From Candidatus Rifleibacteriota bacterium (GTDB lineage: Bacteria > Muiribacteriota > Ozemobacteria > Ozemobacterales > Ozemobacteraceae): a stretch of 64,000 nt of DNA. The stretch's first letter is position 1, and each line of letters starts with the position of its first letter. Where the stretch lies: contig JBNJGH010000005.1 in assembly GCA_051747585.1 (NCBI GenBank), positions 4,037 to 68,036 of the forward strand, given 5' to 3'. The notes beneath the pieces are model-generated. The model did no database searches. It was not told the origin of the DNA and saw only the letters and a list, made by a program, of their open reading frames with translations. The position numbers and the translations under genes were made by a program. This document shows positions 1 to 64,000 of this stretch, in pieces.

Positions 1-739
1 TGGTAATTTCTACCGCTGCACCCATGTTAAGGCTCACACCGTTTCTATCGCCATCACCGTCAACATTTTCGAGAATATTTTCTACAGTAAGACCACCGGT
101 AACTCTGTCATTATAATGGTACATAAGGCCCGCGCCCATAGACTGTGTATCTTTATTGTTATGCTGTTGCAAACTTTTTATATAGCGGTCGACGTTCATG
201 ACTCTGAACTTTATACCGCCATAGAGCTGTTCTCGAGCCAGCATGCGGCGCGCAATAGGGAATCTGGTTCCAAAAGCAATCTGCAAATCTTTTACTTCGC
301 GCCTGACTCCGAGATATTTTCCGCCAACCAGCTGACCAAATTCTTCTGATCGATTGTCTTCCGTATAAGAGACTCCGTAGCTGTATTTAGGTCGACGCGG
401 AACAGGCTCTTCGAGAATATTATGCTCGAGATAATCTGTAATGGAAAATCTGTCTTCAACATGATCTTCGTAGATATGGCCGGTAAACGCAATGCTGTTA
501 TAATCAAAAACATCGCGTTCATTTACCTTTGCCTGGATAGAAGCCTCACGCCCCTGAATCTGCGACAACCCTGCAGGATTGTAGTAGGTTGCTGATTCAT
601 CATCTGAAAGGCCTATAAAAGCACCGCCCATGCCTCTTGAACGCGCGGACTGGGCGTTCAGAGTAGAAACTGAAACGACAAAACACAAAATATACAGCAG
701 TAGTAAACCTGCCTTTCGCTGCAGTTTTAGTCGATTCAT
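1..739 (-). CDS. Outer-membrane beta-barrel transporter, FadL/TodX/OmpP1-like; partial (start codon at 737-739, C-terminus beyond the window edge)
   Basis: I translated the minus strand from 739 down to 1 and found no stop codon. The ORF track omits it because it has no in-window stop. GGAGG lies 6 nt upstream of the ATG. The N-terminus is a signal peptide (MNRLKLQRKAGLLLLYILCFVVSVSTLNA) followed by GMGGAFIGLSDDESATYYNPAGL, which resembles the conserved N-terminal hatch motif of FadL-family porins (G.G.A..G.GA.ADDA....NPA). Confidence 0.55.
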   Translation of the reverse strand, partial: MNRLKLQRKAGLLLLYILCFVVSVSTLNAQSARSRGMGGAFIGLSDDESATYYNPAGLSQIQGREASIQAKVNERDVFDYNSIAFTGHIYEDHVEDRFSITDYLEHNILEEPVPRRPKYSYGVSYTEDNRSEEFGQLVGGKYLGVRREVKDLQIAFGTRFPIARRMLAREQLYGGIKFRVMNVDRYIKSLQQHNNKDTQSMGAGLMYHYNDRVTGGLTVENILENVDGDGDRNGVSLNMGAAVEIT

Positions 740-832
740 GAGCGGCCTCCTTTGGGAATCTATTTCTGGTGCTTTATTTTTCATCGTCATTTCCATATCA
801 AAACCTGAGAAGGTAATATTTTTTTATTGATT

Positions 833-1888
833 TCAGGGCCCTTTTTTTATTGGAATAAATCCTTCAGGAGCCTTTGGAGCTGGCTGAGGATTCATATCTT
901 CAGGCCTGGTAACGGGGTCAAGTTTAATAAAACCATTTTGAGAAGCAGGCACAGGCTTGCCGGCAGGCTGTGGCGCCGGCTGCTTTACCCTCGGAGGAGT
1001 TTTTTGCTTTCTGGCACCGGGGCCGAAAACAAAAGGTACTCTTGCATACTCTATATTCATTCGATAAGGTTCAGAACTGAAATCACGAAGGATTTTATAC
1101 TGATCTTCGCCTTTATTTACAATCATATCCATAATCGGTGGATCGCCATAAGTGTCATAGCCGCCGCCAAAAGCCTTGCGAGTGGCAAAAGCCTTGACAT
1201 CCCGGTTTAACAGACGATTGGGGGAAACAACATTTTCAAATCCCATTGAAAACACCTGAAATCCAGATTTGGCAGAGATACCCGGCAACTTTAATTTGCT
1301 TATTTTAATAATAACCTTATCACGCTGAATTCTTACATAGTCGGGATAAACAATATCGTCTACCTTATTTTGAAATGAAAGTTCATCAGTTTTATTGCGC
1401 AGAATATCAAAAATTTCGTATTCGGAAAGAGGGGTAACCATTATTACTTTTTCCCAGCCCAGGTTATCTGAAAATTTAACGTCTCGACCTGGCAAAGCCA
1501 TGTCATAACCGGAATGAGGTCTGGCATCTATATCGATATAAATATCCCAGAGATTAGCAACAAATCCCTGATCGAGGCTTTTTCTCGTATCAGGCCATTC
1601 ACGCATAATATAATTTCTCATCTGAATTTCAAAAACAATAACCTTGCCTTCTTCATAAACACTGAAACGCTCTATATCGAAAGTGCCGCGGCGCAGGCGG
1701 TCATCTGCGGGATACTGGTAATAACCCGGGCCTTTATCGTCACCGGTATTATCGATTACATCGAGAAATGCACCTTTTTCGTAATAGTAATTAACCGGCT
1801 TATTGCCTGCCCAAACTCTCGCCAGCGGCAACACGAACATCAGTGCGATAAATAAAGCTTTAAATTTTGTTAATTTCAACTTCATCAT
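833..1888 (-). CDS. Secreted hypothetical protein with a Pro-rich C-terminal tail
   Basis: 351-aa ORF with an N-terminal signal peptide (MMKLKLTKFKALFIALMFVLPLARVWA) and a Pro/Gln/Lys-rich low-complexity C-terminus (PPRVKQPAPQPAGKPVPA...PQPAPKAPEGF). Its start overlaps the stop of the upstream gene by 4 nt, so it lies in a minus-strand operon with the SLH porin. I could not assign a function. Confidence 0.6.
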   Translation of the reverse strand: MMKLKLTKFKALFIALMFVLPLARVWAGNKPVNYYYEKGAFLDVIDNTGDDKGPGYYQYPADDRLRRGTFDIERFSVYEEGKVIVFEIQMRNYIMREWPDTRKSLDQGFVANLWDIYIDIDARPHSGYDMALPGRDVKFSDNLGWEKVIMVTPLSEYEIFDILRNKTDELSFQNKVDDIVYPDYVRIQRDKVIIKISKLKLPGISAKSGFQVFSMGFENVVSPNRLLNRDVKAFATRKAFGGGYDTYGDPPIMDMIVNKGEDQYKILRDFSSEPYRMNIEYARVPFVFGPGARKQKTPPRVKQPAPQPAGKPVPASQNGFIKLDPVTRPEDMNPQPAPKAPEGFIPIKKGP

Positions 1889-3045
1889 TTCACCAATACT
1901 ATTGAGTATTCTGAATCGCCTGATTCCTGATAAGGATCTTTTACCTGGCTTGTATCGCTTATATTAAACGCATATTGATGATAGCCCGGAGCAACTCCGG
2001 TAAAGGTTCTGGTGTATACTCCATCACCGGCAACCTCATCACCGTTTGTTCCGTCATCATACATCTGCTGCGGCTGCCAATCAGTAAAGTCTCCCACTAC
2101 AGCGGGATCTTCAACTTCAAGAAAGTCGGATTTTACCAGAACAAGCTTTACTTCGCCGCTTTTCTTCGAACTCATAACTGTGGTTGGAACGTCATAAACA
2201 GTTACGCTTGTTAAATCAACCGGAACGGTTTTTACATGCAGATTTTCACTTCTGAATACCAGATATTCTCTGCCATTGCCTTCCATCGGCATGTTATAGC
2301 CACCGTCACTGTCACAGAATATTGAGCGAGAGCCTTTTTTGGTTGCAAGTTTTACTTCTGAATAATTAATACCGGTTAGATCACTTGTTACCTGCCCACG
2401 GGCTACCTTAACGGTAGATTCGGGTATTATTATTTCTGAATCGCCGTTGCGGCTACCTTCTTCGTGTGGATCATCTTCATCTGAAATATCGTCTCCGCCG
2501 TAATCTACAGCTATCTGATAAAGCTGTGAGCCCGTTTTTAAATTGGTCAAACGAAGGCTGTAAATACCATCATTTGCAAGCTTATCTCCGTGAGTTCCAT
2601 CATCATACATTTGTTCTGAATCAGGATTCCATTCGGGATTGATCGATTTGACCGAAAACCCCTGAGCATCGGGGAAATCGATAATAGTTGCTATCCATTT
2701 CGCTTCACCAACTATTTTTTCATCCAGACTTATATCAGGAGCCTCGATAGACTCTTCTATTTCTGCATCAACCCAGGCATAGTCGACATCGAAGTCACGA
2801 CCCCGCGCTACAAGGAGAAAACGACCGGATTCTCTGAATTCAAAAGAATATTGGCCTTCTTCATTCACATAGGCTGATTTATCTTCGCCGGCAACCGTTA
2901 CCCTTATTCCGGTCGGAACTTTACCGGCAGGAACAACTATTTTTCCTGTAACTGTTGCAACAGGAATAACCAGCGCTTCTTGAATGCAGCCGGTAGTTGT
3001 TAGAGCTGTAAAAACGAGCAACAGTAGTGATATGAGTTTTTTCAT
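1885..3045 (-). CDS. Probable lipoprotein with tandem beta-sandwich (carbohydrate-binding-like) repeats
   Basis: The ORF track gives 1885..3078; the preferred start is the ATG at 3045 (MKKLISLLLLVFTALTTTGC, a lipobox-like signal) with AGGAA upstream. An internal repeat carries the motif W.P..QMYDDGT.GD..A.DG.YS twice (KSINPEWNPDSEQMYDDGTHGDKLANDGIYS and VGDFTDWQPQQMYDDGTNGDEVAGDGVYT), typical of CBM-like modules. Confidence 0.6.
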   Translation of the reverse strand: MKKLISLLLLVFTALTTTGCIQEALVIPVATVTGKIVVPAGKVPTGIRVTVAGEDKSAYVNEEGQYSFEFRESGRFLLVARGRDFDVDYAWVDAEIEESIEAPDISLDEKIVGEAKWIATIIDFPDAQGFSVKSINPEWNPDSEQMYDDGTHGDKLANDGIYSLRLTNLKTGSQLYQIAVDYGGDDISDEDDPHEEGSRNGDSEIIIPESTVKVARGQVTSDLTGINYSEVKLATKKGSRSIFCDSDGGYNMPMEGNGREYLVFRSENLHVKTVPVDLTSVTVYDVPTTVMSSKKSGEVKLVLVKSDFLEVEDPAVVGDFTDWQPQQMYDDGTNGDEVAGDGVYTRTFTGVAPGYHQYAFNISDTSQVKDPYQESGDSEYSIVLVK

Positions 3046-3055
3046 AATTTGGTTC

Positions 3056-5359
3056 CTAGAAATTTGTTTTTGCCTCAAAGATGAACATCTTCTGGGTTTC
3101 TATAAATTCTTTGTATCTTCCGTTGTCATAACTGGATATGTCCCAACGCCAGTTATCGGGGTAATCGTAACCGTATTTAAAGCTTATGGTGGCATCGCGA
3201 CTGACATCGTAAATAAGTTCGCCAAAAATATTTTCGCGATCTACCGTATCGGTCATACCATCTTTAAAATCTATTATACCGCGTGAATAGAAAGCCCGAC
3301 CGCGGAATTTGTTGGTAAAATTCTTTTTGAGTTCTGTAATAATAGCATTGGCAAGACTTGAATTAGAGCCGTCAAAACTGTCTTCATAGTCGACATGCTG
3401 AACCCCGCCGGTAAAACTTGTGGTCGGAGTAAGGTTGTAGGTTGCTTCGCCAATATAGTCGACTCTAATATTTTCTTTAGGTGCATTGGCCCAGCGAACC
3501 TGATGTTCGACACTTCCCTTGGCATAAACTCTGGGATTGATATCTGAGTTAATTTCAAAATATCCGATTCTTTCGTTGTATTCGTAAATATCGCCGTCTT
3601 CTTCATGAGTGTCATCCGGATCGCTGAGCACAAAAATCTTACCCTTGGTGCTGACAGAATCAGTAAGACGAAGATTTATTTCGAGCGCATTAGATTTCCA
3701 GCCCGATTCGTTTTCCAGAGCATCCCATTTTTGAACAAAGTCATATTTGAGAGTAGTATTGTCAGTGAAGTCAGAAAGAAGCTGAAATGTGAATTTTTTA
3801 CCCGAATGTCCATCAGTATCTTCAGCATCATGAGGATCGACTTCCCAGGTTTTAGAAAGATAAGTCGCTTCCATTGAGAGGTTATTGGCGATAGCCAGCA
3901 ACTTATTACCGAAATCATAGTTCAAAGAAAATCTGGTAAGTTTTTCACCCTCGAAGTCGGGATTGCCATAGTTACTGTCAACATTCAGGCTGTTTGGATA
4001 ATCGTCATCGTAACCAACATCATAAGCCCATATCGGAGCCATGGCAGCTCTGAAATCTTTACCGAAATCATAGTGTTTGATTGTGCCGGTAAAGCCACCG
4101 TTTTGCATACTTATATCGAAGCGTGTTCCTTCATCGCCCAGACTTTTGTCTTGTTCGGTAGCCGTATCATAATGGTAATCATCTGAAGTCAAAAATTCTG
4201 CGGTTGCGTGAACTTTACCTACTCTATCGGTAGAATAATTTACATCGACGCCCCTTACGGTATTTGAATTGCCTCTGACTTTATAATCATAAATTTTTTC
4301 TGCATAAGAAGTTCCTACAGAAAAAGTATCTTCGCTGAATTTTTTCGGAAGTTTCCAGACTACTCTACCTGTAATCATGTCAGTTTCGTCGCTGGTGCCT
4401 CTGACCATATCATTCTTCAAGACTGATCCCTGGTAAGAGACTCCACCTTCGGAGCCGGAAACTTCAACCCCCTGGTAGGGATCTACTACATAGGTGTCTT
4501 CGGTGAGAATATTCATCGGGTTATCCAGACCTGTTGCAGACTCACCCGCAAAAACTCGAACAGTCATAGACTTTGCTTTACTTATAAGGTGAAGTTTATT
4601 TGATTTTACATAGCGATCATTTTGAATTCTGTATACATAATCATCTATGTTATCGAACGGATTCTGACCATAATCTTTACCGGCCTCGTTATAAACCAGC
4701 TTATTCCAGTTATAGCCCTGCATGTAACCATAGAGCTCATAAAAGGTTTCGATACGGTCGCCAAGAGGCTTGCCGGTAAATCTCAGATATAACTGCTGAT
4801 AAAAGGTTACCAGCCCCGGATCAGAAAAGGAGTCCGATCCTCCCCATTCATTTATTCCAACAGTTGCGGGATCAAGAATATACTGACCTCTACCACGATA
4901 GAAGCCGGACATGGTCACTTTTGGCAACCGATTTTCAAGATCAGCTACCTTGTTTTCGGTATCGACCATACGGCGCTCGAGTGAATCGACTCTAACACCA
5001 AGCAAACCGAGTTCATCTCTGTATTCTTTTGTTAAACGCGAAAGAGCAGCTCTTTCTTGTTCTGTAGCGGCTTCTAAAGTTTCTTTTCTTTCTTCCATAC
5101 GTTTTAATATGCGTGCGAGAATAAGAGCAACATCATATCTGGTAGTTACTTTTCGTCCCTTGAAAGTCCCATCCGGATAGCCTTCCATATAGCCTTTTCT
5201 AACGAGAAAATTCACATCAGAAAAAGACCAGTGATCTTCAGGCAGGTCTTTAAAAGCAGCCGACTGAGCCAATACTATTACAGGCATCAGAAGGCATAAA
5301 ATTGTTGCAAGAAGCCCTTTAAAAGGGAAAATTCCGCTATTGATCTTTGTTTGCCTCAT
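3056..5359 (-). CDS. SLH-domain outer-membrane protein (SLH – coiled coil – large beta-barrel; OmpM/Slp/cyanobacterial-porin type OM–peptidoglycan tether)
   Basis: The protein has a signal peptide followed by a clear S-layer-homology domain (FKDLPEDHWSFSDVNFLVRKGYMEGYPDGTFKGRKVTTRYDVALILARIL). A heptad-rich coiled-coil segment follows (…EERKETLEAATEQERAALSRLTKEYRDELG…). The remaining ~550 aa is rich in alternating aromatic/Gly beta-strands and ends in …KTNF, which is porin-like. Confidence 0.85.
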   Translation of the reverse strand: MRQTKINSGIFPFKGLLATILCLLMPVIVLAQSAAFKDLPEDHWSFSDVNFLVRKGYMEGYPDGTFKGRKVTTRYDVALILARILKRMEERKETLEAATEQERAALSRLTKEYRDELGLLGVRVDSLERRMVDTENKVADLENRLPKVTMSGFYRGRGQYILDPATVGINEWGGSDSFSDPGLVTFYQQLYLRFTGKPLGDRIETFYELYGYMQGYNWNKLVYNEAGKDYGQNPFDNIDDYVYRIQNDRYVKSNKLHLISKAKSMTVRVFAGESATGLDNPMNILTEDTYVVDPYQGVEVSGSEGGVSYQGSVLKNDMVRGTSDETDMITGRVVWKLPKKFSEDTFSVGTSYAEKIYDYKVRGNSNTVRGVDVNYSTDRVGKVHATAEFLTSDDYHYDTATEQDKSLGDEGTRFDISMQNGGFTGTIKHYDFGKDFRAAMAPIWAYDVGYDDDYPNSLNVDSNYGNPDFEGEKLTRFSLNYDFGNKLLAIANNLSMEATYLSKTWEVDPHDAEDTDGHSGKKFTFQLLSDFTDNTTLKYDFVQKWDALENESGWKSNALEINLRLTDSVSTKGKIFVLSDPDDTHEEDGDIYEYNERIGYFEINSDINPRVYAKGSVEHQVRWANAPKENIRVDYIGEATYNLTPTTSFTGGVQHVDYEDSFDGSNSSLANAIITELKKNFTNKFRGRAFYSRGIIDFKDGMTDTVDRENIFGELIYDVSRDATISFKYGYDYPDNWRWDISSYDNGRYKEFIETQKMFIFEAKTNF

Positions 5360-5465
5360 TCTTTTTTTGAACTTTTCCTTGTTTTTGGAATGCTCCAGTT
5401 CTCATATCGACACTAAATGACAAAATGCTGAGAATTTAGGGAAAAAAAACTGTTATATTATAAAA

Positions 5466-6698
5466 ATGCGGCAAACCAGATTACTTAAAATCTATGAGCT
5501 CGAGTGGAAATGGCACTTTTTATTTTATTTATTACTATTTCTTGCTTTAACTCTAATAAGAGGCCAGTCGCTTGTTTTGTTTTTTTTCAAACCGGCAATG
5601 GCAGCTGTATTTTTGCTTCTGATTTTTCATTTTATCTGCAGGAGTTCTAAAAAACTCAGTCATTATATTGTGCAAAAAACGGAAATAACTTACCCAAGCT
5701 TTATTTTGTGGCTGTATCCTACCTTGATTTTGCTTAAAATAGCTGTTTTTGCCATGATTTTAATAATATTAAGCCGCAATTTCTGGGGCCGGGGATTTTT
5801 CAGCAGTTTATTGAATCTGAATGGTCAGGAAACAACCAGTTTTATTTCAACCTGTTTTTCGGCAATGATAATATTTGTCGCTTTTCAGTTTGTTTTTGCA
5901 AGTTTTAAAGTTATCCGCTGGATAGCGGCTTCTTCATATAGAAGAGTGGCAACCTTGAACCTTCTGGAATCAAGTGATGACAATTTCAGTGCTACAATAG
6001 ACAATACAGTTAAAGAGCTCAAACGCGAAACCGATTATCTGCGCGAACAACGTAACAAAGCGGCCAAAATTAACCGTATTGCACTGCTCATTTCGTTTCT
6101 GGTTTTAATTTCCGGCAGTTTATGGCTTATCTATTTGCGACCGGCAGTAATTTTATACTATCGGGCCGAATTTCAACTTAAAACCTTCGTTAATCCGAGT
6201 GCAGCCTACAAAACACTTGAGCATTTAAGCAACAAATATCCCAATTATCGTTACCTCGACTCGGTAAAGTATCGGATGGCGTGGATTTTAGACCGACGCA
6301 TGAACAAAAACAAACAAGCCTTCAAAGCCTATGTTGAATTCATCGAAAATTATGCACCTGAAAGTGTCTGGGTGGATGAAGCTGCGATTAATCTGGTTTC
6401 TTTGTCGCTTGATAAATTGAATAAGCCTGAACAAGCCATAAAATGGAGCAAAAAATATCTTGAACTTTACCCTGATGGAATTATGGCACCACATATATAT
6501 CTTTATAGAATAAGGGCCTATGCAAGACTGAATGAATTCAAAAAAGCAGAAAAAGAAATAAAGATTGCCAGAGATAAATATTCAGGTAAATCAATTCAAA
6601 TTTTCAACAAAGAAGACCGGCTGGTTGAAATTATAAATTTCGACGATGCATTAAATGTCGAAATAAGCGAAATTAAAGGTCTTCAACGAAATCTTTGA
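5466..6698 (+). CDS. Polytopic membrane protein with C-terminal TPR-like helical domain
   Basis: 410-aa ORF with several N-terminal hydrophobic spans and a C-terminal alpha-helical repeat region (…YLELYPDGIMAPHIYLYRIRAYARLNEFKKAEKE…). It is divergent from the envelope operon. Confidence 0.6.
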   Translation: MRQTRLLKIYELEWKWHFLFYLLLFLALTLIRGQSLVLFFFKPAMAAVFLLLIFHFICRSSKKLSHYIVQKTEITYPSFILWLYPTLILLKIAVFAMILIILSRNFWGRGFFSSLLNLNGQETTSFISTCFSAMIIFVAFQFVFASFKVIRWIAASSYRRVATLNLLESSDDNFSATIDNTVKELKRETDYLREQRNKAAKINRIALLISFLVLISGSLWLIYLRPAVILYYRAEFQLKTFVNPSAAYKTLEHLSNKYPNYRYLDSVKYRMAWILDRRMNKNKQAFKAYVEFIENYAPESVWVDEAAINLVSLSLDKLNKPEQAIKWSKKYLELYPDGIMAPHIYLYRIRAYARLNEFKKAEKEIKIARDKYSGKSIQIFNKEDRLVEIINFDDALNVEISEIKGLQRNL

Positions 6699-7476
6699 TC
6701 AGCGAAGAATTCAAGACTTTGCCAAGTCCAAGTCCATGCCTCCTTCTAGTTGTTTTGCTTTTTTGTGGGCGTAATTCTTCGAGGAATACTTCTTCAACCA
6801 CCATACCAACGAGCATTAAACCGTTTCCGGTCTCAATAAAAACCGGGGCCCCGCTGTATCCGGGAAAAACTTCAAAATCTGCAAAATAAAACGGATAATC
6901 CTTGACCGGCCAAAAAGGATATGAAGCGGCAGCCCCTTTTCTTAGAATACAATAGCCGGTTCGGGCATAATCCTGTCCGTAAGGATAACCATAAATCAAT
7001 AATGAGCTGCCCGCCGCTATTCTATCTGATTCAAAAAAATGTTCTTCGGCAAGCATTTCTTGAGACAAAAGCTTGTATGAAGCGCTGGAAGGCAGCCTTA
7101 TCGAAAAAGCCGCCAAATCATACTTTTTACTTACATTAAAACTTCTCCTGCCAAAAAAATTTAACGGCATGGTCAACTGACTTAAATCCTGAGAATTACT
7201 GCGCAAAGTCAACTCAAACTTACCGTTTTTGAAATTTTGTAACAGGTGAGCTGCAGTAATAACCCAGGCAGATGAGCGGAATTTTCCCTTTAATAAAAAA
7301 CCTGTTCCAACCACAGGTTCGTTATTAGCGTCTTTGCCTGAAATTTTAACAACGGCATTCATTATTGAATTAGACAAAGGCATAGATGCCAATGTTGTTG
7401 AAACAAACAAAAATGGCAGTATAAGAAAAAAAACGCCTATACTGCCACCTGTTCTTTTGCTGCCCATAGTTTGCAT
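6673..7476 (-). CDS. Secreted trypsin-like serine peptidase (S1 family)
   Basis: The protein has a signal peptide. Trypsin-fold motifs are present: the His region VITAAHLL and the Ser region PGYSGAPVF (a GDSGGP-like signature). Its stop abuts the upstream osmC-like gene. Confidence 0.65.
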   Translation of the reverse strand: MQTMGSKRTGGSIGVFFLILPFLFVSTTLASMPLSNSIMNAVVKISGKDANNEPVVGTGFLLKGKFRSSAWVITAAHLLQNFKNGKFELTLRSNSQDLSQLTMPLNFFGRRSFNVSKKYDLAAFSIRLPSSASYKLLSQEMLAEEHFFESDRIAAGSSLLIYGYPYGQDYARTGYCILRKGAAASYPFWPVKDYPFYFADFEVFPGYSGAPVFIETGNGLMLVGMVVEEVFLEELRPQKSKTTRRRHGLGLGKVLNSSLIKDFVEDL

Positions 7477-7911
7477 TTAAGCAAGCTCTAGCTTAATAGG
7501 ACTCGGATTAGTAATATTGTCAGAAACCGGACATCTTTTTTCGACTTCTTCGATAAATGCACGTTTTTCTTCATCAGAAATATCTGCATCCATATCTACT
7601 TTGAGAGTTATATTTTCAAAGCCAGACCTTTTAGTTGGATCTTTACCCATTAAACCATCGAGATCAAAGGTTCCTTCAACTTGAAGTTTGAAATCGTTCA
7701 TTTTAATTCTCTTCTGGCGGGCAGCCATTTTAGCAATAGTTATAATGCAACCACCAAGGCTGAGAAGAAAATATTCTGATGGATTCGGCCCGGTATCGGT
7801 TCCTTTTACATTTTTGGGTTGATCAATATAAACCGTATGGTTGCCGGCTTTTCCTTCAATTTTAAAATTTTCGACAAGATTTAGATCAACTTTAACTGTG
7901 TGTTTTGCCAT
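7477..7911 (-). CDS. OsmC/Ohr-family peroxiredoxin-like protein
   Basis: 144 aa carrying the OsmC signature GPNPSEYFLLSLGGCI and a two-Cys arrangement. Confidence 0.8.
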   Translation of the reverse strand: MAKHTVKVDLNLVENFKIEGKAGNHTVYIDQPKNVKGTDTGPNPSEYFLLSLGGCIITIAKMAARQKRIKMNDFKLQVEGTFDLDGLMGKDPTKRSGFENITLKVDMDADISDEEKRAFIEEVEKRCPVSDNITNPSPIKLELA

Positions 7912-7929
7912 ATAGATCTCCTTATTTTG

Positions 7930-9021
7930 TTATGCGAATAATTCTGACATGACATTGTCAGCAAAAATAATTCCCTTATCAGTTAATTTAATTATTTTAC
8001 CCGATTTTGCAATATTCTTTTGCTCTATCTGTAGCTGAAGAGTTAAATAAAAGTCTTTATCCGGTTCTCCAAATTTTTCTGCAAATTGAACCAGGTCCAG
8101 TCCATCTCTTAATAATCTCAATCTAAGCATTAAATATTCATTTCTTTTTTCAACCGGCGAAAGCTTTTCAACTTCACCCGGCTCATTTTTCAGATAGCGC
8201 TGAAGATCAGGGGGGTTACAGGTTCTTAAGCTGTTACAAGTGCTTACAGCTGCAGGCCCAAGACCTATGTAATCTTTGCCATACCAGTAATTCAGATTAT
8301 GCAAACATCTGGAATTTTCCAGGGCAAAGTTGGAAATTTCATAATGCTCAAATCCGCGAGCAGTTAGCAGATCTCTAACCTCAAACAGTTCTTCCGGCCC
8401 TGTATCGGCAATTTCTTGAGCGGAAAACTTTTTGGAAATCGGCGTGTCCGGCTCGATTGAAAGAAAATATGAAGAAATATGGCGAACAGGAAACCTTTGC
8501 AGGAAACGGCTTAAATCGTCAGCAATAGATTCACAGCCGGGAACGCCTATTATAAAATCAAACCCCGTATTGAAATTAAAACTGAAACAAATTTCTGCAG
8601 CTTTTTCAATCTGCTTAAACCGCGCTCTTCTACCAAGAAGAAATAACTCATCATCTTTAAGGCGTTGTATTCCCATGCTGATTCTTAAAGCGGGTATTAA
8701 AGCCAGTATTTCAGCTTTAGCATTTGTAAGATTTTCGGGATTCCCTTCAAAAGTCCATTCTTTAATCTGGCTGGTCTCGACATTTTTTAAAACAATATTC
8801 TTCAGCTTATTTAATTGTTCGGGCGCAAGAACAAAAGGGTCGCCACCTCCTGTAAATATAGTTTTTACAGGATCATTACAAGATTGCAACCTTGAATCAG
8901 CTTCTAATTCCAGCTTATCTAAATATAAATCAATTAACTCTTTTGTGGGCGCTATCGAATAAAAGCTGCAATAATCGCATTTCTTACGACAAAAGGGAAT
9001 ATGAATATATAAGCCTGACAT
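7930..9021 (-). CDS. hemW: Radical SAM heme chaperone HemW / HemN-like oxygen-independent coproporphyrinogen oxidase family
   Basis: The N-terminus is MSGLYIHIPFCRKKCDYCSFYS, the CxxxCxxC radical-SAM motif in the characteristic HemN/HemW context. Length is 363 aa. Confidence 0.85.
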   Translation of the reverse strand: MSGLYIHIPFCRKKCDYCSFYSIAPTKELIDLYLDKLELEADSRLQSCNDPVKTIFTGGGDPFVLAPEQLNKLKNIVLKNVETSQIKEWTFEGNPENLTNAKAEILALIPALRISMGIQRLKDDELFLLGRRARFKQIEKAAEICFSFNFNTGFDFIIGVPGCESIADDLSRFLQRFPVRHISSYFLSIEPDTPISKKFSAQEIADTGPEELFEVRDLLTARGFEHYEISNFALENSRCLHNLNYWYGKDYIGLGPAAVSTCNSLRTCNPPDLQRYLKNEPGEVEKLSPVEKRNEYLMLRLRLLRDGLDLVQFAEKFGEPDKDFYLTLQLQIEQKNIAKSGKIIKLTDKGIIFADNVMSELFA

Positions 9022-9232
9022 TTTATTAAGTTTAACCCCTGTTAATTCTTAGTGAGTTGCCATTTAGCTGCAATTGCTGTTTTAAAAATAATTTCGTTTT
9101 TTTCGCCTTATCGATTTTTCCCAATATTCTCGATTCAGATACCCGATTGCGAAATCGATACCGAAACTTTTAATATTAGTTAACAATTTATTTGTTATAT
9201 TAGCATGCAAAACAATAAGAGGAGCAAACAAA

Positions 9233-9853
9233 ATGATTTTTGAACGCATATCGGTTGGAAACATGGCAAACTTTGCCTATATTTTTGCTGACGAACAAAC
9301 CCATGAAGGCATTTTGATCGACCCGGCATTTGATCATGAAAAATTACTCAGATCGATAAATAAGCATGATATAAATCTTCAATATATAATTTTAACTCAC
9401 CACCACTCAGATCATGTTAACGCAACTTCTCATATTAAAGCTCGAACCGGGGCACTTGTATGCTGCCATTCAGAAACGGCCGATCTGCTACGCGGAGCGG
9501 CTTCTCATGACAAAATAATAAACGACGGTGATCAGCTCAAACTTGGCAACAAAATTATCAGCTGTATTCATACTCCGGGCCACGCCCCCGGGTCAATTTG
9601 CTTACAAATTGCCAATAAATGGCTGGTAACGGGTGACACCTTATTTATAGGAGACTGCGGCAGAGCTGACCTGCAAGGCGGCAATATCGAAGAGCTCTAT
9701 GCCTCTATGCAAAAATTGAAAAAACTTCCCGACAACCTCATCGTCTGTTGTGGCCATAATTATGGACCAATAATCGAAAGAACCCTCGGCGAAGAAAAAA
9801 AGAAGAATCCATGCCTGACAGCTGAAAACCTCGAAAAGTTTTCAGGCATCTAA
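9233..9853 (+). CDS. MBL-fold metallo-hydrolase (glyoxalase II-like)
   Basis: The metal-binding motif HHHSDHV (HxHxDH) is present, with downstream His/Asp ligands (HTPGHAPG, GDTLF…GDCGR). AGGAG lies upstream of the ATG. Confidence 0.85.
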   Translation: MIFERISVGNMANFAYIFADEQTHEGILIDPAFDHEKLLRSINKHDINLQYIILTHHHSDHVNATSHIKARTGALVCCHSETADLLRGAASHDKIINDGDQLKLGNKIISCIHTPGHAPGSICLQIANKWLVTGDTLFIGDCGRADLQGGNIEELYASMQKLKKLPDNLIVCCGHNYGPIIERTLGEEKKKNPCLTAENLEKFSGI

Positions 9854-9857
9854 TTCG

Positions 9858-12233
9858 TTATTCCCACTCGTAGGGTAATCCCTGCTTTATAGCCCAATAA
9901 GCAGATTCTTTCCATTCTTTTTCGAACTCTTCGGCAGATATGTTGCAAACCTGATTTAAAGCCTGATCAAGGGGAATATCGTTACTCATGAGCTCAATCA
10001 TTTGCATGATATCTTTACAGCCTTCAGCTAAATTACCTGATTTTTTAACAAGGACTGAAGTCATTAAATATGCCTGAGCAGTAGCTGTATGAAGGACCGA
10101 AGGCGAAGAATATCCTTCACTGAAAATGCTGTTAAGCATTTCAGGTGAAGTAAGCTTCGCAACTTCTTTATTTATACTCCTGTCAGCAATCAAAAGCCGA
10201 TACCGCTGCACTATTCGACTTCCACCCAGAATTTCAGCAAGCCCTATCTGCAGCCATGCAGTTTTATGGAAATCTGTTTTTGCATCTGGAATTATTATCT
10301 GGACAATAAGATGGGTAAGCTCTTTGGCAAGCGTATGCCCGGGAAGTTCTTCGATGAGCAGCCCCATTTCTTCTTCACCAAGGGCGTCAAAATTAGATCT
10401 GATAATATTTCGAATCATATCGGCGTCATAATAAATGCTGGTTACTGTTATTCCCGTATTCTGTGGTTCGTAAAGAGCAATTGTAGCACCCATGCCGTCG
10501 GCAGAAACAAAATTAACAAAAATGGGAACATTAACACTGCCAATATAGCTGGAAATTCTTTCATACATTGCGTTGAGTTCTTCGGCTATAATAGATCGGG
10601 CATTCGGGCTTATACCTGAGCCCAGGGTAATTTGAAAAACCCCTTCGCCTTCTGTTGTCGAACTGGAATCAGAAGGTCTCGGTCGGTTATTACCGTCGTT
10701 CTGTTCGAGAGGATCGTCATAAGAAACCTGAGAGTCTGGAACAGGCTTTCTGGAGTAATTCTGAAGCCCGGCCTGGGCAAGACGATTATTGATCATTGCA
10801 GCCAGAGCCGGATCATCACCCACTGCCGGGAAACCGTAAATGAATTCGAGAATGCCCAGGCGATTGGGGTTCATATCAAAACCTTTGCGCAACCAGCTTA
10901 AAGCCTTTCTGTTATCTCCGGTTTTAAAGCAATATAGAGACTCAAGGTAACAATACATACTTCGCTTGAGCGTTCTATCGCTCCATTCATCTATTGCATC
11001 TCTGGCTTCTATTGTCTGATCGTTCATAAGCAAAAGAGTGATATAAAGCGGATAAGCATCGGGATCAGTAAATGGCCTCCCGGTACGGGCATCGTTCAAA
11101 ATAACGTTAACTTCATTGGAGCGACCGCCTTGCAAAGCAAACAAACCTGCCGTAAGACTTACCGAAGGCAAATTGTAGCCACGGCGAAAAGCCCTTGTCA
11201 ACTTTCGGCTGGCCCGATCACTATTATTGTTTTGCAAAAAATATTCAACCCAGAGCAGGTCAATTTCAGGATTGCCCGGTTCTTTAATCGAAGCTTTTTC
11301 AAGTGCTTTTCTTGCTTCGGGTAATTTATGCATATCAAGCATAATGCGCCCCTTAACTACCAATGCATCAGATAATCCGGGAAAAGTCTTTTCAAATTCT
11401 TTAACGTTTTTTAAGGCTTTAGCCCATTTATCAAGATCATACAGCGCCCTGAAATAACTTGGTGAAGAGGTTCCGGGATGAGTATCTTCTATAACTGCCT
11501 TAACAAACAAAAGAAGTGGATGATAAGGTGCTTTGGAGAGGTTGTTTTTTACAATCTGGATCGCATCTTTATTGCGACCAAGTTTCCAGGCACACAAAGC
11601 AGTCAGTGACGCTCCGTCCGGGCCCGGATATTTTTTTTCATATTCCTCGGCAAGAGCCAGAGCTTTATAAATCTGTCCTCGTTGCAGAGATTTCATTATC
11701 GCATTAAAATGTAATTTGGAATTGGACAGGCGCTCGAGCAGTTTGGGCAATTCTTCTGTGATTTTGGTAAAATGCTCTGCCAAACGCGTTGGATCTACCG
11801 GTATTGGTCTGATTTTTCCGGGCAACCGGGCAAGATATCTTTGTGCCAGACGATTGCGAATGCCCAGAGAAAGCGATTTTCTAAACCATATTGACGCAAG
11901 AAGAGGTCGCCCGTCATTTACTTCAACAATACCAAGAAGATTAAGCAAACTTTTACTGCGAAAACCATCAAAAAAGATACGAAGTGCATATAGTCGAGCA
12001 TCATCATACTTTTTCCCTTTTAAAGCGTTTTTGGCAAGCTCGAATAACTGCTTTGCAGGATATAATCCCGGATTATCAAAAGCCTCTTCGCTCGATATTC
12101 CAAGTTTTCTTTTATCAGTGCCGGCAGCATAGCTTGTTAAAGAGCTTATGCAAATAAGCAGACAGACTAGTATTTTCCATTTAGTAAAGCTTTTCATAAA
12201 TTTCATTATACCAACCGTACATTGATAAGCCAA
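9858..12233 (-). CDS. Secreted TPR-repeat protein with uncharacterised C-terminal domain
   Basis: 791 aa with an N-terminal hydrophobic signal, then multiple TPR-like repeats in the N-terminal ~480 aa, followed by a ~300-aa non-repetitive C-terminal domain. Confidence 0.7.
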   Translation of the reverse strand: MAYQCTVGIMKFMKSFTKWKILVCLLICISSLTSYAAGTDKRKLGISSEEAFDNPGLYPAKQLFELAKNALKGKKYDDARLYALRIFFDGFRSKSLLNLLGIVEVNDGRPLLASIWFRKSLSLGIRNRLAQRYLARLPGKIRPIPVDPTRLAEHFTKITEELPKLLERLSNSKLHFNAIMKSLQRGQIYKALALAEEYEKKYPGPDGASLTALCAWKLGRNKDAIQIVKNNLSKAPYHPLLLFVKAVIEDTHPGTSSPSYFRALYDLDKWAKALKNVKEFEKTFPGLSDALVVKGRIMLDMHKLPEARKALEKASIKEPGNPEIDLLWVEYFLQNNNSDRASRKLTRAFRRGYNLPSVSLTAGLFALQGGRSNEVNVILNDARTGRPFTDPDAYPLYITLLLMNDQTIEARDAIDEWSDRTLKRSMYCYLESLYCFKTGDNRKALSWLRKGFDMNPNRLGILEFIYGFPAVGDDPALAAMINNRLAQAGLQNYSRKPVPDSQVSYDDPLEQNDGNNRPRPSDSSSTTEGEGVFQITLGSGISPNARSIIAEELNAMYERISSYIGSVNVPIFVNFVSADGMGATIALYEPQNTGITVTSIYYDADMIRNIIRSNFDALGEEEMGLLIEELPGHTLAKELTHLIVQIIIPDAKTDFHKTAWLQIGLAEILGGSRIVQRYRLLIADRSINKEVAKLTSPEMLNSIFSEGYSSPSVLHTATAQAYLMTSVLVKKSGNLAEGCKDIMQMIELMSNDIPLDQALNQVCNISAEEFEKEWKESAYWAIKQGLPYEWE

Positions 12234-12293
12234 GATTTAAGATAAAGCCGTAATATGGTGACAAACGAACTACTATGTGTTATTTTGTGTGTC

Positions 12294-13127
12294 ATGTATC
12301 CTATTCTATTTGAAATTGGTTCCATTCGTATCGGCTCCTACGGCGTATTACTGGCCGTTGCATTTTTAAGTGCCTTTTTATTGATCAATCGTGAATTCAA
12401 AAAAAATAACACCAACGTAGAGCTGGCCTGGGATCTTCATTTTCTTGCTATCTTTGGCGGCATGGTGGGTTCGAGGCTATTATTCATATTTGAAAATTTT
12501 TCGGCCTTCCTGGCTGACCCCCTGGCAATGATATTTTCCACCACCGGTTTTTCAGTTCTGGGTGGCTACGTTCTGGCGTTGGCTCTTTGTATTATCCGAG
12601 TTAAAAAATCAGGACAACCTTTTTTCAGAATCGCCGATTTATATGTTCCGGGAATGGCCATAGGTTATGCAATTGGCCGTCTTGGCTGCATCGCCGCTGG
12701 AGACGGCTGTTACGGTCTGCCCTGTAAATTGCCCTGGGCCATGAGTTTTCCCAAGGGAATCGTTTCTACCCTGAGCACGAAAAACCCCATGTTGGTAGAA
12801 CTTTACCAGAAAATGTTCCCCGGTGAAACTGTACCGACAGACATTGCAGTTCACCCGACCCCGCTATACGAGTCTATTTCTACAACTATTCTTTTAATAA
12901 TACTTCTTCTACCAATCTGGAACCCGGGCAATGGGCGCAGATTCGCTTTTTTCCTTTTATGGTTCAGCATTTCACGATTTCTGGTCGAGTTTATCAGGCT
13001 CAATCCCTTTGCCTACTGGGGTCTGTCGTCAAGTCAGGTTCTGTCGATAGTATTTTTCATGGCCGGAATTTTCATTATGCTTACCGCCTCAAAGCGCGAA
13101 AAATTAAATCCAGCGCCAAAAAGCTGA
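12294..13127 (+). CDS. lgt: Prolipoprotein diacylglyceryl transferase
   Basis: The N-terminal consensus MYPILFEIGSIRIGSYGVLLAVAF matches Lgt (P.LF.IG…YG), and the Lgt signature GRLGCIAAGDGCYG is present. The ORF track places an upstream ATG at 12255; 12294 fits Lgt N-termini better. Confidence 0.8.
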   Translation: MYPILFEIGSIRIGSYGVLLAVAFLSAFLLINREFKKNNTNVELAWDLHFLAIFGGMVGSRLLFIFENFSAFLADPLAMIFSTTGFSVLGGYVLALALCIIRVKKSGQPFFRIADLYVPGMAIGYAIGRLGCIAAGDGCYGLPCKLPWAMSFPKGIVSTLSTKNPMLVELYQKMFPGETVPTDIAVHPTPLYESISTTILLIILLLPIWNPGNGRRFAFFLLWFSISRFLVEFIRLNPFAYWGLSSSQVLSIVFFMAGIFIMLTASKREKLNPAPKS

Positions 13128-13235
13128 CTACAAAACAGTAACTTTTCATTTAAATTTATTTTTGCTCAAAACAATTCTCAGGTTTCTTGCATTGTAGTTA
13201 CACTTATCAAATTCGTTTTCATCAATTGAATTCAA

Positions 13236-13545
13236 TTAAACCACTGAGACCACCGAGGACACCGAGACGATTTTTTAATCTTTTTCAGCCATGGTTCCCA
13301 GCAACAGCAAGCCCTCAGAAAAGCACCAGTGTTTTTCTGAGGGCTCTGTGGTTATTTTCTTTGTGGCTTGGTGTGGGGTATATTACTGTCGGGAATCGAT
13401 ATCGTGATCGAAGAAAAAACACGACGACGATTACGACTACGAGCCCGAGCACGATTTAGATTGCTTCGTCGTTTCACTCCTCGCAATGACAGTTTGCAGG
13501 CTTTGTGTGAGGAATATTCTTTTTCTGAAACAAATTGATAATCGT
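13236..13545 (+). repeat. Copy A of a conserved modular intergenic element (modules M1 13236-13292, M2 hairpin 13304-13343, 188-bp insertion 13341-13528, M3 13520-13545)
   Basis: Near-identical to 53194-53357. The shared blocks are 'ttaaaccactgagRccaccgaggRcRc…gattttttaatctttttcagcca', 'cagcaagccYtcagaaaaRcacSagtgYttttctga' (an 11-3-11 near-palindrome hairpin) and 'ttttctgaaacRaRttgataRtc'. Confidence 0.6.
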
Positions 13546-13575
13546 TGGCCGGGTATTGCTTCAATATAGGGTTGA

Positions 13576-13604
13576 TTGATTTTTTGCGGTTATAGCTTTA
13601 TAAT
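13576..13604 (+). promoter_or_regulatory. Sigma-70-like promoter for glyQS (TTGATT-17-TATAAT)
   Basis: The −35 TTGATT (13576-13581) and −10 TATAAT (13599-13604) are separated by a 17-nt spacer, about 40 nt upstream of the glyQS ATG. GGAG lies at 13636-13639. Confidence 0.5.
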
Positions 13605-13646
13605 TGCCAGCGAATAAAACAGGCAAATCAAAGATCGGAGAACATA

Positions 13647-15026
13647 ATGGTAGAACTGGAAAAAATCATCTCTTTATGCAAAAGACGCGGTTTTATTTTT
13701 CAAGGCAGCGAACAATACGGCGGATTACAAGGCACATGGGACTATGGCCCACTGGGGGTTGAGCTTAAAAACAACGTTAAACGAGCCTGGTGGAAAAAGG
13801 TAGTTTATGAAAGAGATGATATGGAAGGTCTTGACAGCTCTATTCTAATGAACCGGTTTGTTTTAAAATATTCTGGTCATGAAGACACTTTTTCTGACCC
13901 CATGGTTGACTGCAGAAAGTGCAAGAAACGCTTCAGAGCCGACCACATCGATAAAAATGAAAAATGCCCGGAAGGTGGAACGCACGATTTCACCGCCCCC
14001 CGACCTTTCAACCTTATGTTTAAGACCACAGTGGGCCCTGTAGCCGACGAAAACAACATTTCCTACCTGCGCCCCGAAACAGCCCAGGGCATCTTTATTA
14101 ACTTTAAAAATGTTCTGGATTCAACCAATAGAAAGCTTCCTTTTGGTATCGCTCAGATAGGCAAAGCATACCGAAACGAAATTACACCCCGTAATTTCAT
14201 TTTCAGAGTGCGCGAATTCGAACAGATGGAAATTGAATTTTTCGTAGAACCCGGTCAAGATACCGAATGGCATAAAAAATGGGTCGAAGAACGCTACAAC
14301 TGGTATGTAAATCTCGGCATCAACCCCGAAAACCTGCGCAAATATGAACAGGCTGAAGATGAATTGGCACACTATGCCAAAGCTACGGTAGATCTTTTAT
14401 ATCGCTTTTTTCCCGAAAGAAAAGACGAAGAAAAACAGTTTGATGAAGTAGAAGGAATCGCCAATCGAACTGATTTTGATTTAAGTTGCCATACCAAAGG
14501 CGGAGCACTTAAGCTTGATGATGGACGAGTAATAAAAAATGCCCACGCAATTAACAAGCTTACCTATTTTGATCATAAAACCAACAAACATTATCTTCCT
14601 TATGTTATTGAGCCATCAGCTGGTGTAGATAGAGCGGCACTGGCGTTTTTAATGGACTCTTACTGTGAAGAAACCGTTAATGACAAAACCCGAGTTGTCT
14701 TAAAACTTCATCCGGAACTGGCTCCTATAAAGGTTGCCATTCTACCGCTGAAAAAGAACAACCAGGATATTCGCCAAACCGCTATAAAAATCAAAAATGA
14801 ACTGATGAAAAAAAGTGGCTGGAGAACCGTATATGATGACACTGCCGGAATCGGAAAACTTTACCGCCGCCAGGATGAAATCGGCACTCCATATTGTGTT
14901 ACCGTTGATTTTGACACTCTCGAAGATCAGACTGTAACTGTCCGAGATCGAGATAACATGGCTCAGGAAAGAGTAAAAATCGAAGATTTGCAAAGCTTTC
15001 TTTCACAGAATCTTGGTAATGTCTGA
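13647..15026 (+). CDS. glyQS: Glycine—tRNA ligase, homodimeric class II type
   Basis: The N-terminus [49 protein letters not shown] and the later class II motifs match dimeric GlyRS. Length is 459 aa. Confidence 0.95.
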
Positions 15027-15029
15027 CCG

Positions 15030-15854
15030 GTGAGTGACAAGATTTTGACCAGAGAACTTTATAGAGGCGACATGCTCGATGTCGCCTCTTTGCTTAGACC
15101 CGAAAGTTTCAGGCTGATTTATCTGGATCCTCCTTTTTTGACCGGGCGTGCAAGGATAGGGAGCAATGAAGATTACTCTTATGACGATAAATGGAATAGT
15201 CTACTCGATGACTATCTGCCCTGGTTGCAAACACGCATAAAAGCCCTTAGACCTTTATTGCTAAGTAATGGCAGCTTAATTCTTCATCTGGATTTCAGAG
15301 CAGCCCATTATGCCAAAATTATGCTCGATGAAATCTTTGGACGGGAATGCTTTATAAATGAAATAATCTGGCATTACACCGGCGGAGGCAGGTCGAGAAA
15401 CCGGTTTTCCTGCAAACACGACACTCTACTATGGTATAGCAATGGTCAAAAGCCACTGTTTAATATCGATGCCGCCCGAATGCCATACAAAAAAACTTCG
15501 GGTTACGCAAAAAATGGAATAAAATCTGCAAGTGGTCGAATATACAAACCGCATCCGGATGGGACTCCAGTAGACGATGTCTGGGACATTCCGATTATCA
15601 ACCCAATGTCAAAAGAGCGGGTTGGTTATCCGACCCAAAAACCGGTAAAATTGCTTAATCGAATTATTGCAACTCTTTCAGCTGAGAATGAACTGATTGG
15701 CGATTTTTGCTGCGGCAGCGGAACAACTTTATTTTGTGCCGAAAAAACAAATCGGCGCTGGATTGGCGTTGATCAATCAAAAGCTGCTATTGAGTGCACT
15801 TTAAGTAGATTTACAGAAGTTATCAGAAAGAAAATCTCAATCCAGAATCTGTAG
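15030..15854 (+). CDS. DNA methyltransferase, N4/N6 beta-class (motif IV before motif I); no cognate restriction gene adjacent
   Basis: GTG start 4 nt after the glyQS stop. The motif LIYLDPPF (DPPF, motif IV) lies near the N-terminus and DFCCGSGTTLF (the FxGxG AdoMet motif I) near the C-terminus, which is the beta-class order, as in YhdJ or CcrM. Confidence 0.85.
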   Translation: MSDKILTRELYRGDMLDVASLLRPESFRLIYLDPPFLTGRARIGSNEDYSYDDKWNSLLDDYLPWLQTRIKALRPLLLSNGSLILHLDFRAAHYAKIMLDEIFGRECFINEIIWHYTGGGRSRNRFSCKHDTLLWYSNGQKPLFNIDAARMPYKKTSGYAKNGIKSASGRIYKPHPDGTPVDDVWDIPIINPMSKERVGYPTQKPVKLLNRIIATLSAENELIGDFCCGSGTTLFCAEKTNRRWIGVDQSKAAIECTLSRFTEVIRKKISIQNL

Positions 15855-15856
15855 CT

Positions 15857-17305
15857 CTATTTTTTTAACTGGGGTCTGCGTTTTCTGACTCTGACCCTTA
15901 CTGCCTGTTCAACTACTTTATCTTCAAGGCCGGTTATTCCTTTTGCTTCAAAAATCACATCAAGACCGGGCTCGAGAGCTGCAATAGTTTCTTCGGTAAG
16001 AGCAGAAAAAGGAAAAAATATTTCCCGACCATCATGGGATCGAATTATGCCCACTTTTCTCTCTTCATCGAAACTTTCTATTTTGCCGGGCAAAGCATCA
16101 GAAACGCTGTGTTCATGTAACTTTTTGACCTGAACGGCGACAGGGCTGTTTTTGTCTTTAACAATTCCAAACTCAACCGGGTCGCCCTTGGTTAAATTTT
16201 CTTCTATCTCAGGTGTTAAAGCAGAAAAATGAAGCAGAACTTCAGGAAAGTCATCGCAGGAAAGCACTCCCATACCGGTTTCACGATTATACCATTTCAC
16301 CCAGCCTTCAACAAACGCATCTGGAGTGGGGTCATAAATAATTTCTTCCACTGTTCTACCAATATCTTTTCTGATTGAATCGATCTGGCCTATCAACTGT
16401 TTAACTTCAGGCTGTTCCGGGTTAATGGCAAGACAATCTTTAAGAGTTTCTACAGCCATTGCCAGCAGCCGACGTTTGAAATAAACCAGCCCCAGAAACA
16501 AAAGTGCCGGCGCATCTTTGGGCTTTATTCTCAAAGATTCAAGCAGATTGGCCTCGGCTTCTTCAAGCATATCAAGCTCATAAAGTATACTACCGATATC
16601 ACGACGAAACGCGGCATTATAAGGGAACCTCTTTATTAACTGACTATAAACGTCCAGTGCTTCATCAAACCACTTCATTTTATTATAAATCTCAGCCAGC
16701 TGCTGCATAGCATCGAGATTTTTCGGGTCTGCTGCAAGAATGTTTTTAAATTCTTCGGCAGCCTCGAGAAAATGAGTGTCGGCATTGTCGTCATCATGCT
16801 TAAGCCGGTATATCTCGCCAATGTTTTTATGAAAATGCGCCTTTCGCTGACCTGTTTCCAATCCCTGTCTGTAGTTCTTCAGGGCATTTTCTATATCGCC
16901 ACAAAGGCGGTAAGCCAGGCCAATGGTTTCATAATAATCTGGCTCTCCCGAGTCTTTATTTATGCACCATTTCAACTTTTTTATTGCTTCTGTGTATTTT
17001 TCTTCCACCAGATCATCAACAGCTTCATCGAACTTTTCTTTAATTTCTTCAAGAAATTCCGCCAGCTGCTCATCGTATTCTTCCCGTCTTTCGTCATCAG
17101 TAAGCAATTCAAAAGCATTTTTTAATTGCTTTAATTTGGGAATATTTGACAAAGGAGAATCAGTTGAAAAAAGCTGGGTATAATTTTTTTTGTAAGCCGC
17201 TGCTATTTCTTCGAGGCTTGCAAAATTAGGCACCCCGAATAGTTGATAAAGATTGCGCATTTGTTCTGGATTAATCCCAATCAGCCTGAATTTGTACAGT
17301 GCCAT
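15857..17305 (-). CDS. Multidomain protein: degenerate J-like domain (no HPD) + TPR repeats + two C-terminal cold-shock domains
   Basis: The N-terminus LYQLFGVPNFASLEEIAAAYKKNYTQLFSTD aligns to the J-domain helix II/III, but the HPD motif is replaced by STD. TPR-like repeats occupy the middle. The C-terminus has GWVKWYNRETGMGVLSCDDFPEVLLHFSAL and GKIESFDEERKVGIIRSHDGREIFFPFSAL, which I read as two cold-shock-domain (OB-fold) modules. Confidence 0.75.
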   Translation of the reverse strand: MALYKFRLIGINPEQMRNLYQLFGVPNFASLEEIAAAYKKNYTQLFSTDSPLSNIPKLKQLKNAFELLTDDERREEYDEQLAEFLEEIKEKFDEAVDDLVEEKYTEAIKKLKWCINKDSGEPDYYETIGLAYRLCGDIENALKNYRQGLETGQRKAHFHKNIGEIYRLKHDDDNADTHFLEAAEEFKNILAADPKNLDAMQQLAEIYNKMKWFDEALDVYSQLIKRFPYNAAFRRDIGSILYELDMLEEAEANLLESLRIKPKDAPALLFLGLVYFKRRLLAMAVETLKDCLAINPEQPEVKQLIGQIDSIRKDIGRTVEEIIYDPTPDAFVEGWVKWYNRETGMGVLSCDDFPEVLLHFSALTPEIEENLTKGDPVEFGIVKDKNSPVAVQVKKLHEHSVSDALPGKIESFDEERKVGIIRSHDGREIFFPFSALTEETIAALEPGLDVIFEAKGITGLEDKVVEQAVRVRVRKRRPQLKK

Positions 17306-17761
17306 TGTACTTTATTATCAGCTTTTACGCAACACCCGGCATAATAATCCCAACGATTATCCATTTAGTATTATTACGAGTTTTGGCTAGTTATTCTCCA
17401 TTAATCTGTTAAAAAATCTTTAAACTGTTTGCGCCGTTCGAAGTGTTTAATTGTGTAAGTGTCGGAGTATGCCATTTATATCAAAAACATAAACCGCAAA
17501 AACCGATTGTTTTTGCAGGATGCAATAAACACGACTATGTTCCACAGGAAGTGGAATCATAGGCGCGCATCGGTGTTGCGAGTGTTGTTTTTGCTAAATA
17601 AATGAGCATACGTAGATGTGAAACAATTAAACACTTTGATAAGGCAAAAAAAAGCGGAATTGTTCTTTAAGCCTGAATTAGAGCTAAATGGATAATCACT
17701 GGGCTCTGCAAACAATTTGTTGAAATAGGAACCTGTTATAGAGTAAATTGAGCTGCTGCAT

Positions 17762-18865
17762 ATGAAAATCGCGATAAAAACCATTGACAGATATATTTTA
17801 AAAGAGATGCTCGAACCATTTTTATTCGGCATGTCTTTCTTTGTTGCAATCTGGCTTATTGACCTGATGATGCAGCTGATCAATCTTATTTTTTCCAAAG
17901 GGGTACCTCTGTCGGTCGTTTCAATGTTTTTTATTTACAGCCTCCCCCCAACGCTGGTCATAAGCTTTCCAATGGCTTTATTGTTGTCAAATCTGGTAGC
18001 ATTTGGCAGGCTTTCTTCAGATTCGGAAATCACCGCAATGAAAGCCGGGGGGTATAGCTTTACCAGAATTGTAGCACCAGCTATTCTGGCCGGAATTTTT
18101 ATTACTTCGCTGACATTTTTGTTTAACGAAAAACTGGTGCCGATAGCTAACCAGAAATTCACCAATTTATTCAGACGGGAGGTAACCTTGAAAAGGCCTC
18201 TGCCGAAGGTTGCCGAGAACAGATTTTTTAATGCAGGTCCGGGGCGCAACTTTTTTGTAAGAAGATTTGACGAAAAAACCAGAGACATGTACGGAGTTGT
18301 AATGTACGAGGGGCAATCAAAAGGCTTTCCACGAGTTATAGAAGCAGAAAAGGCCCGGATAGAAGGCGGAATTTGTTATTTCTGGAAAGGACGAATATCT
18401 GACATTCATCGAAGTGGTGCAGATAATAACTACACATATTTTAACGAGATGGAATACCCTATTGACACCCATTACGTAAATCCCGACCACGTACCTGAAC
18501 AAAAAAACGCGAGAACCATGGGTGTTTGGAAGCTTTACAATTTTATTCAGGAATCAGAAAAAAAAGGCATATCTGAAAAGATTATTGTAGAGCACTGGAT
18601 AGAGCTCTGGTCGAAAACCGCGATACCTTTCGCAAGTCTTATTTTTGTTTTAATCGGCGCTCCATTAGGCTCGCAAACCACCAGATCCGGAACTGGAATC
18701 GGCATAGGAATGTCGGTGGTAATAATATTCTTCTATTATGTCCTTTTCGCTGCCGGCAAAGCTTTTGCCAAAGGCGCTGTTTTACCACCCTTCTGGGGGG
18801 TCTGGTTCCCCAACTTCTTTATCGGCATAATAGGACTCTGGCTGATATTCAAATCTAAAGCCTGA
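17762..18865 (+). CDS. LPS export ABC permease, LptF/LptG (YjgP/YjgQ) family
   Basis: 367 aa. The N-terminus MKIAIKTIDRYILKEMLEPFLFGMSFFVAIWLIDL (the RYI/LKE motif), six predicted TM segments and a periplasmic loop domain support the call. Confidence 0.85.
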   Translation: MKIAIKTIDRYILKEMLEPFLFGMSFFVAIWLIDLMMQLINLIFSKGVPLSVVSMFFIYSLPPTLVISFPMALLLSNLVAFGRLSSDSEITAMKAGGYSFTRIVAPAILAGIFITSLTFLFNEKLVPIANQKFTNLFRREVTLKRPLPKVAENRFFNAGPGRNFFVRRFDEKTRDMYGVVMYEGQSKGFPRVIEAEKARIEGGICYFWKGRISDIHRSGADNNYTYFNEMEYPIDTHYVNPDHVPEQKNARTMGVWKLYNFIQESEKKGISEKIIVEHWIELWSKTAIPFASLIFVLIGAPLGSQTTRSGTGIGIGMSVVIIFFYYVLFAAGKAFAKGAVLPPFWGVWFPNFFIGIIGLWLIFKSKA

Positions 18866-18899
18866 TAATACTCACTCTTTAATACAAGGAGACACAAAA

Positions 18900-20666
18900 G
18901 TGAAAAAGCAACTTGTCGAACTAATACATCAAAGCTTTAACAAATTAATGCAGCGTTACAATATTGACGACCTCAATTTTATTGATCTTCAGGTGCCTCC
19001 AGATAAAAGTAAAGGCGATTTTTCCATGAATGCCGCAATGAAGTTGGCAAAGCAGGCCAAATGTCCGCCCCGTAAACTTGCCGAAGAAATGGTAGAAGCA
19101 CTGAACAAGCACGATAGCTGGTTTGAGAAAATTGAAATAGCGGGCCCGGGCTTTATAAATTTATTTGTTAGAAATTCTGCTATTGAAGAAAGTTTTAAAA
19201 ACTTCAGCAGCCAGAAAGATATCGATCTTACCAATAGGTCTGAAGATGAAAAAACCGTTATCGATTATTCAAGTGTCAATATCGCAAAACAGATGCATGT
19301 TGGCCATCTGCGCTCAACTATTATCGGTGATGTTCTTGCAAGAATAATAGAAAGCACCGGCAACACCGTTATTCGCCAGAATCATCTCGGCGACTGGGGC
19401 CTGCCCATGGCGATGGTTTTATGGAAAGCCGGCCCGATACTGAGAGACGCAGAAAAAAACGGCAAATCTATTGAAGAGCTGTTGCCCCTCGCCAGACTTG
19501 AAGAACTATACAAGCAGGCCACTGCCGAGTGTAAAACCGACCCACAGGCAGCAGAAGAATGTCATGACTATCTGGTAAGGCTGCAAAACAAAGACTCACA
19601 ACTTATCGAAGACTGGAAAACGATTACCAGAATTTCCATGGCCGAAGTATATAGAATCTATAAACTTCTCGACGTAAAGCTTACTGAAGAAAATGAATGC
19701 GGAGAAAGCTTCTATCGCGAAATGCTTGCCGACACTGTTGCTGAGATAAATAAAAGTGGTTTGTTAAAAGAGTCGCAAAATGCCCTCTGTGTTTTTCTCG
19801 ATGAATTCAAGGGCAAAGATGGAAAACCACTGCCATTGATAGTTCAAAAATCAAATGGCGGTTATAATTACGGAACTTTTGATCTGGCGGCAATAAGATA
19901 CAGATGCAACAAACTTGGCGCAAAGAGAATCATCTATGTTACCGACGCGCGTCAGATTCTTCATTTCAAACAAATCTTTGCAACCGCAAAAGCCTGTGGA
20001 ATTTTAAACAACAATGATGTCATACTGGAGCATGTATCTTTTGGCAGCATTCTGGGCGAGAACAACAAGCCTCTAAAAACCCGGAGCGGAGAGAATGTAA
20101 AACTTTCAAACCTGCTTAATCAGGCGATCACCCAGGCATATAACGTTGTCAGCGAAAAGAATCCATCCTTATCTGAAGAATATAAACAGGAAGTAGCCAA
20201 AATGGTAGGAGTCGGGGCCATAAAATACGCTGATCTCGCCCAGAACCGCAACAATGACTATGTTTTCTCATTTGACCGAATGCTGGCATTAAACGGCAAT
20301 ACAGCCCCATATTTGCAATATGCCCATGCACGCATTTGTTCGATCTTTCGCAAAGCAAATATAAACCCTGAAAATTATTCGGGAACAGTTGAAATAACCC
20401 ATCCCTCAGAACGCGATCTGGTGCTGAAAATGATGGAATTACCTCTAGTTGTTGAAGCAGTAGCAAGAGAACTTAGACCTCACATTCTATGCAACTATCT
20501 TTACGAGCTGGCTACAGCTTTTTCAGCATTTTACGATAAATGTCCGGTTCTGAATACCGAGAATGAAAATCTACGCCGCTGCAGACTGGCAATTTGCAAT
20601 ACCGCCAGAAAAACCCTGAGCAAAGGTCTTGAATTACTTGGAATTGCGGCACCAGAGGAGATGTAA
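18900..20666 (+). CDS. argS: Arginine—tRNA ligase
   Basis: GTG start. The class I HIGH region is present (HVGHLRSTIIGDVLARI), and the C-terminal anticodon-binding region matches ArgS. Length is 588 aa. Confidence 0.95.
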   Translation: MKKQLVELIHQSFNKLMQRYNIDDLNFIDLQVPPDKSKGDFSMNAAMKLAKQAKCPPRKLAEEMVEALNKHDSWFEKIEIAGPGFINLFVRNSAIEESFKNFSSQKDIDLTNRSEDEKTVIDYSSVNIAKQMHVGHLRSTIIGDVLARIIESTGNTVIRQNHLGDWGLPMAMVLWKAGPILRDAEKNGKSIEELLPLARLEELYKQATAECKTDPQAAEECHDYLVRLQNKDSQLIEDWKTITRISMAEVYRIYKLLDVKLTEENECGESFYREMLADTVAEINKSGLLKESQNALCVFLDEFKGKDGKPLPLIVQKSNGGYNYGTFDLAAIRYRCNKLGAKRIIYVTDARQILHFKQIFATAKACGILNNNDVILEHVSFGSILGENNKPLKTRSGENVKLSNLLNQAITQAYNVVSEKNPSLSEEYKQEVAKMVGVGAIKYADLAQNRNNDYVFSFDRMLALNGNTAPYLQYAHARICSIFRKANINPENYSGTVEITHPSERDLVLKMMELPLVVEAVARELRPHILCNYLYELATAFSAFYDKCPVLNTENENLRRCRLAICNTARKTLSKGLELLGIAAPEEM

Positions 20667-20668
20667 CA

Positions 20669-23413
20669 ATGAATGTTTGTCCGCATTGTTCTTCAAAATC
20701 AGTTTCCGGCCGTTACTGCGGTAAATGTGGCAAGCCTGTCGACATATCACCCAGGCCAGAAACAGAGAAAGCACCTGCTGAAACAATTTCTGAAAAATCG
20801 GAAGAAACAAAAAAGTATGATGCCTCTGATCTTGAAAGACTCGAAAATGGATTAAAAAATGCCCCGGATAATCCAGACGCCTACCTGAAACTGGCCCGGG
20901 CACAGATTGCGATCAACCGCCTTGAAGCCGCTTATTCAACTTATAGAGCTGCCAGGGCTATTGAACCAGACAACCTGGAGATTATCAGGAGTGGTGCCGA
21001 AATCCTTACAGCCCTCAATCGCCGCGAAGAAGCGATCAAACTCTTCCAACGGGTGATTGAACAAAATCCACGAGATATTGACTCGACGATGAAGCTTGTA
21101 GAACTCTTATACGACACAGGCCAGAAAGAAAAAGCACTTAACTGTCTTAACAATATCGAAAACAAAGAAAAACAACCCGCCATATTAATTCGTACAGCAC
21201 AGATCCATTTAAGTATGGGTAATGCTTCAGAAGCGCAGCAGCATTTGAAAAAATACCGACAACTGGCTGGAAATACCAGAGAAATGTTTCTGCTTATGGG
21301 GCAAACAATGCTGACAAGAAAATTTTTTGATGGCGCAGTTAAAAACTTCAAAGAAGCCGTAAACTACTTTCCCGGGGATGCATCCATGCGCCTGGGTCTT
21401 GGCAAGGCTTACCTTGGCATGGGCGAAAAGGGGCAGGCCCTGCTGGAATTCGAGCAGGGATTGAAAATTGCGAGCAATGACATTCAAATTCTGCTCGAAC
21501 TTGGTAAGTTACAAAATGCCATGGGCATGGATGAACAAGCAGACAAAACCTTTTCTCATATTGAAAGTTCTGAGAATAAAAACGGAGAAGATTTGCTCGA
21601 CCTGGCCCGACATTTTATTGAGCGAAACAAGCTGAACCGGGCAAAAAAATACTTACAACAAGCTCACGAACTCAGCCCCTATAATGGCGAGGTCCTAAAA
21701 TCACAAGGAGAAATACTGGAAAAACAAAAAAAATTTGTTGAAGCCGAAAAGATTTATAAACAAATGCTTGCTCATGCCCCTGAAGCAATTTGGGCTCATG
21801 CCGGTATTATTCGTTGCGCTGACAACACCGGCGATTTCGAACTTAAGGCTCGCTCGCAACAAAAATTACTTGAAATAGCCCCTCCAACCGCTGAGCTCTG
21901 GTGCGATTATGGCGAAACCCTTATTAAAACAGGAGATTTTGACAAAGCCCAAACTGCCTTTGAAAAAGCGGCGGCGCTTGACCCCACCTGTGTGCGGGCC
22001 TATCAGGCACCGGAATTAATAAAACAGGAAAAAGCAAGAGCAAATGGCGCACAGCTCGTTGAACAGGCAAGAGAAGCTATTGCCAAAAAGTTCTATCTTA
22101 CCGCGACAGAAAGGCTTGAAAAAGCTCTTAAACTTGTTCCTGGCGAGACTGAATGGACTAAGCTTCTGGCAGAAGTATCAATAAACACTGCCGATACCAA
22201 AAAGGCTTCGGCTCTTTTATCTAAAGTGCGTGCCAAAGACCCCGCCGATTACCAGACAAGTTTGCATCTTGCCAGAGTTTATGAAGCCGAAGGAAAAATC
22301 CAGCTTGCAATCGAGCTTTTATCGACCATTACCAAAGACCATCCCCTTGAGCTAGATGCTCACCTGATATTACTTCGTCTGAAAAGAAGTCAGCTTAGAA
22401 GCAACAAGGTAGAGACCGATATGTTCTCTGCTCTTATAAGAAACATAGAACTCGAGCTTGCGTTTCTCAAAAAAGAGTCGCCGGTACCTCTTCTGGTAAA
22501 AGGATACGCCTGCTATCTGTTCAGTTATAGATCCAGAATTCAACAAGAAGGCTTTAAAAAAGCCGAAGCTGCTTTTAACGAAGCCATTGAAAAGTTTGGC
22601 GAAAACGAAGAAAGTCTTGAAGGCTTGAGTCTGCTCGAACGTGCCAAAGCAAACAGCCTTAAAGCAGTCGATTATACAAAAAATCTGGTTAGAATTTCTT
22701 CAGACCCTCGCAAGCTCTATGTTCTAGCCCGCCTGCACGAAAATTTTCAGCACTTTTCCGATGCAAAGAAATGCTATGAATCATTAAAAAATCTTTTTCC
22801 TGAAAACGGTTTATTCAGAAAGAAACTGATTGAAATGATCGGAGAAATTTCCAACAGCAGCAGCAAAAATGAATTGCTGAATTATTTATCTGAGCTTAAC
22901 CAAAACATTCAAAGCAAAGCCGACCAGGTTTGGCTGCTTTATGAGACCGCTTTGGTACAGCAATTCCTGGCAGAGCACTCAGCACAATCGGACGAATGGA
23001 GAAAAAAGTCTCTTTTAAGCTGGCATAAAGCTGCCAATCATCTAAGAACCAATCATTGGGTTAGATGGGGCCTGCTCGAGGCTCAGTTTAAATTTCTGAC
23101 GGGAGTCGAAAAACAGCGGGCGGCCGCCAACAATCTCAAGGCATGCGAAAAAATTCTGCGTGAAATTCCTGACAACAGTCTCGCTCAGAAAGCAACAGGA
23201 CAATGTTACCTTGCTTTTGGTGACCTTGTTAATACTGACAAAGCTCTCAACCATCTTGAAAAGGCATGGTTTTTATCACACCAGTATTCAGACACGGGCT
23301 TTTTACTGGCAAAAACAGGCAAAGAACTTGGTAGGTCTGTAGTGGTAGACGCAGTTGGTTATAACATGATACTATTAGAACCTGAAATAGCTCAAAGTAT
23401 CTTTCAGTTATGA
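20669..23413 (+). CDS. Large TPR-repeat protein with N-terminal C4 zinc ribbon
   Basis: A zinc ribbon MNVCPHCSSKSVSGRYCGKCGKP is followed by ~850 aa of TPR/Sel1-like helical repeats. It starts 2 nt after the argS stop, so it is probably co-transcribed. Confidence 0.75.
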   Translation: MNVCPHCSSKSVSGRYCGKCGKPVDISPRPETEKAPAETISEKSEETKKYDASDLERLENGLKNAPDNPDAYLKLARAQIAINRLEAAYSTYRAARAIEPDNLEIIRSGAEILTALNRREEAIKLFQRVIEQNPRDIDSTMKLVELLYDTGQKEKALNCLNNIENKEKQPAILIRTAQIHLSMGNASEAQQHLKKYRQLAGNTREMFLLMGQTMLTRKFFDGAVKNFKEAVNYFPGDASMRLGLGKAYLGMGEKGQALLEFEQGLKIASNDIQILLELGKLQNAMGMDEQADKTFSHIESSENKNGEDLLDLARHFIERNKLNRAKKYLQQAHELSPYNGEVLKSQGEILEKQKKFVEAEKIYKQMLAHAPEAIWAHAGIIRCADNTGDFELKARSQQKLLEIAPPTAELWCDYGETLIKTGDFDKAQTAFEKAAALDPTCVRAYQAPELIKQEKARANGAQLVEQAREAIAKKFYLTATERLEKALKLVPGETEWTKLLAEVSINTADTKKASALLSKVRAKDPADYQTSLHLARVYEAEGKIQLAIELLSTITKDHPLELDAHLILLRLKRSQLRSNKVETDMFSALIRNIELELAFLKKESPVPLLVKGYACYLFSYRSRIQQEGFKKAEAAFNEAIEKFGENEESLEGLSLLERAKANSLKAVDYTKNLVRISSDPRKLYVLARLHENFQHFSDAKKCYESLKNLFPENGLFRKKLIEMIGEISNSSSKNELLNYLSELNQNIQSKADQVWLLYETALVQQFLAEHSAQSDEWRKKSLLSWHKAANHLRTNHWVRWGLLEAQFKFLTGVEKQRAAANNLKACEKILREIPDNSLAQKATGQCYLAFGDLVNTDKALNHLEKAWFLSHQYSDTGFLLAKTGKELGRSVVVDAVGYNMILLEPEIAQSIFQL

Positions 23414-23442
23414 TGTAAAACTGCCAGAAAGACGTTTAATAA

Positions 23443-23943
23443 TTGAAAGTTAAAATAAAAAAACTGCTGGAAAGCATGCCGGCCAATTCGATTCACCTGA
23501 GAATGCAGGTTCAGGGGAGTTCTGAAACACTTGCCCTTATAAGAAGGGTAATTGTAGCGTGCGTTCAAAACCTTGAACTCAGTGCAGCAGTTCTGAACGA
23601 CATCAAGCTGGCCACAACCGAAGCATGCACAAATGTCATAAAGCACGCATATAAATTTGATGACTCAATGTTTTTTGACCTTGAAATAAAAACCAGCAAC
23701 GAGGTTTTCGTAGTGGAAGTTTTCTACGAAGACCCCGGTTTCGTTCCTGATAATATTCCGCTTCCAGACCTCAAAGAAATTAAAGAAGGCGGCCTCGGAG
23801 TATTTATCATAAGAAATATTATGGATCATGTCGACTATCAAACAGATCAGCAAACAGGAAAAGTCAAGTTGCAGATGGTCAAGATACTTAATCAGAACAG
23901 CAGTGACGGAGGCCAAGGTGAAAATAGAACGAAAGATAGATGA
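23443..23943 (+). CDS. Anti-sigma regulatory factor (RsbW/SpoIIAB-type Ser-protein kinase, HATPase fold)
   Basis: The N box ELSAAVLNDIKLATTEACTNVIKHAY and the G box GGLGVFIIRNIMDHVDY are present. Length is 166 aa. Confidence 0.8.
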   Translation: MKVKIKKLLESMPANSIHLRMQVQGSSETLALIRRVIVACVQNLELSAAVLNDIKLATTEACTNVIKHAYKFDDSMFFDLEIKTSNEVFVVEVFYEDPGFVPDNIPLPDLKEIKEGGLGVFIIRNIMDHVDYQTDQQTGKVKLQMVKILNQNSSDGGQGENRTKDR

Positions 23944-24223
23944 ATCTGCAAAATTAAAAGTTTTTGCTATCGAAGGTGAACTCGATGTTCATCACGTAAA
24001 AAATTTGAAATCAGAAATTCTTGAAGAGCTCGAACCACCCGGATGGACCTATGAGCTGGACATGGATGATGTTTCATACCTTGACAGCTCAGGGCTTGGG
24101 ATGCTCGTCTATTTAAAAAAAGAAATAGTAAAGCATGAAGGAAAGCTGAAAATTTCCAATCTCCATGAGCCGGTATTAAACGTTTTCAAATTAACCAAAT
24201 TAGACAGCTTTTTTGAAATTTAA
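23918..24223 (+). CDS. Anti-sigma factor antagonist (STAS domain, RsbV/SpoIIAA-like)
   Basis: STAS motifs are present (VFAIEGELDVHHV…DMDDVSYLDSSGLGMLVYL). The GTG at 23918 with GGAGG 6 nt upstream is a better start than the ORF-track start at 23828. It overlaps the end of the kinase gene. Confidence 0.75.
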   Translation: MKIERKIDESAKLKVFAIEGELDVHHVKNLKSEILEELEPPGWTYELDMDDVSYLDSSGLGMLVYLKKEIVKHEGKLKISNLHEPVLNVFKLTKLDSFFEI

Positions 24224-24243
24224 AACTGACTGACAACAGAAAT

Positions 24244-24894
24244 ATGACAAAAGACCTTAACAACAACAGCCGGGAAGGGCTTTTTATAACCTTTGAAGGC
24301 CCTGAAGGAAGCGGAAAAACAACGCAGATAGAGTTTCTCCGCAATTTTTTCATAGAAAGAAACTATCAGGTTATAACAACCAGAGAACCGGGCGGAACAA
24401 TCGCCGGTGACAAGATTAGAGACATATTGCTGGACCATAGCAATGGCAGTCTCGAAGCGGAAACCGAACTTTTTTTAATGCTGGCTCAAAGAAGTGAGCA
24501 TTTAAAAAAAGTTATTAATCCAGCGATAATTTCTGGTAAAATAGTATTGTGTGACCGCTATTTCGACTCAAGCATGGCTTACCAGGGATATGGACGAAGA
24601 TTGGCAACAAACATGATAAGAGCTGCGCACGAACAGTTTTTACCGGGTTTTTTACCCGATTTAACCATATTACTGTTGATCAATCCGGAGACCGGCTTAA
24701 AAAGAGCTCTGCACCGAGGGAAGAAGTCACCAGATCGTATGGAATCTCAAACGATTGAATTCCATAAAAGAGTATATGAAGGCTACCAAAAGCTTGCAGC
24801 AAATGAACCGGAACGTTTTATTCTAATTGAGAACCAGGGCGACCCAAAGCAAATCTCTGCTTTGATTCGCAAAGAGTTAGAGAAAAAATTATAA
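24244..24894 (+). CDS. tmk: Thymidylate kinase
   Basis: The P-loop ITFEGPEGSGKTTQ and the DRY-like CDRYFDSSMAYQG motif are present, with a LID region. Length is 216 aa. Confidence 0.9.
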   Translation: MTKDLNNNSREGLFITFEGPEGSGKTTQIEFLRNFFIERNYQVITTREPGGTIAGDKIRDILLDHSNGSLEAETELFLMLAQRSEHLKKVINPAIISGKIVLCDRYFDSSMAYQGYGRRLATNMIRAAHEQFLPGFLPDLTILLLINPETGLKRALHRGKKSPDRMESQTIEFHKRVYEGYQKLAANEPERFILIENQGDPKQISALIRKELEKKL

Positions 24895-24909
24895 TTTTTT
24901 GAGGGAATA

Positions 24910-26814
24910 ATGAGTAGATTAAAGATGAACATAGCAATTAAGCTTGATTTATTGCTTATCATCTTCTGGCTTGCCGTATTTTTTGGCATGCAGTTGCTTG
25001 GCTACTCAGTCAGCCCCATTCCCTTAATTATAGCCGGCGCCGGAACAATATTATTTGTTCATTTAAGTCTCGAATTAAAAGTACTTGCTCCTTTACGTCA
25101 ATTTATCGATATAGCTGATAAAGTTGCAGACGGAGACGTATCGGAAGGGCTCAAAGATCTGAAAATCAGTGATCTCGAAGAAGTTCAAGGTAGCTTCACC
25201 AAAATTGTCGGCAGCCTCATTGAATCCAGGGTCGTAATCGAAGACTATATGAGAGCAATTGGTGAGATGAATAAAGAGCTGGAGAAAAAGGTAGACTCTC
25301 TTTCTATTCTTTATTCGGCCGGGCAATCCATGGGCGGCAGCCTCAACGTCGACACGCTTGTGCGCAATCTGATTACCACCTTCAACGAACGACTTGGTAT
25401 AACAGGCACTGCGGTTATGCTTTATAACGACAAAACCGATCTGGTCAGCGTAAAAGATTTAATGGGAATAGCACCTGAACTCTTTGCCAAGTTCAGATTT
25501 TATTCCGACAACCAGATTCTGGCCAGGGTTTTTGACGGAAAAGGCTATTGGCAGCCCGAAGAGCAAGATCACAACCTTATGGTTGCTGAATTTGAATCTG
25601 ACGAAGTCAGATCTTTAAGGCTCTTTATTCCAATGAGAATAAAAGACCATTTTGTTGGCATAATAGTGCTTGGCCCTAAGAAAGACGGAACAAAATATGA
25701 AGATGCAGAGATTCAATTGATTCAAGCACTTGTAGGTCTTGGCAGCACTTCGATCAACAATGCCATGCTTTTCGAAAATTCAGAGTCAACCAAAAATGAG
25801 CTGGATCACAAGGTTTTCAACCTTATGACTCTTCAACAATCAGGAAAAGTTCTAAGCTCCACACTTGATCTCGAAGAATTAATCAAGATTTCCATCGATA
25901 TGTTTCTCGAAACCGTCTGGTCAAACAAAGGTATCTTAATGCTTCAATCAGATCAGGGGCCAAAGCTTGAAATTAAAGCATTCAAAGGCATAACCCCAGA
26001 AGAAATAGAAGCCCTGCAAAAAGATCCAGCCGAAGCATGGGCTATGACCACCATAGAAAAAGAAAAAAGGCCTATTCTAGCCCGGGAACTTGCCGGCAAA
26101 ACTTCCTACCAGAATTATGCCACAATCAATAGAGAACTCCCCTTCGCCGTTTATGTTCCCATGTTGAAAGAGGGAGAACTTTACGGCGTAGTAAAAGTCG
26201 GACCCAAAATCAACGAAGAACCTTTCACCGAAAATGATCTTGAATTTTTCTCGACCATATCATCTCAAGCAGTTATAGCTTTTGAAAATGCACGCCTGTA
26301 TTCTTTGGCTATTACCGACTCGATCACCCGACTTTACGTTCATCGCTACTTTCAGCTTAGACTCGAAGAAGAAGTCGCCAGAAGCAGGCGCTACAATTCT
26401 ACAATTTCACTTCTAATGATTGATATAGATCATTTCAAGCCCATCAACGACAACTACGGACATCAGCAGGGTGATGTAATACTCAAAGATATGAGCAAAA
26501 TAATGCGCAAAAATGTCAGAACCACTGATATTGCTGCCCGGTATGGTGGCGAAGAATTTGCCATTATTCTTCCGGAAACCACTCAGGCCGATGCCAAAAT
26601 CGTTGCCGAAAGAATCAGGCGAGATGTCAGCCACTATGACTTTCCTTCTATCATCCCCGGACAACCACCTATAAAATGCTCTGTTTCAATTGGCGTAGCG
26701 GGCTTCCCCCTTAATGCAGACAGCAAAGACCAGCTTATCCAGAAAGCCGACAGCTCTCTCTACAAGGCCAAAGACTCGGGACGCAACAAAGTTGTACTTT
26801 GCGGAATAGACTGA
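24910..26814 (+). CDS. Membrane-anchored GAF-domain diguanylate cyclase (GGDEF)
   Basis: Two N-terminal TM helices are followed by GAF-like regions. The C-terminal GGDEF domain carries an intact RYGGEEF active site and I-site context. Confidence 0.85.
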   Translation: MSRLKMNIAIKLDLLLIIFWLAVFFGMQLLGYSVSPIPLIIAGAGTILFVHLSLELKVLAPLRQFIDIADKVADGDVSEGLKDLKISDLEEVQGSFTKIVGSLIESRVVIEDYMRAIGEMNKELEKKVDSLSILYSAGQSMGGSLNVDTLVRNLITTFNERLGITGTAVMLYNDKTDLVSVKDLMGIAPELFAKFRFYSDNQILARVFDGKGYWQPEEQDHNLMVAEFESDEVRSLRLFIPMRIKDHFVGIIVLGPKKDGTKYEDAEIQLIQALVGLGSTSINNAMLFENSESTKNELDHKVFNLMTLQQSGKVLSSTLDLEELIKISIDMFLETVWSNKGILMLQSDQGPKLEIKAFKGITPEEIEALQKDPAEAWAMTTIEKEKRPILARELAGKTSYQNYATINRELPFAVYVPMLKEGELYGVVKVGPKINEEPFTENDLEFFSTISSQAVIAFENARLYSLAITDSITRLYVHRYFQLRLEEEVARSRRYNSTISLLMIDIDHFKPINDNYGHQQGDVILKDMSKIMRKNVRTTDIAARYGGEEFAIILPETTQADAKIVAERIRRDVSHYDFPSIIPGQPPIKCSVSIGVAGFPLNADSKDQLIQKADSSLYKAKDSGRNKVVLCGID

Positions 26815-26818
26815 AACT

Positions 26819-27265
26819 ATGCCGGTAAAAATAACAAATCAAAATATAGACCCTGGCAAGACCCCCGAGAACAAACACGTCAAAGGGAACAGTTCAGATC
26901 GAGGGCAGTTCAAAGCTGAACTCAAAACATCAAGCGTCAAAATACTCGACCAGAACCTCGAACAACTTATAGATACAGTCAAAACCAGAGGGGAATCATT
27001 TTTAAAATCTCCCGACGAAAACCTTTTAAAATCTTATAAAGATTCTATAAAACAATTTTTAAAGAAAGTTACCAGAGAATTTCTTTCACTGAAAGAAGAA
27101 TTTGGCGCTCCCAGCGAAGGAGAAAAAAAAGTTTTTCAGCTTGTAAATTCAACCGATTCAGAAGTAGAATCTTTGACCAGAGACACGCTAAATGAAAACC
27201 AGGCAGTAAATCTTTTATCAAGCCTAGATGACATAAGAGGGCTGGTTCTAGACATAATGGGATGA
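26819..27265 (+). CDS. YaaR/DUF327-like small protein
   Basis: 148 aa with an alpha-helical pattern (…LKSYKDSIKQFLKKVTREF…LDDIRGLVLDIM). It resembles Firmicute YaaR, which likewise sits downstream of tmk. The DUF327 assignment is from memory. Confidence 0.5.
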   Translation: MPVKITNQNIDPGKTPENKHVKGNSSDRGQFKAELKTSSVKILDQNLEQLIDTVKTRGESFLKSPDENLLKSYKDSIKQFLKKVTREFLSLKEEFGAPSEGEKKVFQLVNSTDSEVESLTRDTLNENQAVNLLSSLDDIRGLVLDIMG

Positions 27266-27266
27266 A

Positions 27267-28142
27267 ATGACACAACCACAACCACTACAATTAATAGTTA
27301 TCACAGGTCTTTCAGGAGCCGGAAAAACCACAGCCTCTCATTTTTTCGAAGATGCCGGCTATTTTTGCATGGATAATGTGCCACCGGCACTGTTACCCAA
27401 GTTTCTTAACATCTGCCTGGAATCGAATGGCAAGCTTTCAAAAATTGCAGTCGTTATAGATACCAGAGGCGGAACCTTCTTTGAAGATTTTTTCGAAGCC
27501 ATAGATCAGGTTAAAAATCTTGGGGTTACGGTAAAAATTCTTTATTTAGAAGCAACAGAGGACTCACTGATTCGCCGCTTTTCGGAAACAAGGCGAAAAC
27601 ACCCATTGAACAGTGGATCTGACAGAATAATCGACAGCATTCGTCAGGAAAGAAGCATGCTCGAAGAGGCGCGGGCCAAATCTGACTTTATTCTCGATAC
27701 CACTAACCGTAACAGTCGGGAACTTCAAGACGAGATTAGAAAAATTGCTCAAGAATATGTAAGCAACCAGAGCATGTCGGTTGTATTCTTGAGTTTCGGT
27801 TTTAAACATGGCATACCCATAGACTGCGACCTGGTATTCGATGTCAGATTTTTAGCAAACCCCTATTATAATCCCCAGCTTAAACACTTGACCGGCGTTA
27901 ATCCTGAGGTTTATGACTACGTTTTTTCATCAGAACTTGCTCAACAATTTGGAAAAAAACTTAAAGAGCTTGTCGATTTTCTTATTCCCTGCTTCTTAAA
28001 CGAACCCAAAACCAGATTACAAATAGGGATTGGCTGCACAGGCGGCAGACATAGATCTGTTGCATTTGCCGAATATCTTTTTAAAAATATAAGTCACGAA
28101 AATATAGTTTCTTCTCGGGTACACCGTGATCTTGGTCGATAA
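27267..28142 (+). CDS. rapZ: RNase adapter protein RapZ (YvcJ/YhbJ family P-loop NTPase)
   Basis: The N-terminal region LQLIVITGLSGAGKTTASHFFEDAGYFCMDNVPPALLPKF is the classic RapZ N-terminus. The C-terminal GCTGGRHRS motif is present. Confidence 0.9.
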   Translation: MTQPQPLQLIVITGLSGAGKTTASHFFEDAGYFCMDNVPPALLPKFLNICLESNGKLSKIAVVIDTRGGTFFEDFFEAIDQVKNLGVTVKILYLEATEDSLIRRFSETRRKHPLNSGSDRIIDSIRQERSMLEEARAKSDFILDTTNRNSRELQDEIRKIAQEYVSNQSMSVVFLSFGFKHGIPIDCDLVFDVRFLANPYYNPQLKHLTGVNPEVYDYVFSSELAQQFGKKLKELVDFLIPCFLNEPKTRLQIGIGCTGGRHRSVAFAEYLFKNISHENIVSSRVHRDLGR

Positions 28143-28217
28143 CTAACTTATATTAAGAATTTCCTTTGCGTTTTTTATACTTTTTGATATATTATTATAT
28201 TTAGGAGTGGGTTAGAT

Positions 28218-29072
28218 TTGAAAAAACTGTACACAACAGGTTTTTTATTACTGCTGGCAATATTTTGTTTTCTTGCCGGCGGCGTTTTTGCGCAACAAAA
28301 CCTTGAGCTTGATCTCAAGTTAAACAACAATAACGAATTCCCACCTGTTCCAGAATCAGGCGAGTTCAATCTTTCGCTTGCATCGCAAATGTTCGAAACC
28401 CACATAGATAAAGATACCGAAAAAAAAGAACGAACCAGGCTTGTTTCTGCTATTTCCGACGTTGAAATTCATGACAGCCTGAAAAATCAATCTGAACCCG
28501 AAGAGTTGTTCAGCCCTCTCGATCCTGATATAATTCAATTTGCCGACCCCATAGAGTCAGAAGAGTTCGCTTCAACTTTAACTCTGAACAACGGCTATAG
28601 CAGCCAATCTATGGCGAACAATTCTGACAGCCTTAAAATCGAAAAGCGTATGGGAAAATTCAAGCTTCTCGGCAGATATGAGCAAAAAGCTATTACTAGA
28701 ATACCTGTTCCCATAAATAATGCCGATTCCGGTTACCCAAATCTTAGCGGTGAAAGTATGGCACGGGGTTCGATCATCAGCCAATCAAACGATCAAGATA
28801 CCCAACAAAACCTCAGTTCAGCGCTTGCTTCAAAATATTACCTTGAAGCTGTTTACAGCTTTCAACCAAAAGTCCAGGGTAAAGTTTCTTACAGGCGCTC
28901 TATGATCGACAGCCTCCAGGCCAGGGAAGAACTGCAGGTTGAAGGTGTAGTTGAAACCGGCAGCGATGTTCTCATAAAAGCGGGTTATAACAACGAAACA
29001 AAACCTGAAATAAACGAACCCAAATCGAGCAAAGACAGCAAAGTCTGGACAGAATTTATTTTAAAATTCTAA
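28218..29072 (+). CDS. Secreted hypothetical protein
   Basis: TTG start with an AGGAGTGG RBS. It has a signal peptide (LLLLAIFCFLAGGVFA) and is Ser/Asn/Gln-rich. I found no recognisable motif. Confidence 0.5.
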   Translation: MKKLYTTGFLLLLAIFCFLAGGVFAQQNLELDLKLNNNNEFPPVPESGEFNLSLASQMFETHIDKDTEKKERTRLVSAISDVEIHDSLKNQSEPEELFSPLDPDIIQFADPIESEEFASTLTLNNGYSSQSMANNSDSLKIEKRMGKFKLLGRYEQKAITRIPVPINNADSGYPNLSGESMARGSIISQSNDQDTQQNLSSALASKYYLEAVYSFQPKVQGKVSYRRSMIDSLQAREELQVEGVVETGSDVLIKAGYNNETKPEINEPKSSKDSKVWTEFILKF

Positions 29073-29076
29073 TCAG

Positions 29077-29361
29077 ATGCAAATTACTGATATTCGAATA
29101 CACTGTATTAAAGAGCCAAAAAGCAAATTACTTGCTTTTGCAGAAGTAACATTAAACAGCTGTCTGGTAATAAGAGATTTTCAGATTTTTTCTTCTAAAA
29201 AAGGCACTTTTATTGGAATGCCAAGTCGTAAAATGCCCGATGGTACCTGGCGCGAAATGGTGTTTGCCATTGACACGAACCTTTCAGAGAAATTAAAGTC
29301 TCAGATTCTACGTGCCTACGAAGACGAAACAAACAGACCCGAGCATCAATTTTTATCCTGA
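29077..29361 (+). CDS. spoVG: Septation/regulatory protein SpoVG
   Basis: MQITDIRIHCIKEPKSKLLAFAEVTLNSCLVIRDFQIF…KGTFIGMPSRKMPDGTWREMVFAID matches the SpoVG consensus throughout. Confidence 0.9.
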   Translation: MQITDIRIHCIKEPKSKLLAFAEVTLNSCLVIRDFQIFSSKKGTFIGMPSRKMPDGTWREMVFAIDTNLSEKLKSQILRAYEDETNRPEHQFLS

Positions 29362-29431
29362 ACAAATCGATTTCCACCCAAAAAGAGTTGCATGTTAGTA
29401 TAAAGTGTGCTAATTTCTCAAGGTATAGAAT

Positions 29432-29503
29432 TGGGGTGTCGCCAAGCGGTAAGGCACCGGGTTTTGGGTCCGGCATTCGCAGGTTCGAATCCTGCCACCC
29501 CAG
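29432..29503 (+). tRNA. tRNA-Gln (anticodon UUG)
   Basis: I folded the cloverleaf by hand. The acceptor stem is TGGGGTG/CACCCCA with a U1-A72 pair, as in bacterial tRNA-Gln. The D arm is GCCAAGCGGTAAGGC, the anticodon stem-loop is CCGGG-TTTTGGG-TCCGG (anticodon TTG) and the T arm is GCAGGTTCGAATCCTGC. The discriminator is G and CCA is not encoded. It closely matches E. coli tRNA-Gln. Confidence 0.9.
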
Positions 29504-29506
29504 GTC

Positions 29507-29539
29507 AAAAAAACCTGCTTTCAAGCAGGTTTTTTTTAT
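29507..29539 (+). terminator. Rho-independent terminator after tRNA-Gln (A-tract/hairpin/T-tract, potentially bidirectional)
   Basis: The sequence aaaaaaaCCTGCTTtcaaGCAGGttttttttt forms a perfect 7-bp GC-rich stem flanked by an A7 run upstream and a T9 run downstream. Confidence 0.8.
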
Positions 29540-29674
29540 TTCTTTGGGTTGGGTGGAGGCAATAATTATCTGAAACGAAGTGATAATCTTTGTCTAAAAA
29601 TTGCTGAAGGTAATTCTGTAAAACAACGCGCAAGTTGTGTATAATGTTGAAGACAAATCTTGCGGAGGTTTGAG

Positions 29675-30691
29675 ATGACAGAAACTTTTCACTCACTGAT
29701 ACTGGCAGCCGGGAAAGGCACGAGAATGAAATCAGAACTCCCCAAGGTTGTACATCCGATTCTTGGCAAACCTATGGTTCGTTACGTCATTGATGCGGTA
29801 AAAGAGATGGGCTCAGCAGAAACCATTGTCGTAACCGGCTTTAAAAGTGAATTGGTGCAAAGAAATCTTACCGACGCAAAGGTTTCTTTTGTTGAACAAA
29901 CCGAACAACTGGGCACCGGTCACGCGGTTCAATGTTACGCCAGACAGGCTGAGAAAAAACCGGATCATCTTCTGGTAGTTTGTGGTGACACCCCTCTCAT
30001 TTCACGAAGCACCCTGAAGGAAATGCTGAGTATGCATCTAGAGCAAAAACCGGCAATTACAATGATGACACTTGAAATGGAAAGCCCGGGGAACTATGGC
30101 AGAATTGTTCGTAAAGCCAACAAGGTTGTCGCAATAAGAGAAGCAAAAGATTGCTCAGCCGAAGAACTCAAAATTAAAGAAGTAAATCTTGCTGTTTATC
30201 TTTTTAATTCAGACTTCCTTTTTAATAACATTTTCAAATTAAACAGTGAAAACAAGCAAAATGAATTTTACCTGACAGATTTGATAGAAATGGCTGCCAA
30301 TAAAAATGATGGTGTTTTAACCTGCAAAGAAAAAGACGAGTCATCAACCCTTGGCATTAACAGCAGAATGCATCTGGCACAGGTCAGCACTATTTTACAG
30401 CAGCAAATTAACAACAAGCTTATGGATGAAGGGGTTACCATCGTAAATCCTGACCAGACCACGATTGGACCCGATTGCCGAATAGGTAGGGACTCGATTA
30501 TCTGGCCGGGAACAATCATTACCGGCAATTCAAATATAAGCGAAGGTTGCGAGATTGGTCCAAATTGCGAAATAAATTCTTCAAGCATAGGTAAAAACTC
30601 AAAGATTAAATTCAGCATTATCGAACACACTTCTCTCAAATCAGATTCAAAAATTAAACCTTTCTCGGTTATCAAGCCTGGGAATTCATGA
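29675..30691 (+). CDS. GlmU-like sugar-1-phosphate nucleotidyltransferase with a short left-handed beta-helix; lacks the C-terminal acetyltransferase half of canonical GlmU
   Basis: ATG at 29675 with GGAGG 6 nt upstream. The NTP-transferase motif LILAAGKGTRMKSELPKVVHP…TEQLGTGHAV is present. Hexapeptide repeats (IGRDSIIWPGTIITGNSNISEGCEIGPNCEI…) follow, but the protein ends at ~339 aa, directly followed by prs. Canonical GlmU is ~450 aa. Confidence 0.75.
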   Translation: MTETFHSLILAAGKGTRMKSELPKVVHPILGKPMVRYVIDAVKEMGSAETIVVTGFKSELVQRNLTDAKVSFVEQTEQLGTGHAVQCYARQAEKKPDHLLVVCGDTPLISRSTLKEMLSMHLEQKPAITMMTLEMESPGNYGRIVRKANKVVAIREAKDCSAEELKIKEVNLAVYLFNSDFLFNNIFKLNSENKQNEFYLTDLIEMAANKNDGVLTCKEKDESSTLGINSRMHLAQVSTILQQQINNKLMDEGVTIVNPDQTTIGPDCRIGRDSIIWPGTIITGNSNISEGCEIGPNCEINSSSIGKNSKIKFSIIEHTSLKSDSKIKPFSVIKPGNS

Positions 30692-30707
30692 AATGTTGGA
30701 GTCAACA

Positions 30708-31655
30708 ATGCAAAGCAATTCTAAAGTAAAACTTTTTTCCGGACAGGCAAACACACCACTTTTTTCTGAAATTTGCCGTTATCTTTTCACCTCTGAAGGC
30801 AAAATGCTGCACACCTCATTTGCCGACGGCGAACTCTACTGCCGCATTGAAGAATCTGTAAGAGGCTGCGATACATTTATTATTCAACCCACCTGCTATC
30901 CCGTAAATGTGAATTTAATGAAGCTTCTCATCTCAATAGACGCCCTTAAAAGAGCCTCAGCCGGAAGCGTTACCGCTGTTATCCCTTATTTTGGTTACTC
31001 ACGCCAGGAAAAGAAAAGCACCGGCAGAGAACCCATTACGGCCAAACTGGTAGCAAATATTATTACCACTGCAGGTGCCAACCGGGTAATGACTATAGAT
31101 ATGCATGACCCGGCACTTCAGGGCTTTTTTGATATTCCTGTCGATCATCTTTCTGCAGCAAGAATGCTTGCCGAACATTTTGCCTCACGAGATTTAACCG
31201 ACCATGTTGTGGTTTCTCCGGATACCGGCGGAGTGCTGCGGGCCAGGCAATTTGCCAATAAATTGCTTTTACCCATGGCGATTATAGATAAAAGAAGACC
31301 TGAAGCCAATAAGGCGATCGTAATGAATGTAGTGGGAGAAGTAGAAAACAAGCATTGTATAGTAATTGACGACATAATCGATACGGCCGGAACCTTGGGA
31401 ACTGTTGCCGACACCCTTATGGAGAGCGGCGCGAAATCCGTTACCGCCTGCTGTACTCATGCTATTTTATCAGACCCTGCATCGGAAAGAATAGAAAACT
31501 CTACAGTAAATGAAATTATTTGCACAAACTCTGTGCCAATAAGCAAAGAGAAGAAAAAACGCTGCAATCTCACTGTTCTTTCAATTGCGCCACTCATTGG
31601 CGAAACTATTCGCAGAATATATGAAAGACGCTCTGTAAGCGAGCTTTTTCTTTAA
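30708..31655 (+). CDS. prs: Ribose-phosphate pyrophosphokinase
   Basis: The N-terminus is KVKLFSGQANTPLFSEICRYL. The PRPP-binding loop CIVIDDIIDTAGTL and the motifs DMHDPALQGFF and VVVSPDTGGVLRA are present. The preferred start at 30708 has TGGAG 6 nt upstream; an alternative ATG lies at 30693. Confidence 0.93.
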   Translation: MQSNSKVKLFSGQANTPLFSEICRYLFTSEGKMLHTSFADGELYCRIEESVRGCDTFIIQPTCYPVNVNLMKLLISIDALKRASAGSVTAVIPYFGYSRQEKKSTGREPITAKLVANIITTAGANRVMTIDMHDPALQGFFDIPVDHLSAARMLAEHFASRDLTDHVVVSPDTGGVLRARQFANKLLLPMAIIDKRRPEANKAIVMNVVGEVENKHCIVIDDIIDTAGTLGTVADTLMESGAKSVTACCTHAILSDPASERIENSTVNEIICTNSVPISKEKKKRCNLTVLSIAPLIGETIRRIYERRSVSELFL

Positions 31656-31671
31656 ACCGAGGTGACTTAAG

Positions 31672-34131
31672 ATGACAAGATTTACAAGATTCACTGCAAC
31701 CCTGCTTTTATGTGCATTTCTTGCCGCTATTTTCAGTGGTTGCGGCGGGAAACGTAAAAAAGAAACGAATCCTGTTTCCGTTGAAGCTCCCGAAGATACA
31801 ACAGAAGAATTTGCCAGCTGGCAACAGAGCACTGAAATAAGAGCCCAAATTGAAAATGGCGATTATGAGTCAGCCCGAAGGCAGCTGATAAAAACAATAG
31901 ATGCAGACCCTCAAAATGCGCAAGCTCACTTTTTTCTCGGGAAGTGCTACTTAGAAGAAAACGAGCTAAATCGCGCCAAAAACAGCCTTCAGAATGCGGT
32001 CGACCTGGATCCGCTCAATCGAGACTACGCCAGAGAGCTAGGAAAATGTCTGGTAAAAATTTCTGATCGACAGATAGACGAAGAATTGCCCAGCGAATCA
32101 ATAGCCAACCTGAAAAAAGCTCTTTTATTGGAATTCGAACCTAACCAAACCAGAGATAAACTTGCCAATGCTTATAGCAAAACCGCCCAAACCCTTATAG
32201 AAAACGGCAATAGTGAAGATGCCGAAAACTTACTCATAGATGCTTTGAATCAAATTCCTGACATGCCTTCACTTAGAGTAAAACTTGCCGAAGTGCTTAT
32301 CGAAAATGATCGTCTCATGGAGGCAGAAAGGATTTTAAGTACTTTATCCGAAACAAACCCGAACTACGAAAAGGGACTCATTTCTTATGCCAGCCTTCTC
32401 TATCGCATGGGCGAAGTCAACAATGCCAAAGACGTTCTTAACAAGGCTTTGTCAATTGCGCCGGCTGATCCGGAAGGGCTTGCTCTAAAAGCAAAGATTG
32501 AACGCAATGTTCCTGCAATTGAGCCTGAGCCTGATCTGGATGAAAGTCCCGCTCAAATAAAAGAACAATTCGAACAGCTTAAAAGCAGTGGCGATTACGC
32601 CCAGCAAAAAGAGCTTTTGAATCAGCTTGTAACAAAATTTCCCGAAGAAGGATGGGCTTACCTTGAGCTCAGCCAGATCGACGAAAAGCTCGAGCTTTAT
32701 GATGAAGCCCTTAAAAACGCCCGACTTTTTGTTGAAAGTAGCCCCGAATCGGCAGAGGGCAAGTTTCAACTGGCAAGTGTATTTACTCAGAAAGGCGCTT
32801 ATGAAAAAGCGCTGAACTTGCTGAAAAGCCTTAATGACAGCGCAGTGCCAGAGGAAGAAATTCTTAATTTGTCGGGTCAGATACTGGCACGCATGGGTAA
32901 TTTTGATCAAGCCCGCGAAAAATGGAACCAGGCTCTGGAAATTAACCCGGAACACGCAGCAACTATTTTCAGTATAGGCCAACTGGAAATGGAAACGGGC
33001 AAAATAGACCAAGCCCAGCATCATTTTGAGCAAGCAGTTAAAATTGATCCGTTCAACGCAAAGTTCAGATATTTTGCCGGCCTCAACCTTATTCAAAGCC
33101 GGCTACAAAAGCAGGCACACAATTTCTGGGCAGCATCAATCGAATACCTGAACCGGCAAAACCCCTACACAGAAAGAATAATGCGTGCCCTAGACAAAGA
33201 AAACGAGAACTTACAAAACATATCTAACGAGGTAGAATCTCAACCAGAAGACTTGCCCTTAGTAAAGGTGCCTTCATCCGTAATTGAAGAATCTGCACCT
33301 GATCCAGAATATAAAGAGGCTCTCGACTATGCCAGGAAAGGCTATTTCAACGAAGCCATCAACGGCTTCAGAAATGTAATTAACCGCAACCCTTCTAATT
33401 TCAATGCCCTGATGAATCTGGGGAAGGTGTACGCAATAACCGGCAAAACAGCCAGGTCCTGTGCTTTGTATCTTAAAGCCCTCAAAATTGAACCGGCAAA
33501 CACACACGCTTTGAAGGCTCTTGCAAACGCCTATTCAGATATCGGCCTTCACAGATTTGCCGCTGGAGTAACCGCTGAAGCAAGAACAACCCATCCTGGT
33601 GCTTTACAGGGCTTTCCTGAATACAAAGAGGCGACTTCAAGAATTCAAAACAATCCAAGGGCTTACCAGCCTATTATAAATGCTCTTCTTGCCGAAGATC
33701 TTGACCAGGAAGCTCTAGCCCTTCTAAAAACAGGAATTTCTGAGCAACAGGAATCGGCCACTCTTCTTATGCTTCAAGGAGAAATACACAAAGAACTTGG
33801 GCAATTCGATACCGCCCTGGATTCATACCGAAAAGCCCTGAAACTCGAGCCACAGAATCCACAACCCTATGTAAAAGCAGGTGATCTGCTATTGTCTGCC
33901 GGCCAGTATTCAAAGGCGATACAAGAATATAAAAAAGCTCTTAAGGCAAGCTTCATCGATCCCGATACCATGTTTGTAATTGTTGACAGATTCAAACAAC
34001 TTGGCAGAGATAATGAGGCTAAAAGAGTATTGGGCCGTCTTAAAAGTATGAACCTTAACCAGCGCCAGGTAGCTAAACTAGAAGCTCATCTTGGTGCTCC
34101 AATTGAAATTTCACCCGAGGAGAATAATTGA
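31672..34131 (+). CDS. TPR-repeat lipoprotein
   Basis: The signal peptide contains a lipobox (LLLCAFLAAIFSGC). About 780 aa of TPR repeats follow (…AHFFLGKCYLEENELNRAKNSLQNAVDLDP…). Confidence 0.75.
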   Translation: MTRFTRFTATLLLCAFLAAIFSGCGGKRKKETNPVSVEAPEDTTEEFASWQQSTEIRAQIENGDYESARRQLIKTIDADPQNAQAHFFLGKCYLEENELNRAKNSLQNAVDLDPLNRDYARELGKCLVKISDRQIDEELPSESIANLKKALLLEFEPNQTRDKLANAYSKTAQTLIENGNSEDAENLLIDALNQIPDMPSLRVKLAEVLIENDRLMEAERILSTLSETNPNYEKGLISYASLLYRMGEVNNAKDVLNKALSIAPADPEGLALKAKIERNVPAIEPEPDLDESPAQIKEQFEQLKSSGDYAQQKELLNQLVTKFPEEGWAYLELSQIDEKLELYDEALKNARLFVESSPESAEGKFQLASVFTQKGAYEKALNLLKSLNDSAVPEEEILNLSGQILARMGNFDQAREKWNQALEINPEHAATIFSIGQLEMETGKIDQAQHHFEQAVKIDPFNAKFRYFAGLNLIQSRLQKQAHNFWAASIEYLNRQNPYTERIMRALDKENENLQNISNEVESQPEDLPLVKVPSSVIEESAPDPEYKEALDYARKGYFNEAINGFRNVINRNPSNFNALMNLGKVYAITGKTARSCALYLKALKIEPANTHALKALANAYSDIGLHRFAAGVTAEARTTHPGALQGFPEYKEATSRIQNNPRAYQPIINALLAEDLDQEALALLKTGISEQQESATLLMLQGEIHKELGQFDTALDSYRKALKLEPQNPQPYVKAGDLLLSAGQYSKAIQEYKKALKASFIDPDTMFVIVDRFKQLGRDNEAKRVLGRLKSMNLNQRQVAKLEAHLGAPIEISPEENN

Positions 34132-34385
34132 TGACACCTAAAGAATCAACTCTTGCCAGTCTTGATAATTCAATCGACGAACTTAAAAAATCCATTGATT
34201 CGGTAAACGATACCGCATTAAAAAAAGATCTGGAAAAAACTTTAAACAATCTTAAAAAAGCTCGCGATAAAATGAGGCCCGGCAAGCCTATGGGCAGCTT
34301 ATATGTGGCAATTATACCCTTTATAATTGTATTTTTATTGCTCGGCACTTATTTTTTTACCAAACGCAACAACAACGCAGACTGA
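34128..34385 (+). CDS. Small tail-anchored membrane protein (hypothetical)
   Basis: 85 aa. The start overlaps the upstream stop (ATGA). The protein is helical and charged at the N-terminus with a single C-terminal TM (LYVAIIPFIIVFLLLGTYFF). Confidence 0.4.
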   Translation: MMTPKESTLASLDNSIDELKKSIDSVNDTALKKDLEKTLNNLKKARDKMRPGKPMGSLYVAIIPFIIVFLLLGTYFFTKRNNNAD

Positions 34386-34421
34386 CAAAATCTATTTTCA
34401 CAGCATGAATCACAAAATAAA

Positions 34422-35360
34422 ATGAGAACTTATATTTTTGGACCCGTTCCTTCAAGAAGACTTGGTATATCTCTGGGAGTCGATTTGACTCCAACTAAAA
34501 CCTGCTCTTTTGACTGCTTATATTGCCAGTTATCAAAAACCAGATTTCACACCTGCAAGAGATCAAGGTTTTGCGACCCCCAAGAGGTGTTAAAAGAGCT
34601 GAAAGAAGTGCTCGACGAAGTCGCCAGACCCGACTGGATAACCTTCTCGGGAACAGGTGAACCAACCCTTCATAAGGATCTCGGCTATCTTATAAAAGAA
34701 CTTAAAAAATTTACCCCGGTACCAGTATGTGTCATTACAAATTCATCACTTTTCCAGGATGAAAAAGTAAGACAGGAACTCATGGTCGCTGACCGGATTT
34801 TACCAACATTTTCAACTGTCCACGAGGATACTTTTCAAAAGATTCATCGGCCCATAGAGGGTATTCATATACAACCTATATTAGAAGGGTTTAAAGATTT
34901 CTGCGACAATTTTAGCGGAATAATTGAACCCGAGGTGTTTGTCTGTCCGGGAATTAACGATACAGACGAAGAAGTAAGCGCTCTTGGTGACTTTTTACGC
35001 TCATTGCCAAACCTTACTTCGATTTATTTAAATACGGCCGTAAGAAGCCCTTTGGAAAATAAGATTCTACCGGCAGATCATCTGCAACTTGACGATTTTC
35101 GCCGACGGCTCGATCTTTCTCTTCCGGTAATCACAGCCTTCGAGCGCAATATGGTTCCAGCCAGACCTGCAAAGTGGAATAGAATTACTGCTGAAGCAGA
35201 TGTTCTTAAGCTTCTGCTCAGGCATCCCTGTAATAAAATGCAGCTTGTCTATGTTTTAGGATCTCCCGAAAAAAAAGTAGAAAAGCTTTTAAATGATCTC
35301 GAAAAACAAAACAAAATTAGACTGCAACAAAACGGCGAATACAGGCTGGTAGGAAACTGA
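34422..35360 (+). CDS. Radical SAM enzyme (function unassigned)
   Basis: The CxxxCxxC motif is present (TKTCSFDCLYCQ), followed by a glycine-rich SAM-binding segment (TFSGTGEPTL). Length is 312 aa. Confidence 0.7.
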   Translation: MRTYIFGPVPSRRLGISLGVDLTPTKTCSFDCLYCQLSKTRFHTCKRSRFCDPQEVLKELKEVLDEVARPDWITFSGTGEPTLHKDLGYLIKELKKFTPVPVCVITNSSLFQDEKVRQELMVADRILPTFSTVHEDTFQKIHRPIEGIHIQPILEGFKDFCDNFSGIIEPEVFVCPGINDTDEEVSALGDFLRSLPNLTSIYLNTAVRSPLENKILPADHLQLDDFRRRLDLSLPVITAFERNMVPARPAKWNRITAEADVLKLLLRHPCNKMQLVYVLGSPEKKVEKLLNDLEKQNKIRLQQNGEYRLVGN

Positions 35361-35365
35361 ATAAC

Positions 35366-36373
35366 TCAGGCTGGATCGAGCAAAACACTTAATTTCAATA
35401 CCTCACCTTCAACCCTTACCAGTTTTCTGGCAGACAAAAATCCTTCAGCCTCAATTTTAATATTGTGGTATCCACAATCAACTGGTTTAACCGCAACTAC
35501 ACCATCATTCGATTTTTTCTGCTTTTTACCATCAATATCGATCCAAAAGTTTTTAACCGCTTTATTATTATTTCGAGAAAACACACTCATGATAATTTGG
35601 GATGTTGCCGGTGTCAGTCTTATTGTCATACGATCTTTCTGCAATCTGTCACGTTTGAATCTAAGCGTTTTGTAACCCGGACATGAAACTAGAAAAGCAA
35701 ACTTTTTTGATTTGCTTGTTTTACGATTCACGCTTATAATCGCTTCACCATTGCTGTTAATAGAGTATGAGCTGCCATCAACAGCTATAAAACCGTGCTT
35801 AACAGGTTTTTTGCTCAGGGTATTCACAAATTTAATCTTAAATTTTCTGTCAAAATTATCGCTCAACCCAAGACGAATTTTGATTTTATTCAGCACTGAA
35901 CTATCGGCAAAATTTTCATAATGCTCTTCAGGGCTAAACAAAGCAAATGAGCTGCCTATATTTTTATAAAATTTAGATCTGTTCAAACCGGCAAGTTTGC
36001 GTAAAAGTCTTGTTATCTCATGATCCGGAGCATTACTTTCAAGGAATTTTAAAGTTTTTTTAAGATGCCAGAGTATTTCGTGGTTTCTTACAGCTCTTTC
36101 CGGTCTAAAGCTGGAATCTGGAAAACCACACACAATACCCGTTTCAAGACTGGCTGCAACAGATTTAGTCTGCAAAGAACTTAAATCAACAAAGTTTTCT
36201 TCGCCTGCCATATCTTTTGTATCGGGAAGAGCTTTAAGCACAATCTGGTTTAAAACCCTTGCTAATTGTAATCTTGTCACCTGTTTGTCATTATCGAAGC
36301 GAAAAGCGGTTAAAAATAAAGAAACCGGTAAAAGTATAATAAACCAATATTGCAATTTTGACTTAACTTTCAT
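35366..36373 (-). CDS. Secreted hypothetical protein (possible partial SLH-like N-terminal segment)
   Basis: 335 aa with a signal peptide. The N-terminal stretch FDNDKQVTRLQLARVLNQIV resembles the C-terminal half of an SLH motif. I could not assign a function. Confidence 0.5.
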   Translation of the reverse strand: MKVKSKLQYWFIILLPVSLFLTAFRFDNDKQVTRLQLARVLNQIVLKALPDTKDMAGEENFVDLSSLQTKSVAASLETGIVCGFPDSSFRPERAVRNHEILWHLKKTLKFLESNAPDHEITRLLRKLAGLNRSKFYKNIGSSFALFSPEEHYENFADSSVLNKIKIRLGLSDNFDRKFKIKFVNTLSKKPVKHGFIAVDGSSYSINSNGEAIISVNRKTSKSKKFAFLVSCPGYKTLRFKRDRLQKDRMTIRLTPATSQIIMSVFSRNNNKAVKNFWIDIDGKKQKKSNDGVVAVKPVDCGYHNIKIEAEGFLSARKLVRVEGEVLKLSVLLDPA

Positions 36374-37070
36374 CTTCCGCTCCTACCAGCCAATAATGAT
36401 TGTCACTTTTAAGCAATCTGGCGTTAATATCTGCAGCGATCTGTTTCAAGCCGTCGAGAGGGTTGGTAACCGACATATCAACAGCGATGGTTTCGGGCAG
36501 TTTTCCCGAAAAACTCAAACTTATCCCTGCTCTTTCTGCCAAATTTAAAATAAGAGGTAATACCGAAACCTCTTTGAATTTTAAAACTACCGGCGAATGT
36601 TTACCCCTCTCGGGGTTCATCAAAGACTCCGAATTAAAAACAGTTTTTCCTGAATGGTTAGAGTTCTTTTCTATTATCAGCTCGATAGCGTCATCTCCTT
36701 TTTTTATGCTTTTCAAAACACTTCCGTTTAAAAAAAGCTTCAACCCGCCGATTTTTCCACCTTCAGGATAAGAGAAAAAATAGCCCATGCTTATAAGGTC
36801 ATTGGCAAAAGCATTATTTAAAAGTTTTTTATCCAGACCGCTTCCTTTAAAATCAATTGTTAAACTTGCATCTACGGCATTAAAACTAACAACCTGGTTT
36901 AACGAATTATTTGCCCCGATAAAGACAGAACAACTGTTTTCCCGTTCATCGATACGACAGGATAAAAGCAGGTTATCTTCTTTAAATGCGGCCCTTGCCA
37001 GACCAAGACTGACAAGAAACAAAATAACAATTATCTGCCAACGATTAAATAAAGGGTTCTTCATAGTCAT
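36363..37070 (-). CDS. Secreted protein with C-terminal STN-like (secretin/TonB short N-terminal) domain
   Basis: 235 aa with a signal peptide. The C-terminal KFKEVSVLPLILNLAERAGISLSFSGKLPETIAVDMSVTNPLDGLKQIA resembles STN-domain consensus. The assignment is by eye only. Confidence 0.45.
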   Translation of the reverse strand: MTMKNPLFNRWQIIVILFLVSLGLARAAFKEDNLLLSCRIDERENSCSVFIGANNSLNQVVSFNAVDASLTIDFKGSGLDKKLLNNAFANDLISMGYFFSYPEGGKIGGLKLFLNGSVLKSIKKGDDAIELIIEKNSNHSGKTVFNSESLMNPERGKHSPVVLKFKEVSVLPLILNLAERAGISLSFSGKLPETIAVDMSVTNPLDGLKQIAADINARLLKSDNHYWLVGAEDES

Positions 37071-37668
37071 CCTTTAAAAACACCTGCTCCAAAATGCTGT
37101 ATAGATTCATACGGGTAATATTGGCAAAACGTCGGGAACTTATTTGTCTAAGTTTCTCTTCTCTTCCGATAATGACGGCAAGATTTTTCAATTTAGTGCT
37201 GACATCTTCTGCATTTACAATTTCAGCATCAAGCAACAGGTCTTTACTGAAGTTAAGCTTGTAAAATCTTATTATGGTAGTCAACGCATGATTAAATTCT
37301 TTTACGGTTATCGGTTCATAGGGCGCAAAAAAATTATTGCCACGATAAAGACAGCCATCCATTTCCAACAGCTTTGCCGCGTCATGATAAATCTGGTGAT
37401 CTACGGGAATATCAACAAAAAATGCCATATCATTTTTTGCATTTGTATTAAAAACTGAAACACAAAAAACAAGACTGAAAGATGTAAAAAAGAAAATAAA
37501 ACCGGCAACAAGAAGCTTGCGGCACTTAATTTTTAAATTTCGATTAAGCTTTATTTGAGCTGCAGAAAAAATTTTTGCAACAAATGAATCTACGAAAAAC
37601 AAAATTGCTTTTCGCTGCAATAAAATAAATTTCAAAAAGGATTTGCCTGCAATGCTCTTTTTTATCAT
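37045..37668 (-). CDS. Membrane-anchored SLH-domain protein
   Basis: A single TM (LLVAGFIFFFTSFSLVFCVSVF) is followed by an SLH-like motif FVDIPVDHQIYHDAAKLLEMDGCLYRGNNFFAPYEPITVKEFNHALTTIIRF. Confidence 0.5.
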   Translation of the reverse strand: MIKKSIAGKSFLKFILLQRKAILFFVDSFVAKIFSAAQIKLNRNLKIKCRKLLVAGFIFFFTSFSLVFCVSVFNTNAKNDMAFFVDIPVDHQIYHDAAKLLEMDGCLYRGNNFFAPYEPITVKEFNHALTTIIRFYKLNFSKDLLLDAEIVNAEDVSTKLKNLAVIIGREEKLRQISSRRFANITRMNLYSILEQVFLKDDYEEPFI

Positions 37669-37751
37669 TCTTATTATTAATCGACTTTTTCACCACAATA
37701 TGTTAATATTTTGCCCATTGTCTTATAGCAGAGGAGCGAAGGGTACAAAGA

Positions 37752-39680
37752 ATGACCCCGATTAGAAAAGTTATATTTTTGCTTACAGATGTTATCTGTG
37801 TTTCATTTTCGCTGGTAGCTGCAATCTGGCTCAAGTTTGAAAAGCTGGATCCACAGCATATTCAATATCTTTTAATGATGATCCCTCTTTTGGTCCCTGT
37901 CTGTATTATCAGTTTCTGGACCATGGGATTGTACAACCGCACTTTACGATTCACTTCTATTCCCGACATGGTAGCGGTTTTTACTGCGGTTACCGGTTGT
38001 TCGATGCTGAAGTTAATTTCGGTATATTTTCTCGAAAGCTTTCCATTTCTCAGCTCAGTTTTTATAATTGACTGGATGCTGAGCTTGATCTTAATTGGCT
38101 CAAGTCGAATAGCACCAAGAATTTTACTTAATATGGCCGAATTGTCGCCCGTAAAAAACTGGTTGTTCAATAAAAGTCATCAAAAAACCAAAAGAGTTCT
38201 TATAGTAGGTGCCGGCCAGGGTGGCGAAAGCGTAGTGCGAGAAATTAAACGCAATTTCAATCTTCCCATAAATATAGTCGGTCTTGTGGATGACGACCCA
38301 AGAAAAGGCGGGCAAATAATTCACGGCTGCCCGGTTCTGGGCAGCTGTGAAAAAATCACAGAAATTGTAAACAGATACCAGGTCGATGAAATAATTATTG
38401 CTATTCCGTCTGCATCAGGAATAGAGCTGAGAAAAATAGTAGAACTCTGCCAGAGCAGTAAGGTCAGGTTTAAAACACTTCCCGGTCTTCAAGACCTTAT
38501 CGGCGGCAAACTTGTTGGTTTGCAACTGCGCGACATTGCAATCGAAGATCTTTTAAGAAGACCGCCGGCTGAAATAAACCTTGCAGAAATAGCAGCCTAC
38601 ATTACCGGAAAAACCGTTCTGGTAACGGGCGCAGGCGGGAGTATCGGCAGCGAAATATGCCGTCAGATTCTGCCTTTTCAGCCCTCGATACTTCTTTTAC
38701 TTGGACATGGTGAAAACAGCATTTATTCAAGTCAGCAAAGACTTTTACAAAACCCTGAGCTTGGCAACACACTTCTAATTCCACTGATAGCAGACATACA
38801 GGATTTTGCCAAGATCAGCCAGATTTTTAAGGCTCACTCTCCCGAGATAGTATTTCATGCTGCTGCTCATAAACATGTGCCAATGATGGAGCTCAATCCC
38901 GAAGAAGCAATAAAAAACAATGTCCAGGGAACCCGCAATTTGGTAGAAGCGGCGCATAACAGCAAAGTAGAGAGATTTGTCATGATTTCCACCGACAAAG
39001 CTGTTAATCCGACGTCTGTTATGGGTGCAACCAAAAGAATTGCCGAAAAAATTCTTAAGGGTTATGCCAAAAGAAGCTCAACCAGGTTTGTTGCAGTAAG
39101 GTTCGGCAATGTTCTGGGAAGTCGCGGAAGCGTAATACCTCTTTTTAAACGCCAGATAGAAAATGGTGGCCCGATTACAATCACTCACCCCAAAATGATT
39201 CGCTATTTCATGACAATCCCGGAGGCAAGCAAACTTGTCATTCAGGCAGGAGCCTATGGAAAAGGTGGCGAAGTTTTTGTTCTAGACATGGGCGATCCGG
39301 TTAGAATTGTCGATCTTGCCGAAGACCTTATAAGACTTTCGGGTCTTGAGACAGGGCGAGATATAGAAATAAAATTTACCGGCATAAGACCGGGAGAAAA
39401 GCTTTTCGAAGAACTGTTAACTGCTTCAGAGGGCATCACAGCAACGCGTAACAGCAAAATTTTTATTGCCAGACCGGAAGAAGTAGATGAAGCCGATCTG
39501 GGTAAGCTGGTCGACAAGCTCTTACAAGCTGCTCGCGAAGGCAAGCAAAACCGAATTATTAAAAATATTCAAACTATAGTTCCTTCATTTTCTCCAAATC
39601 GCGACATGATTCACAGTGGCCGCAAAGAAATTGAAGGTAGAGAGAAGCAAGCGCCCCGCTTAAGAGTTATACAGAAATAA
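37752..39680 (+). CDS. Membrane-bound UDP-sugar 4,6-dehydratase, CapD/WbpM/PglF family
   Basis: Four N-terminal TM helices are followed by two Rossmann regions (VLIVGAGQGGES… and VLVTGAGGSIGSEICRQIL), the YxxxK region and the typical CapD C-terminus. Length is 642 aa. Confidence 0.9.
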   Translation: MTPIRKVIFLLTDVICVSFSLVAAIWLKFEKLDPQHIQYLLMMIPLLVPVCIISFWTMGLYNRTLRFTSIPDMVAVFTAVTGCSMLKLISVYFLESFPFLSSVFIIDWMLSLILIGSSRIAPRILLNMAELSPVKNWLFNKSHQKTKRVLIVGAGQGGESVVREIKRNFNLPINIVGLVDDDPRKGGQIIHGCPVLGSCEKITEIVNRYQVDEIIIAIPSASGIELRKIVELCQSSKVRFKTLPGLQDLIGGKLVGLQLRDIAIEDLLRRPPAEINLAEIAAYITGKTVLVTGAGGSIGSEICRQILPFQPSILLLLGHGENSIYSSQQRLLQNPELGNTLLIPLIADIQDFAKISQIFKAHSPEIVFHAAAHKHVPMMELNPEEAIKNNVQGTRNLVEAAHNSKVERFVMISTDKAVNPTSVMGATKRIAEKILKGYAKRSSTRFVAVRFGNVLGSRGSVIPLFKRQIENGGPITITHPKMIRYFMTIPEASKLVIQAGAYGKGGEVFVLDMGDPVRIVDLAEDLIRLSGLETGRDIEIKFTGIRPGEKLFEELLTASEGITATRNSKIFIARPEEVDEADLGKLVDKLLQAAREGKQNRIIKNIQTIVPSFSPNRDMIHSGRKEIEGREKQAPRLRVIQK

Positions 39681-39686
39681 AATTAT

Positions 39687-41498
39687 TTACTCTTCTTTTT
39701 TATCATCATCTGTAGAAACAGGCGGATATGGCTGCGAAGAAGGCTTATCAGATCCTTTTGTTGGTATTACCGGTGGATATGGCTGGCTCTCGAGTTTTCC
39801 CTTTTCTTGTTTCTTTTTCTCGTTAGCGTCCGGGAGATCCTTAGCTGCCATCGGTGGATAAGGCTGACTTTCGAGCTCGCCTTTGATGCCTTCAGTTGGG
39901 TCAGCACCCTCGGTTGCATCATCTTTTAAGACCATATCATCGGTATCTTCAACTTTTTCAAAGTATTGAAACAGTTTTTTATCGAAGGCTCGTAAAAATG
40001 CTTCGACACAAACTGGATCGAACTGCTTGCCTGAAAACTTTTTAAGTTCACCTATTGCAGTTTTTACGGTTAAACCCTTTCGGTAGGGGCGATTAGTGGT
40101 CATAGCATCAAAAGCATCTGCAACACAGATTATTCGGCCATGCAGCGGAATGTTTTCAGCGGTGAGATGATCAGGGTATCCGCGCCCATCATAATATTCA
40201 TGGTGATGCAAGACTCCTGGAATTTTGTCGGCAAGAAAATCAACCGGCCGCAAAATCTTTGCGCCAATAGCCGGATGCTTTTTAATTATTGCATATTCTT
40301 CATCTGTAAGCCGACCGGGTTTTCTTATAATACTGTCTTTGATGCCGATCTTACCCACATCATGCAGTAAACCGGCATATCTTACATTTTCTATTTCTTT
40401 CTGAGGCAAATTGAGTTCTTCGGCAATTGATACCGAATACTGGGTCACCCGGCGCGAATGCCCCTGCGTATATGGATCTTTTGCATCGATAGCAGTGGCA
40501 AGCACTTCAATTGTAGAGAGATATACTTTTTGAATATTTTCATAAAGCCGGGCATTCTCGATGGCTGAAACAGCTTGATTGGCAACATTTTCGAGCATTT
40601 CAACATCATGCTCGTTAAAAGGAATGTCGCCCGTTCTATTTAAAACCTGTAAAACACCAATGACCTTGTCTTTAAGTCTCATTGGGACACAAATCATAGA
40701 TCTGGTAACAAAACCGGATTTTTTGTCGGCACCCTTGAAAAATCTAGGATCTTTGTCGGTATCAGGAACCATTACGGTCTTGTCATTCTGGGCACACCAA
40801 CCTGCCAGGCCGGTGCCCATCGGCAGTCTGATTTCCTGGAGTTTTGCGCCAACATCGGGATCACCCTGAACCAGATGAAAATAAAGTTCGTTGGTTTGCT
40901 CGTCTATCAGATAAACCGTAGAGGTCTCGCACCTCATAACCTTGGTTGCGGTTTTCATGATTTTGGTAAGCAGTTCTTTCAGGTCAAGAGTTGAGCTTAC
41001 AACTCGTCCGACCTCCAGCAAAGCTGCCATTTCTTCCATTTGCAGCTTAACCAGTTCTACTTCGAGGAAAGTACTGATAGAGTCGGTTGCCAGAGTGCGA
41101 AACTCATTCAGAGCACCACTGTCATCGAGCGGAATATCTCTTAAGATCATGAGCCCAAAAGGATCGTCACTTATACCCACTGGTATAACAAGACATTTTA
41201 TACCAGTCTCACAAATGTGGGTTTCGGCTTGGAGCTGACTTTTTTCAAGTTTTTTTCGGGTGAATTCTTCACAGAAAAAGTTCAATGAATCCTCAGAGAA
41301 CCCATCGTTAAAGCGAATTCTAGACATCTGAGCCGAAGTATCATAAAAAATCAGGCCAAAACCACGGCGCCCGAATATTTCGGCAGCTGCGTCGCTTAAA
41401 ACAGCTAATATGTTATCAGTATTCTTGCCGCTGGCAAGAATACTCTTCTGCGCATCAAATAAAAGCTGCTGATATGATTTTTTTATGCTTTCAGCCAC
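39687..41498 (-). CDS. GAF-domain HD-GYP c-di-GMP phosphodiesterase with repetitive QPYPP C-terminal tail
   Basis: The HD motif LLHDVGK is present, along with HHEYYDGRGYP (the HD-GYP signature) and upstream GAF-like domains. The C-terminus carries 3 copies of (E)SQPYPP in a Lys/Glu-rich tail. Confidence 0.85.
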   Translation of the reverse strand: MAESIKKSYQQLLFDAQKSILASGKNTDNILAVLSDAAAEIFGRRGFGLIFYDTSAQMSRIRFNDGFSEDSLNFFCEEFTRKKLEKSQLQAETHICETGIKCLVIPVGISDDPFGLMILRDIPLDDSGALNEFRTLATDSISTFLEVELVKLQMEEMAALLEVGRVVSSTLDLKELLTKIMKTATKVMRCETSTVYLIDEQTNELYFHLVQGDPDVGAKLQEIRLPMGTGLAGWCAQNDKTVMVPDTDKDPRFFKGADKKSGFVTRSMICVPMRLKDKVIGVLQVLNRTGDIPFNEHDVEMLENVANQAVSAIENARLYENIQKVYLSTIEVLATAIDAKDPYTQGHSRRVTQYSVSIAEELNLPQKEIENVRYAGLLHDVGKIGIKDSIIRKPGRLTDEEYAIIKKHPAIGAKILRPVDFLADKIPGVLHHHEYYDGRGYPDHLTAENIPLHGRIICVADAFDAMTTNRPYRKGLTVKTAIGELKKFSGKQFDPVCVEAFLRAFDKKLFQYFEKVEDTDDMVLKDDATEGADPTEGIKGELESQPYPPMAAKDLPDANEKKKQEKGKLESQPYPPVIPTKGSDKPSSQPYPPVSTDDDKKEE

Positions 41499-41548
41499 CC
41501 GGCAGCTGTCTCCTTAATACAACGATATTTTCAGTGAAATTTCTGAGT

Positions 41549-42340
41549 TTATAATTCAATTCTATTTCTGTATGCTTTGCTGATTCTTGAGTTCTGGTAG
41601 TAAAACATAGCATAGTCTGCTACAACCGGTGAATTATCAGGAAACATTGAAACTGGACTTCTTTCAATGTGCTTTTTCCACCAGGTTTGTGGCGAAACAC
41701 CAGCAATAGAATCTTTTGATGCCACCATGCCCACATCTGCCAGAAAAGCATTTCCATCTGGGGTTACATTAATATCTGCAGTTTGATAATTCAAACCGGT
41801 ACCGGCAACCACAACTGAAAATCCACAGTTCGAGTATTTCCAGGCAATAGCTTTTTTATAGTCAGGATCTGAACCGTTCATACTTATAAATACGGGATAA
41901 CTATCATTTTTGTTGCTTATAAAATCATCCAGTATTTCATGGGGCTGGTTAACCAGACTTTTATTGCTCTGGTCAGTAAGGCTAATCAACCATAGACAGT
42001 CTTCTCCCATTGTTATAAGCTTCTTTCCAAACCCGGGCACTCCCGGACTGAGATTTATCGGTCGCAGCAATGGCAGATCACTTTGCTCGAGCACTCGTCG
42101 TCCCGAGTTTCTGGCAACAGCCTGTTCACCAAGAAATATCAACTCAATTCCACTGTCAAAGATCAATTCAACTTGTTTCCCAAGCCTTGGAGCAGAAGCG
42201 AAAAGGCCATTAGCATTACAAACAACCATACTTTCCGCGCCTGCTTCGGCTTTTACTGCAGTAACAAGCGCTTTGAACTGCTGATAAGGCAATTCGTGCA
42301 TTACTACTCCAATAAAGACTATGGCAAACATAAGCTTCAC
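41549..42340 (-). CDS. YmdB-family (TIGR00282-like) metallophosphoesterase homolog with substituted active-site residues (probable pseudoenzyme)
   Basis: 263 aa. It is collinear with B. subtilis YmdB: LPLLRPINLSPGVPGFGKKLITMGEDCLWLISLTDQ vs PNLVRPANFPEGTPGKGITYVKANGKELAVINLQGR, and VVVAGTGLNYQTADINVTPDGNAFLADVGM vs [29 protein letters not shown]. The metal-ligand motifs are replaced: GDVVG→IGVVM, NGEN→NANG, GNHTWD→GEQAVA, DFHAE→SMNGS and GTHTH→GTGLN. Confidence 0.6.
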   Translation of the reverse strand: MKLMFAIVFIGVVMHELPYQQFKALVTAVKAEAGAESMVVCNANGLFASAPRLGKQVELIFDSGIELIFLGEQAVARNSGRRVLEQSDLPLLRPINLSPGVPGFGKKLITMGEDCLWLISLTDQSNKSLVNQPHEILDDFISNKNDSYPVFISMNGSDPDYKKAIAWKYSNCGFSVVVAGTGLNYQTADINVTPDGNAFLADVGMVASKDSIAGVSPQTWWKKHIERSPVSMFPDNSPVVADYAMFYYQNSRISKAYRNRIEL

Positions 42341-42396
42341 TATTGTATCATATACCTTGGGCTACCACAACAAAAACAGCTTTTTAAAATGCTGGA

Positions 42397-43908
42397 TCAA
42401 AAATGCATCAGCCAGCTGAAATTAAAGCTTTTTTCGGAAATATTATTTCCGTTAAAATTTTCAAAGTTTTCGGAGTTTTCCTGATATGCCACTTCAAGAC
42501 TGTGGTTAAGCGATAATCGTTTTTCAATACCTGCTCTCCAGGAAGTTCTTATAAATGATGCAAGATACAGATTTTCGAAATTATTATAGTCGGCATCCAC
42601 ATATTCACTTCGCAATTTAAACTTAATCTGGTCGGTAATATTGTAATGCCAGCCCCCACTTAAGCTTATCTCATCTTCGTCACTGTAAAAAGAACGATTT
42701 TGATCGAATCTTCGGCGCAAAGCCTGTGCATTTACAAATAACCAGGAAGAATCGGCATAAAAGCTTCCGCTGTATTTTAGTATATTGGTTCGATGGTTTT
42801 CGTTAGAAAAATTATTGTTATCTACAAGTTCGTCAGTAAAGCAAAAAGTCTGCTGCAGATTTTCATTTGTGTACCAGGTTGCAGAAAGACTAAGTATATT
42901 GGCATAGTGGTCAAACAAAAAGTTAACCCTTGATTCATTTTTCCAGTCTTTTTTCTGATAATAATTATTCAGCCTGAAAACCATATTATCTGCCAACTCA
43001 TAAGAGGCCTCAAGTCCTATTCCGCCCCCACTTGACCTGTTATCGAGATTGCCGCGCTCCTGAGCATGAGCATCCGCGTATAAGCGAAGAAACAGATCTC
43101 CCCGGGCTTTTATTTTCTGATACTTTGCTCCCGGATCAGTATCATGAGGATTTCTTGTCCAATCGGTATAATAATCAACCGCCTTACGTGCCGACAAACC
43201 ATTTGGAAAGTTTTCAAAATAGCTACGATCGCCGCGAGCAGAGGCGGCAACAGGAACAAACCTGGTTTTACCACCAATGTAGCCTGCCACTTCAAATCCA
43301 ACTGTCCCCTGTTTGTAGTCGGCAACAGGATCAAACTCATATTCTCTTTCTTCATAAGCACCAGTCACGGCAAGGATAGCTTTCTGGGAAAACTCGTGGC
43401 AAAACAGTCCGGCGGCTTTATTTGACCGAATCTGCCATTCCTTGAATTCAGCAACATCGTAGTAATTATTGAAGTAATCCAGTTGAAAAAAATCGTGATC
43501 TCCGGCAGCTATGCCATAGGTTACGTTAAGCTCATGATCCAGCTCTTTGAGCTTTCTGCCGTTTTTGGCTCTGGAGTAATAATCTTCTTCATTGTAATGA
43601 ATCAAGCCCAGGGTTTCTTTGATATCAAGAAACTGGGTTTCATTTAAATCACCCCTTACCGCAAAAAACATATCGCTATTGGTATTGAGAAACGACTTGT
43701 CATATTGTTTTGCTACAAACCGGGGTTCCGAAGCGTTGTTATCGTATAACAGTTCATTAAAATCTTTTCTGGTGCTGTCGAAGGTATTTTGAGAATTAAA
43801 TTCAAAATCAAGATAAAAGCTATCATCGGCAGCAAAGATAGAATCCGCAGGCATGACGACCCACAAAACTAGCATTAAAGCTGTCAGACACGATTTAATT
43901 CTATTCAT
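42397..43908 (-). CDS. Outer-membrane beta-barrel protein (hypothetical)
   Basis: Preferred start is the ATG at 43908, giving MNRIKSCLTALMLVLWVVMPADSIFA as a signal peptide. The ORF track begins at the TTG at 44001. The protein is rich in Y/F/N/D alternating strands and ends in …WLMHF, a C-terminal Phe typical of OMPs. Confidence 0.6.
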   Translation of the reverse strand: MNRIKSCLTALMLVLWVVMPADSIFAADDSFYLDFEFNSQNTFDSTRKDFNELLYDNNASEPRFVAKQYDKSFLNTNSDMFFAVRGDLNETQFLDIKETLGLIHYNEEDYYSRAKNGRKLKELDHELNVTYGIAAGDHDFFQLDYFNNYYDVAEFKEWQIRSNKAAGLFCHEFSQKAILAVTGAYEEREYEFDPVADYKQGTVGFEVAGYIGGKTRFVPVAASARGDRSYFENFPNGLSARKAVDYYTDWTRNPHDTDPGAKYQKIKARGDLFLRLYADAHAQERGNLDNRSSGGGIGLEASYELADNMVFRLNNYYQKKDWKNESRVNFLFDHYANILSLSATWYTNENLQQTFCFTDELVDNNNFSNENHRTNILKYSGSFYADSSWLFVNAQALRRRFDQNRSFYSDEDEISLSGGWHYNITDQIKFKLRSEYVDADYNNFENLYLASFIRTSWRAGIEKRLSLNHSLEVAYQENSENFENFNGNNISEKSFNFSWLMHF

Positions 43909-44086
43909 CTTAAAATTTTTCCAAATATTTTGTCCTGTATCCAGCGTTCTTTTCGGCATAATTCGCAAATCAATGAATATATTTTCTTGAGCAAATTCCA
44001 ATAATTTTCAACGACAACCTTCAACAAACTCAAAATTTTGGCTGGTTGAAAAAGAAATGATAAAATTGTATTTTAGCGGCTAAATT

Positions 44087-45562
44087 ATGAACGGAAGATC
44101 AGACAAAACTTTATTACTTACCCAGTCCCGCAGTCTTACGGTTAGTGAATGCGGAGACAGGTTTATTATTGAAGAATTACCCGAATGGCTTGCCGACAAC
44201 ATTGGATTAAACAAAAATCAGCTCATTGGCCAATCCGTATCAGAGCGCCTCGGCAACCATCTGCCCGGCCTGACAGAGCTTTTACAAAACACTCGCGAAG
44301 CAGAAAAGTCAATAAAAGGTTACAAAATCAGTTTTGATGATCGGCACGGATACGAGCATAAACTTTTGCTTGATACGAGCATAAAATCAGAAAAAGAAGG
44401 GAACCAGATAAAAGTTATAATTCAGGAAATGCCTGATGAATATTTAACGGCAGATTCTCTTGCCAAAGCCAGATTTTTTGGCTTGATCGGCAGATCGAAA
44501 TCAATGCAGAAAGTTTTCAACAAAATAAGAATGTATTCAGTTTCCGATGCTCCAGTATTGATTTCGGGAGAGACAGGAGCAGGGAAAGAAGGGGTTGCTC
44601 AAGCTATTCACAATTTATCAAACAGAAGTAATGCCCCTTTTATTACCATGAATTGCAGTGCTATAACAGAAACCCTGTTTGAATCAGAACTTTTCGGGCA
44701 CGAAAAGGGGTCTTTTACCGGTGCAATAAGATCTCACAGGGGCCGCTTCGAGCGGGCAAACAATGGGACTCTGTTCCTCGACGAAATTGGCGACCTGCCT
44801 TCCGCCTCCCAGGCTAAGCTGCTTAGAGTTCTAGAAACCTCCCAAGTTGAAAAAGTTGGCGCTGAAAAATCTGTAAAAGTTAATGTCAGGGTTGTGGCTG
44901 CAACCAACAGAAATCTGGAAAAAGACGCCCTCGAAAACAATTTCAGGCCTGACCTTTTTTATCGTATAAATGCATTGCAGATAAAGGTCCCTGCGCTAAG
45001 AGAAAGACCCGATGACATTGAACCGCTCATACAGCACTTTATAAATTTACTCAATAAAAAATATAACCGCTCGGTAGTCTGTCTTACCCGTGAAGCCATA
45101 CAGCTTCTTAAACAATATCGCTGGCCGGGCAACATCAGAGAGCTTAAAAACCTTATGGAGCGACTTTTTGCTGAAAACCAGACCGATGTAATAGGCCTGC
45201 GGTCTTTAAAAGAATGGTATCACGAACGCCAGGCTTTTGCTCAGCAGACTAACGCAGAAAATAAAACAAATTACAATGATGTGACCATCCTTCCATACAA
45301 AGAGGCAATACCCCTCGGGCTTGATTCCGATGATTTGAAAAATGCCGTACCCGCTGAATTTTCAGTGCCTTATAATAACAACATCAATTCAAACTTTCCT
45401 CGAAACGGAACGAAACAAAGTTTGTCCCCTGAAGATCTTAAAAAAGCATATCAAATTGCGGCGGGTAATATAACCAGAGCCTCGGAAATACTTGGAATTC
45501 ACAAAGCGACCTTTTACCGATACCTAAAGAATTTCAGCTTGAGTCGGGAAGATCTTAAATAA
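44087..45562 (+). CDS. Sigma-54-dependent transcriptional activator (non-receiver N-terminal sensor domain + AAA+ + Fis-type HTH)
   Basis: The Walker A is ISGETGAGKE. The sigma-54 contact motif GAFTGA appears as SFTGA in ESELFGHEKGSFTGA. The arginine finger and a C-terminal HTH (ATFYRYLK) are present. There is no Asp receiver domain. Confidence 0.9.
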   Translation: MNGRSDKTLLLTQSRSLTVSECGDRFIIEELPEWLADNIGLNKNQLIGQSVSERLGNHLPGLTELLQNTREAEKSIKGYKISFDDRHGYEHKLLLDTSIKSEKEGNQIKVIIQEMPDEYLTADSLAKARFFGLIGRSKSMQKVFNKIRMYSVSDAPVLISGETGAGKEGVAQAIHNLSNRSNAPFITMNCSAITETLFESELFGHEKGSFTGAIRSHRGRFERANNGTLFLDEIGDLPSASQAKLLRVLETSQVEKVGAEKSVKVNVRVVAATNRNLEKDALENNFRPDLFYRINALQIKVPALRERPDDIEPLIQHFINLLNKKYNRSVVCLTREAIQLLKQYRWPGNIRELKNLMERLFAENQTDVIGLRSLKEWYHERQAFAQQTNAENKTNYNDVTILPYKEAIPLGLDSDDLKNAVPAEFSVPYNNNINSNFPRNGTKQSLSPEDLKKAYQIAAGNITRASEILGIHKATFYRYLKNFSLSREDLK

Positions 45563-45585
45563 AAATCAGATTTCGAGCAACCGGC

Positions 45586-47886
45586 TTATTTTGTCTTTTC
45601 GGGTTCATTAGGAGTTTCAACCCGATTTCTGCCATTTTCTTTGGCTACATAAAGCGCATCATCGGCAAGTTTAATCATTTCAAGGGCAGTATCTGCCTTA
45701 TGAACAGGCAATGAGCTTACTCCAATGCTTATTGTTACCTTTAATTCATGTTCAGGCCCTTCAAAACCTGCAACTTCGACCTTTTCCCGCAATCTTTCGG
45801 CAAAAAGGATTGCACCTTCAAGATCCGTTTCGGGAAGAATTACGGCAAATTCCTCCCCGCCGTATCTGGCCGCAACATCTGTGTCGCGCACGCATGAACT
45901 AACTATTTTGGCAACCTCTCGCAGCACCATATCTCCTATTTGATGGCCCCAGGTATCATTGAATTTTTTGAAATGGTCTATATCTGTCATTAAATATGAC
46001 AAATCCTTCTCGTATCGTTTGGCACGCCTGAATTCTTCTTCCATTTTCGCCTGAAAATGGCGGTGAACGATTAAACCGGTTAAACCATCTATAGTTGCAA
46101 GATTGAAAAGCCGCGCTTTTTCTATAACCACCGCGGCCTGATTTGCCATGGTCAGCGCTGTCTGCAAGTCTTCTCCGGCAAAGCGGCCATCTTTAGAATT
46201 TACAATATTCATTACCCCTATAGCGCTTTCTTTTATTATAAGCGGGACACAAATAAGTGATCTGATATTCCCTGCGGCACTGTCTTTGTTCGCAAAGCCT
46301 TTTTCTTTTCTAACATTATGAATAAGCCTGGGCTCTCCACTGTTAAAAACTTCGCCGGCTATACCCGAACCGGTTTTAAACTGTTTTCTTAAACCCGGGT
46401 CAATTTCTGCACCATCAACTCCATAAATTGTAGCCGTTTCAACCAGCTCTTCATATTTGGTATCCAGCAGAAAAATTGAACCTCGGCTTGCATTTAAAAC
46501 TTGCACCGCTCGGCTCAATATGGCTTCGAGAGTTTTATCGAGACTTCCCATAAAGTTTACGGCCTGGCTTATCTCACTGATTATCGCAAGCTCTCTAACT
46601 TTGCGCGCCAGTTCGTAATTCTTTTCTCTTAAAGATATAAACTGCTGAATCAGCCTGGTTAAGCTCCATTGGATCGGTATAAGTAAAACCAATGGAACAA
46701 CTTCGATAACCAGATCAAAGTTAAAAGAAATAACCCCTAACAGTAGCCACAAAGGCGCAACAGCCAGACAAATAATATTAGCAAAGAAACCATGCTTGAG
46801 CCACATAAAATAGCCCAGCGAAAGACCGGCCAAAAGCAGCAACAGAATATTTGTTTCGACCGTGATTCTTTGTAAAAATCTACGATTGAGAATATTGTGA
46901 AGCAAATTTGCATGTATTTCTACGCCAGCAAGAGCTCCAAATGGGCAGAACTTAACATCTTCAGATGTACCCATTGCCCGAGTGCCAATTATGACCAGAC
47001 GATTATCAAAAAAGCCTTCAGGAAATTTTTTTGCCAGAACTTCAGCATAAGAAATCTCATCAAAAAGTCTGGTTCCACCAGCATAATTGAGCATATAAGA
47101 TTTTACTTTTTTTCCACGGGCCGGCTCATAACATTCATAATAGGGCAAAAATCTGTCACCCACTCCCAAACCGTTCTTTTTAACTACGGGTTTAATTCCG
47201 AGATAATCTGAAGCAGCAGCAACACCAAAAATAAAAGATGTTTCATCACCTAACCGCTGATTCAAAAGCAATTTACGAATAACACCGTCTGTATTGAGGG
47301 TCTTATACTCGAGATTAATATAACCTTCAATTGAAAGATCGCCACGAAATTGCGGTATTGGCCTGTCAGCCACATACCTTTCCTTCATCTCAAAAGTTTC
47401 CGGATCCAGCACAGTTTGCTTTCTGATCGTTTGCGGCAAGACAATACGACCAAAGCGCTCAATAACCTTTCGAAAGGCTTCGTCATCGTGAGGCCCCTGA
47501 ACAGACGGATCGCTGAGCATTATATCAAAGGCGACAGTTTTAGCTCCGGCTTTTCTCAAAGTTTCGAGTAACCTGCCATGCACAGCTCTGGGCCAGGGCC
47601 AGGGGCCCAGTTCCGTCAAGCATTCATCAGTAATGCTTATCAACACAATATCGTGATTCCGAGAAAGTTCGCCACGTTGCCTGAATCGGAAATCAATCGT
47701 TTCATTTTCCAGATCCATAAAAAGACCAAAATAAAAAGCCAGAGAAAAAGCCAGAGCAATCCCGAGGCCCAGAAAAATTTCCCATAGTGGAATAAATGGC
47801 TTTGGCGATTTTGAAGTTATATCAAGAATTTCTTTAGAATTTATAATGTCTATTGCTTTGCTGGCTTTTAGTTTATTTTGACTCAT
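45586..47886 (-). CDS. CHASE2-sensor / GAF / GGDEF diguanylate cyclase
   Basis: An N-terminal TM and a large extracytoplasmic CHASE2-like region are followed by three TM helices, a GAF domain and a GGDEF domain with intact RYGGEEF. Confidence 0.85.
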   Translation of the reverse strand: MSQNKLKASKAIDIINSKEILDITSKSPKPFIPLWEIFLGLGIALAFSLAFYFGLFMDLENETIDFRFRQRGELSRNHDIVLISITDECLTELGPWPWPRAVHGRLLETLRKAGAKTVAFDIMLSDPSVQGPHDDEAFRKVIERFGRIVLPQTIRKQTVLDPETFEMKERYVADRPIPQFRGDLSIEGYINLEYKTLNTDGVIRKLLLNQRLGDETSFIFGVAAASDYLGIKPVVKKNGLGVGDRFLPYYECYEPARGKKVKSYMLNYAGGTRLFDEISYAEVLAKKFPEGFFDNRLVIIGTRAMGTSEDVKFCPFGALAGVEIHANLLHNILNRRFLQRITVETNILLLLLAGLSLGYFMWLKHGFFANIICLAVAPLWLLLGVISFNFDLVIEVVPLVLLIPIQWSLTRLIQQFISLREKNYELARKVRELAIISEISQAVNFMGSLDKTLEAILSRAVQVLNASRGSIFLLDTKYEELVETATIYGVDGAEIDPGLRKQFKTGSGIAGEVFNSGEPRLIHNVRKEKGFANKDSAAGNIRSLICVPLIIKESAIGVMNIVNSKDGRFAGEDLQTALTMANQAAVVIEKARLFNLATIDGLTGLIVHRHFQAKMEEEFRRAKRYEKDLSYLMTDIDHFKKFNDTWGHQIGDMVLREVAKIVSSCVRDTDVAARYGGEEFAVILPETDLEGAILFAERLREKVEVAGFEGPEHELKVTISIGVSSLPVHKADTALEMIKLADDALYVAKENGRNRVETPNEPEKTK

Positions 47887-47936
47887 CTGATCTTATTTTT
47901 TGTCTCCTGGTATGGCTATCAGGTTTTAAATGTAAT

Positions 47937-49031
47937 TTATAACCTTAATTTCTCTGCTGGAATTGCAATCTGAGCTCTTAATTTTTTCATTTCTCTGAAA
48001 GCCTCATGAAACATTTTATCTGAGCGAGGTAAAAGCCTTATAGCTTCTTTATAGTTTTTTATCGCTTTTTCGACTTTACCCATTTCGTTTAATTTATCTG
48101 CTCTGGTTTTATACAGATTGCCAAGTTTTCTTCTTGAATTAAGGAATTTATCTTCATAGACATTCACGCCGGTATAAGCTGGAGCAAAAGGATCGGTAAC
48201 CGTGAAAGAAGAGTAAAGATCAAGAGCTTCTTCATAGTCTTTGATCGCCGTTTCCCAAATTTCAGGAGCTTCGCATTCTTCGATTTCGGCAACATCTTCC
48301 TCTTTAAGGTGAGGGCTTATTTTATCGCTGATCTGCTGAAGAAAAGCATTGTATACCTTGTCGTGGCTGTCCAGCAATAACTGAGCTCGCTTGAGCAATG
48401 ATGCGGCACGAGCAAAACTCTGGGCATGAATGGCTTTATGAACTTTTGCCAGGTATGGTCTAATCAGACTTCTTTTGCATTCGGTGAGATTTTCGCGGAT
48501 ATACTTAACAAAACGATGATCTTCAGGCAGATTGATAATTTTTTTCATGGCAGCCTGATATTCCAGAATTGCTTCAGCAAAGTTCCCGGACTTTCTGAAA
48601 TTATCTCCACGATCCACAAATGGAGTAAGCTCAAGATGCAATAAATGATCCTGTTGCTTTGCCTTGGCCTTATCAAGAAGCTGCTTAATCTCTTCGAGAA
48701 ATTTAACGCTGTCTTCTTTTGCCAGTCGAGTAGCTTCTTCTAATTCTTCAATCGCTACCTGGTATACTTTGTTGTCTAACGCAGCCACGCCTTTATCACG
48801 ATGAAAATAAGCAAGCTTTTCGTTAACTTCTTCAAGGCGCTTTTCTATCTCTTTTTGACTTTCATGCAATTCTGGCGTTAACGGCCTGTCAGGATCAATC
48901 TCCTGAATAGCACTAAGTTCTTCCTGGGCTTGTAGATAGCTGATTTTAGCAGCACCCCAGTCAGATGCATCCTTTTTGGCGTCGCCGTCCATAATATAGG
49001 ATTGAATTACCAGATTGTTTTCATTAGTCAT
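47937..49031 (-). CDS. Cytoplasmic alpha-helical (TPR-like) hypothetical protein
   Basis: 364 aa, entirely helical and charged. It is the last gene before the GGDEF gene in the same minus-strand operon. Confidence 0.55.
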   Translation of the reverse strand: MTNENNLVIQSYIMDGDAKKDASDWGAAKISYLQAQEELSAIQEIDPDRPLTPELHESQKEIEKRLEEVNEKLAYFHRDKGVAALDNKVYQVAIEELEEATRLAKEDSVKFLEEIKQLLDKAKAKQQDHLLHLELTPFVDRGDNFRKSGNFAEAILEYQAAMKKIINLPEDHRFVKYIRENLTECKRSLIRPYLAKVHKAIHAQSFARAASLLKRAQLLLDSHDKVYNAFLQQISDKISPHLKEEDVAEIEECEAPEIWETAIKDYEEALDLYSSFTVTDPFAPAYTGVNVYEDKFLNSRRKLGNLYKTRADKLNEMGKVEKAIKNYKEAIRLLPRSDKMFHEAFREMKKLRAQIAIPAEKLRL

Positions 49032-49059
49032 TATTTTTCTCCTTCAACCAAACGTTGAG

Positions 49060-50574
49060 TCATCTTTTACCTGCAGATTTTTTTAGTCTGTCTGCTGCTC
49101 CGCGGGAGTCATAAAAGTTAATTCCACTTCCGCCGGGGCTACCGGCTTTGTTATAAGCATCAGTTGCCTGCCCGTAATCCTTCAGACGATAATTGATGTA
49201 ACCCAGCAGTGAATTGCCTTCATCATTGTCAGGTGTTATCGCCAGCATTTTTTTTATGGCTTGTTTTGCCGCCGGAAAATCTTCGGATTGAACATGGACC
49301 AATGCAATATTCCACCAGAGCTTTGCAGCTTTGGGAAATTTGTCTTTCAACTTATTCAAATATGACAAGGCAATCTTATATTTGCCTGCTTTCATCTTTG
49401 CTGCTGCGGTTTTGAAAATTGAATTTTCCATCAACTCAGCACTTTGATCTGCCACATTCTGATTCGAAGAAAAGTTTTTTTTGGGCAACTCAGTCGATTT
49501 TACCGATGAAAGGTCAATTTTGCCGTCGTTTTCAGAATAAGACATTAGAGCTTTTACCTTCTCTGTATATTGCGATGCAGGGAAAGTTGCCAGAAAAGCT
49601 TTACCCCAGCTCTGAACCGCCTTATGAACGCCCAGAATGGCTCGAAGTCTTATGGCTCGATAATAAGAATCTTCGACAAGCAAAGAAGAAGAGTGTTCAC
49701 GCAGAATTTTGTCATAATACTTACAAGCTTCGATTTTCTCTCCAAATCTACTGGTAAGATCAGCAAGCTCAAAAAGCACTTTATCCATGCCTTTTGCCGA
49801 AGATCCTTGTTCTTTGAGTTTATCTTGAAGAACAAGAATTTTTGCAACCAGTTCTTCGGGATTAGCTGATTTTTCTGGTTTCAATATCGCTTTAAGTAAC
49901 TTTGCCCTGTCGGGACTGACCTTATTTTTTGCAACTTTGTCTGCAGACGCCTCTGTCTTCCGTGCTTTACCTGAAGTTCCAGTCGGGGAACTTTTATTAG
50001 TTGTTTTAACGATTTCGTCAGCTTGACTACGTGGTTTAGTTTTGCTTGTTATAGTTTGCCGCTCTTTTTTTGCATAACTTGAATCAATGGCAGCCGGCGC
50101 TGTATCATCGGCTATTGTAAGCCTTTTTGCTTTTACAAACGATCGCGCAAGCTCAAAATAAGGACTTCTATTATGATTCTGCTTTATATAAGTAAAAAGC
50201 TTTTTGGCTTCTCTTTGATTCCCTCTGCCTGCTTGCGCCTGCATCAATCTGAAGGCAGCTTCAGCTTTCTCTTCTTTGTCTACAACCTTTTTGCGCAACC
50301 GCTGATAAATTTCGGCAGCCTTATCATACCTTCTAAGTTCTATTAGACAGTCACCAAGCATAAAAAGAGCAAGGTTTCTTTGTAAATCTTCTGAAGCCAG
50401 GTCAGCAGCCTTATAAAGTTTTTCAGCGGCCTGCTCAACTTTTCCGGCTGTCTTATCTTTCAAGGCATCGGTCATATAATCGGTGGCTTTTTTCTTCGCA
50501 AATGCCATACCTGCAAAGAATACAAAAACAAACAAAGTCACCAGGCCAACAACTTGATTCTTTTTAAAGCTCAT
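49060..50574 (-). CDS. Membrane-anchored TPR-repeat protein
   Basis: Preferred start is the ATG at 50574 with GAAGGA upstream. A TM (VVGLVTLFVFVFFAGMAFA) is followed by TPR repeats. Confidence 0.65.
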   Translation of the reverse strand: MSFKKNQVVGLVTLFVFVFFAGMAFAKKKATDYMTDALKDKTAGKVEQAAEKLYKAADLASEDLQRNLALFMLGDCLIELRRYDKAAEIYQRLRKKVVDKEEKAEAAFRLMQAQAGRGNQREAKKLFTYIKQNHNRSPYFELARSFVKAKRLTIADDTAPAAIDSSYAKKERQTITSKTKPRSQADEIVKTTNKSSPTGTSGKARKTEASADKVAKNKVSPDRAKLLKAILKPEKSANPEELVAKILVLQDKLKEQGSSAKGMDKVLFELADLTSRFGEKIEACKYYDKILREHSSSLLVEDSYYRAIRLRAILGVHKAVQSWGKAFLATFPASQYTEKVKALMSYSENDGKIDLSSVKSTELPKKNFSSNQNVADQSAELMENSIFKTAAAKMKAGKYKIALSYLNKLKDKFPKAAKLWWNIALVHVQSEDFPAAKQAIKKMLAITPDNDEGNSLLGYINYRLKDYGQATDAYNKAGSPGGSGINFYDSRGAADRLKKSAGKR

Positions 50575-50592
50575 TAAGCGTCCTTCTAACAA

Positions 50593-51915
50593 TTAACTTT
50601 CACTCTTCCGGAACCTATAGAATAAAACATAGAAGGCTACTACAGCAAGTACTATTACCAGAATAATACTAATGGCAGAAATTACATGATTTGTTTCGCG
50701 CTTTTTTTCAATTACACAAAGTTTCCAGGCCGGTAGATCAGCATTATAAAAACTGGTAAGAGGTCTGCAAAAAATATTCCAGCCATCTGCGCCATTATAA
50801 TACCGAGATTCATAACTGCCTTCAAATTTATCCATAACCGCACGAACCAGCTTTGAACAGATTTCAGAAGATGGTTCCATTTCTGAATTATGAAAAACTA
50901 TATTTCCATCTGAAATAAGAGTCTTTTTTCCGACAAGCCCACTAAAGTCTTTAAGCCAGACTGACACCGGCGCCAGGTCCAGTTCGGCAAGAACAAAACC
51001 GGCCGGTTTTCTATCTTTATCGCGAACGACAGAAGCCAGATTTACAAAATTTCTATCAAGCTTTTGCTCAAATCTGATTTTCCCCCACCAGTTTATTTTA
51101 TTCTTTGCCAGATAACGGCAAATCATATCAATATTTTCAACGGGTGCAGGTTCACCTTCAATTGAATAAAAAGACTGTCTGATTCCGCTTCGATCATATA
51201 AACTTACAGATCTAAAAAACGACTTTCGGCTAAGCGCTTTTGACAAAAAAACTTCAAATTGATTACGTGCCAAACTGAAATCTTCTCTTTTCAAACCAAT
51301 CAGATTGTCAAAAAATCGAGCGAACTCAACCAGGGGCTCAAATAATATCTGGACATATTCAACAGCTGTACCGGTAATCTTACGAGCAAAAGAAACTTTT
51401 TCGCTAATTCTTAAGACATCCCCATCATCTGCAGTCATACCTGACAGCAATAAACCTCTGGGGGAATCATCTTCAAGCTCAAATTCGATAAACATAAACT
51501 CATATAAAGCTCTTCTAATAGCGGCAGCCGGCAGCTCGCTCCAGTAGATCATGTTTTTGCGCAAACTAAGGAACTTTTCATACGCCAGGCCAATAAAAAA
51601 TTGGCTGGCTTCGATTAAGCCTGTTAATTTGCGCTGTTTTGCAATCAATCCAGCCTTTAAAGTTGAACCGGAAGCAAATATGTTTGTTGCCGGAACTCGG
51701 GCAACACTGTTTAAATGGGCTTGCGAAGTTTGCAGAAAATGAACCACAACCGAGGCCAGAAACTGAGATTGCATATCAGCCTTTTTTTCAAGCTTTTTAG
51801 CCTTTTCGCTATTGAGATAGGAATTTAGATGGAAGATTTGCGCCGTAAAACCTAGAAAAACAGCTAACAAAATAAAAAAAACATACTTTTGCCTATTTAT
51901 ATTTTGCTCTTCCAT
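50593..51915 (-). CDS. Membrane protein with periplasmic sensor-like domain bounded by two TM helices and no output domain
   Basis: 440 aa. An N-terminal TM (YVFFILLAVFLGFTAQIF) and a C-terminal TM (VISAISIILVIVLAVVAFYVLFY) flank a ~380-aa extracytoplasmic domain. It is the first gene of the minus-strand operon ending in the CHASE2-GGDEF gene. Confidence 0.55.
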   Translation of the reverse strand: MEEQNINRQKYVFFILLAVFLGFTAQIFHLNSYLNSEKAKKLEKKADMQSQFLASVVVHFLQTSQAHLNSVARVPATNIFASGSTLKAGLIAKQRKLTGLIEASQFFIGLAYEKFLSLRKNMIYWSELPAAAIRRALYEFMFIEFELEDDSPRGLLLSGMTADDGDVLRISEKVSFARKITGTAVEYVQILFEPLVEFARFFDNLIGLKREDFSLARNQFEVFLSKALSRKSFFRSVSLYDRSGIRQSFYSIEGEPAPVENIDMICRYLAKNKINWWGKIRFEQKLDRNFVNLASVVRDKDRKPAGFVLAELDLAPVSVWLKDFSGLVGKKTLISDGNIVFHNSEMEPSSEICSKLVRAVMDKFEGSYESRYYNGADGWNIFCRPLTSFYNADLPAWKLCVIEKKRETNHVISAISIILVIVLAVVAFYVLFYRFRKSES

Positions 51916-51997
51916 GAAATCCTAAACTTTGTTTTTCATTATGCCGATATATTTACTAGAACGTAAAACTAAAAACGACAAAAAAGGAGGCCCGGAC

Positions 51998-52132
51998 ATG
52001 CTTTGCCCACAATGCAGCGCATCAATGGTCAGAAAATCTCACAACGGACGACAATCACCTTATTTCACCCTCAACTGCAATCACTGCAAATTTGTTATTT
52101 TCTATCGCGGACAATTCAATAACGAAGAATAA
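51998..52132 (+). CDS. Small (44 aa) C4 zinc-ribbon protein
   Basis: AAGGAGG lies 7 nt upstream of the ATG at 51998. The sequence MLCPQCSASMVRKSHNGRQSPYFTLNCNHCKF carries CxxC…CxxC. The ORF track's longer ORF from 51929 lacks an RBS. Confidence 0.5.
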   Translation: MLCPQCSASMVRKSHNGRQSPYFTLNCNHCKFVIFYRGQFNNEE

Positions 52133-52591
52133 TTTAACTTAAAGTCATAATAGAACAGAATAAGAGTTAAATCAACCTTAATAAGGCTCTATCGGTAGCT
52201 ATAAAAGTAATTTCCCCGGCTTTTAAACTTGATTATATGCTAGAAATGAGCAAACAGGGCCTTATAAAATGACTGCGCACCCACCCTCTATTCGTACTGG
52301 CTAATTTTTAAGGGAGCCTGAAAAAACAAAGCGGCAGCATTCGCCACCGTTCAAAGCCTGAAAATTCTGCTATCTTTTTCAATCATTCACGAATTATTAT
52401 CTGAGCATTTTCCAGCCGGATTCCCACCATATACGGCTACTAGTCCTACAAACCGGTTGGGTTCTCGTAGTTAAATTCTTACGAGCTGAAACGGCAAGGT
52501 TACCCTTAACTTGAATATGCTCTTCGTTTTCCAGATTTTTATTTCTACGATAGTTTAAATACGAGTTCGAAAACATCTCGTGCTTCAACAT

Positions 52592-52858
52592 TTATCTGCT
52601 CCTGACTCCGTTTCGATGCTGACCATTGCAGATACAATCGAGTTCAGTTTCAAGTTCACGCAATTTGCGGTCTATTACATTCAAGCGATCTATTTCTTCA
52701 CGGCATTTCTCTGAAATTTCAACTTCTACGGATTTTTCTTCTTTTCGCAAAGCCTCGATTGAATTCTGGATAAGCTTAACTTTCAGCCTCTCCTCATTAT
52801 CGAGCTGAACCTTAGTTGCTGGCTCTTTTGATTTAAATAGAGGAACTAAAACGCCCAT
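52592..52858 (-). CDS. Small coiled-coil protein (88 aa, hypothetical)
   Basis: GGAGG lies 6 nt upstream of the ATG at 52856-52858 on the minus strand. The protein is a heptad-rich charged helix (…LRKEEKSVEVEISEKCREEIDRLNVIDRKLRELETELD…). Confidence 0.45.
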   Translation of the reverse strand: MGVLVPLFKSKEPATKVQLDNEERLKVKLIQNSIEALRKEEKSVEVEISEKCREEIDRLNVIDRKLRELETELDCICNGQHRNGVRSR

Positions 52859-53193
52859 GTACAGCCTCCAAATAATTTATATATGCCGGATTTTTTTGTC
52901 CGCCATCACTTACTATCGGCATGCAGTAAACTTAAATTTAATCCTTGTTTGCCCCTGCTGTTTGTCGCACTGCCGGGATATTCATGGCTGAATACCTTCC
53001 TTTGCTCCAACAACACATCAAACAAAGCCTTTAAGCCTCAAAGCTAACAAAGAAGAGAATTAAATAATCGAAAAGCCTTTCCCGATCGTGATACCGAATT
53101 GCGATGACTGCTCGGGCAGCAATTCTCGGTCAATTATTATTTGCTATTTACAAAACAGTTCTGGTTTTATTTCTTTCTGTCAAATATAGAATT

Positions 53194-53357
53194 TAAACCA
53201 CTGAGGCCACCGAGGGCGCAGAGTTGATTTTTTAATCTTTTTCAGCCAGGATTTTGTCCTGTGGACAAATAGCCGGCGGTTTCATTGCCCGGCTTTTCCT
53301 TCTTCAGCAAGCCTTCAGAAAAACACGAGTGCTTTTCTGAAACGAGTTGATAGTCTC
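53194..53357 (+). repeat. Copy B of the conserved modular intergenic element (M1 53194-53248, variable spacer with two small hairpins, M2/M3 53304-53357)
   Basis: This copy has the same blocks as 13236-13545 in the same order and orientation. M2 and M3 are contiguous here. It ends ~105 nt upstream of the phoH2 ATG. Confidence 0.6.
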
Positions 53358-53463
53358 TCACCGAGAATTACTACTGCTCGGGTGTAAGTTTGACAGAAAG
53401 TTTAGCTCTATGCTAATTTTGGACTGATTTATATTAATTTTTTTTTAGAATAGGAAACTTTAG

Positions 53464-54771
53464 ATGAAAAAAACCTTCGTGGTTGATACTAACGTGATCC
53501 TGCACAGTCATCAGTCCCTTTTTTCTTTTAAAGACAACGATGTTGTTATTCCCCTTGGAGTTATTGAAGAATTAGATCGATTCAAAGGCTTCAACGATGA
53601 ACGAGGCCGTGAAGCACGACAAGCATCCAGAGAGCTGGATGAGCTCAGACACAAGGGGAACCTCAGCAAAGGGGTAAAACTGGAATCGGGCGGATCCATT
53701 CAAGTAATTCTTGACAGTGATATTGAACTCCCTTACGGGTTAGACGGCAAAAAGGTCGACAATCGAATTATTGCCTGCGCGCTTCACCTTAAAAACAGCG
53801 GGCAAAATGCCTATCTGATCAGCAAAGACATTAATTGTCGCATTAAAGCCGATGCCCTGGGCATTCCAACCGAAGACTTCGAAACAAACAAGATCGATAT
53901 TGATGAGCTTTACTCGGGCTGGAGAGAGCTGGTAATGCCGGTTAACAAAATTGAAAGATTTCTACGCGAAGAATCGCTCGAGTATGAAGAAAACGATCTT
54001 TTCAGAAATGAGTTTCTTCTTCTGAAGGCTGCAGAAAATGAAAACAAAACTGCATTGGCAAAATATGATGGCGAAGCAAAATTGTTACGCCCACTGTTTC
54101 ATGTAAACGCGAAGCCATGGGGTGTAGAGCCTCTCAATCTTCAACAGAAATTTGCAATTGAACTGCTGCTATGCAATGAAATAGAGTTGGTAACTCTTGT
54201 AGGGAGAGCCGGAACCGGTAAAACTCTTCTTGCTTTGGCCAGCGGATTACAAAAGACTATTGACGAGCACCTGTTTAGAAAACTGCTGGTCAGTCGTCCA
54301 ATTATGCCACTTGGCAAAGATATAGGCTTTCTTCCCGGTTCAAAAGACGAGAAACTCAGCCACTGGATGCAACCAATATTTGATAATCTTGAATTCGTAA
54401 TGGATCGACTTTACAAAAATTCCGACGATGTAGACAAAAAAATTCGCTTTCTCATTGAATCCCAGAAAGTTCAAATCGAAGCGATAACCTATATCAGAGG
54501 TAGAAGCATTCCAAAACAGTTCCTTATTGTCGATGAAGCACAGAACCTTACCCCTCATGAAGTAAAAACTATTATCAGCCGAGCCGGCGAAGGAACCAAA
54601 GTTGTATTAACCGGAGACCCTTATCAAATAGACAACCCATACCTTGACAGCTCTTCTAACGGGCTGAATTTTGTTATCGAAAAATTCAAAGACCATAAGC
54701 TTTTCGGTCACATAATACTGCACAAATCAGAGCGATCATCTCTCTCGGCTCTTGCTTCAGAATTGCTCTGA
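53464..54771 (+). CDS. PhoH2: N-terminal PIN-domain nuclease fused to PhoH-like P-loop ATPase
   Basis: The PIN acidic core is present (VVDTNVILHSHQ…DNRIIACALHL). The PhoH Walker A is LVGRAGTGKTLLALA and the Walker B is FLIVDEAQN. Length is 435 aa. Confidence 0.9.
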   Translation: MKKTFVVDTNVILHSHQSLFSFKDNDVVIPLGVIEELDRFKGFNDERGREARQASRELDELRHKGNLSKGVKLESGGSIQVILDSDIELPYGLDGKKVDNRIIACALHLKNSGQNAYLISKDINCRIKADALGIPTEDFETNKIDIDELYSGWRELVMPVNKIERFLREESLEYEENDLFRNEFLLLKAAENENKTALAKYDGEAKLLRPLFHVNAKPWGVEPLNLQQKFAIELLLCNEIELVTLVGRAGTGKTLLALASGLQKTIDEHLFRKLLVSRPIMPLGKDIGFLPGSKDEKLSHWMQPIFDNLEFVMDRLYKNSDDVDKKIRFLIESQKVQIEAITYIRGRSIPKQFLIVDEAQNLTPHEVKTIISRAGEGTKVVLTGDPYQIDNPYLDSSSNGLNFVIEKFKDHKLFGHIILHKSERSSLSALASELL

Positions 54772-54796
54772 CAAATAAAAAAGAGGATATTAAGTT

Positions 54797-55705
54797 ATGT
54801 TTGTTTGCAGAAAAAAGGCAATAACTTTTCTTGAGATAATTGTTGCGGTGGCAATTCTATCTATTGCGATGATTCCTCTGTTTGCTCTTATGAGTAAAGA
54901 AACAGTTGAGACCGACAAGAACGCTTCAGAGGCATTTGCCATAAACAAGGCCTCTGAAGTTCTTAATTCAGTTCTCGACAATATTCCTTTTGCCGCTCTC
55001 AGACAGGGGAATCCTGGATACATAAAGGTAGACGACTTAAAAGAGGGATTTGATACCGGTAAATACAGCGATACCTGGGCTAAAAATTTAAGCAAAATGC
55101 TTTTTGGCAACGAAGGTAAAGAATCTGCCGGTTATCCCTGTCGCGGCATAATAAAAGATGCCCGGGGCATTTACTATCTGGTTCATATGCGAGTTGAAGA
55201 CGTGACCTCCAAGATCAAACCGCCCCGGCCTGATAAGGTTAGAGTTGGCCCGGCATTTCCCGATGACAGTCCCACTTCTTTTTCTGAGCGCAACGAAATG
55301 ACTTTTTCGTTTTTAAAAAATCCCGCTTTAATTTCAGACGGCAGCTGGTATGTTGATTATGCTGAAAATCCAAAAGATCCGGACAAACCTCTGACCGAAC
55401 TGGACCTGGGTTCAGGGCGCGGAGTGGCAGAGCCCTCAAACAACATATACCTGGATCAGGGCATGGAGGGGTATCCCCCGGACGCTCCCCGTTACCTGGA
55501 TCCGACAGCAGTGCGATATACCCAGAAGATGATTAGTTCCAAAGTTCCCTATGACACAAGCGAACAGTTTGCCTGGTGCACTATGAAAAAAGTTCTGGTA
55601 CAAGTGCAATGGAACCTCGATCAGAAATTCTTTAAAACCCCGGGAACCGATGAGGGACGAGTGCAAAGAGTACATCTTATGACTCTGAAAGGGGATATAG
55701 ACTGA
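54797..55705 (+). CDS. Prepilin-type N-terminal domain protein (pseudopilin / minor pilin-like), Ala at −1
   Basis: The N-terminus is MFVCRKKA|ITFLEIIVAVAILSIAMIPL. This gives a class III signal with Glu at +5 and a hydrophobic helix, but the residue preceding the predicted cleavage site is Ala, not Gly. Confidence 0.65.
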   Translation: MFVCRKKAITFLEIIVAVAILSIAMIPLFALMSKETVETDKNASEAFAINKASEVLNSVLDNIPFAALRQGNPGYIKVDDLKEGFDTGKYSDTWAKNLSKMLFGNEGKESAGYPCRGIIKDARGIYYLVHMRVEDVTSKIKPPRPDKVRVGPAFPDDSPTSFSERNEMTFSFLKNPALISDGSWYVDYAENPKDPDKPLTELDLGSGRGVAEPSNNIYLDQGMEGYPPDAPRYLDPTAVRYTQKMISSKVPYDTSEQFAWCTMKKVLVQVQWNLDQKFFKTPGTDEGRVQRVHLMTLKGDID

Positions 55706-56565
55706 TGAAAGATCTTAAAGCAACCAACAAAAAACGTGGCGTAGCCATTGTAATAGCTATTTTTTTCTCATTTTGCATGCTGATCCTTTTTGTCACCATG
55801 ATTTTTCAACGCACTGAGACTGCCGGTCACAATAAACTAACCGTAGAAGATCGCCAGGCGTTCTTTGCATCAAGAGCTGCAATACAGCATTTCCTCGTAA
55901 AAGCCAAACTTTTTCCAACCGAGCTTTATGATGCAGTTGAATTTTCTCTTGGCAAAAACCCGCTATGTAATTTCACTGAATTTTCAGGAACCTATCAGGG
56001 CAGCAATGCTTTTGAACCGATGAGTTCAAAGCCTGAAGTTTATGTGAGAGTTCACCCAACCCGTGAGCTGGATATAAACAAAAAACCCAAATATTTTTAT
56101 TTTCCGTTACCGAACACCAATGCCTTTATAAGGCTTGGAAGTTTTCACAATCCGGATTACCGTTTTCTTGCCAAAGGCCTTGCAACGAATGATCTTAAAA
56201 GCAGATATATCAAGCCCAAACGACCAGCCAAAAATTTGAAGCCCCATAAATACTTGAAATACTACATTAGAGACTGTACTAACATGATTGTAGATAACAC
56301 CAGAATGCAGCCTCCACTCGAAATAGTAATAGATAATGACATAAAAAAGATAACTGATTGGGACGTGGCTACCAATGAAGGATATCCCTACACCCTACAA
56401 TACAGGGTTCAAAACGTTGAAATTCAATCGATCAAGGGCTTGAGAAAATATGGCGAAGAAGCGATTGAAATTGCAGTAGAAGGACAAACTAAAAACTTCC
56501 AGGGCAAATTAGCCAGTCAGATTCAAAAGAAAACCGAAAAAATCACCCGAAGAGGGGCATTATGA
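55705..56565 (+). CDS. Membrane-anchored hypothetical protein in pilin cluster (GspK/PilX-like candidate, no Glu+5)
   Basis: The N-terminus MKDLKATNKKRGVAIVIAIFFSFCMLILFVTMIF has a single N-terminal TM. It is translationally coupled to its neighbours, with an ATGA overlap at its 3' end. Confidence 0.5.
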   Translation: MKDLKATNKKRGVAIVIAIFFSFCMLILFVTMIFQRTETAGHNKLTVEDRQAFFASRAAIQHFLVKAKLFPTELYDAVEFSLGKNPLCNFTEFSGTYQGSNAFEPMSSKPEVYVRVHPTRELDINKKPKYFYFPLPNTNAFIRLGSFHNPDYRFLAKGLATNDLKSRYIKPKRPAKNLKPHKYLKYYIRDCTNMIVDNTRMQPPLEIVIDNDIKKITDWDVATNEGYPYTLQYRVQNVEIQSIKGLRKYGEEAIEIAVEGQTKNFQGKLASQIQKKTEKITRRGAL

Positions 56566-57293
56566 TGTCTAAAAAAGCTTTCACCATGGTCGAGCTAATG
56601 GTGGCCTGCGTTATTCTCGCGCTTTTTATGGTTGGAGTTTATCAACTTTTTATCGGTGGAACAAAATCAGCCGGAAGAGCCCGATGGATAAGCGGAACCG
56701 TCGATCAGATGAGAAATGCCCTGACTCTATTGAATCGCGAAATTAAAAGTGCAACCTACCCATCGACTTTATTTAGCGACACTTTTTTTGATCCCTGCGA
56801 CAATCCCGACAATTCAGTAGCAGAAGAATTTTATCTGAAAATTCTAAAAACAGGCGAGCCAATTACACCACCAACTACCGGAGAACTAAAAATTATGGAA
56901 TGGTCGGTTTGCGAACCCGAAAAACCACCCCAGCCGGGAAAAATTGTTAAACATGTGCTTGTCTTGAAAACCAGCAAAACTTCGGCAAAGGAAACTCTCG
57001 GAAGACTGCATCTTACATCTAATGCATTCAAATATACCACTGATAAAACAGCAGAATATGCCAAATCGGGGAATTTATCGCTTACTCCAATCGAAGATGA
57101 AAAAAGTTCGAGAACCTTGGTTCACGATGTTCAATTTGTAGAATTTTCAGTTGCAGGCAATATTCCTCCAGATAAACCAGTAGACTTTTTTCCGATTTCG
57201 GTTAAAATACGTACTCTGTATCCTAAAGACAATAAAGTGTTCAAAGAAAACTCAATTATGGCAACTCCACAAGTAGGTATTGATACATTTTAA
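56562..57293 (+). CDS. Prepilin-type N-terminal cleavage/methylation domain protein, Ala at −1
   Basis: MMSKKA|FTMVELMVACVILALFMVGVY gives a textbook FTxxE pilin N-terminus with E+5, but Ala precedes the predicted cleavage site. Confidence 0.7.
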   Translation: MMSKKAFTMVELMVACVILALFMVGVYQLFIGGTKSAGRARWISGTVDQMRNALTLLNREIKSATYPSTLFSDTFFDPCDNPDNSVAEEFYLKILKTGEPITPPTTGELKIMEWSVCEPEKPPQPGKIVKHVLVLKTSKTSAKETLGRLHLTSNAFKYTTDKTAEYAKSGNLSLTPIEDEKSSRTLVHDVQFVEFSVAGNIPPDKPVDFFPISVKIRTLYPKDNKVFKENSIMATPQVGIDTF

Positions 57294-57316
57294 ATTTAAC
57301 TGTATAGTGTTCTGTC

Positions 57317-58075
57317 ATGGCAAAAAAATGGCATCAACTAGAAAAATTAGATCATAAGGCTCTAAAAAAGCTTCAAGCTGAACGAGATCGTGCAGCTAAA
57401 CAGGCAAGAGAAGCTCAAGAGCGCAAACGCCGCATGATTATTGGCGGCGCTATTTTGTTTGGCATAATTTTCATACTCATATTCGTATCAATTATGAAAA
57501 ACAGAGCTGCCGAAGTCGCTCGCAAAGAAGAGCGCGAAAAAATGCTTTTCTCAAAAGTTGTCAAGCACTCCGGAAACCTGCAGTGGAGAAATCTAGGTAT
57601 CTGGAACAGATTTAAAGAAAATTTCGAATTCGACTCCCGGCATTCTTTCAGAACCGAAGAGGACTCAAGCGTAACTGTCAAGCTTCAGCTCGACAACCAG
57701 TTAAAGCTTGCAGCAAATTCTGAAATGACAGTTTTTCCTCCCGAGCTTGCAAAAAAAGAGAACAAGGTGGTAAAAGAAGTTGTAGAGCTCAAAAGAGGCG
57801 AAGTAACCGCCGCCATATCTCTTGACGGCCGAGGAGTTTTACATATAGAGGTCAGTGGTATTTCCGTTAAAGGTTCCTCGGGCCTGTTTAAAGTTATTTA
57901 TGAACGTAGTCAAGACAAAGGTGAAGTTGTTGTCAAAAACGGCCTGGTAGAAGTTTCCAAAATAAGAGGCAGCAGCAAGCCAACAAAAGTAGCGGGTTTT
58001 TATAAAGTTACTTTCAGTGGCAACGAAATCAGCGATCCCACCCAGGCGAGCGTTATACAATATGACTGGCGCTGA
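57317..58075 (+). CDS. Membrane protein with FecR-like C-terminal domain
   Basis: A charged N-terminus and one TM (MIIGGAILFGIIFILIFVSI) are followed by a C-terminal beta-rich segment (EVVELKRGEVTAAISLDGRGVLHIEVSGISVKGSSGLFKVIY…GEVVVKNGLVEV) resembling FecR/DUF4974 folds. Confidence 0.5.
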   Translation: MAKKWHQLEKLDHKALKKLQAERDRAAKQAREAQERKRRMIIGGAILFGIIFILIFVSIMKNRAAEVARKEEREKMLFSKVVKHSGNLQWRNLGIWNRFKENFEFDSRHSFRTEEDSSVTVKLQLDNQLKLAANSEMTVFPPELAKKENKVVKEVVELKRGEVTAAISLDGRGVLHIEVSGISVKGSSGLFKVIYERSQDKGEVVVKNGLVEVSKIRGSSKPTKVAGFYKVTFSGNEISDPTQASVIQYDWR

Positions 58076-58089
58076 AAAATTTCAAATTT

Positions 58090-60945
58090 ATGATACGCGT
58101 AATCAAAGCCAGGGTTCACAACCTTAAAGATCTTAGTGTTAATATACCCAGGAATTCTCTAACAGTTATTACCGGTGTTTCAGGTTCCGGGAAATCTTCT
58201 CTTGCATTTGACACCATTCATGCAGAAGGCCAGAGACGATACATGGAATCCTTGTCGTCTTACGCGCGCCAGTTTCTTCAACAGATGGAAAAACCTGATG
58301 TTGAAAGCATAGAAGGTCTTTCGCCAACCATAGCAATTCAGCAAAAATCAACCTCAAGAAATCCGAGATCAACTGTAGGCACCACAACCGAGCTTTACGA
58401 TTATTTCAGATTACTGTTCGCGGCCATAGGAAAACCCCACTGCCCGGAATGCGGTAGCGGAGTAGAAAGCTCAAGCCCGTCGAAAATTGTCGATAATCTG
58501 CTTAAATATCCTCTTAAAACCAGATTAACCCTACTGGCTCCTGTTATAAGAGGTAGAAAAGGCGAATATATAAAAGTATTTGAAGAGTTGCGTAAAGAGG
58601 GCCTTTCAAGAGTCAGGGTCGATGGCGATATGTGGTCTCTCGATGAAGAACTGCCCGAACTCGATCGCAATCGCAAACACAACATAGAGGTTGCAGTAGA
58701 TCGCATAAAACTTAAAAACAAAGACAACGATTCTTTGCGGGCCAGACTGAATGAAGGTGTAGAACTCTGTTTTAAACTTGCTGACGGCCAACTTCTTATT
58801 ATTATCGATTCGCCGGAACAAGACAAGCCACTGGAAAAAATATATAGTGAAAATCTTCATTGTCCGGTTTGCGATATTTCACTTCCCGAAATAAAACCAA
58901 GGCTTTTTTCTTTCAATGCTCCTTACGGATCATGCCCATCTTGCTCAGGGCTGGGAATGCAGCTTGTCGCCGAAGCCGAACTTGTGGTTCCGGACCCGGA
59001 TTTATCAATAGCTCAGGGAGCTATTGCTTCAGAGAACTTTGCAGAAGCCAGCTTTTCTCGACAATGGATGGAAGGACTGGCACAGAACTATGACTTCAGA
59101 CTCGACACACCATTTAAAAAACTGCCCGAGAAAATAAAAAACATAATCTTTTACGGCACAGGCAGCAAAAAACTCAACATTAAATATCAGGGCAGAACCA
59201 TGAAAGGCTCAATAAACAGGCCCTTTGAAGGGTTATTGCCAACAATAGAGCGTCGATTTAGAGAAACCCGTTCAGAAGGTGCCAAGCGTTTTTATGAAAA
59301 ATTTATGCGCACCCATACCTGCCCTGATTGCAACGGGCAAAGACTTGGGCCCATCGCTCTTTCTGTAAGAATCAAGGGCGAAAATATTCATCAGCTGACC
59401 CAGCATCCGGTAGGCGAGCTGGTAGAATTCTTTGACAATCTAAAACTTAATGAAAAAGAAGCTTTTATCTGTAAAAAAATTCTCGAACAAATAAAAAACA
59501 GATTAAAATTTCTCAACGACGTAGGCCTCGACTACCTTAACCTTTCGCGCGCAGCTCACACCTTGTCGGGCGGTGAGGCTCAACGCATAAGGCTTGCAAC
59601 TCAAATTGGCTCTGCTTTGGTCGGTATAACCTATGTGCTGGACGAACCAAGCATTGGCCTGCACTCAAGAGACAACAAACGCCTCATTGCCACCCTTAAA
59701 CGCCTCAGAGACATTGGCAATACCGTGTTGGTCGTAGAACATGACCGCGAAATAATGCGGGAAGCCGACAATATAATAGATCTTGGCCCCGGTGCCGGCA
59801 TAAAAGGCGGCGAACTCGTAACTGAGGGTCATTTCAACGAAGTAATTAAAGACAAAAAAAGTATGACCGGCCATTTTCTAGCAGGACGTGAGTTTATTTC
59901 CATTCCCGAAAAAAGAAGAAAAGGCAACGGCAGAAGTGCTCTCCTTAAAGGCGCTTCACACAACAACCTGAAAGATATAGAAGTCAATATACCTCTTGGC
60001 AAACTGGTTGTGATAACAGGAGTATCCGGTTCAGGCAAATCAAGCTTGGTTACAGATACGCTCTACCCGTTACTTAACAATCTAATTAACAGATCACACC
60101 TTGAAGTGGGTCGCCACAAAAAACTTCATGGTCTGGATTTTATCGATAAAGTCGTAAACATTGACCAGAAACCCATAGGCAGAACACCGAGGTCAAATCC
60201 GGCAACTTACACCGGAATATTCACTCCTGTAAGGGAACTTTTTTCCCAGACAGTTGAAGCAAAAACCAGGGGCTATGCTCCCGGCAGATTCAGTTTTAAT
60301 GTTAAGGGTGGGCGCTGCAGCGTTTGTGACGGCTCTGGTCAGATTCAAATCGAGATGCACTTTCTGCCCGATGTATATGTAACCTGCGAACAATGTAAAG
60401 GTAGAAGATTTAATGATGAAACTCTTAAAGTTAAATTCAAGGGTCTCAATATAGCCGAAGTTCTTGATATGAATGTTACCCAGGCACTTGAGTTTTTTGA
60501 ACCTTTTCTTAAAATTCGACGCCGACTGCAAACCCTGCAAGATGTCGGTCTTGGCTATATAACCCTTGGGCAGGCAAGCACTACGCTTTCGGGCGGAGAA
60601 GCTCAACGAATCAAACTCGCAACTGAATTGTCAAAAATTGCAACAGGTTCAACTTTTTATCTTCTCGACGAGCCTACTACCGGCCTGCATTTTCAAGATA
60701 TTCGCTGCCTTCTTCAGGTCCTTGACAGGTTGGTAGACAAGGGAAATACAGTAGTTGTCGTCGAACATAACCTTGATGTTATCAAGTGTGCCGACCATAT
60801 TATCGATCTCGGGCCCGAGGGGGGCGAAAAGGGAGGCTACATTGTAGCTGAAGGCCCCCCCGAGGGAATTATCAAGAATCAGCATTCAATTACCGGTAAA
60901 TTTCTGGCGGAAGAATTTGCCCGAAGTTACAAGCTTAAAAAGTAA
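58090..60945 (+). CDS. uvrA: Excinuclease ABC subunit A
   Basis: The N-terminus is MIRVIKARVHNLKDLSVNIPRNSLTVITGVSGSGKSSLAFDTI. There are two ABC modules with zinc fingers (CPECG…, CPDCNGQR, CSVCDGSG…C..C). Length is 951 aa. Confidence 0.97.
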   Translation: MIRVIKARVHNLKDLSVNIPRNSLTVITGVSGSGKSSLAFDTIHAEGQRRYMESLSSYARQFLQQMEKPDVESIEGLSPTIAIQQKSTSRNPRSTVGTTTELYDYFRLLFAAIGKPHCPECGSGVESSSPSKIVDNLLKYPLKTRLTLLAPVIRGRKGEYIKVFEELRKEGLSRVRVDGDMWSLDEELPELDRNRKHNIEVAVDRIKLKNKDNDSLRARLNEGVELCFKLADGQLLIIIDSPEQDKPLEKIYSENLHCPVCDISLPEIKPRLFSFNAPYGSCPSCSGLGMQLVAEAELVVPDPDLSIAQGAIASENFAEASFSRQWMEGLAQNYDFRLDTPFKKLPEKIKNIIFYGTGSKKLNIKYQGRTMKGSINRPFEGLLPTIERRFRETRSEGAKRFYEKFMRTHTCPDCNGQRLGPIALSVRIKGENIHQLTQHPVGELVEFFDNLKLNEKEAFICKKILEQIKNRLKFLNDVGLDYLNLSRAAHTLSGGEAQRIRLATQIGSALVGITYVLDEPSIGLHSRDNKRLIATLKRLRDIGNTVLVVEHDREIMREADNIIDLGPGAGIKGGELVTEGHFNEVIKDKKSMTGHFLAGREFISIPEKRRKGNGRSALLKGASHNNLKDIEVNIPLGKLVVITGVSGSGKSSLVTDTLYPLLNNLINRSHLEVGRHKKLHGLDFIDKVVNIDQKPIGRTPRSNPATYTGIFTPVRELFSQTVEAKTRGYAPGRFSFNVKGGRCSVCDGSGQIQIEMHFLPDVYVTCEQCKGRRFNDETLKVKFKGLNIAEVLDMNVTQALEFFEPFLKIRRRLQTLQDVGLGYITLGQASTTLSGGEAQRIKLATELSKIATGSTFYLLDEPTTGLHFQDIRCLLQVLDRLVDKGNTVVVVEHNLDVIKCADHIIDLGPEGGEKGGYIVAEGPPEGIIKNQHSITGKFLAEEFARSYKLKK

Positions 60946-60972
60946 AGATAGCAGAAGCTATTTGGGAAAATA

Positions 60973-62337
60973 ATGGCAAAAAACAAAAATATTTTTATAT
61001 GTCAAAGCTGCGGCCAAACTTATAGAAAGTGGCAAGGCCAGTGCTCAGGTTGCCAGGAATGGAACACCTTAACCGAAGAAGTGGCCCAACCGACCAAAAG
61101 AAAAACACCATCTCAAAGTTCCATGTTTAACGCAAGCCTTTCAATGATACAGACTCTCGATGAAGTTGAAATTGAAACCACTTCGAGATGGCACAGCGGC
61201 ATCGACATTTTTGATGAACTAATTGGCGGAGGCCTGGTACCTGGTGGAATTACTCTTATTGGCGGTGAACCCGGAGTCGGTAAATCAACCTTTATGCTTC
61301 AACTTGCCTCGCGACTCGGAGTACAAATTAATCCGCTTGCATACATTTCCGGCGAAGAATCTGCAACTCAAATCAAGTTAAGAGCGCAACGTCTTAATAT
61401 AGGCAATGGTAAAGACATTGTTCTGATGTCTGAACAAAATATCGATGCCGCCCTGCAGGGAATGATTTCTTATTTGCCACGAATGCTGGTGGTAGATTCC
61501 ATTCAAACGGTTTTTACTCCGCAACTCGATGCCACTCCCGGCTCTATCACCCAGATACGAGAATGCGCAGCTATTTTGACAAAATTTGGCAAAGACAGGG
61601 GTATGCCAATATTTATAATAGGGCATGTAACCAAAGAAGGGGCAATAGCCGGCCCTAAGGTTCTTGAACACATCGTTGATACTGTTTTGTATTTTGAAGG
61701 CGAGCTAAGCTCTAATTTCAGAATTTTAAGAGTGTTTAAAAATAGATTCGGGGCAACGGGCGAAGTTGCGGTTTTTCAAATGACGGATAAAGGCCTGAGT
61801 CCGGTTTTAAACCCGTCTGATCTATTTATAAGTCATAATCGCAACGAAGCCTCAGGTGTGGTGGTTGTTCCACTCTTACAGGGAAGCAGATGCATTCTTG
61901 CCGAACTACAAACCCTGGTAACCCAGTCTTTTCTTGCAATGCCAAGAAGGGTAGTATCAGGCCTGGACTCTAACAAACTTAATCTTGTAATAGCCGTTTT
62001 AGAAAAACATGGCGGCTTGAAGTTCTATAATCGTGATGTATTCGCCAATGTTGCCGGCGGACTCAAACTAACAGAACCCGGCGGAGATCTCGGACTGGCA
62101 ATTGCATTGGCTGCAAGCGCCGATGATCGAATTGTTCCGCCGGATTTGCTTTGTGCCGGAGAACTGACCCTGGCGGGAGAAGTCCGTCCGGTAGCCCAGC
62201 TGGAACGAAGAATCGCCGAAGGTCGTCGCTTCGGTTTCAAAAAATTTATTATTTCCGCCGCTTCCGAGATACCGGCCAAAAACGGTATAATCAAAGTTAA
62301 CTCTTTGAGGGAAGCTCTTTCGACCATTTTTAATTAA
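60973..62337 (+). CDS. radA: DNA repair protein RadA/Sms
   Basis: An N-terminal C4 zinc finger (CQSCGQTYRKWQGQCSGCQEWNT) is followed by a RecA-like Walker A (GGEPGVGKST), the KNRFG motif and a Lon-protease-like C-terminal domain. Confidence 0.95.
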   Translation: MAKNKNIFICQSCGQTYRKWQGQCSGCQEWNTLTEEVAQPTKRKTPSQSSMFNASLSMIQTLDEVEIETTSRWHSGIDIFDELIGGGLVPGGITLIGGEPGVGKSTFMLQLASRLGVQINPLAYISGEESATQIKLRAQRLNIGNGKDIVLMSEQNIDAALQGMISYLPRMLVVDSIQTVFTPQLDATPGSITQIRECAAILTKFGKDRGMPIFIIGHVTKEGAIAGPKVLEHIVDTVLYFEGELSSNFRILRVFKNRFGATGEVAVFQMTDKGLSPVLNPSDLFISHNRNEASGVVVVPLLQGSRCILAELQTLVTQSFLAMPRRVVSGLDSNKLNLVIAVLEKHGGLKFYNRDVFANVAGGLKLTEPGGDLGLAIALAASADDRIVPPDLLCAGELTLAGEVRPVAQLERRIAEGRRFGFKKFIISAASEIPAKNGIIKVNSLREALSTIFN

Positions 62338-62394
62338 TTTGCAATATTATCAAATAAGTTTTATATTATTTTGTGTCACCCTAGGAGGTTTGCT

Positions 62395-62670
62395 TTGAAG
62401 AAAGCCGATACAGTAACTTTTAAAGTTGATCCAAATTTGCTTGAAATTTTACAGGCAATGCCAAACAGGTCTGAGTTTATAAGAAGCGCAATTCTTAATG
62501 CACTTGACCACGTTTGTCCGCTTTGCAGCGGTTCAGGAGTATTAACCCCATCTCAAAAAGATTGTTGGGATAAATTCGCCAAAAATCATGAAATTAAAAA
62601 ATGCGCCGAAAATGATCAGATACAAATCTTCTGCAATGTCGAGCCAGAGCGACAAAATGGAGAAAAGTAA
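62395..62670 (+). CDS. Small ribbon-helix-helix (CopG/Arc-like) DNA-binding protein with C-terminal Cys/His-rich putative metal-sensing tail
   Basis: TTG start at 62395 with AGGAGG 6 nt upstream. The N-terminus KADTVTFKVDPNLLEILQAMPNRSEFIRSAILNAL gives an RHH beta-strand + helix pattern. A HVCPLCSGSG…DCWDKF…HEIKKC…FC tail follows. It sits immediately upstream of, and overlapping, znuA. Confidence 0.55.
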   Translation: MKKADTVTFKVDPNLLEILQAMPNRSEFIRSAILNALDHVCPLCSGSGVLTPSQKDCWDKFAKNHEIKKCAENDQIQIFCNVEPERQNGEK

Positions 62671-63562
62671 AAATAAAATTATTTTTACCCTGCTTCTGTC
62701 TTTTACTCTCTGCTTTGTAAGTTCCAGCTTATTCGCCCAACCTCAGACTGACGTTTTTGTCAGTATTTTGCCGCAGCAATTTTTTGTAGAAAAAATTGCT
62801 CAAAAGCTGGTAAACGTTCGTGTAATGGTGAGACCCGGCATGTCACCTGCCACATACGAGCCTTTGCCACAGCAAATGGCAGAACTGTCTCGGTCGAAAA
62901 TGTTTTTTGCAATTGGAGTGGCTTTCGAAAACTCTTTATTAAAAAAAATGCAGGCGACCTTTCCTGAAGTAAAAATATGCCATACCGACGCAGGTATCAA
63001 CAAAAGAATCATGCAGAACTCATCGGGGCATAATCATGATCATAATGGGAGCTGCGATCACCAACATGGCAGCAAAGACCCTCATATCTGGCTGGACCCC
63101 TTGCTGGTTAAGCAACAGGCGACCAATATCGCATCCGGATTGATTGAAATTTTTCCCGACAATAAAGAAACTCTTCTACAGAATCTTAAAAGCTTCCATA
63201 ACGAATTAGATAATTTACACCTCGAATTAAAAGAACAACTAAAACCTTTCACAGGCAAAGTAATGCTCGTTTTTCACCCGGCTTTCGGCTACTTTTCCGA
63301 CAGGTATGGCCTGAAACAACAAGCGATTGAAATCGAAGGCAAAGAGCCAAGTCCTCGACAGATGGCAAAACTTATTCGCCAGTGCCGCAAATTCAAAGTA
63401 AAAACACTTTTCGTTCAAAAACAGTTTGCTTCTAAAGCTGCACACGCAGTCGCAAATTCTATAGACGGCAAGGTTGTCTCTATCGATCCATTAAGACCTG
63501 ATTATTTTGCCGGTCTCAAACAAATTGCAGATTCTATTATTGAAGGTCTGCAGAATGAATGA
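62657..63562 (+). CDS. znuA: Metal (Zn/Mn) ABC transporter periplasmic substrate-binding protein, ZnuA/TroA family
   Basis: It has a signal peptide (IIFTLLLSFTLCFVSSSLFA), a cluster-9 SBP fold and the His/Asp-rich loop HNHDHNGSCDHQHGSKDPHIW typical of ZnuA. Alternative in-frame upstream starts exist, down to 62588. Confidence 0.85.
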   Translation: MEKSKNKIIFTLLLSFTLCFVSSSLFAQPQTDVFVSILPQQFFVEKIAQKLVNVRVMVRPGMSPATYEPLPQQMAELSRSKMFFAIGVAFENSLLKKMQATFPEVKICHTDAGINKRIMQNSSGHNHDHNGSCDHQHGSKDPHIWLDPLLVKQQATNIASGLIEIFPDNKETLLQNLKSFHNELDNLHLELKEQLKPFTGKVMLVFHPAFGYFSDRYGLKQQAIEIEGKEPSPRQMAKLIRQCRKFKVKTLFVQKQFASKAAHAVANSIDGKVVSIDPLRPDYFAGLKQIADSIIEGLQNE

Positions 63563-64000
63563 GCAGGGTATAATCAAATTTGAAGGAGTAAATTTTTCTT
63601 ATAGCCCTGACAATACCGTTTTACAAGACATCAATGTCAACATTTCATCGGGAGAATTTGCCTGTATAGTAGGGCCGAACGGTGGAGGCAAGACAACCTT
63701 TATAAAACTCATTCTGGGATTACTGACCCCGAACTCGGGAACAATAAAAGTGCTTGGCAAATCGCCCAGAAAATCTCTACATAAAATCGGCTACGTACCT
63801 CAACAGTCGAAATTTGACAGTAATTTCCCCGTAAGTGTGCTCGATGTGGTTTTAATGGGATGTCTTAACAAAGGTTTCTTCTGGGGCAGTTATAACAAAA
63901 AGCATAAAGAACAAGCTTATCAAGCCATCAAAGAAGTTGGCATGGAAGGCCTGGCCAACAGAAGTTTTGCCGATCTATCGGGAGGGCAACGCCAACGAAC
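63555..64000 (+). CDS. znuC: Metal ABC transporter ATP-binding protein (ZnuC-like), 5' partial in window
   Basis: The ATG overlaps the znuA stop. The Walker A is GPNGGGKTT, with a Q-loop and the start of the signature LSGGQRQR at the window edge. Confidence 0.85.
   Translation, partial: MNEQGIIKFEGVNFSYSPDNTVLQDINVNISSGEFACIVGPNGGGKTTFIKLILGLLTPNSGTIKVLGKSPRKSLHKIGYVPQQSKFDSNFPVSVLDVVLMGCLNKGFFWGSYNKKHKEQAYQAIKEVGMEGLANRSFADLSGGQRQR

Follow-up and report, generated by a model that had tools for sequence, protein, structure and literature searches.

A MITE-like repeat family upstream of glyQS and phoH in uncultured Rifleibacteriota

Background

The element described here resembles, in one respect or another, several kinds of small bacterial repeats. 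With the REP and REPIN sequences mobilised by RAYT transposases it shares palindromic, hairpin-forming units which are intergenic and dispersed through the genome; REPINs are inverted doublets of a short REP palindrome. Promoter-proximal MITEs of the Correia type are nearest in behaviour and BOX elements nearest in their modular look. MITEs are small (typically <500 bp) and carry no transposase gene, and the direct repeats flanking them decay with age (PMC10969869). The Correia elements of Neisseria and the Chunjie elements of Geobacter are like our element in a length below 500 bp, in terminal inverted repeats (TIRs) without a transposase gene, in an intergenic site just upstream of genes, in a stable fold and in the occurrence of partial next to full copies, and Correia elements are reported to have undergone inversion of internal parts (PMC10969869, section 4.1). 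In Streptococcus pneumoniae, BOX elements are built of boxA, boxB and boxC modules; as here, they are modular mosaics of small repeats in which the number and arrangement of modules vary, they are restricted to a lineage, and they cluster or insert beside one another (PMC3049150). Putative mobile promoters (PMPs) are defined by more than 50 nt at at least 80% identity within positions -150 to -50 of non-homologous coding sequences (Matus-Garcia et al. 2012, PMC3488235), and homologous upstream DNA before non-homologous genes is found in our case, too.

The window analysed in this study is a stretch of 64,000 nucleotides from a member of the Rifleibacteriota, a candidate phylum for which metagenomes are the only source. 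The proteins encoded at the two loci show 100% identity to those of a Candidatus Rifleibacteriota MAG (GenBank proteins MGM0598437.1 and MGM0598470.1). An original prediction, made from the letters of the window, had drawn attention to three blocks, M1, M2 and M3, which occur upstream of glyQS (copy A) and again upstream of a PIN-PhoH gene, here called phoH (copy B). Three readings had been offered, a MITE-like repeat, a small RNA (sRNA) gene family and a shared upstream regulatory region. Here we compare both copies with each other and with the orthologous loci of related genomes, and conclude that they probably belong to a small non-coding DNA element, a MITE, for which a transposase would be supplied in trans from another locus.

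Results

The blocks M1, M2 and M3 stand in the same order and orientation at 13236-13545 and 53193-53357, as had been predicted, and when both regions are read and aligned the agreement is far above chance. M1 (13236-13296 and 53193-53253) shows 87% identity over 61 nt and ranks first among the direct repeats of the window, with 0 chance matches expected for either of its sub-blocks; the longest identical run has 23 nt (13269-13291), one less than first counted. M2 (CAGCAAGCCYTCAGAAAARCACSAGTGYTTTTCTGA) is identical at 32 of 36 positions. Its palindrome, described before as 11-3-11, has arms of 17 nt in copy A and of 13 nt in copy B with a loop of 2 nt in each, and is present only twice in the 64 kb. 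For M3, 20 of 23 positions agree, where 0.01 such matches would be expected by chance. Homology also continues leftward beyond M1 and reaches TACAAAACAGT at 13129 and 53149. The spacing of M2 and M3 differs between the copies: M3 starts within the 3' arm of M2 in copy B, whereas in copy A it lies 188 nt 3' of M2, and copy B is without these 188 nt, which in copy A are found between two direct repeats TTTTTCTGA. Altogether the family is represented in the 64 kb by the two M1-M2 copies, by a further copy C and by one relic. In a gene-free stretch of 457 nt between divergent genes (17305-17762) no member of the repeat family was detected.

Copy B is a complete MITE-like element of 257 bp on the plus strand (53117-53373), bounded by TIRs and by a target site duplication (TSD). 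The two copies of the TSD, the 9 bp CTGCTCGGG (53108-53116 and 53374-53382), form a perfect direct repeat which directly abuts the TIRs. These, CAGCAATTCTCGGT on the left (53117-53130) and ACCGAGAATTACTA on the right (53360-53373), are complementary at 12 of 14 positions and extend imperfectly to about 50 nt. A systematic search found such a configuration of TSD and TIR once in the window, namely at copy B, and in 0 of 200 shuffles. From left to right, and all on the plus strand, the element consists of a left end module (53117-53174, including TTTACAAAAC), of M1 (three 9-mers of the form RCCACYGAG, then GATTTTTTAATCTTTTTCAGCCA), of two small hairpins, of M2 (53305-53341, with arms at 53314-53326 and 53329-53341, the 3' arm doubling as the start of M3), and of M3 together with the right terminal repeat (53332-53373). 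The two hairpins, which had already been suspected in the spacer between M1 and M2, could be seen as the palindromes TTTGTCC-TGT-GGACAAA and AGCCGGCGG...CCCGGCT in a stretch specific to copy B (53252-53295). As DNA, the element folds with -33.1 kcal/mol (z = -3.35) and with its termini paired. Its longest ORF has 39 aa, and there is no transposase gene inside.

The first ~60 nt of copy B, corresponding to the left end module, are homologous to the starts of two elements in other genomes, one upstream of glyQS in the sister species (L032 9664-9719) and one upstream of secG in an 88% relative (L002 4404-4346), with E-values of 1e-12 to 1e-14 in profile searches. The left-end profile also matches right ends in inverted orientation, with E = 0.011 in the window and E = 0.057 in the sister phoH locus (L037). 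Since these inverted hits fall on the M3 regions, the terminal repeats must be long and imperfect, and M3 represents the inner part of the right repeat.

Copy B is located between a pair of small genes on the minus strand (52397-52858) and the PIN-PhoH gene (53464-), and its insertion site precedes the phoH -35 hexamer by 7 nt. When the 257-bp element and one copy of the TSD are removed in silico, ACCGAATTGCGATGACTGCTCGGG is joined to TGTAAGTTTGACAGAAAG, and this join is colinear with the DNA upstream of phoH in the sister species (L037) and in a third lineage (L041), both of which have the phoH site without the element. Apart from the 266 bp gained with copy B, the window and these relatives are colinear at this site. 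The phoH promoter TTGACA...TAATTT (53391-53419, plus strand), which appears as plausible as originally claimed, is intact, lies outside copy B and its TSD and is kept in relatives without the element. Only 2-4 nt away from the insertion ends an older, degenerate relic of the family (52942-53106, terminating in ACCGAATTGC), which has a weak inverted similarity to the L037 unit (reached by 4 of 500 shuffles) and is colinear with the right-end motif of L037 and L041. A 12-nt perfect inverted repeat connects the interior of the element with the -35 region of phoH (CTTTCTGTCAAA, 53173-53184, and TTTGACAGAAAG, 53389-53400) and places a TTGACA on the minus strand. The thought that CTTTCTGTCAAA represents the phoH -35 region in inverted form was given up, as its counterpart in the canonical elements is CGCCTTGTCAAAG, and the inverted repeat is probably a coincidence.

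Copy A (13128-13563, plus strand) is a rearranged member which takes up the intergenic space from lgt (12255-13127) to glyQS (13647-). On the left it is cut off at the stop codon of lgt, and no TSD was found around it. Its similarity to the L032 element was reached in 0 of 500 shuffles. The M2 of copy A (13305-13345, arms at 13310-13326 and 13329-13345) is directly followed by a copy of a 9-mer array in direct orientation, CTCTGTGG..TTCTTTGTGGCTTGGTGTGGGG (13345-13380), so that this part looks like an inverted duplication around M2. Further downstream, a second partial 9-mer array, M3 (13520-13545) and a degenerate right terminal repeat GCCGGGTATTGC follow (13494-13562, E 1.7e-10), all on the plus strand; this portion is orthologous to the glyQS upstream regions L001, L003, L032 and L036. 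The predicted sigma-70-like promoter of glyQS is plausible, with the sequence TTGATT-17-TATAAT (13576-13604, plus strand), and is kept in L001, L003, L032 and L042. For copy A there are two possible origins: the variant may have inserted here at an earlier time, or gene conversion may have brought the variant core into an element already resident. A further module, GAYGACGATTACGA...GAGCACGA, was seen at 13419-13452, one frame of which reads DDDYDYEPEHD. It is also present 5' of glyQS in the 88% and 85% relatives (L003 1310-1350; L005 9730-9745 and 9822-9845, one of the two in L005 being inverted), and the sister species is without it.

Copy C (29541-29612, plus strand, E 2e-9) is a truncated member of the canonical type, consisting of the 9-mer array and M3. 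It lies between the only tRNA gene of the window, tRNA-Gln at 29431, and a nucleotidyltransferase gene at 29660, and contains a weaker, third M3 (29565-29588). Past the tRNA-Gln(TTG) (29431-29540 region) comes a strong hairpin resembling a terminator, AAAAAACCTGCTTTCAAGCAGGTTTTTTTT, and copy C adjoins it directly.

For the comparison with other genomes, orthologous loci were gathered via relatives of GlyRS and PhoH and the members of their 90% clusters. The sister species (94.8% identity in GlyRS, 98.6% in PhoH) is syntenic at both sites, and M1 and M2 are absent from both of its orthologous sites, upstream of glyQS and of phoH. Profile searches gave no match to M1 or M2 in ~40 loci of relatives, comprising ~340 kb. 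The lgt-glyQS spacer has 347 nt in the sister species versus 520 nt in the window, and the spacer upstream of phoH 304 nt versus 606 nt. In the third lineage (ENA ERZ23499083), which like the sister species stands at ~95% (GlyRS) and ~98% (PhoH) identity, is syntenic at both loci and has no M1 or M2, these spacers measure 110 nt (glyQS) and 184 nt (phoH). There, the element was either largely deleted twice or was never complete. At L042 1466-1576 and at L041 9817-10001 only the last ~25-35 nt of the right end and the promoter are kept. The absence of M1-M2 in close relatives speaks against both a conserved functional RNA and an operator and indicates a recent gain in the lineage of the window.

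M3 has a wider distribution and was found in relatives upstream of glyQS (L001, L003, L032, L036), phoH (L037) and secG (L002). In its canonical form it is the 3' part of a repeat which consists of a 9-nt-periodic array (cTTTGYGnc...) followed by TTTTCTGAAAGCAACTGATNGTCGC...ACCGAGAATTGC, and a canonical member has the layout left end, 9-mer array, M3 and right end. The similarity of the whole of copy B to the elements at glyQS (L032) and secG (L002) was reached in 0 of 500 shuffles. By reading of the sequence, the TIRs of the L002 element match at 11 of 14 positions; no TSD was found at the L002 or the L032 element. For both copies, M1 in direct orientation matches the L037 unit only at background level. 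Its reverse complement aligns to L037 9798-9870, the segment upstream of M3 made up of ATGGCTGAAGAAGATT and the 9-mer array, with a score of 34 (shuffles 17.4 +/- 3.0, reached in 0 of 500). Therefore, M1 is the internal array in inverted orientation.

Four independent assemblies (L001, L002, L004 and L036) have contigs which start inside M3 or the 9-mer array, as is expected for a sequence present in multiple copies. Scans of genome, metagenome and viral contigs with exact patterns of M1a, M1b and M3 returned nothing, or single chance matches of pattern length in unrelated taxa; these collections evidently did not include the genome of the window or the samples of its relatives. A BLAST search of phages and plasmids returned nothing relevant. 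Neither the window nor the gathered loci of relatives contain a transposase gene, and none with matching ends (CAGYAATTCTCGGT) was found.

The blocks do not belong to a known RNA family, which agrees with the original prediction: for both copies, Rfam 15 gave no match at the gathering threshold and only noise at E <= 10. A promoter and terminator scan detected the promoter of glyQS, detected none upstream of M1, and called no intrinsic terminator (a GC-rich hairpin with a U tract directly behind it) at M2 of either copy. In copy A, a U-rich run begins ~7 nt past the M2 stem, and copy B has none. Copy A folds better than shuffled sequences on both strands (z = -5.0 and -3.8); the RNA fold of copy B is unexceptional (z = -1.1). 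No conserved RNA structure was found in M3 (-3.3 kcal/mol), and a check for covariation found none. The sole asymmetric position of the M2 stem is a G-U pair which lies on opposite strands in copies A and B, and hence there is no strand-consistent signal. As to coding capacity, minus-strand ORFs of 70 and 39 aa have DYQxxSEK in common, and a JGI gene call of 61 aa exists on the minus strand of L032. A 1-nt indel inside M3 between the near-identical L001 and L032 argues against coding. We therefore rejected the minus-strand small ORF (DYQxxSEK...PHTKPQ), its frames being different and interrupted by this indel among close relatives. Inspection of M3 by eye for an IHF site, a Fur box or a Pho-box-like direct repeat yielded partial matches only.

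In every member found, at glyQS, at phoH (the older and the younger insertion) and at secG, and in all three lineages, the right end faces the gene. The right terminal repeat ends 14-16 nt before the -35 hexamer, namely 16 nt at 5 of 6 sites and 14 nt in copy A; in copy B these 16 nt are target DNA. The distances at which M1 and M2 precede the -35 hexamer are ~330 and ~260 nt in copy A versus ~165 and ~65 nt in copy B. We considered the promoter as a part of the element and rejected this, since the DNA downstream of M3 is not significantly similar at most loci. The exception is glyQS of L042 compared with phoH of L037, where similarity does not stop at the terminal repeat and runs on to the -35 hexamer (6 of 1000 shuffles), which a simple element boundary does not explain.

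Discussion

Among the three readings originally offered, the MITE-like one is borne out, and those of an sRNA family and of a shared upstream regulatory region are not. Copy B has TIRs, a perfect 9-bp TSD, a size below 500 bp without a transposase gene and the ability to form a stable stem-loop when single-stranded. Element-free sites exist in the closest relatives (L037 and L041), and family members occur at three genes and in three lineages. The TSD is confined to copy B, and its lack at copy A and at the elements of L002 and L032 is consistent with these being older copies, since direct repeats decay with age. All this makes a MITE family of known kind the probable explanation; the family itself is new and is specific to one lineage of uncultured Rifleibacteriota.

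Copy B would accordingly be a young insertion during which 9 bp of the target (CTGCTCGGG) were duplicated. A putative transposase, acting in trans, would bind the end regions, and M3, the inner right end, may be its presumed binding region. As for the order of events, a variant with an inverted internal 9-mer array (M1) seems to have arisen in the lineage of the window, with the M2 palindrome at the junction to M3. Copy A may be an older, rearranged element with this variant core, obtained through a separate insertion or through gene conversion. At phoH, the insertion would merely have pushed the upstream DNA 266 bp away from the promoter; an effect on the transcription of glyQS or phoH may at most be supposed, and we predict no function for M1-M2.

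Could the repeats have arisen entirely without transposition, by ectopic recombination or gene conversion and local inverted duplications between resident promoter-upstream repeats, that is, by concerted evolution of regulatory DNA already in place? Copy A lies in the spacer in which the sister species has its canonical element and has only the internal core in common with copy B, the nested palindromes at the junctions and the 188-nt difference bounded by TTTTTCTGA resemble products of recombination, and with only two copies containing M1-M2 the core of copy A possibly came from gene conversion. Moreover, the regions upstream of glyQS and phoH in the sister species share 74 nt at 85% identity. 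Nevertheless, a perfect 9-bp direct duplication exactly abutting inverted termini is not a product of gene conversion, and copy B is an addition of 266 bp to a site otherwise colinear with relatives, so that we regard this explanation as unlikely. The 40 kb between the two copies, which are direct repeats in the same orientation, might alternatively be taken for an island flanked by attL and attR; this interval is core genome, however, and syntenic in the sister species which is without the repeats. A small basic protein (DYQ[LF][VL]SEK...) encoded on the minus strand might be read from the shared DYQxxSEK of the two ORFs and the 61-aa call in L032, but the ORFs agree neither in frame nor in length, the strand chosen varies between gene callers, and near-identical relatives differ by the 1-nt indel inside M3. 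For the island and the small protein we see next to no likelihood.

An sRNA gene family or a cis-acting RNA with its own promoter, ending at the M2 hairpin, would account for the strength of this hairpin, for the folding of copy A on both strands and for the U-rich stretch after its M2. Yet with neither an Rfam match at E <= 10 nor a promoter upstream of M1 nor a terminator at M2, with a copy B that lacks the U tract and has an unexceptional fold, with no strand-consistent stem signal and with orthologous sites in the closest relatives that are devoid of M1-M2 at both loci, such an RNA is highly improbable. Only slightly better is the case for M2 or M3 as the operator of a dimeric transcription factor which co-regulates glyQS and phoH, a very unlikely reading in our view. 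It could draw on the near-perfect palindrome of M2, on direct half-sites CTGAAA-N4/5-TGATA about one helical turn apart that can be read in M3, and on the constant distance of 16 nt between the right terminal repeat and the -35 hexamer at glyQS, phoH and secG. However, the distance of M2 from the -35 hexamer varies by some two hundred nucleotides between copies A and B, M1 and M2 are missing in relatives which have the same promoters, the third lineage retains the promoters of both genes although most of M3 is gone there, and the left end module mirrors M3, as is expected of transposon ends. By these results a false lead is removed, as the repeats are not a new riboswitch, sRNA or operator.

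A different matter, and the one notable trait of an otherwise ordinary genomic parasite, is the placement of the family, since all members found are promoter-proximal and point one way, as a regulatory module would. Transposition aimed at promoter-upstream DNA or at promoters bound by RNA polymerase, or else a domestication of M3 as a portable regulatory module of housekeeping promoters, is possible, though we consider it rather doubtful. The constant spacing to the promoter could result from insertion beside a resident end, from promoter-directed targeting or from selection for a regulatory module. The strict, one-orientation placement next to promoters makes the probable MITE family a possible case of promoter-targeted insertion or regulatory co-option.

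Compared with the systems introduced above, no sequence similarity to described MITEs was found (ISfinder was outside this comparison). As in Correia and Chunjie elements, the TSD is seen in the young copy only. It has 9 bp here, whereas Correia elements duplicate TA; a TSD of 9 bp is typical of IS1, IS4, IS256 and ISAs1-type elements. As a further difference, no promoter was found inside our element, and the adjoining promoters are native. BOX elements are not known to have a clear TSD, whereas one copy here has a textbook combination of TIR and TSD; a sequence relationship does not exist. REPINs are likewise not known to have a TIR or TSD, in contrast to copy B, and the M2 palindrome is found no more than twice in 64 kb. 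In PMP terms, the 74 nt at 85% identity between glyQS and phoH of the sister species (-150 to -50) exceed the thresholds, and the 20 nt at 90% in the window fall short of them; different from PMPs, the -35 and -10 hexamers lie outside the young element.

This previously undescribed MITE family of the Rifleibacteriota has apparently been active recently enough to differ between sister species, and as a repeat it fragments metagenome assemblies at glyQS in several samples.

Some observations concern the neighbouring genes. Right after glyQS follows a gene for an N6/N4 DNA methyltransferase (15030-15854), the stop codon of the one overlapping or adjoining the start codon of the other; all relatives examined share this arrangement, and no restriction partner was seen nearby. 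The minus-strand gene pair beside copy B encodes proteins of 88 aa and 64 aa in a toxin-antitoxin-like layout, has no Pfam match and is kept in the sister species (L037 9239-9697). The ORF next to it on the plus strand (51998-52132) has 44 aa, is rich in Cys and zinc-ribbon-like, and is preceded by a good Shine-Dalgarno sequence.

Follow-up and report, generated by a model that had tools for sequence, protein, structure and literature searches.

We found a block of six genes, i.e. phoH2, three genes for pilin-like proteins (P2, P3 and P4), a gene for a FecR-domain protein (P5) and uvrA, to be kept in fixed order among the Riflebacteria, an uncultivated bacterial phylum. On balance, we lean towards reading it as a conserved unit of the Ozemobacterales in which a pilin-like cassette would be co-transcribed with phoH2 and uvrA, the linkage being one of expression and probably not of a shared machine. 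The block was identified in a window of 64 kb (the whole stretch of DNA analyzed) from a Candidatus Rifleibacteriota MAG, the host of which is a diderm (LptF/G encoded).

All seven plus-strand ORFs that the first-pass annotation had joined into an apparent operon, the six above followed by radA, were recovered where it had placed them (Table 1). From phoH2 through radA, the junctions measure 25, -1, -4, 23, 14 and 27 nt, meaning that the ORFs of P2-P3 and P3-P4 overlap. These values had been given correctly before, except for the P2-P3 junction, listed as 0, which is a 1-nt overlap (TGATG). SD sequences were found upstream of P2, P3 and P4; P5 and uvrA lack them. Short gaps are usual here, as 70% of the other co-directional neighbor pairs in the window lie at most 35 nt apart (median 16 nt), and tight spacing is in this genome also typical between unrelated genes. 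The co-directional run goes on beyond radA, into a small RHH ORF and znuA. No intergenic terminator-like site was found within the block, in agreement with the earlier claim of no terminators. The two plus-strand terminator-like matches fall within coding sequence, and such sites occur at shuffle expectation (12 found, 13.6 expected).

Table 1. Features of the phoH2-uvrA region, with positions counted in the 64 kb window.
Feature	Position	Strand	Description
Conserved sigma-70-type promoter	53390..53419	+	TTGACA, 18-nt spacer ending TGC (extended -10), TAATTT; 74 nt 5' of phoH2 ATG
PhoH2, 435 aa	53464..54771	+	N-terminal PIN nuclease domain and PhoH P-loop ATPase/helicase domain
P2, 302 aa	54797..55705	+	Prepilin-type; signal RKKA/ITFLE; GspI/PilV-like N-terminus; orphan globular domain
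P3, 286 aa	55705..56565	+	PilX/GspK-style pilin-like; N-terminus KKRG/VAIVI; without Glu5
P4, 243 aa	56562..57293	+	Prepilin-type; signal KKA/FTMVE; GspJ/PilW-like N-terminus
Candidate internal promoter or non-SD initiation element	57280..57308	+	TTGATA-17-TATAGT; ends 8 nt before P5 ATG
P5, 252 aa	57317..58075	+	Bitopic; cytoplasmic N-terminal helix, TM ~40-60, periplasmic FecR-type beta domain
uvrA, excinuclease ABC subunit A, 951 aa	58090..60945	+	NCBIfam equivalog
radA/sms, 454 aa	60973..62337	+	Clade-specific neighbor; outside conserved core

A check of the gene order in related genomes had been proposed, and we found phoH2-P2-P3-P4-P5-uvrA intact, in both order and strand, in each of the roughly 30 Riflebacteria loci that extend far enough, at P4 identities of 41-77%; all sampled genomes fall within one GTDB order and family. 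Of the five upstream neighbor genes of the window, none is kept in any of the 27 loci examined. The block thus lies far above background synteny, which marks it as a unit under selection and very probably as an operon. Its promoter motif was found only once in the window, counting both strands, and recurs 67-79 nt 5' of the phoH2 ATG in 32 out of 33 loci (L012 carries a near-variant). Given this conserved promoter, the overlapping or short junctions and the order kept in about 30 genomes, phoH2 through uvrA very probably form one transcription unit, as the apparent operon had implied for these six genes. In every locus long enough, uvrA comes directly after P5, mostly with a gap of 5-18 nt, extended to an AT-rich spacer of 86-476 nt in one (gut/rumen) clade. 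The inclusion of radA, on the other hand, had to be dropped: it adjoins uvrA only where the P4 identity is at least 63% (one clade), is displaced by 1.2-2.7 kb in L032-L034 and is not in the flank of L002, L003 and L025-L031.

The genes at the two ends of the block encode recognizable proteins. PhoH2 matches both PIN_4 (1e-32) and PhoH (7e-46) above cut-off, is 80-91% identical across the Riflebacteria loci, and has a Walker A motif (GxAGTGKT), a DEAQ box and N-terminal acidic residues that are invariant in the alignment (A6), which bears out its description as a PIN-PhoH fusion. The two-domain architecture is that of the PhoH2 RNA helicase/RNase of mycobacteria and other bacteria, with Walker A/B motifs and the conserved N-terminal acidic residues intact. 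Unlike known PhoH2, however, the window protein stays under the NCBIfam equivalog cut-off (281 versus 680 bits), and its gene is found together with envelope-protein genes and uvrA in a probable operon peculiar to the lineage, a setting unreported for PhoH2. A phage-like contig (L046) was observed to encode PhoH2 followed by a GspG-like pseudopilin. UvrA (NF001503, 1424.9 bits versus a cut-off of 1147) and RadA (TIGR00416, 527 versus 403 bits) pass their NCBIfam equivalog cut-offs, and both had been named correctly.

Canonical class-III signals have Gly (rarely Ala) at position -1, about 20 hydrophobic residues and Glu at +5, while in the type IV pilin fold a long N-terminal alpha-helix (about 50 residues) packs against a head of beta-sheet. 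Three prepilin-type proteins had been proposed, and for P2 and P4 this is accurate, as both have the basic leader, the hydrophobic stretch and Glu at +5. Their residue at -1 is mostly Ala, with Gly in some clades and also Ser or Leu in paralogues. P4 exceeds the cut-offs for N_methyl (29.2 versus 21.2 bits) and IV_pilin_GFxxxE (TIGR02532; 20.4 versus 16.3 bits), matches gspJ weakly and is named 'PilW family protein' by NCBI; all 40 homologues retain its Glu at +5 (E11). P2 falls just under the cut-offs for N_methyl (19.3 versus 21.2 bits) and TIGR02532 and has weak N-terminal matches to gspI, ComGE and PilV. Its N-terminal motif is kept in all loci, and 17 orthologues share Glu5, C115 and C261 without exception. 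Cys pairs are conserved in P2 and P4 alike, which would fit an extracytoplasmic location. P3 is rather PilX/GspK-like: no Pfam or NCBIfam model matches it, and it shares with all its orthologues the N-terminus R-[RKS]-G/[VIM]A[IL][VI][IV], in which +5 is hydrophobic and Glu5 is lacking, as in PilX/GspK-class subunits (PMC7541494). A distant relative (P0225) is called 'PilX N-terminal domain protein' by NCBI.

The pseudopilin label applies to the N-terminal module only. AF2 models, a check that had also been suggested, show the pilin architecture of a long N-terminal alpha-helix and a beta head for P3 (pLDDT 77.8, helix 11-82 followed by a beta domain) and for P4 (pLDDT 85.6, helix 9-62 and beta sheets), but no solved pilin fold was matched. 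In Foldseek searches against the PDB, the best E was 0.066 for P3, over a fragment of about 52 residues and with no match to a solved minor pilin or pseudopilin, and 0.13 for P4, with no pilin among the significant matches. Profile hmmsearch against PDB sequences found nothing for P2, P3 and P5, and for P4 the N-terminal helix only.

For P5, the FecR match (PF04773) is just above cut-off (24.6 versus 24 bits), and the FecR-like call holds family-wide, with 16 out of 19 orthologues matching (best E 5.5e-7). Invariant stretches are found at the N-terminus (MxKxWHQLExLDHxxLKKLQ) and at the C-terminus (GE.VVKNGLVEV...GFYK...QASVIQY.W). FecR-type anti-sigma regulators are likewise bitopic with a periplasmic PF04773 domain. 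The cytoplasmic part of P5, in contrast, consists of just one helix (about 40 residues) that matches no domain, hence no recognized anti-sigma domain, and the gene has no adjacent ECF sigma factor or TonB-dependent receptor gene; no sigma-70 family or ECF gene occurs in its neighborhood at all. An assignment as FecR-type anti-sigma factor was consequently rejected.

Related genomes carry further cassettes homologous to P2-P3-P4(-P5) at other sites, where phoH2 and uvrA are missing. Two of them (L040 and L041) adjoin a polytopic spermidine-synthase-like membrane protein, and further triads or tetrads are found in other contexts (L042 to L044), one of which (L043) lies next to two TadE-family pseudopilin genes, a hint that type IV filament genes exist in the phylum. 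As claimed from the outset, the locus lacks an assembly ATPase, a platform protein and a secretin; none of these, nor a prepilin peptidase, is encoded in the 64 kb window, and a search up to 10 kb from each cassette copy found no prepilin peptidase, PilB/GspE-type ATPase, platform or major pilin. Little can be concluded from the missing ATPase at the locus, since clusters of minor-pilin genes often lie apart from those for the machinery, e.g. the three clusters of M. xanthus (PMC7541494).

Among known systems, the cassette is most readily compared with GspI-GspJ-GspK of the T2SS and PilV-PilW-PilX of T4aP (E. coli, P. aeruginosa, M. xanthus). In both cases three pilin-like proteins are encoded together, two of them combining a class-III signal with Glu5 and the third, a large subunit, lacking Glu5, and several sets per genome lie away from the machinery genes. 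Further likenesses are the weak N-terminal HMM matches of P2 to gspI and of P4 to gspJ, the PilX_N-named relative of P3, and the long N-terminal helix and beta head of the P3 and P4 models. The cassette differs in having neither a GspH/FimU-type fourth pilin nor PilY1, with a bitopic FecR-domain protein instead, in its usual Ala at -1, in a P2 (302 aa) far larger than GspI, and in its placement between phoH2 and uvrA, with machinery not found in the window. Beyond the N-terminal helix there was no match in sequence, or in fold for P3 and P4, and an identification as GspI/J/K or PilV/W/X by globular domain was therefore rejected. Thermus thermophilus PilA1-3 and ComZ also combine a GspK-like non-canonical tip subunit with GspI-like and other minor pilins, and ComZ-PilA2 is to our knowledge the only well-documented precedent for a DNA-handling minor-pilin complex. 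In ComZ, however, a GspK-like pilin fold is combined with a beta-solenoid of 380 residues, neither of which was found in P3 by Foldseek, the Thermus locus is unlinked to phoH2 or uvrA, and the Riflebacteria cassette has no nearby DNA-uptake genes. The Gram-positive ComG operon (comGA-GG) resembles the cassette in that several prepilin-type proteins share an operon. A ComG-type identity was rejected, as the ATPase ComGA, the platform ComGB and the major pilin ComGC are absent, the host is a diderm and the link to radA is not conserved. The cassette is best read as a lineage-specific minor-pilin-like set that probably shares no mechanism with PhoH2 or UvrA.

In the reading that we favor, the promoter 5' of phoH2 would drive phoH2-P2-P3-P4-P5-uvrA as a unit specific to the Riflebacteria (order Ozemobacterales). 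P2-P3-P4-P5 would be one of several copies per genome of an envelope cassette peculiar to the lineage and composed of, in order, a GspI/PilV-like, a GspK/PilX-like (no Glu5) and a GspJ/PilW-like protein and a bitopic FecR-domain protein. P2, P3 and P4, with their signal peptides presumably cleaved, would most likely interact through their N-terminal helices and so form a small priming or tip complex analogous to GspI-J-K and PilV-W-X. This would serve a putative type IV filament, the major subunit, prepilin peptidase and motor of which would be encoded elsewhere, and P5 would be an accessory protein of the periplasm, anchored in the membrane. As for PhoH2 (RNA helicase/nuclease) and UvrA (nucleotide excision repair), both would be ordinary, slowly evolving housekeeping proteins, transcribed together with the cassette and probably coupled to it in translation. 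It counts in favor that multiple minor-pilin sets in one genome, located apart from the machinery genes, are a known arrangement (PMC7541494). Against it stand the globular domains of P3 and P4, which match no solved pilin or pseudopilin, the mostly non-canonical Ala at -1, the filament machinery and major pilin not found in the 64 kb or by the cassette copies, and the invariant cytoplasmic peptide of P5, which has no known partner. Moreover, phoH2 and uvrA are strictly kept at the cassette ends while both flanks turn over completely. Such retention exceeds the prediction of a neutral model and leaves room for a functional tie.

The cassette proteins need not form a filament. P2, P3 and P4 could instead be uncleaved, anchored inner-membrane proteins, the prepilin N-terminus being an inherited anchor, and together with P5 make up a Riflebacteria-specific periplasmic sensor or structural complex. 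This is possible but distinctly less probable. It would account for the Ala, or even Ser or Leu in paralogues, in place of Gly at -1, for the lack of a match to any solved pilin fold, for assembly genes near 0 out of 6 cassette contexts seen (the window and L040-L044) and for the company of a FecR-domain protein or, in the paralogous pair, of a spermidine-synthase-like membrane protein; the Riflebacteria moreover top all phyla in density of novel gene families per genome (PMC10849945). It fits poorly with the invariant Glu5 of P2 and P4, a residue characteristic of subunits packing into type IV filaments, with a K-like member lacking Glu5 exactly as tip subunits do (PMC7541494), with the helix-plus-beta models of P3 and P4, and with the TadE-family genes adjoining one paralogous cassette. 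It is also conceivable, though improbable, that the gene order was inherited without common transcription, internal promoters driving the distal cassette genes and uvrA apart from phoH2. The site ending 8 nt before the P5 ATG is a 10/12 consensus match and a candidate promoter by sequence, a TATAGT/TATAA-like element in the P4-P5 spacer is kept in several clades, P5 and uvrA lack SD sequences, the gut/rumen clade has its spacer before uvrA, and sampling covers a single order and family. Yet six genes that never separate while both flanks are fully turned over argue otherwise, the 5-18 nt from stop to start before an SD-less uvrA would fit reinitiation on a shared mRNA, and consensus promoter-like matches in the region are at chance (22 found, 20.9 expected).

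The first-pass annotation had itself pictured a DNA-uptake or DNA-processing pseudopilus working with PhoH2, UvrA and RadA on incoming or damaged nucleic acid. We consider this unlikely, and its competence link found no support. What speaks for it is the strictly kept phoH2-cassette-uvrA linkage between unconserved flanks, the resemblance of the I-like, K-like and J-like set to minor-pilin tip complexes, of which Thermus ComZ-PilA2 binds DNA (PMC6561018), the invariant N-terminal helix of P5, which could contact a cytoplasmic partner, and the PhoH2-pseudopilin pair of L046. However, radA adjacency is clade-specific, uvrA stands 86-476 nt away in one clade, and comEA, comEC, dprA and a pilus motor were not found in the 64 kb window. 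The analogy with Gram-positive ComG fails because the host is a diderm, and cassette paralogues exist without phoH2 or uvrA. PhoH2 of the Endomicrobiaceae outgroup has no pilin or uvrA neighbor, no prepilin ORF turned up within 4 kb of PhoH2 in any of 80 viral loci, none of the papers searched links PhoH2 to pilins, and PhoH2 is characterized as acting on RNA and not on DNA (NCBIfam: 'RNA 5'-3' helicase PhoH2').

Lastly, a trans-envelope apparatus may be envisaged, in which a periplasmic P2-P3-P4 pseudopilus is coupled to PhoH2 and/or UvrA via the bitopic P5, the invariant cytoplasmic N-terminal helix of which would be the docking site. We hold this to be very improbable. If true, nucleic acid from outside the cell or from the periplasm, or else an envelope signal, would be passed directly to a cytoplasmic helicase/nuclease and a damage-recognition ATPase, and the Riflebacteria would possess a so far undescribed pilin-linked system for nucleic-acid surveillance or uptake.

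The seven plus-strand ORFs that the first-pass annotation had read as an operon, i.e. phoH2, three genes for pilin-like proteins (P2, P3 and P4), a gene for a FecR-domain membrane protein (P5), uvrA and radA, were all recovered exactly where it had placed them (see table). Domain searches upheld its labels for PhoH2, P4, P5, UvrA and RadA, with P2 falling just short of the cut-off and P3 joining no family; the FecR domain was also matched in 16 of 19 P5 orthologues. The junctions from phoH2 to radA measure 25, -1 (TGATG), -4 (ATGA), 23, 14 and 27 nt, so that the reported gaps of 25, 0, -4, 23, 14 and 27 nt needed correcting only at P2/P3. As had been noted, no terminators separate the genes: the scan gave zero intergenic sites in the block, and overall counts equalled the shuffle expectation. 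Such tight spacing is nevertheless the norm here, with 70% of the other co-directional neighbors in the window at most 35 nt apart (the unrelated pair lptG→argS among the tightly spaced ones), and the co-directional run continues past radA into a small ribbon-helix-helix ORF and then znuA. Short gaps by themselves thus say little about whether these genes work as a unit.

Coordinates and characteristics of the probable operon, its promoter, a promoter-like site and related cassettes
Feature	Location	Strand	Characteristics
PhoH2	53464-54771	+	PIN_4 plus PhoH
P2	54797-55705	+	prepilin N-methylation motif just below cut-off
P3	55705-56565	+	no curated family match
P4	56562-57293	+	prepilin N-methylation motif above cut-off
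P5	57317-58075	+	FecR domain at cut-off
uvrA	58090-60945	+	above NCBIfam equivalog cut-off
radA	60973-62337	+	above NCBIfam equivalog cut-off
Sigma-70-type promoter	53390-53419	+	sole occurrence of the pattern in the window, both strands searched
Promoter-like site	P4-P5 spacer, 57280-57316		TTGATA-17-TATAGT; ends 8 nt before P5 ATG
Pair of P2 and P3 paralogues	L040:9076-13058, L041:172-4200		with a 722-734 aa polytopic membrane protein carrying a spermidine-synthase domain
Four-gene cassette copy	L043:8859-13815		Riflebacteria MAG GCA_042576865.1; P2-, P3-, P4- and P5-like, 381, 316, 267 and 253 aa

Gene order was compared by tblastn mapping and ORF reconstruction in 39 loci, obtained from context look-ups and a scan of species-representative genomes. 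All of the roughly 30 loci that extend far enough carry phoH2-P2-P3-P4-P5-uvrA collinearly on a single strand, at P4 identities down to 41%, with the caveat that all Riflebacteria genomes belong to one order and family in the GTDB version of the FESNov paper. Identities to the window proteins were 80-91% for PhoH2, 63-82% for UvrA and 41-77% for P2 to P5. P2 and P3 overlap by 1 or 4 nt in all loci, P3/P4 junctions mostly lie between -8 and +8 nt, P4/P5 junctions span 12-26 nt, and P5/uvrA junctions span 5-18 nt in most loci and 86-476 nt in a gut/rumen clade. The proposed gene order was thus retained from phoH2 through uvrA; its extension to radA was not, as a single clade, that with P4 identity of at least 63%, has radA directly behind uvrA. 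In L032-L034 the two are 1.2-2.7 kb apart, and in L002, L003 and L025-L031 the flank contains no radA. The window's five neighbor genes upstream of phoH2 served as a control: wherever 5 kb or more of sequence preceding phoH2 was available (27 loci), none of the five was present there, even among the closest relatives, which places the conservation of the block far above background synteny. Such a conserved operon architecture seems to be new to the literature.

P4 has a 100% identical counterpart in a Candidatus Rifleibacteriota MAG. Among its roughly 80 homologues, the taxon name, where given, was Riflebacteria, except in a few seemingly mislabelled bins. Several public bins labelled Methylomirabilis, Avigastranaerophilus, Erysipelotrichia or Clostridiales (L007, L026, L028, L037, L038; protein P0003) hold a Riflebacteria-type locus with 57-77% P4 identity, which suggests mis-binned or mislabelled contigs.

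Alignment of the upstream regions revealed a sigma-70-type promoter ahead of phoH2, i.e. TTGACA, a spacer of 17-18 nt ending in TGn, and TAAnTT, situated 67-79 nt before the phoH2 ATG in 32 of 33 loci, with a near-variant in the remaining one. Shine-Dalgarno sequences precede P2, P3 and P4 and are absent before P5 and uvrA; short stop-to-start distances without such a sequence would fit reinitiation on a shared mRNA. The promoter-like site in the P4-P5 spacer, together with a TATA-like element kept there in several clades, makes an internal promoter possible, from which a near-leaderless P5-uvrA transcript could arise. The spacer itself (AACTGTATAGTGTT) differs at hardly any base between clades with only about 64% identity in P4. 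Neither the region ahead of phoH2 nor the widened P5-uvrA gaps showed a conserved operator, SOS box or other. In the window, phoH2 is preceded by a gene-poor stretch of 1.5 kb (51916-53463) with small ORFs only, namely a 67-aa Zn-ribbon-like ORF on the plus strand and an 88-aa coiled-coil and a 64-aa ORF on the minus strand, and with a terminator-like hairpin on the minus strand (52349-52332).

Class-III signals were identified in P2 (R-[RK]-A/[VI]TF[LI]E) and P4 ([KR]-[AG]/FTL[VIL]E), both with an invariant Glu5 and conserved Cys pairs, and weak N-terminal HMM matches linked P2 to gspI/PilV and P4 to gspJ. P3 has a basic leader and a Gly followed by a hydrophobic stretch without Glu5, and such a Glu5-less pilin-like N-terminus is a hallmark of PilX and GspK (PMC7541494). 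NCBI annotation already labels members of these families as PilW/PilX-like, P4 being named PilW family protein and a distant P3 relative PilX N-terminal domain protein. AlphaFold models of P4 and P3 (pLDDT 85.6 and 77.8, respectively) each show an N-terminal helix of 50-70 residues and then a beta-rich head. Neither model matched a solved pilin or pseudopilin in Foldseek searches against the PDB (best E 0.13 for P4 and 0.066 for P3), the P3 hit to a RAD52 fragment (52 columns, TM 0.14, E 0.066) being dismissed as noise, and profile searches of the P2, P3, P4 and P5 families against PDB sequences matched the pilin helix of P4 alone. In profile-profile comparisons with hhalign, P2 and P4 were related in the N-terminal helix only, and P3 was related to neither. 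The cassette P2-P3-P4(-P5) represents a novel version of the minor-pilin theme that is restricted to this lineage.

P5 is bitopic, with 23 nearly invariant N-terminal cytoplasmic residues (MAKQWHQLEKLDHKALKKLQxER) and a nearly invariant C-terminal FecR-type domain, separated by variable TM and juxtamembrane segments. No anti-sigma domain was found in it and no ECF sigma gene nearby; the N-terminal peptide had no match among PDB sequences, and an exact-sequence look-up of P5 returned no record.

Cassette relatives were also found away from phoH2. The genomes with the phoH2-linked cassette carry P3 paralogues of about 46% identity, and a P2-P3 paralogue pair (41% and 46% identity, respectively; signal SA/FTLVE) lies directly upstream of a spermidine-synthase-like gene. 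When 1.84 billion representative proteins were searched exhaustively with a profile, 174 relatives emerged, most of them alike only in an N-terminal module of about 90 residues (RG-x-A-TM … QAxFxARGAxQHxLLK…LPTELYDA…GKNPxFDF); none of the 49 scanned had a Pfam family. Three distant ones sit in P2-like/P3-like/P4-like triads with overlapping ends. The four-gene copy in L043 is followed by two TadE-family (PF07811) genes, which hints at a link between this type of cassette and Tad-type filaments. Its TrkA/TrkH-linked context recurs in L042. In none of these contexts was phoH2 or uvrA nearby. The cassette is duplicated, modular and present in several copies.

PhoH2 evolves slowly, being still 57-60% identical in Endomicrobia. 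In an Endomicrobiaceae genome, PHP and DUF2779 genes come after it, and it neighbors neither a cassette nor uvrA. Two PhoH2 proteins of intermediate identity (66-72%) are encoded on phage-like contigs. These contigs (L045:10001-11308, 72%; L046:10001-12073, 66%) come from one sample (ERZ21869602; 37.5% GC) and carry, besides HNH and methylase genes, many small ones lacking annotation; in L046 a canonical GspG-like pseudopilin (191 aa, MRKG/FTLMEIMVV) begins 106 nt after PhoH2. A single-sequence viral scan for this adjacency found nothing, and in an alignment-based scan 0 of 80 viral PhoH2 loci (655 kb) had a prepilin-type ORF within 4 kb, which rules out PhoH2-pilin adjacency as a general rule and makes the L046 pair an isolated case. 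In the literature searched, no paper linked PhoH2 to pilins and nothing relevant turned up on pili or secretion in Riflebacteria; where this phylum is concerned, the FESNov paper is silent on phoH, uvrA and pilin.

The best-supported interpretation is an operon peculiar to this lineage: two housekeeping genes enclose a fixed copy of the modular pilin-like envelope cassette, which shares their promoter. The enzymes themselves are ordinary, and the fixing of unrelated housekeeping and envelope genes in one transcription unit is more likely than a mechanistic PhoH2/UvrA linkage. Judged by the priming/tip complexes GspI-J-K and PilV-W-X (PMC7541494), P2, P3 and P4 would most likely form a small helical-bundle complex serving a type IV filament, with the major subunit and motor encoded elsewhere, and P5 may be a periplasmic accessory. 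The first-pass annotation had noted no pilus assembly ATPase, platform protein or secretin, and a Pfam scan of all ORFs of at least 110 aa and several smaller ones in the 64 kb found no pilus or T2SS machinery, nor did the window contain further prepilin-type ORFs or cassette paralogues. This lack of assembly machinery in the DNA searched, the Ala at position -1 of the signal and the absence of a fold match would also suit P2 to P4 remaining uncleaved and anchored in the membrane as parts of the envelope, instead of building a filament, a possibility that we consider rather unlikely yet worth keeping in mind.

We give little credence to the original proposal of a DNA-uptake pseudopilus tied to PhoH2, UvrA and RadA. 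Only two hints favor it, the unusually strict phoH2/uvrA linkage and the precedent of the ComZ-PilA2 tip complex of Thermus, which binds DNA (PMC6561018). It leans, however, on a Gram-positive analogy, unfit for a host that is diderm, since LptF/G are encoded, and on radA, a gene outside the conserved core; moreover, the paralogous cassettes occur without repair genes.

Several other genes of the window deserve mention. The ORF after radA (62371-62670) encodes a 99-aa ribbon-helix-helix protein (CopG-like, weak RHH_1) with a CxxC motif, overlaps the annotated start of znuA (62588-63562) by 83 nt and is kept at 70-85% identity wherever radA and znuA adjoin. The protein probably regulates znuABC in response to metal, and the true znuA start probably lies further downstream than annotated. 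Three consecutive overlapping minus-strand genes at 35366-37668 (335, 235 and 207 aa) have no family except for a weak SLH in the first, and together with SLH and glucodextranase-C (SLH-like) proteins at 833-5359 they suggest that the envelope of this diderm is SLH-anchored or has an S-layer. An N6/N4 DNA methyltransferase gene (15030-15854) directly follows a class II aminoacyl-tRNA synthetase gene, with no restriction enzyme recognised beside it.

Riflebacteria are uncultivated, and no other phylum reaches their density of unknown gene families per genome (PMC10849945). Four of their orphan families can now be placed, as type-IV-pilin-like envelope proteins and a FecR-domain partner, and the rare, strictly conserved operon with its conserved promoter could serve to mark the lineage and to open it to studies of expression. 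Should the PhoH2/UvrA linkage be mechanistic, it would be a new connection between type IV filament biology and RNA/DNA surveillance.
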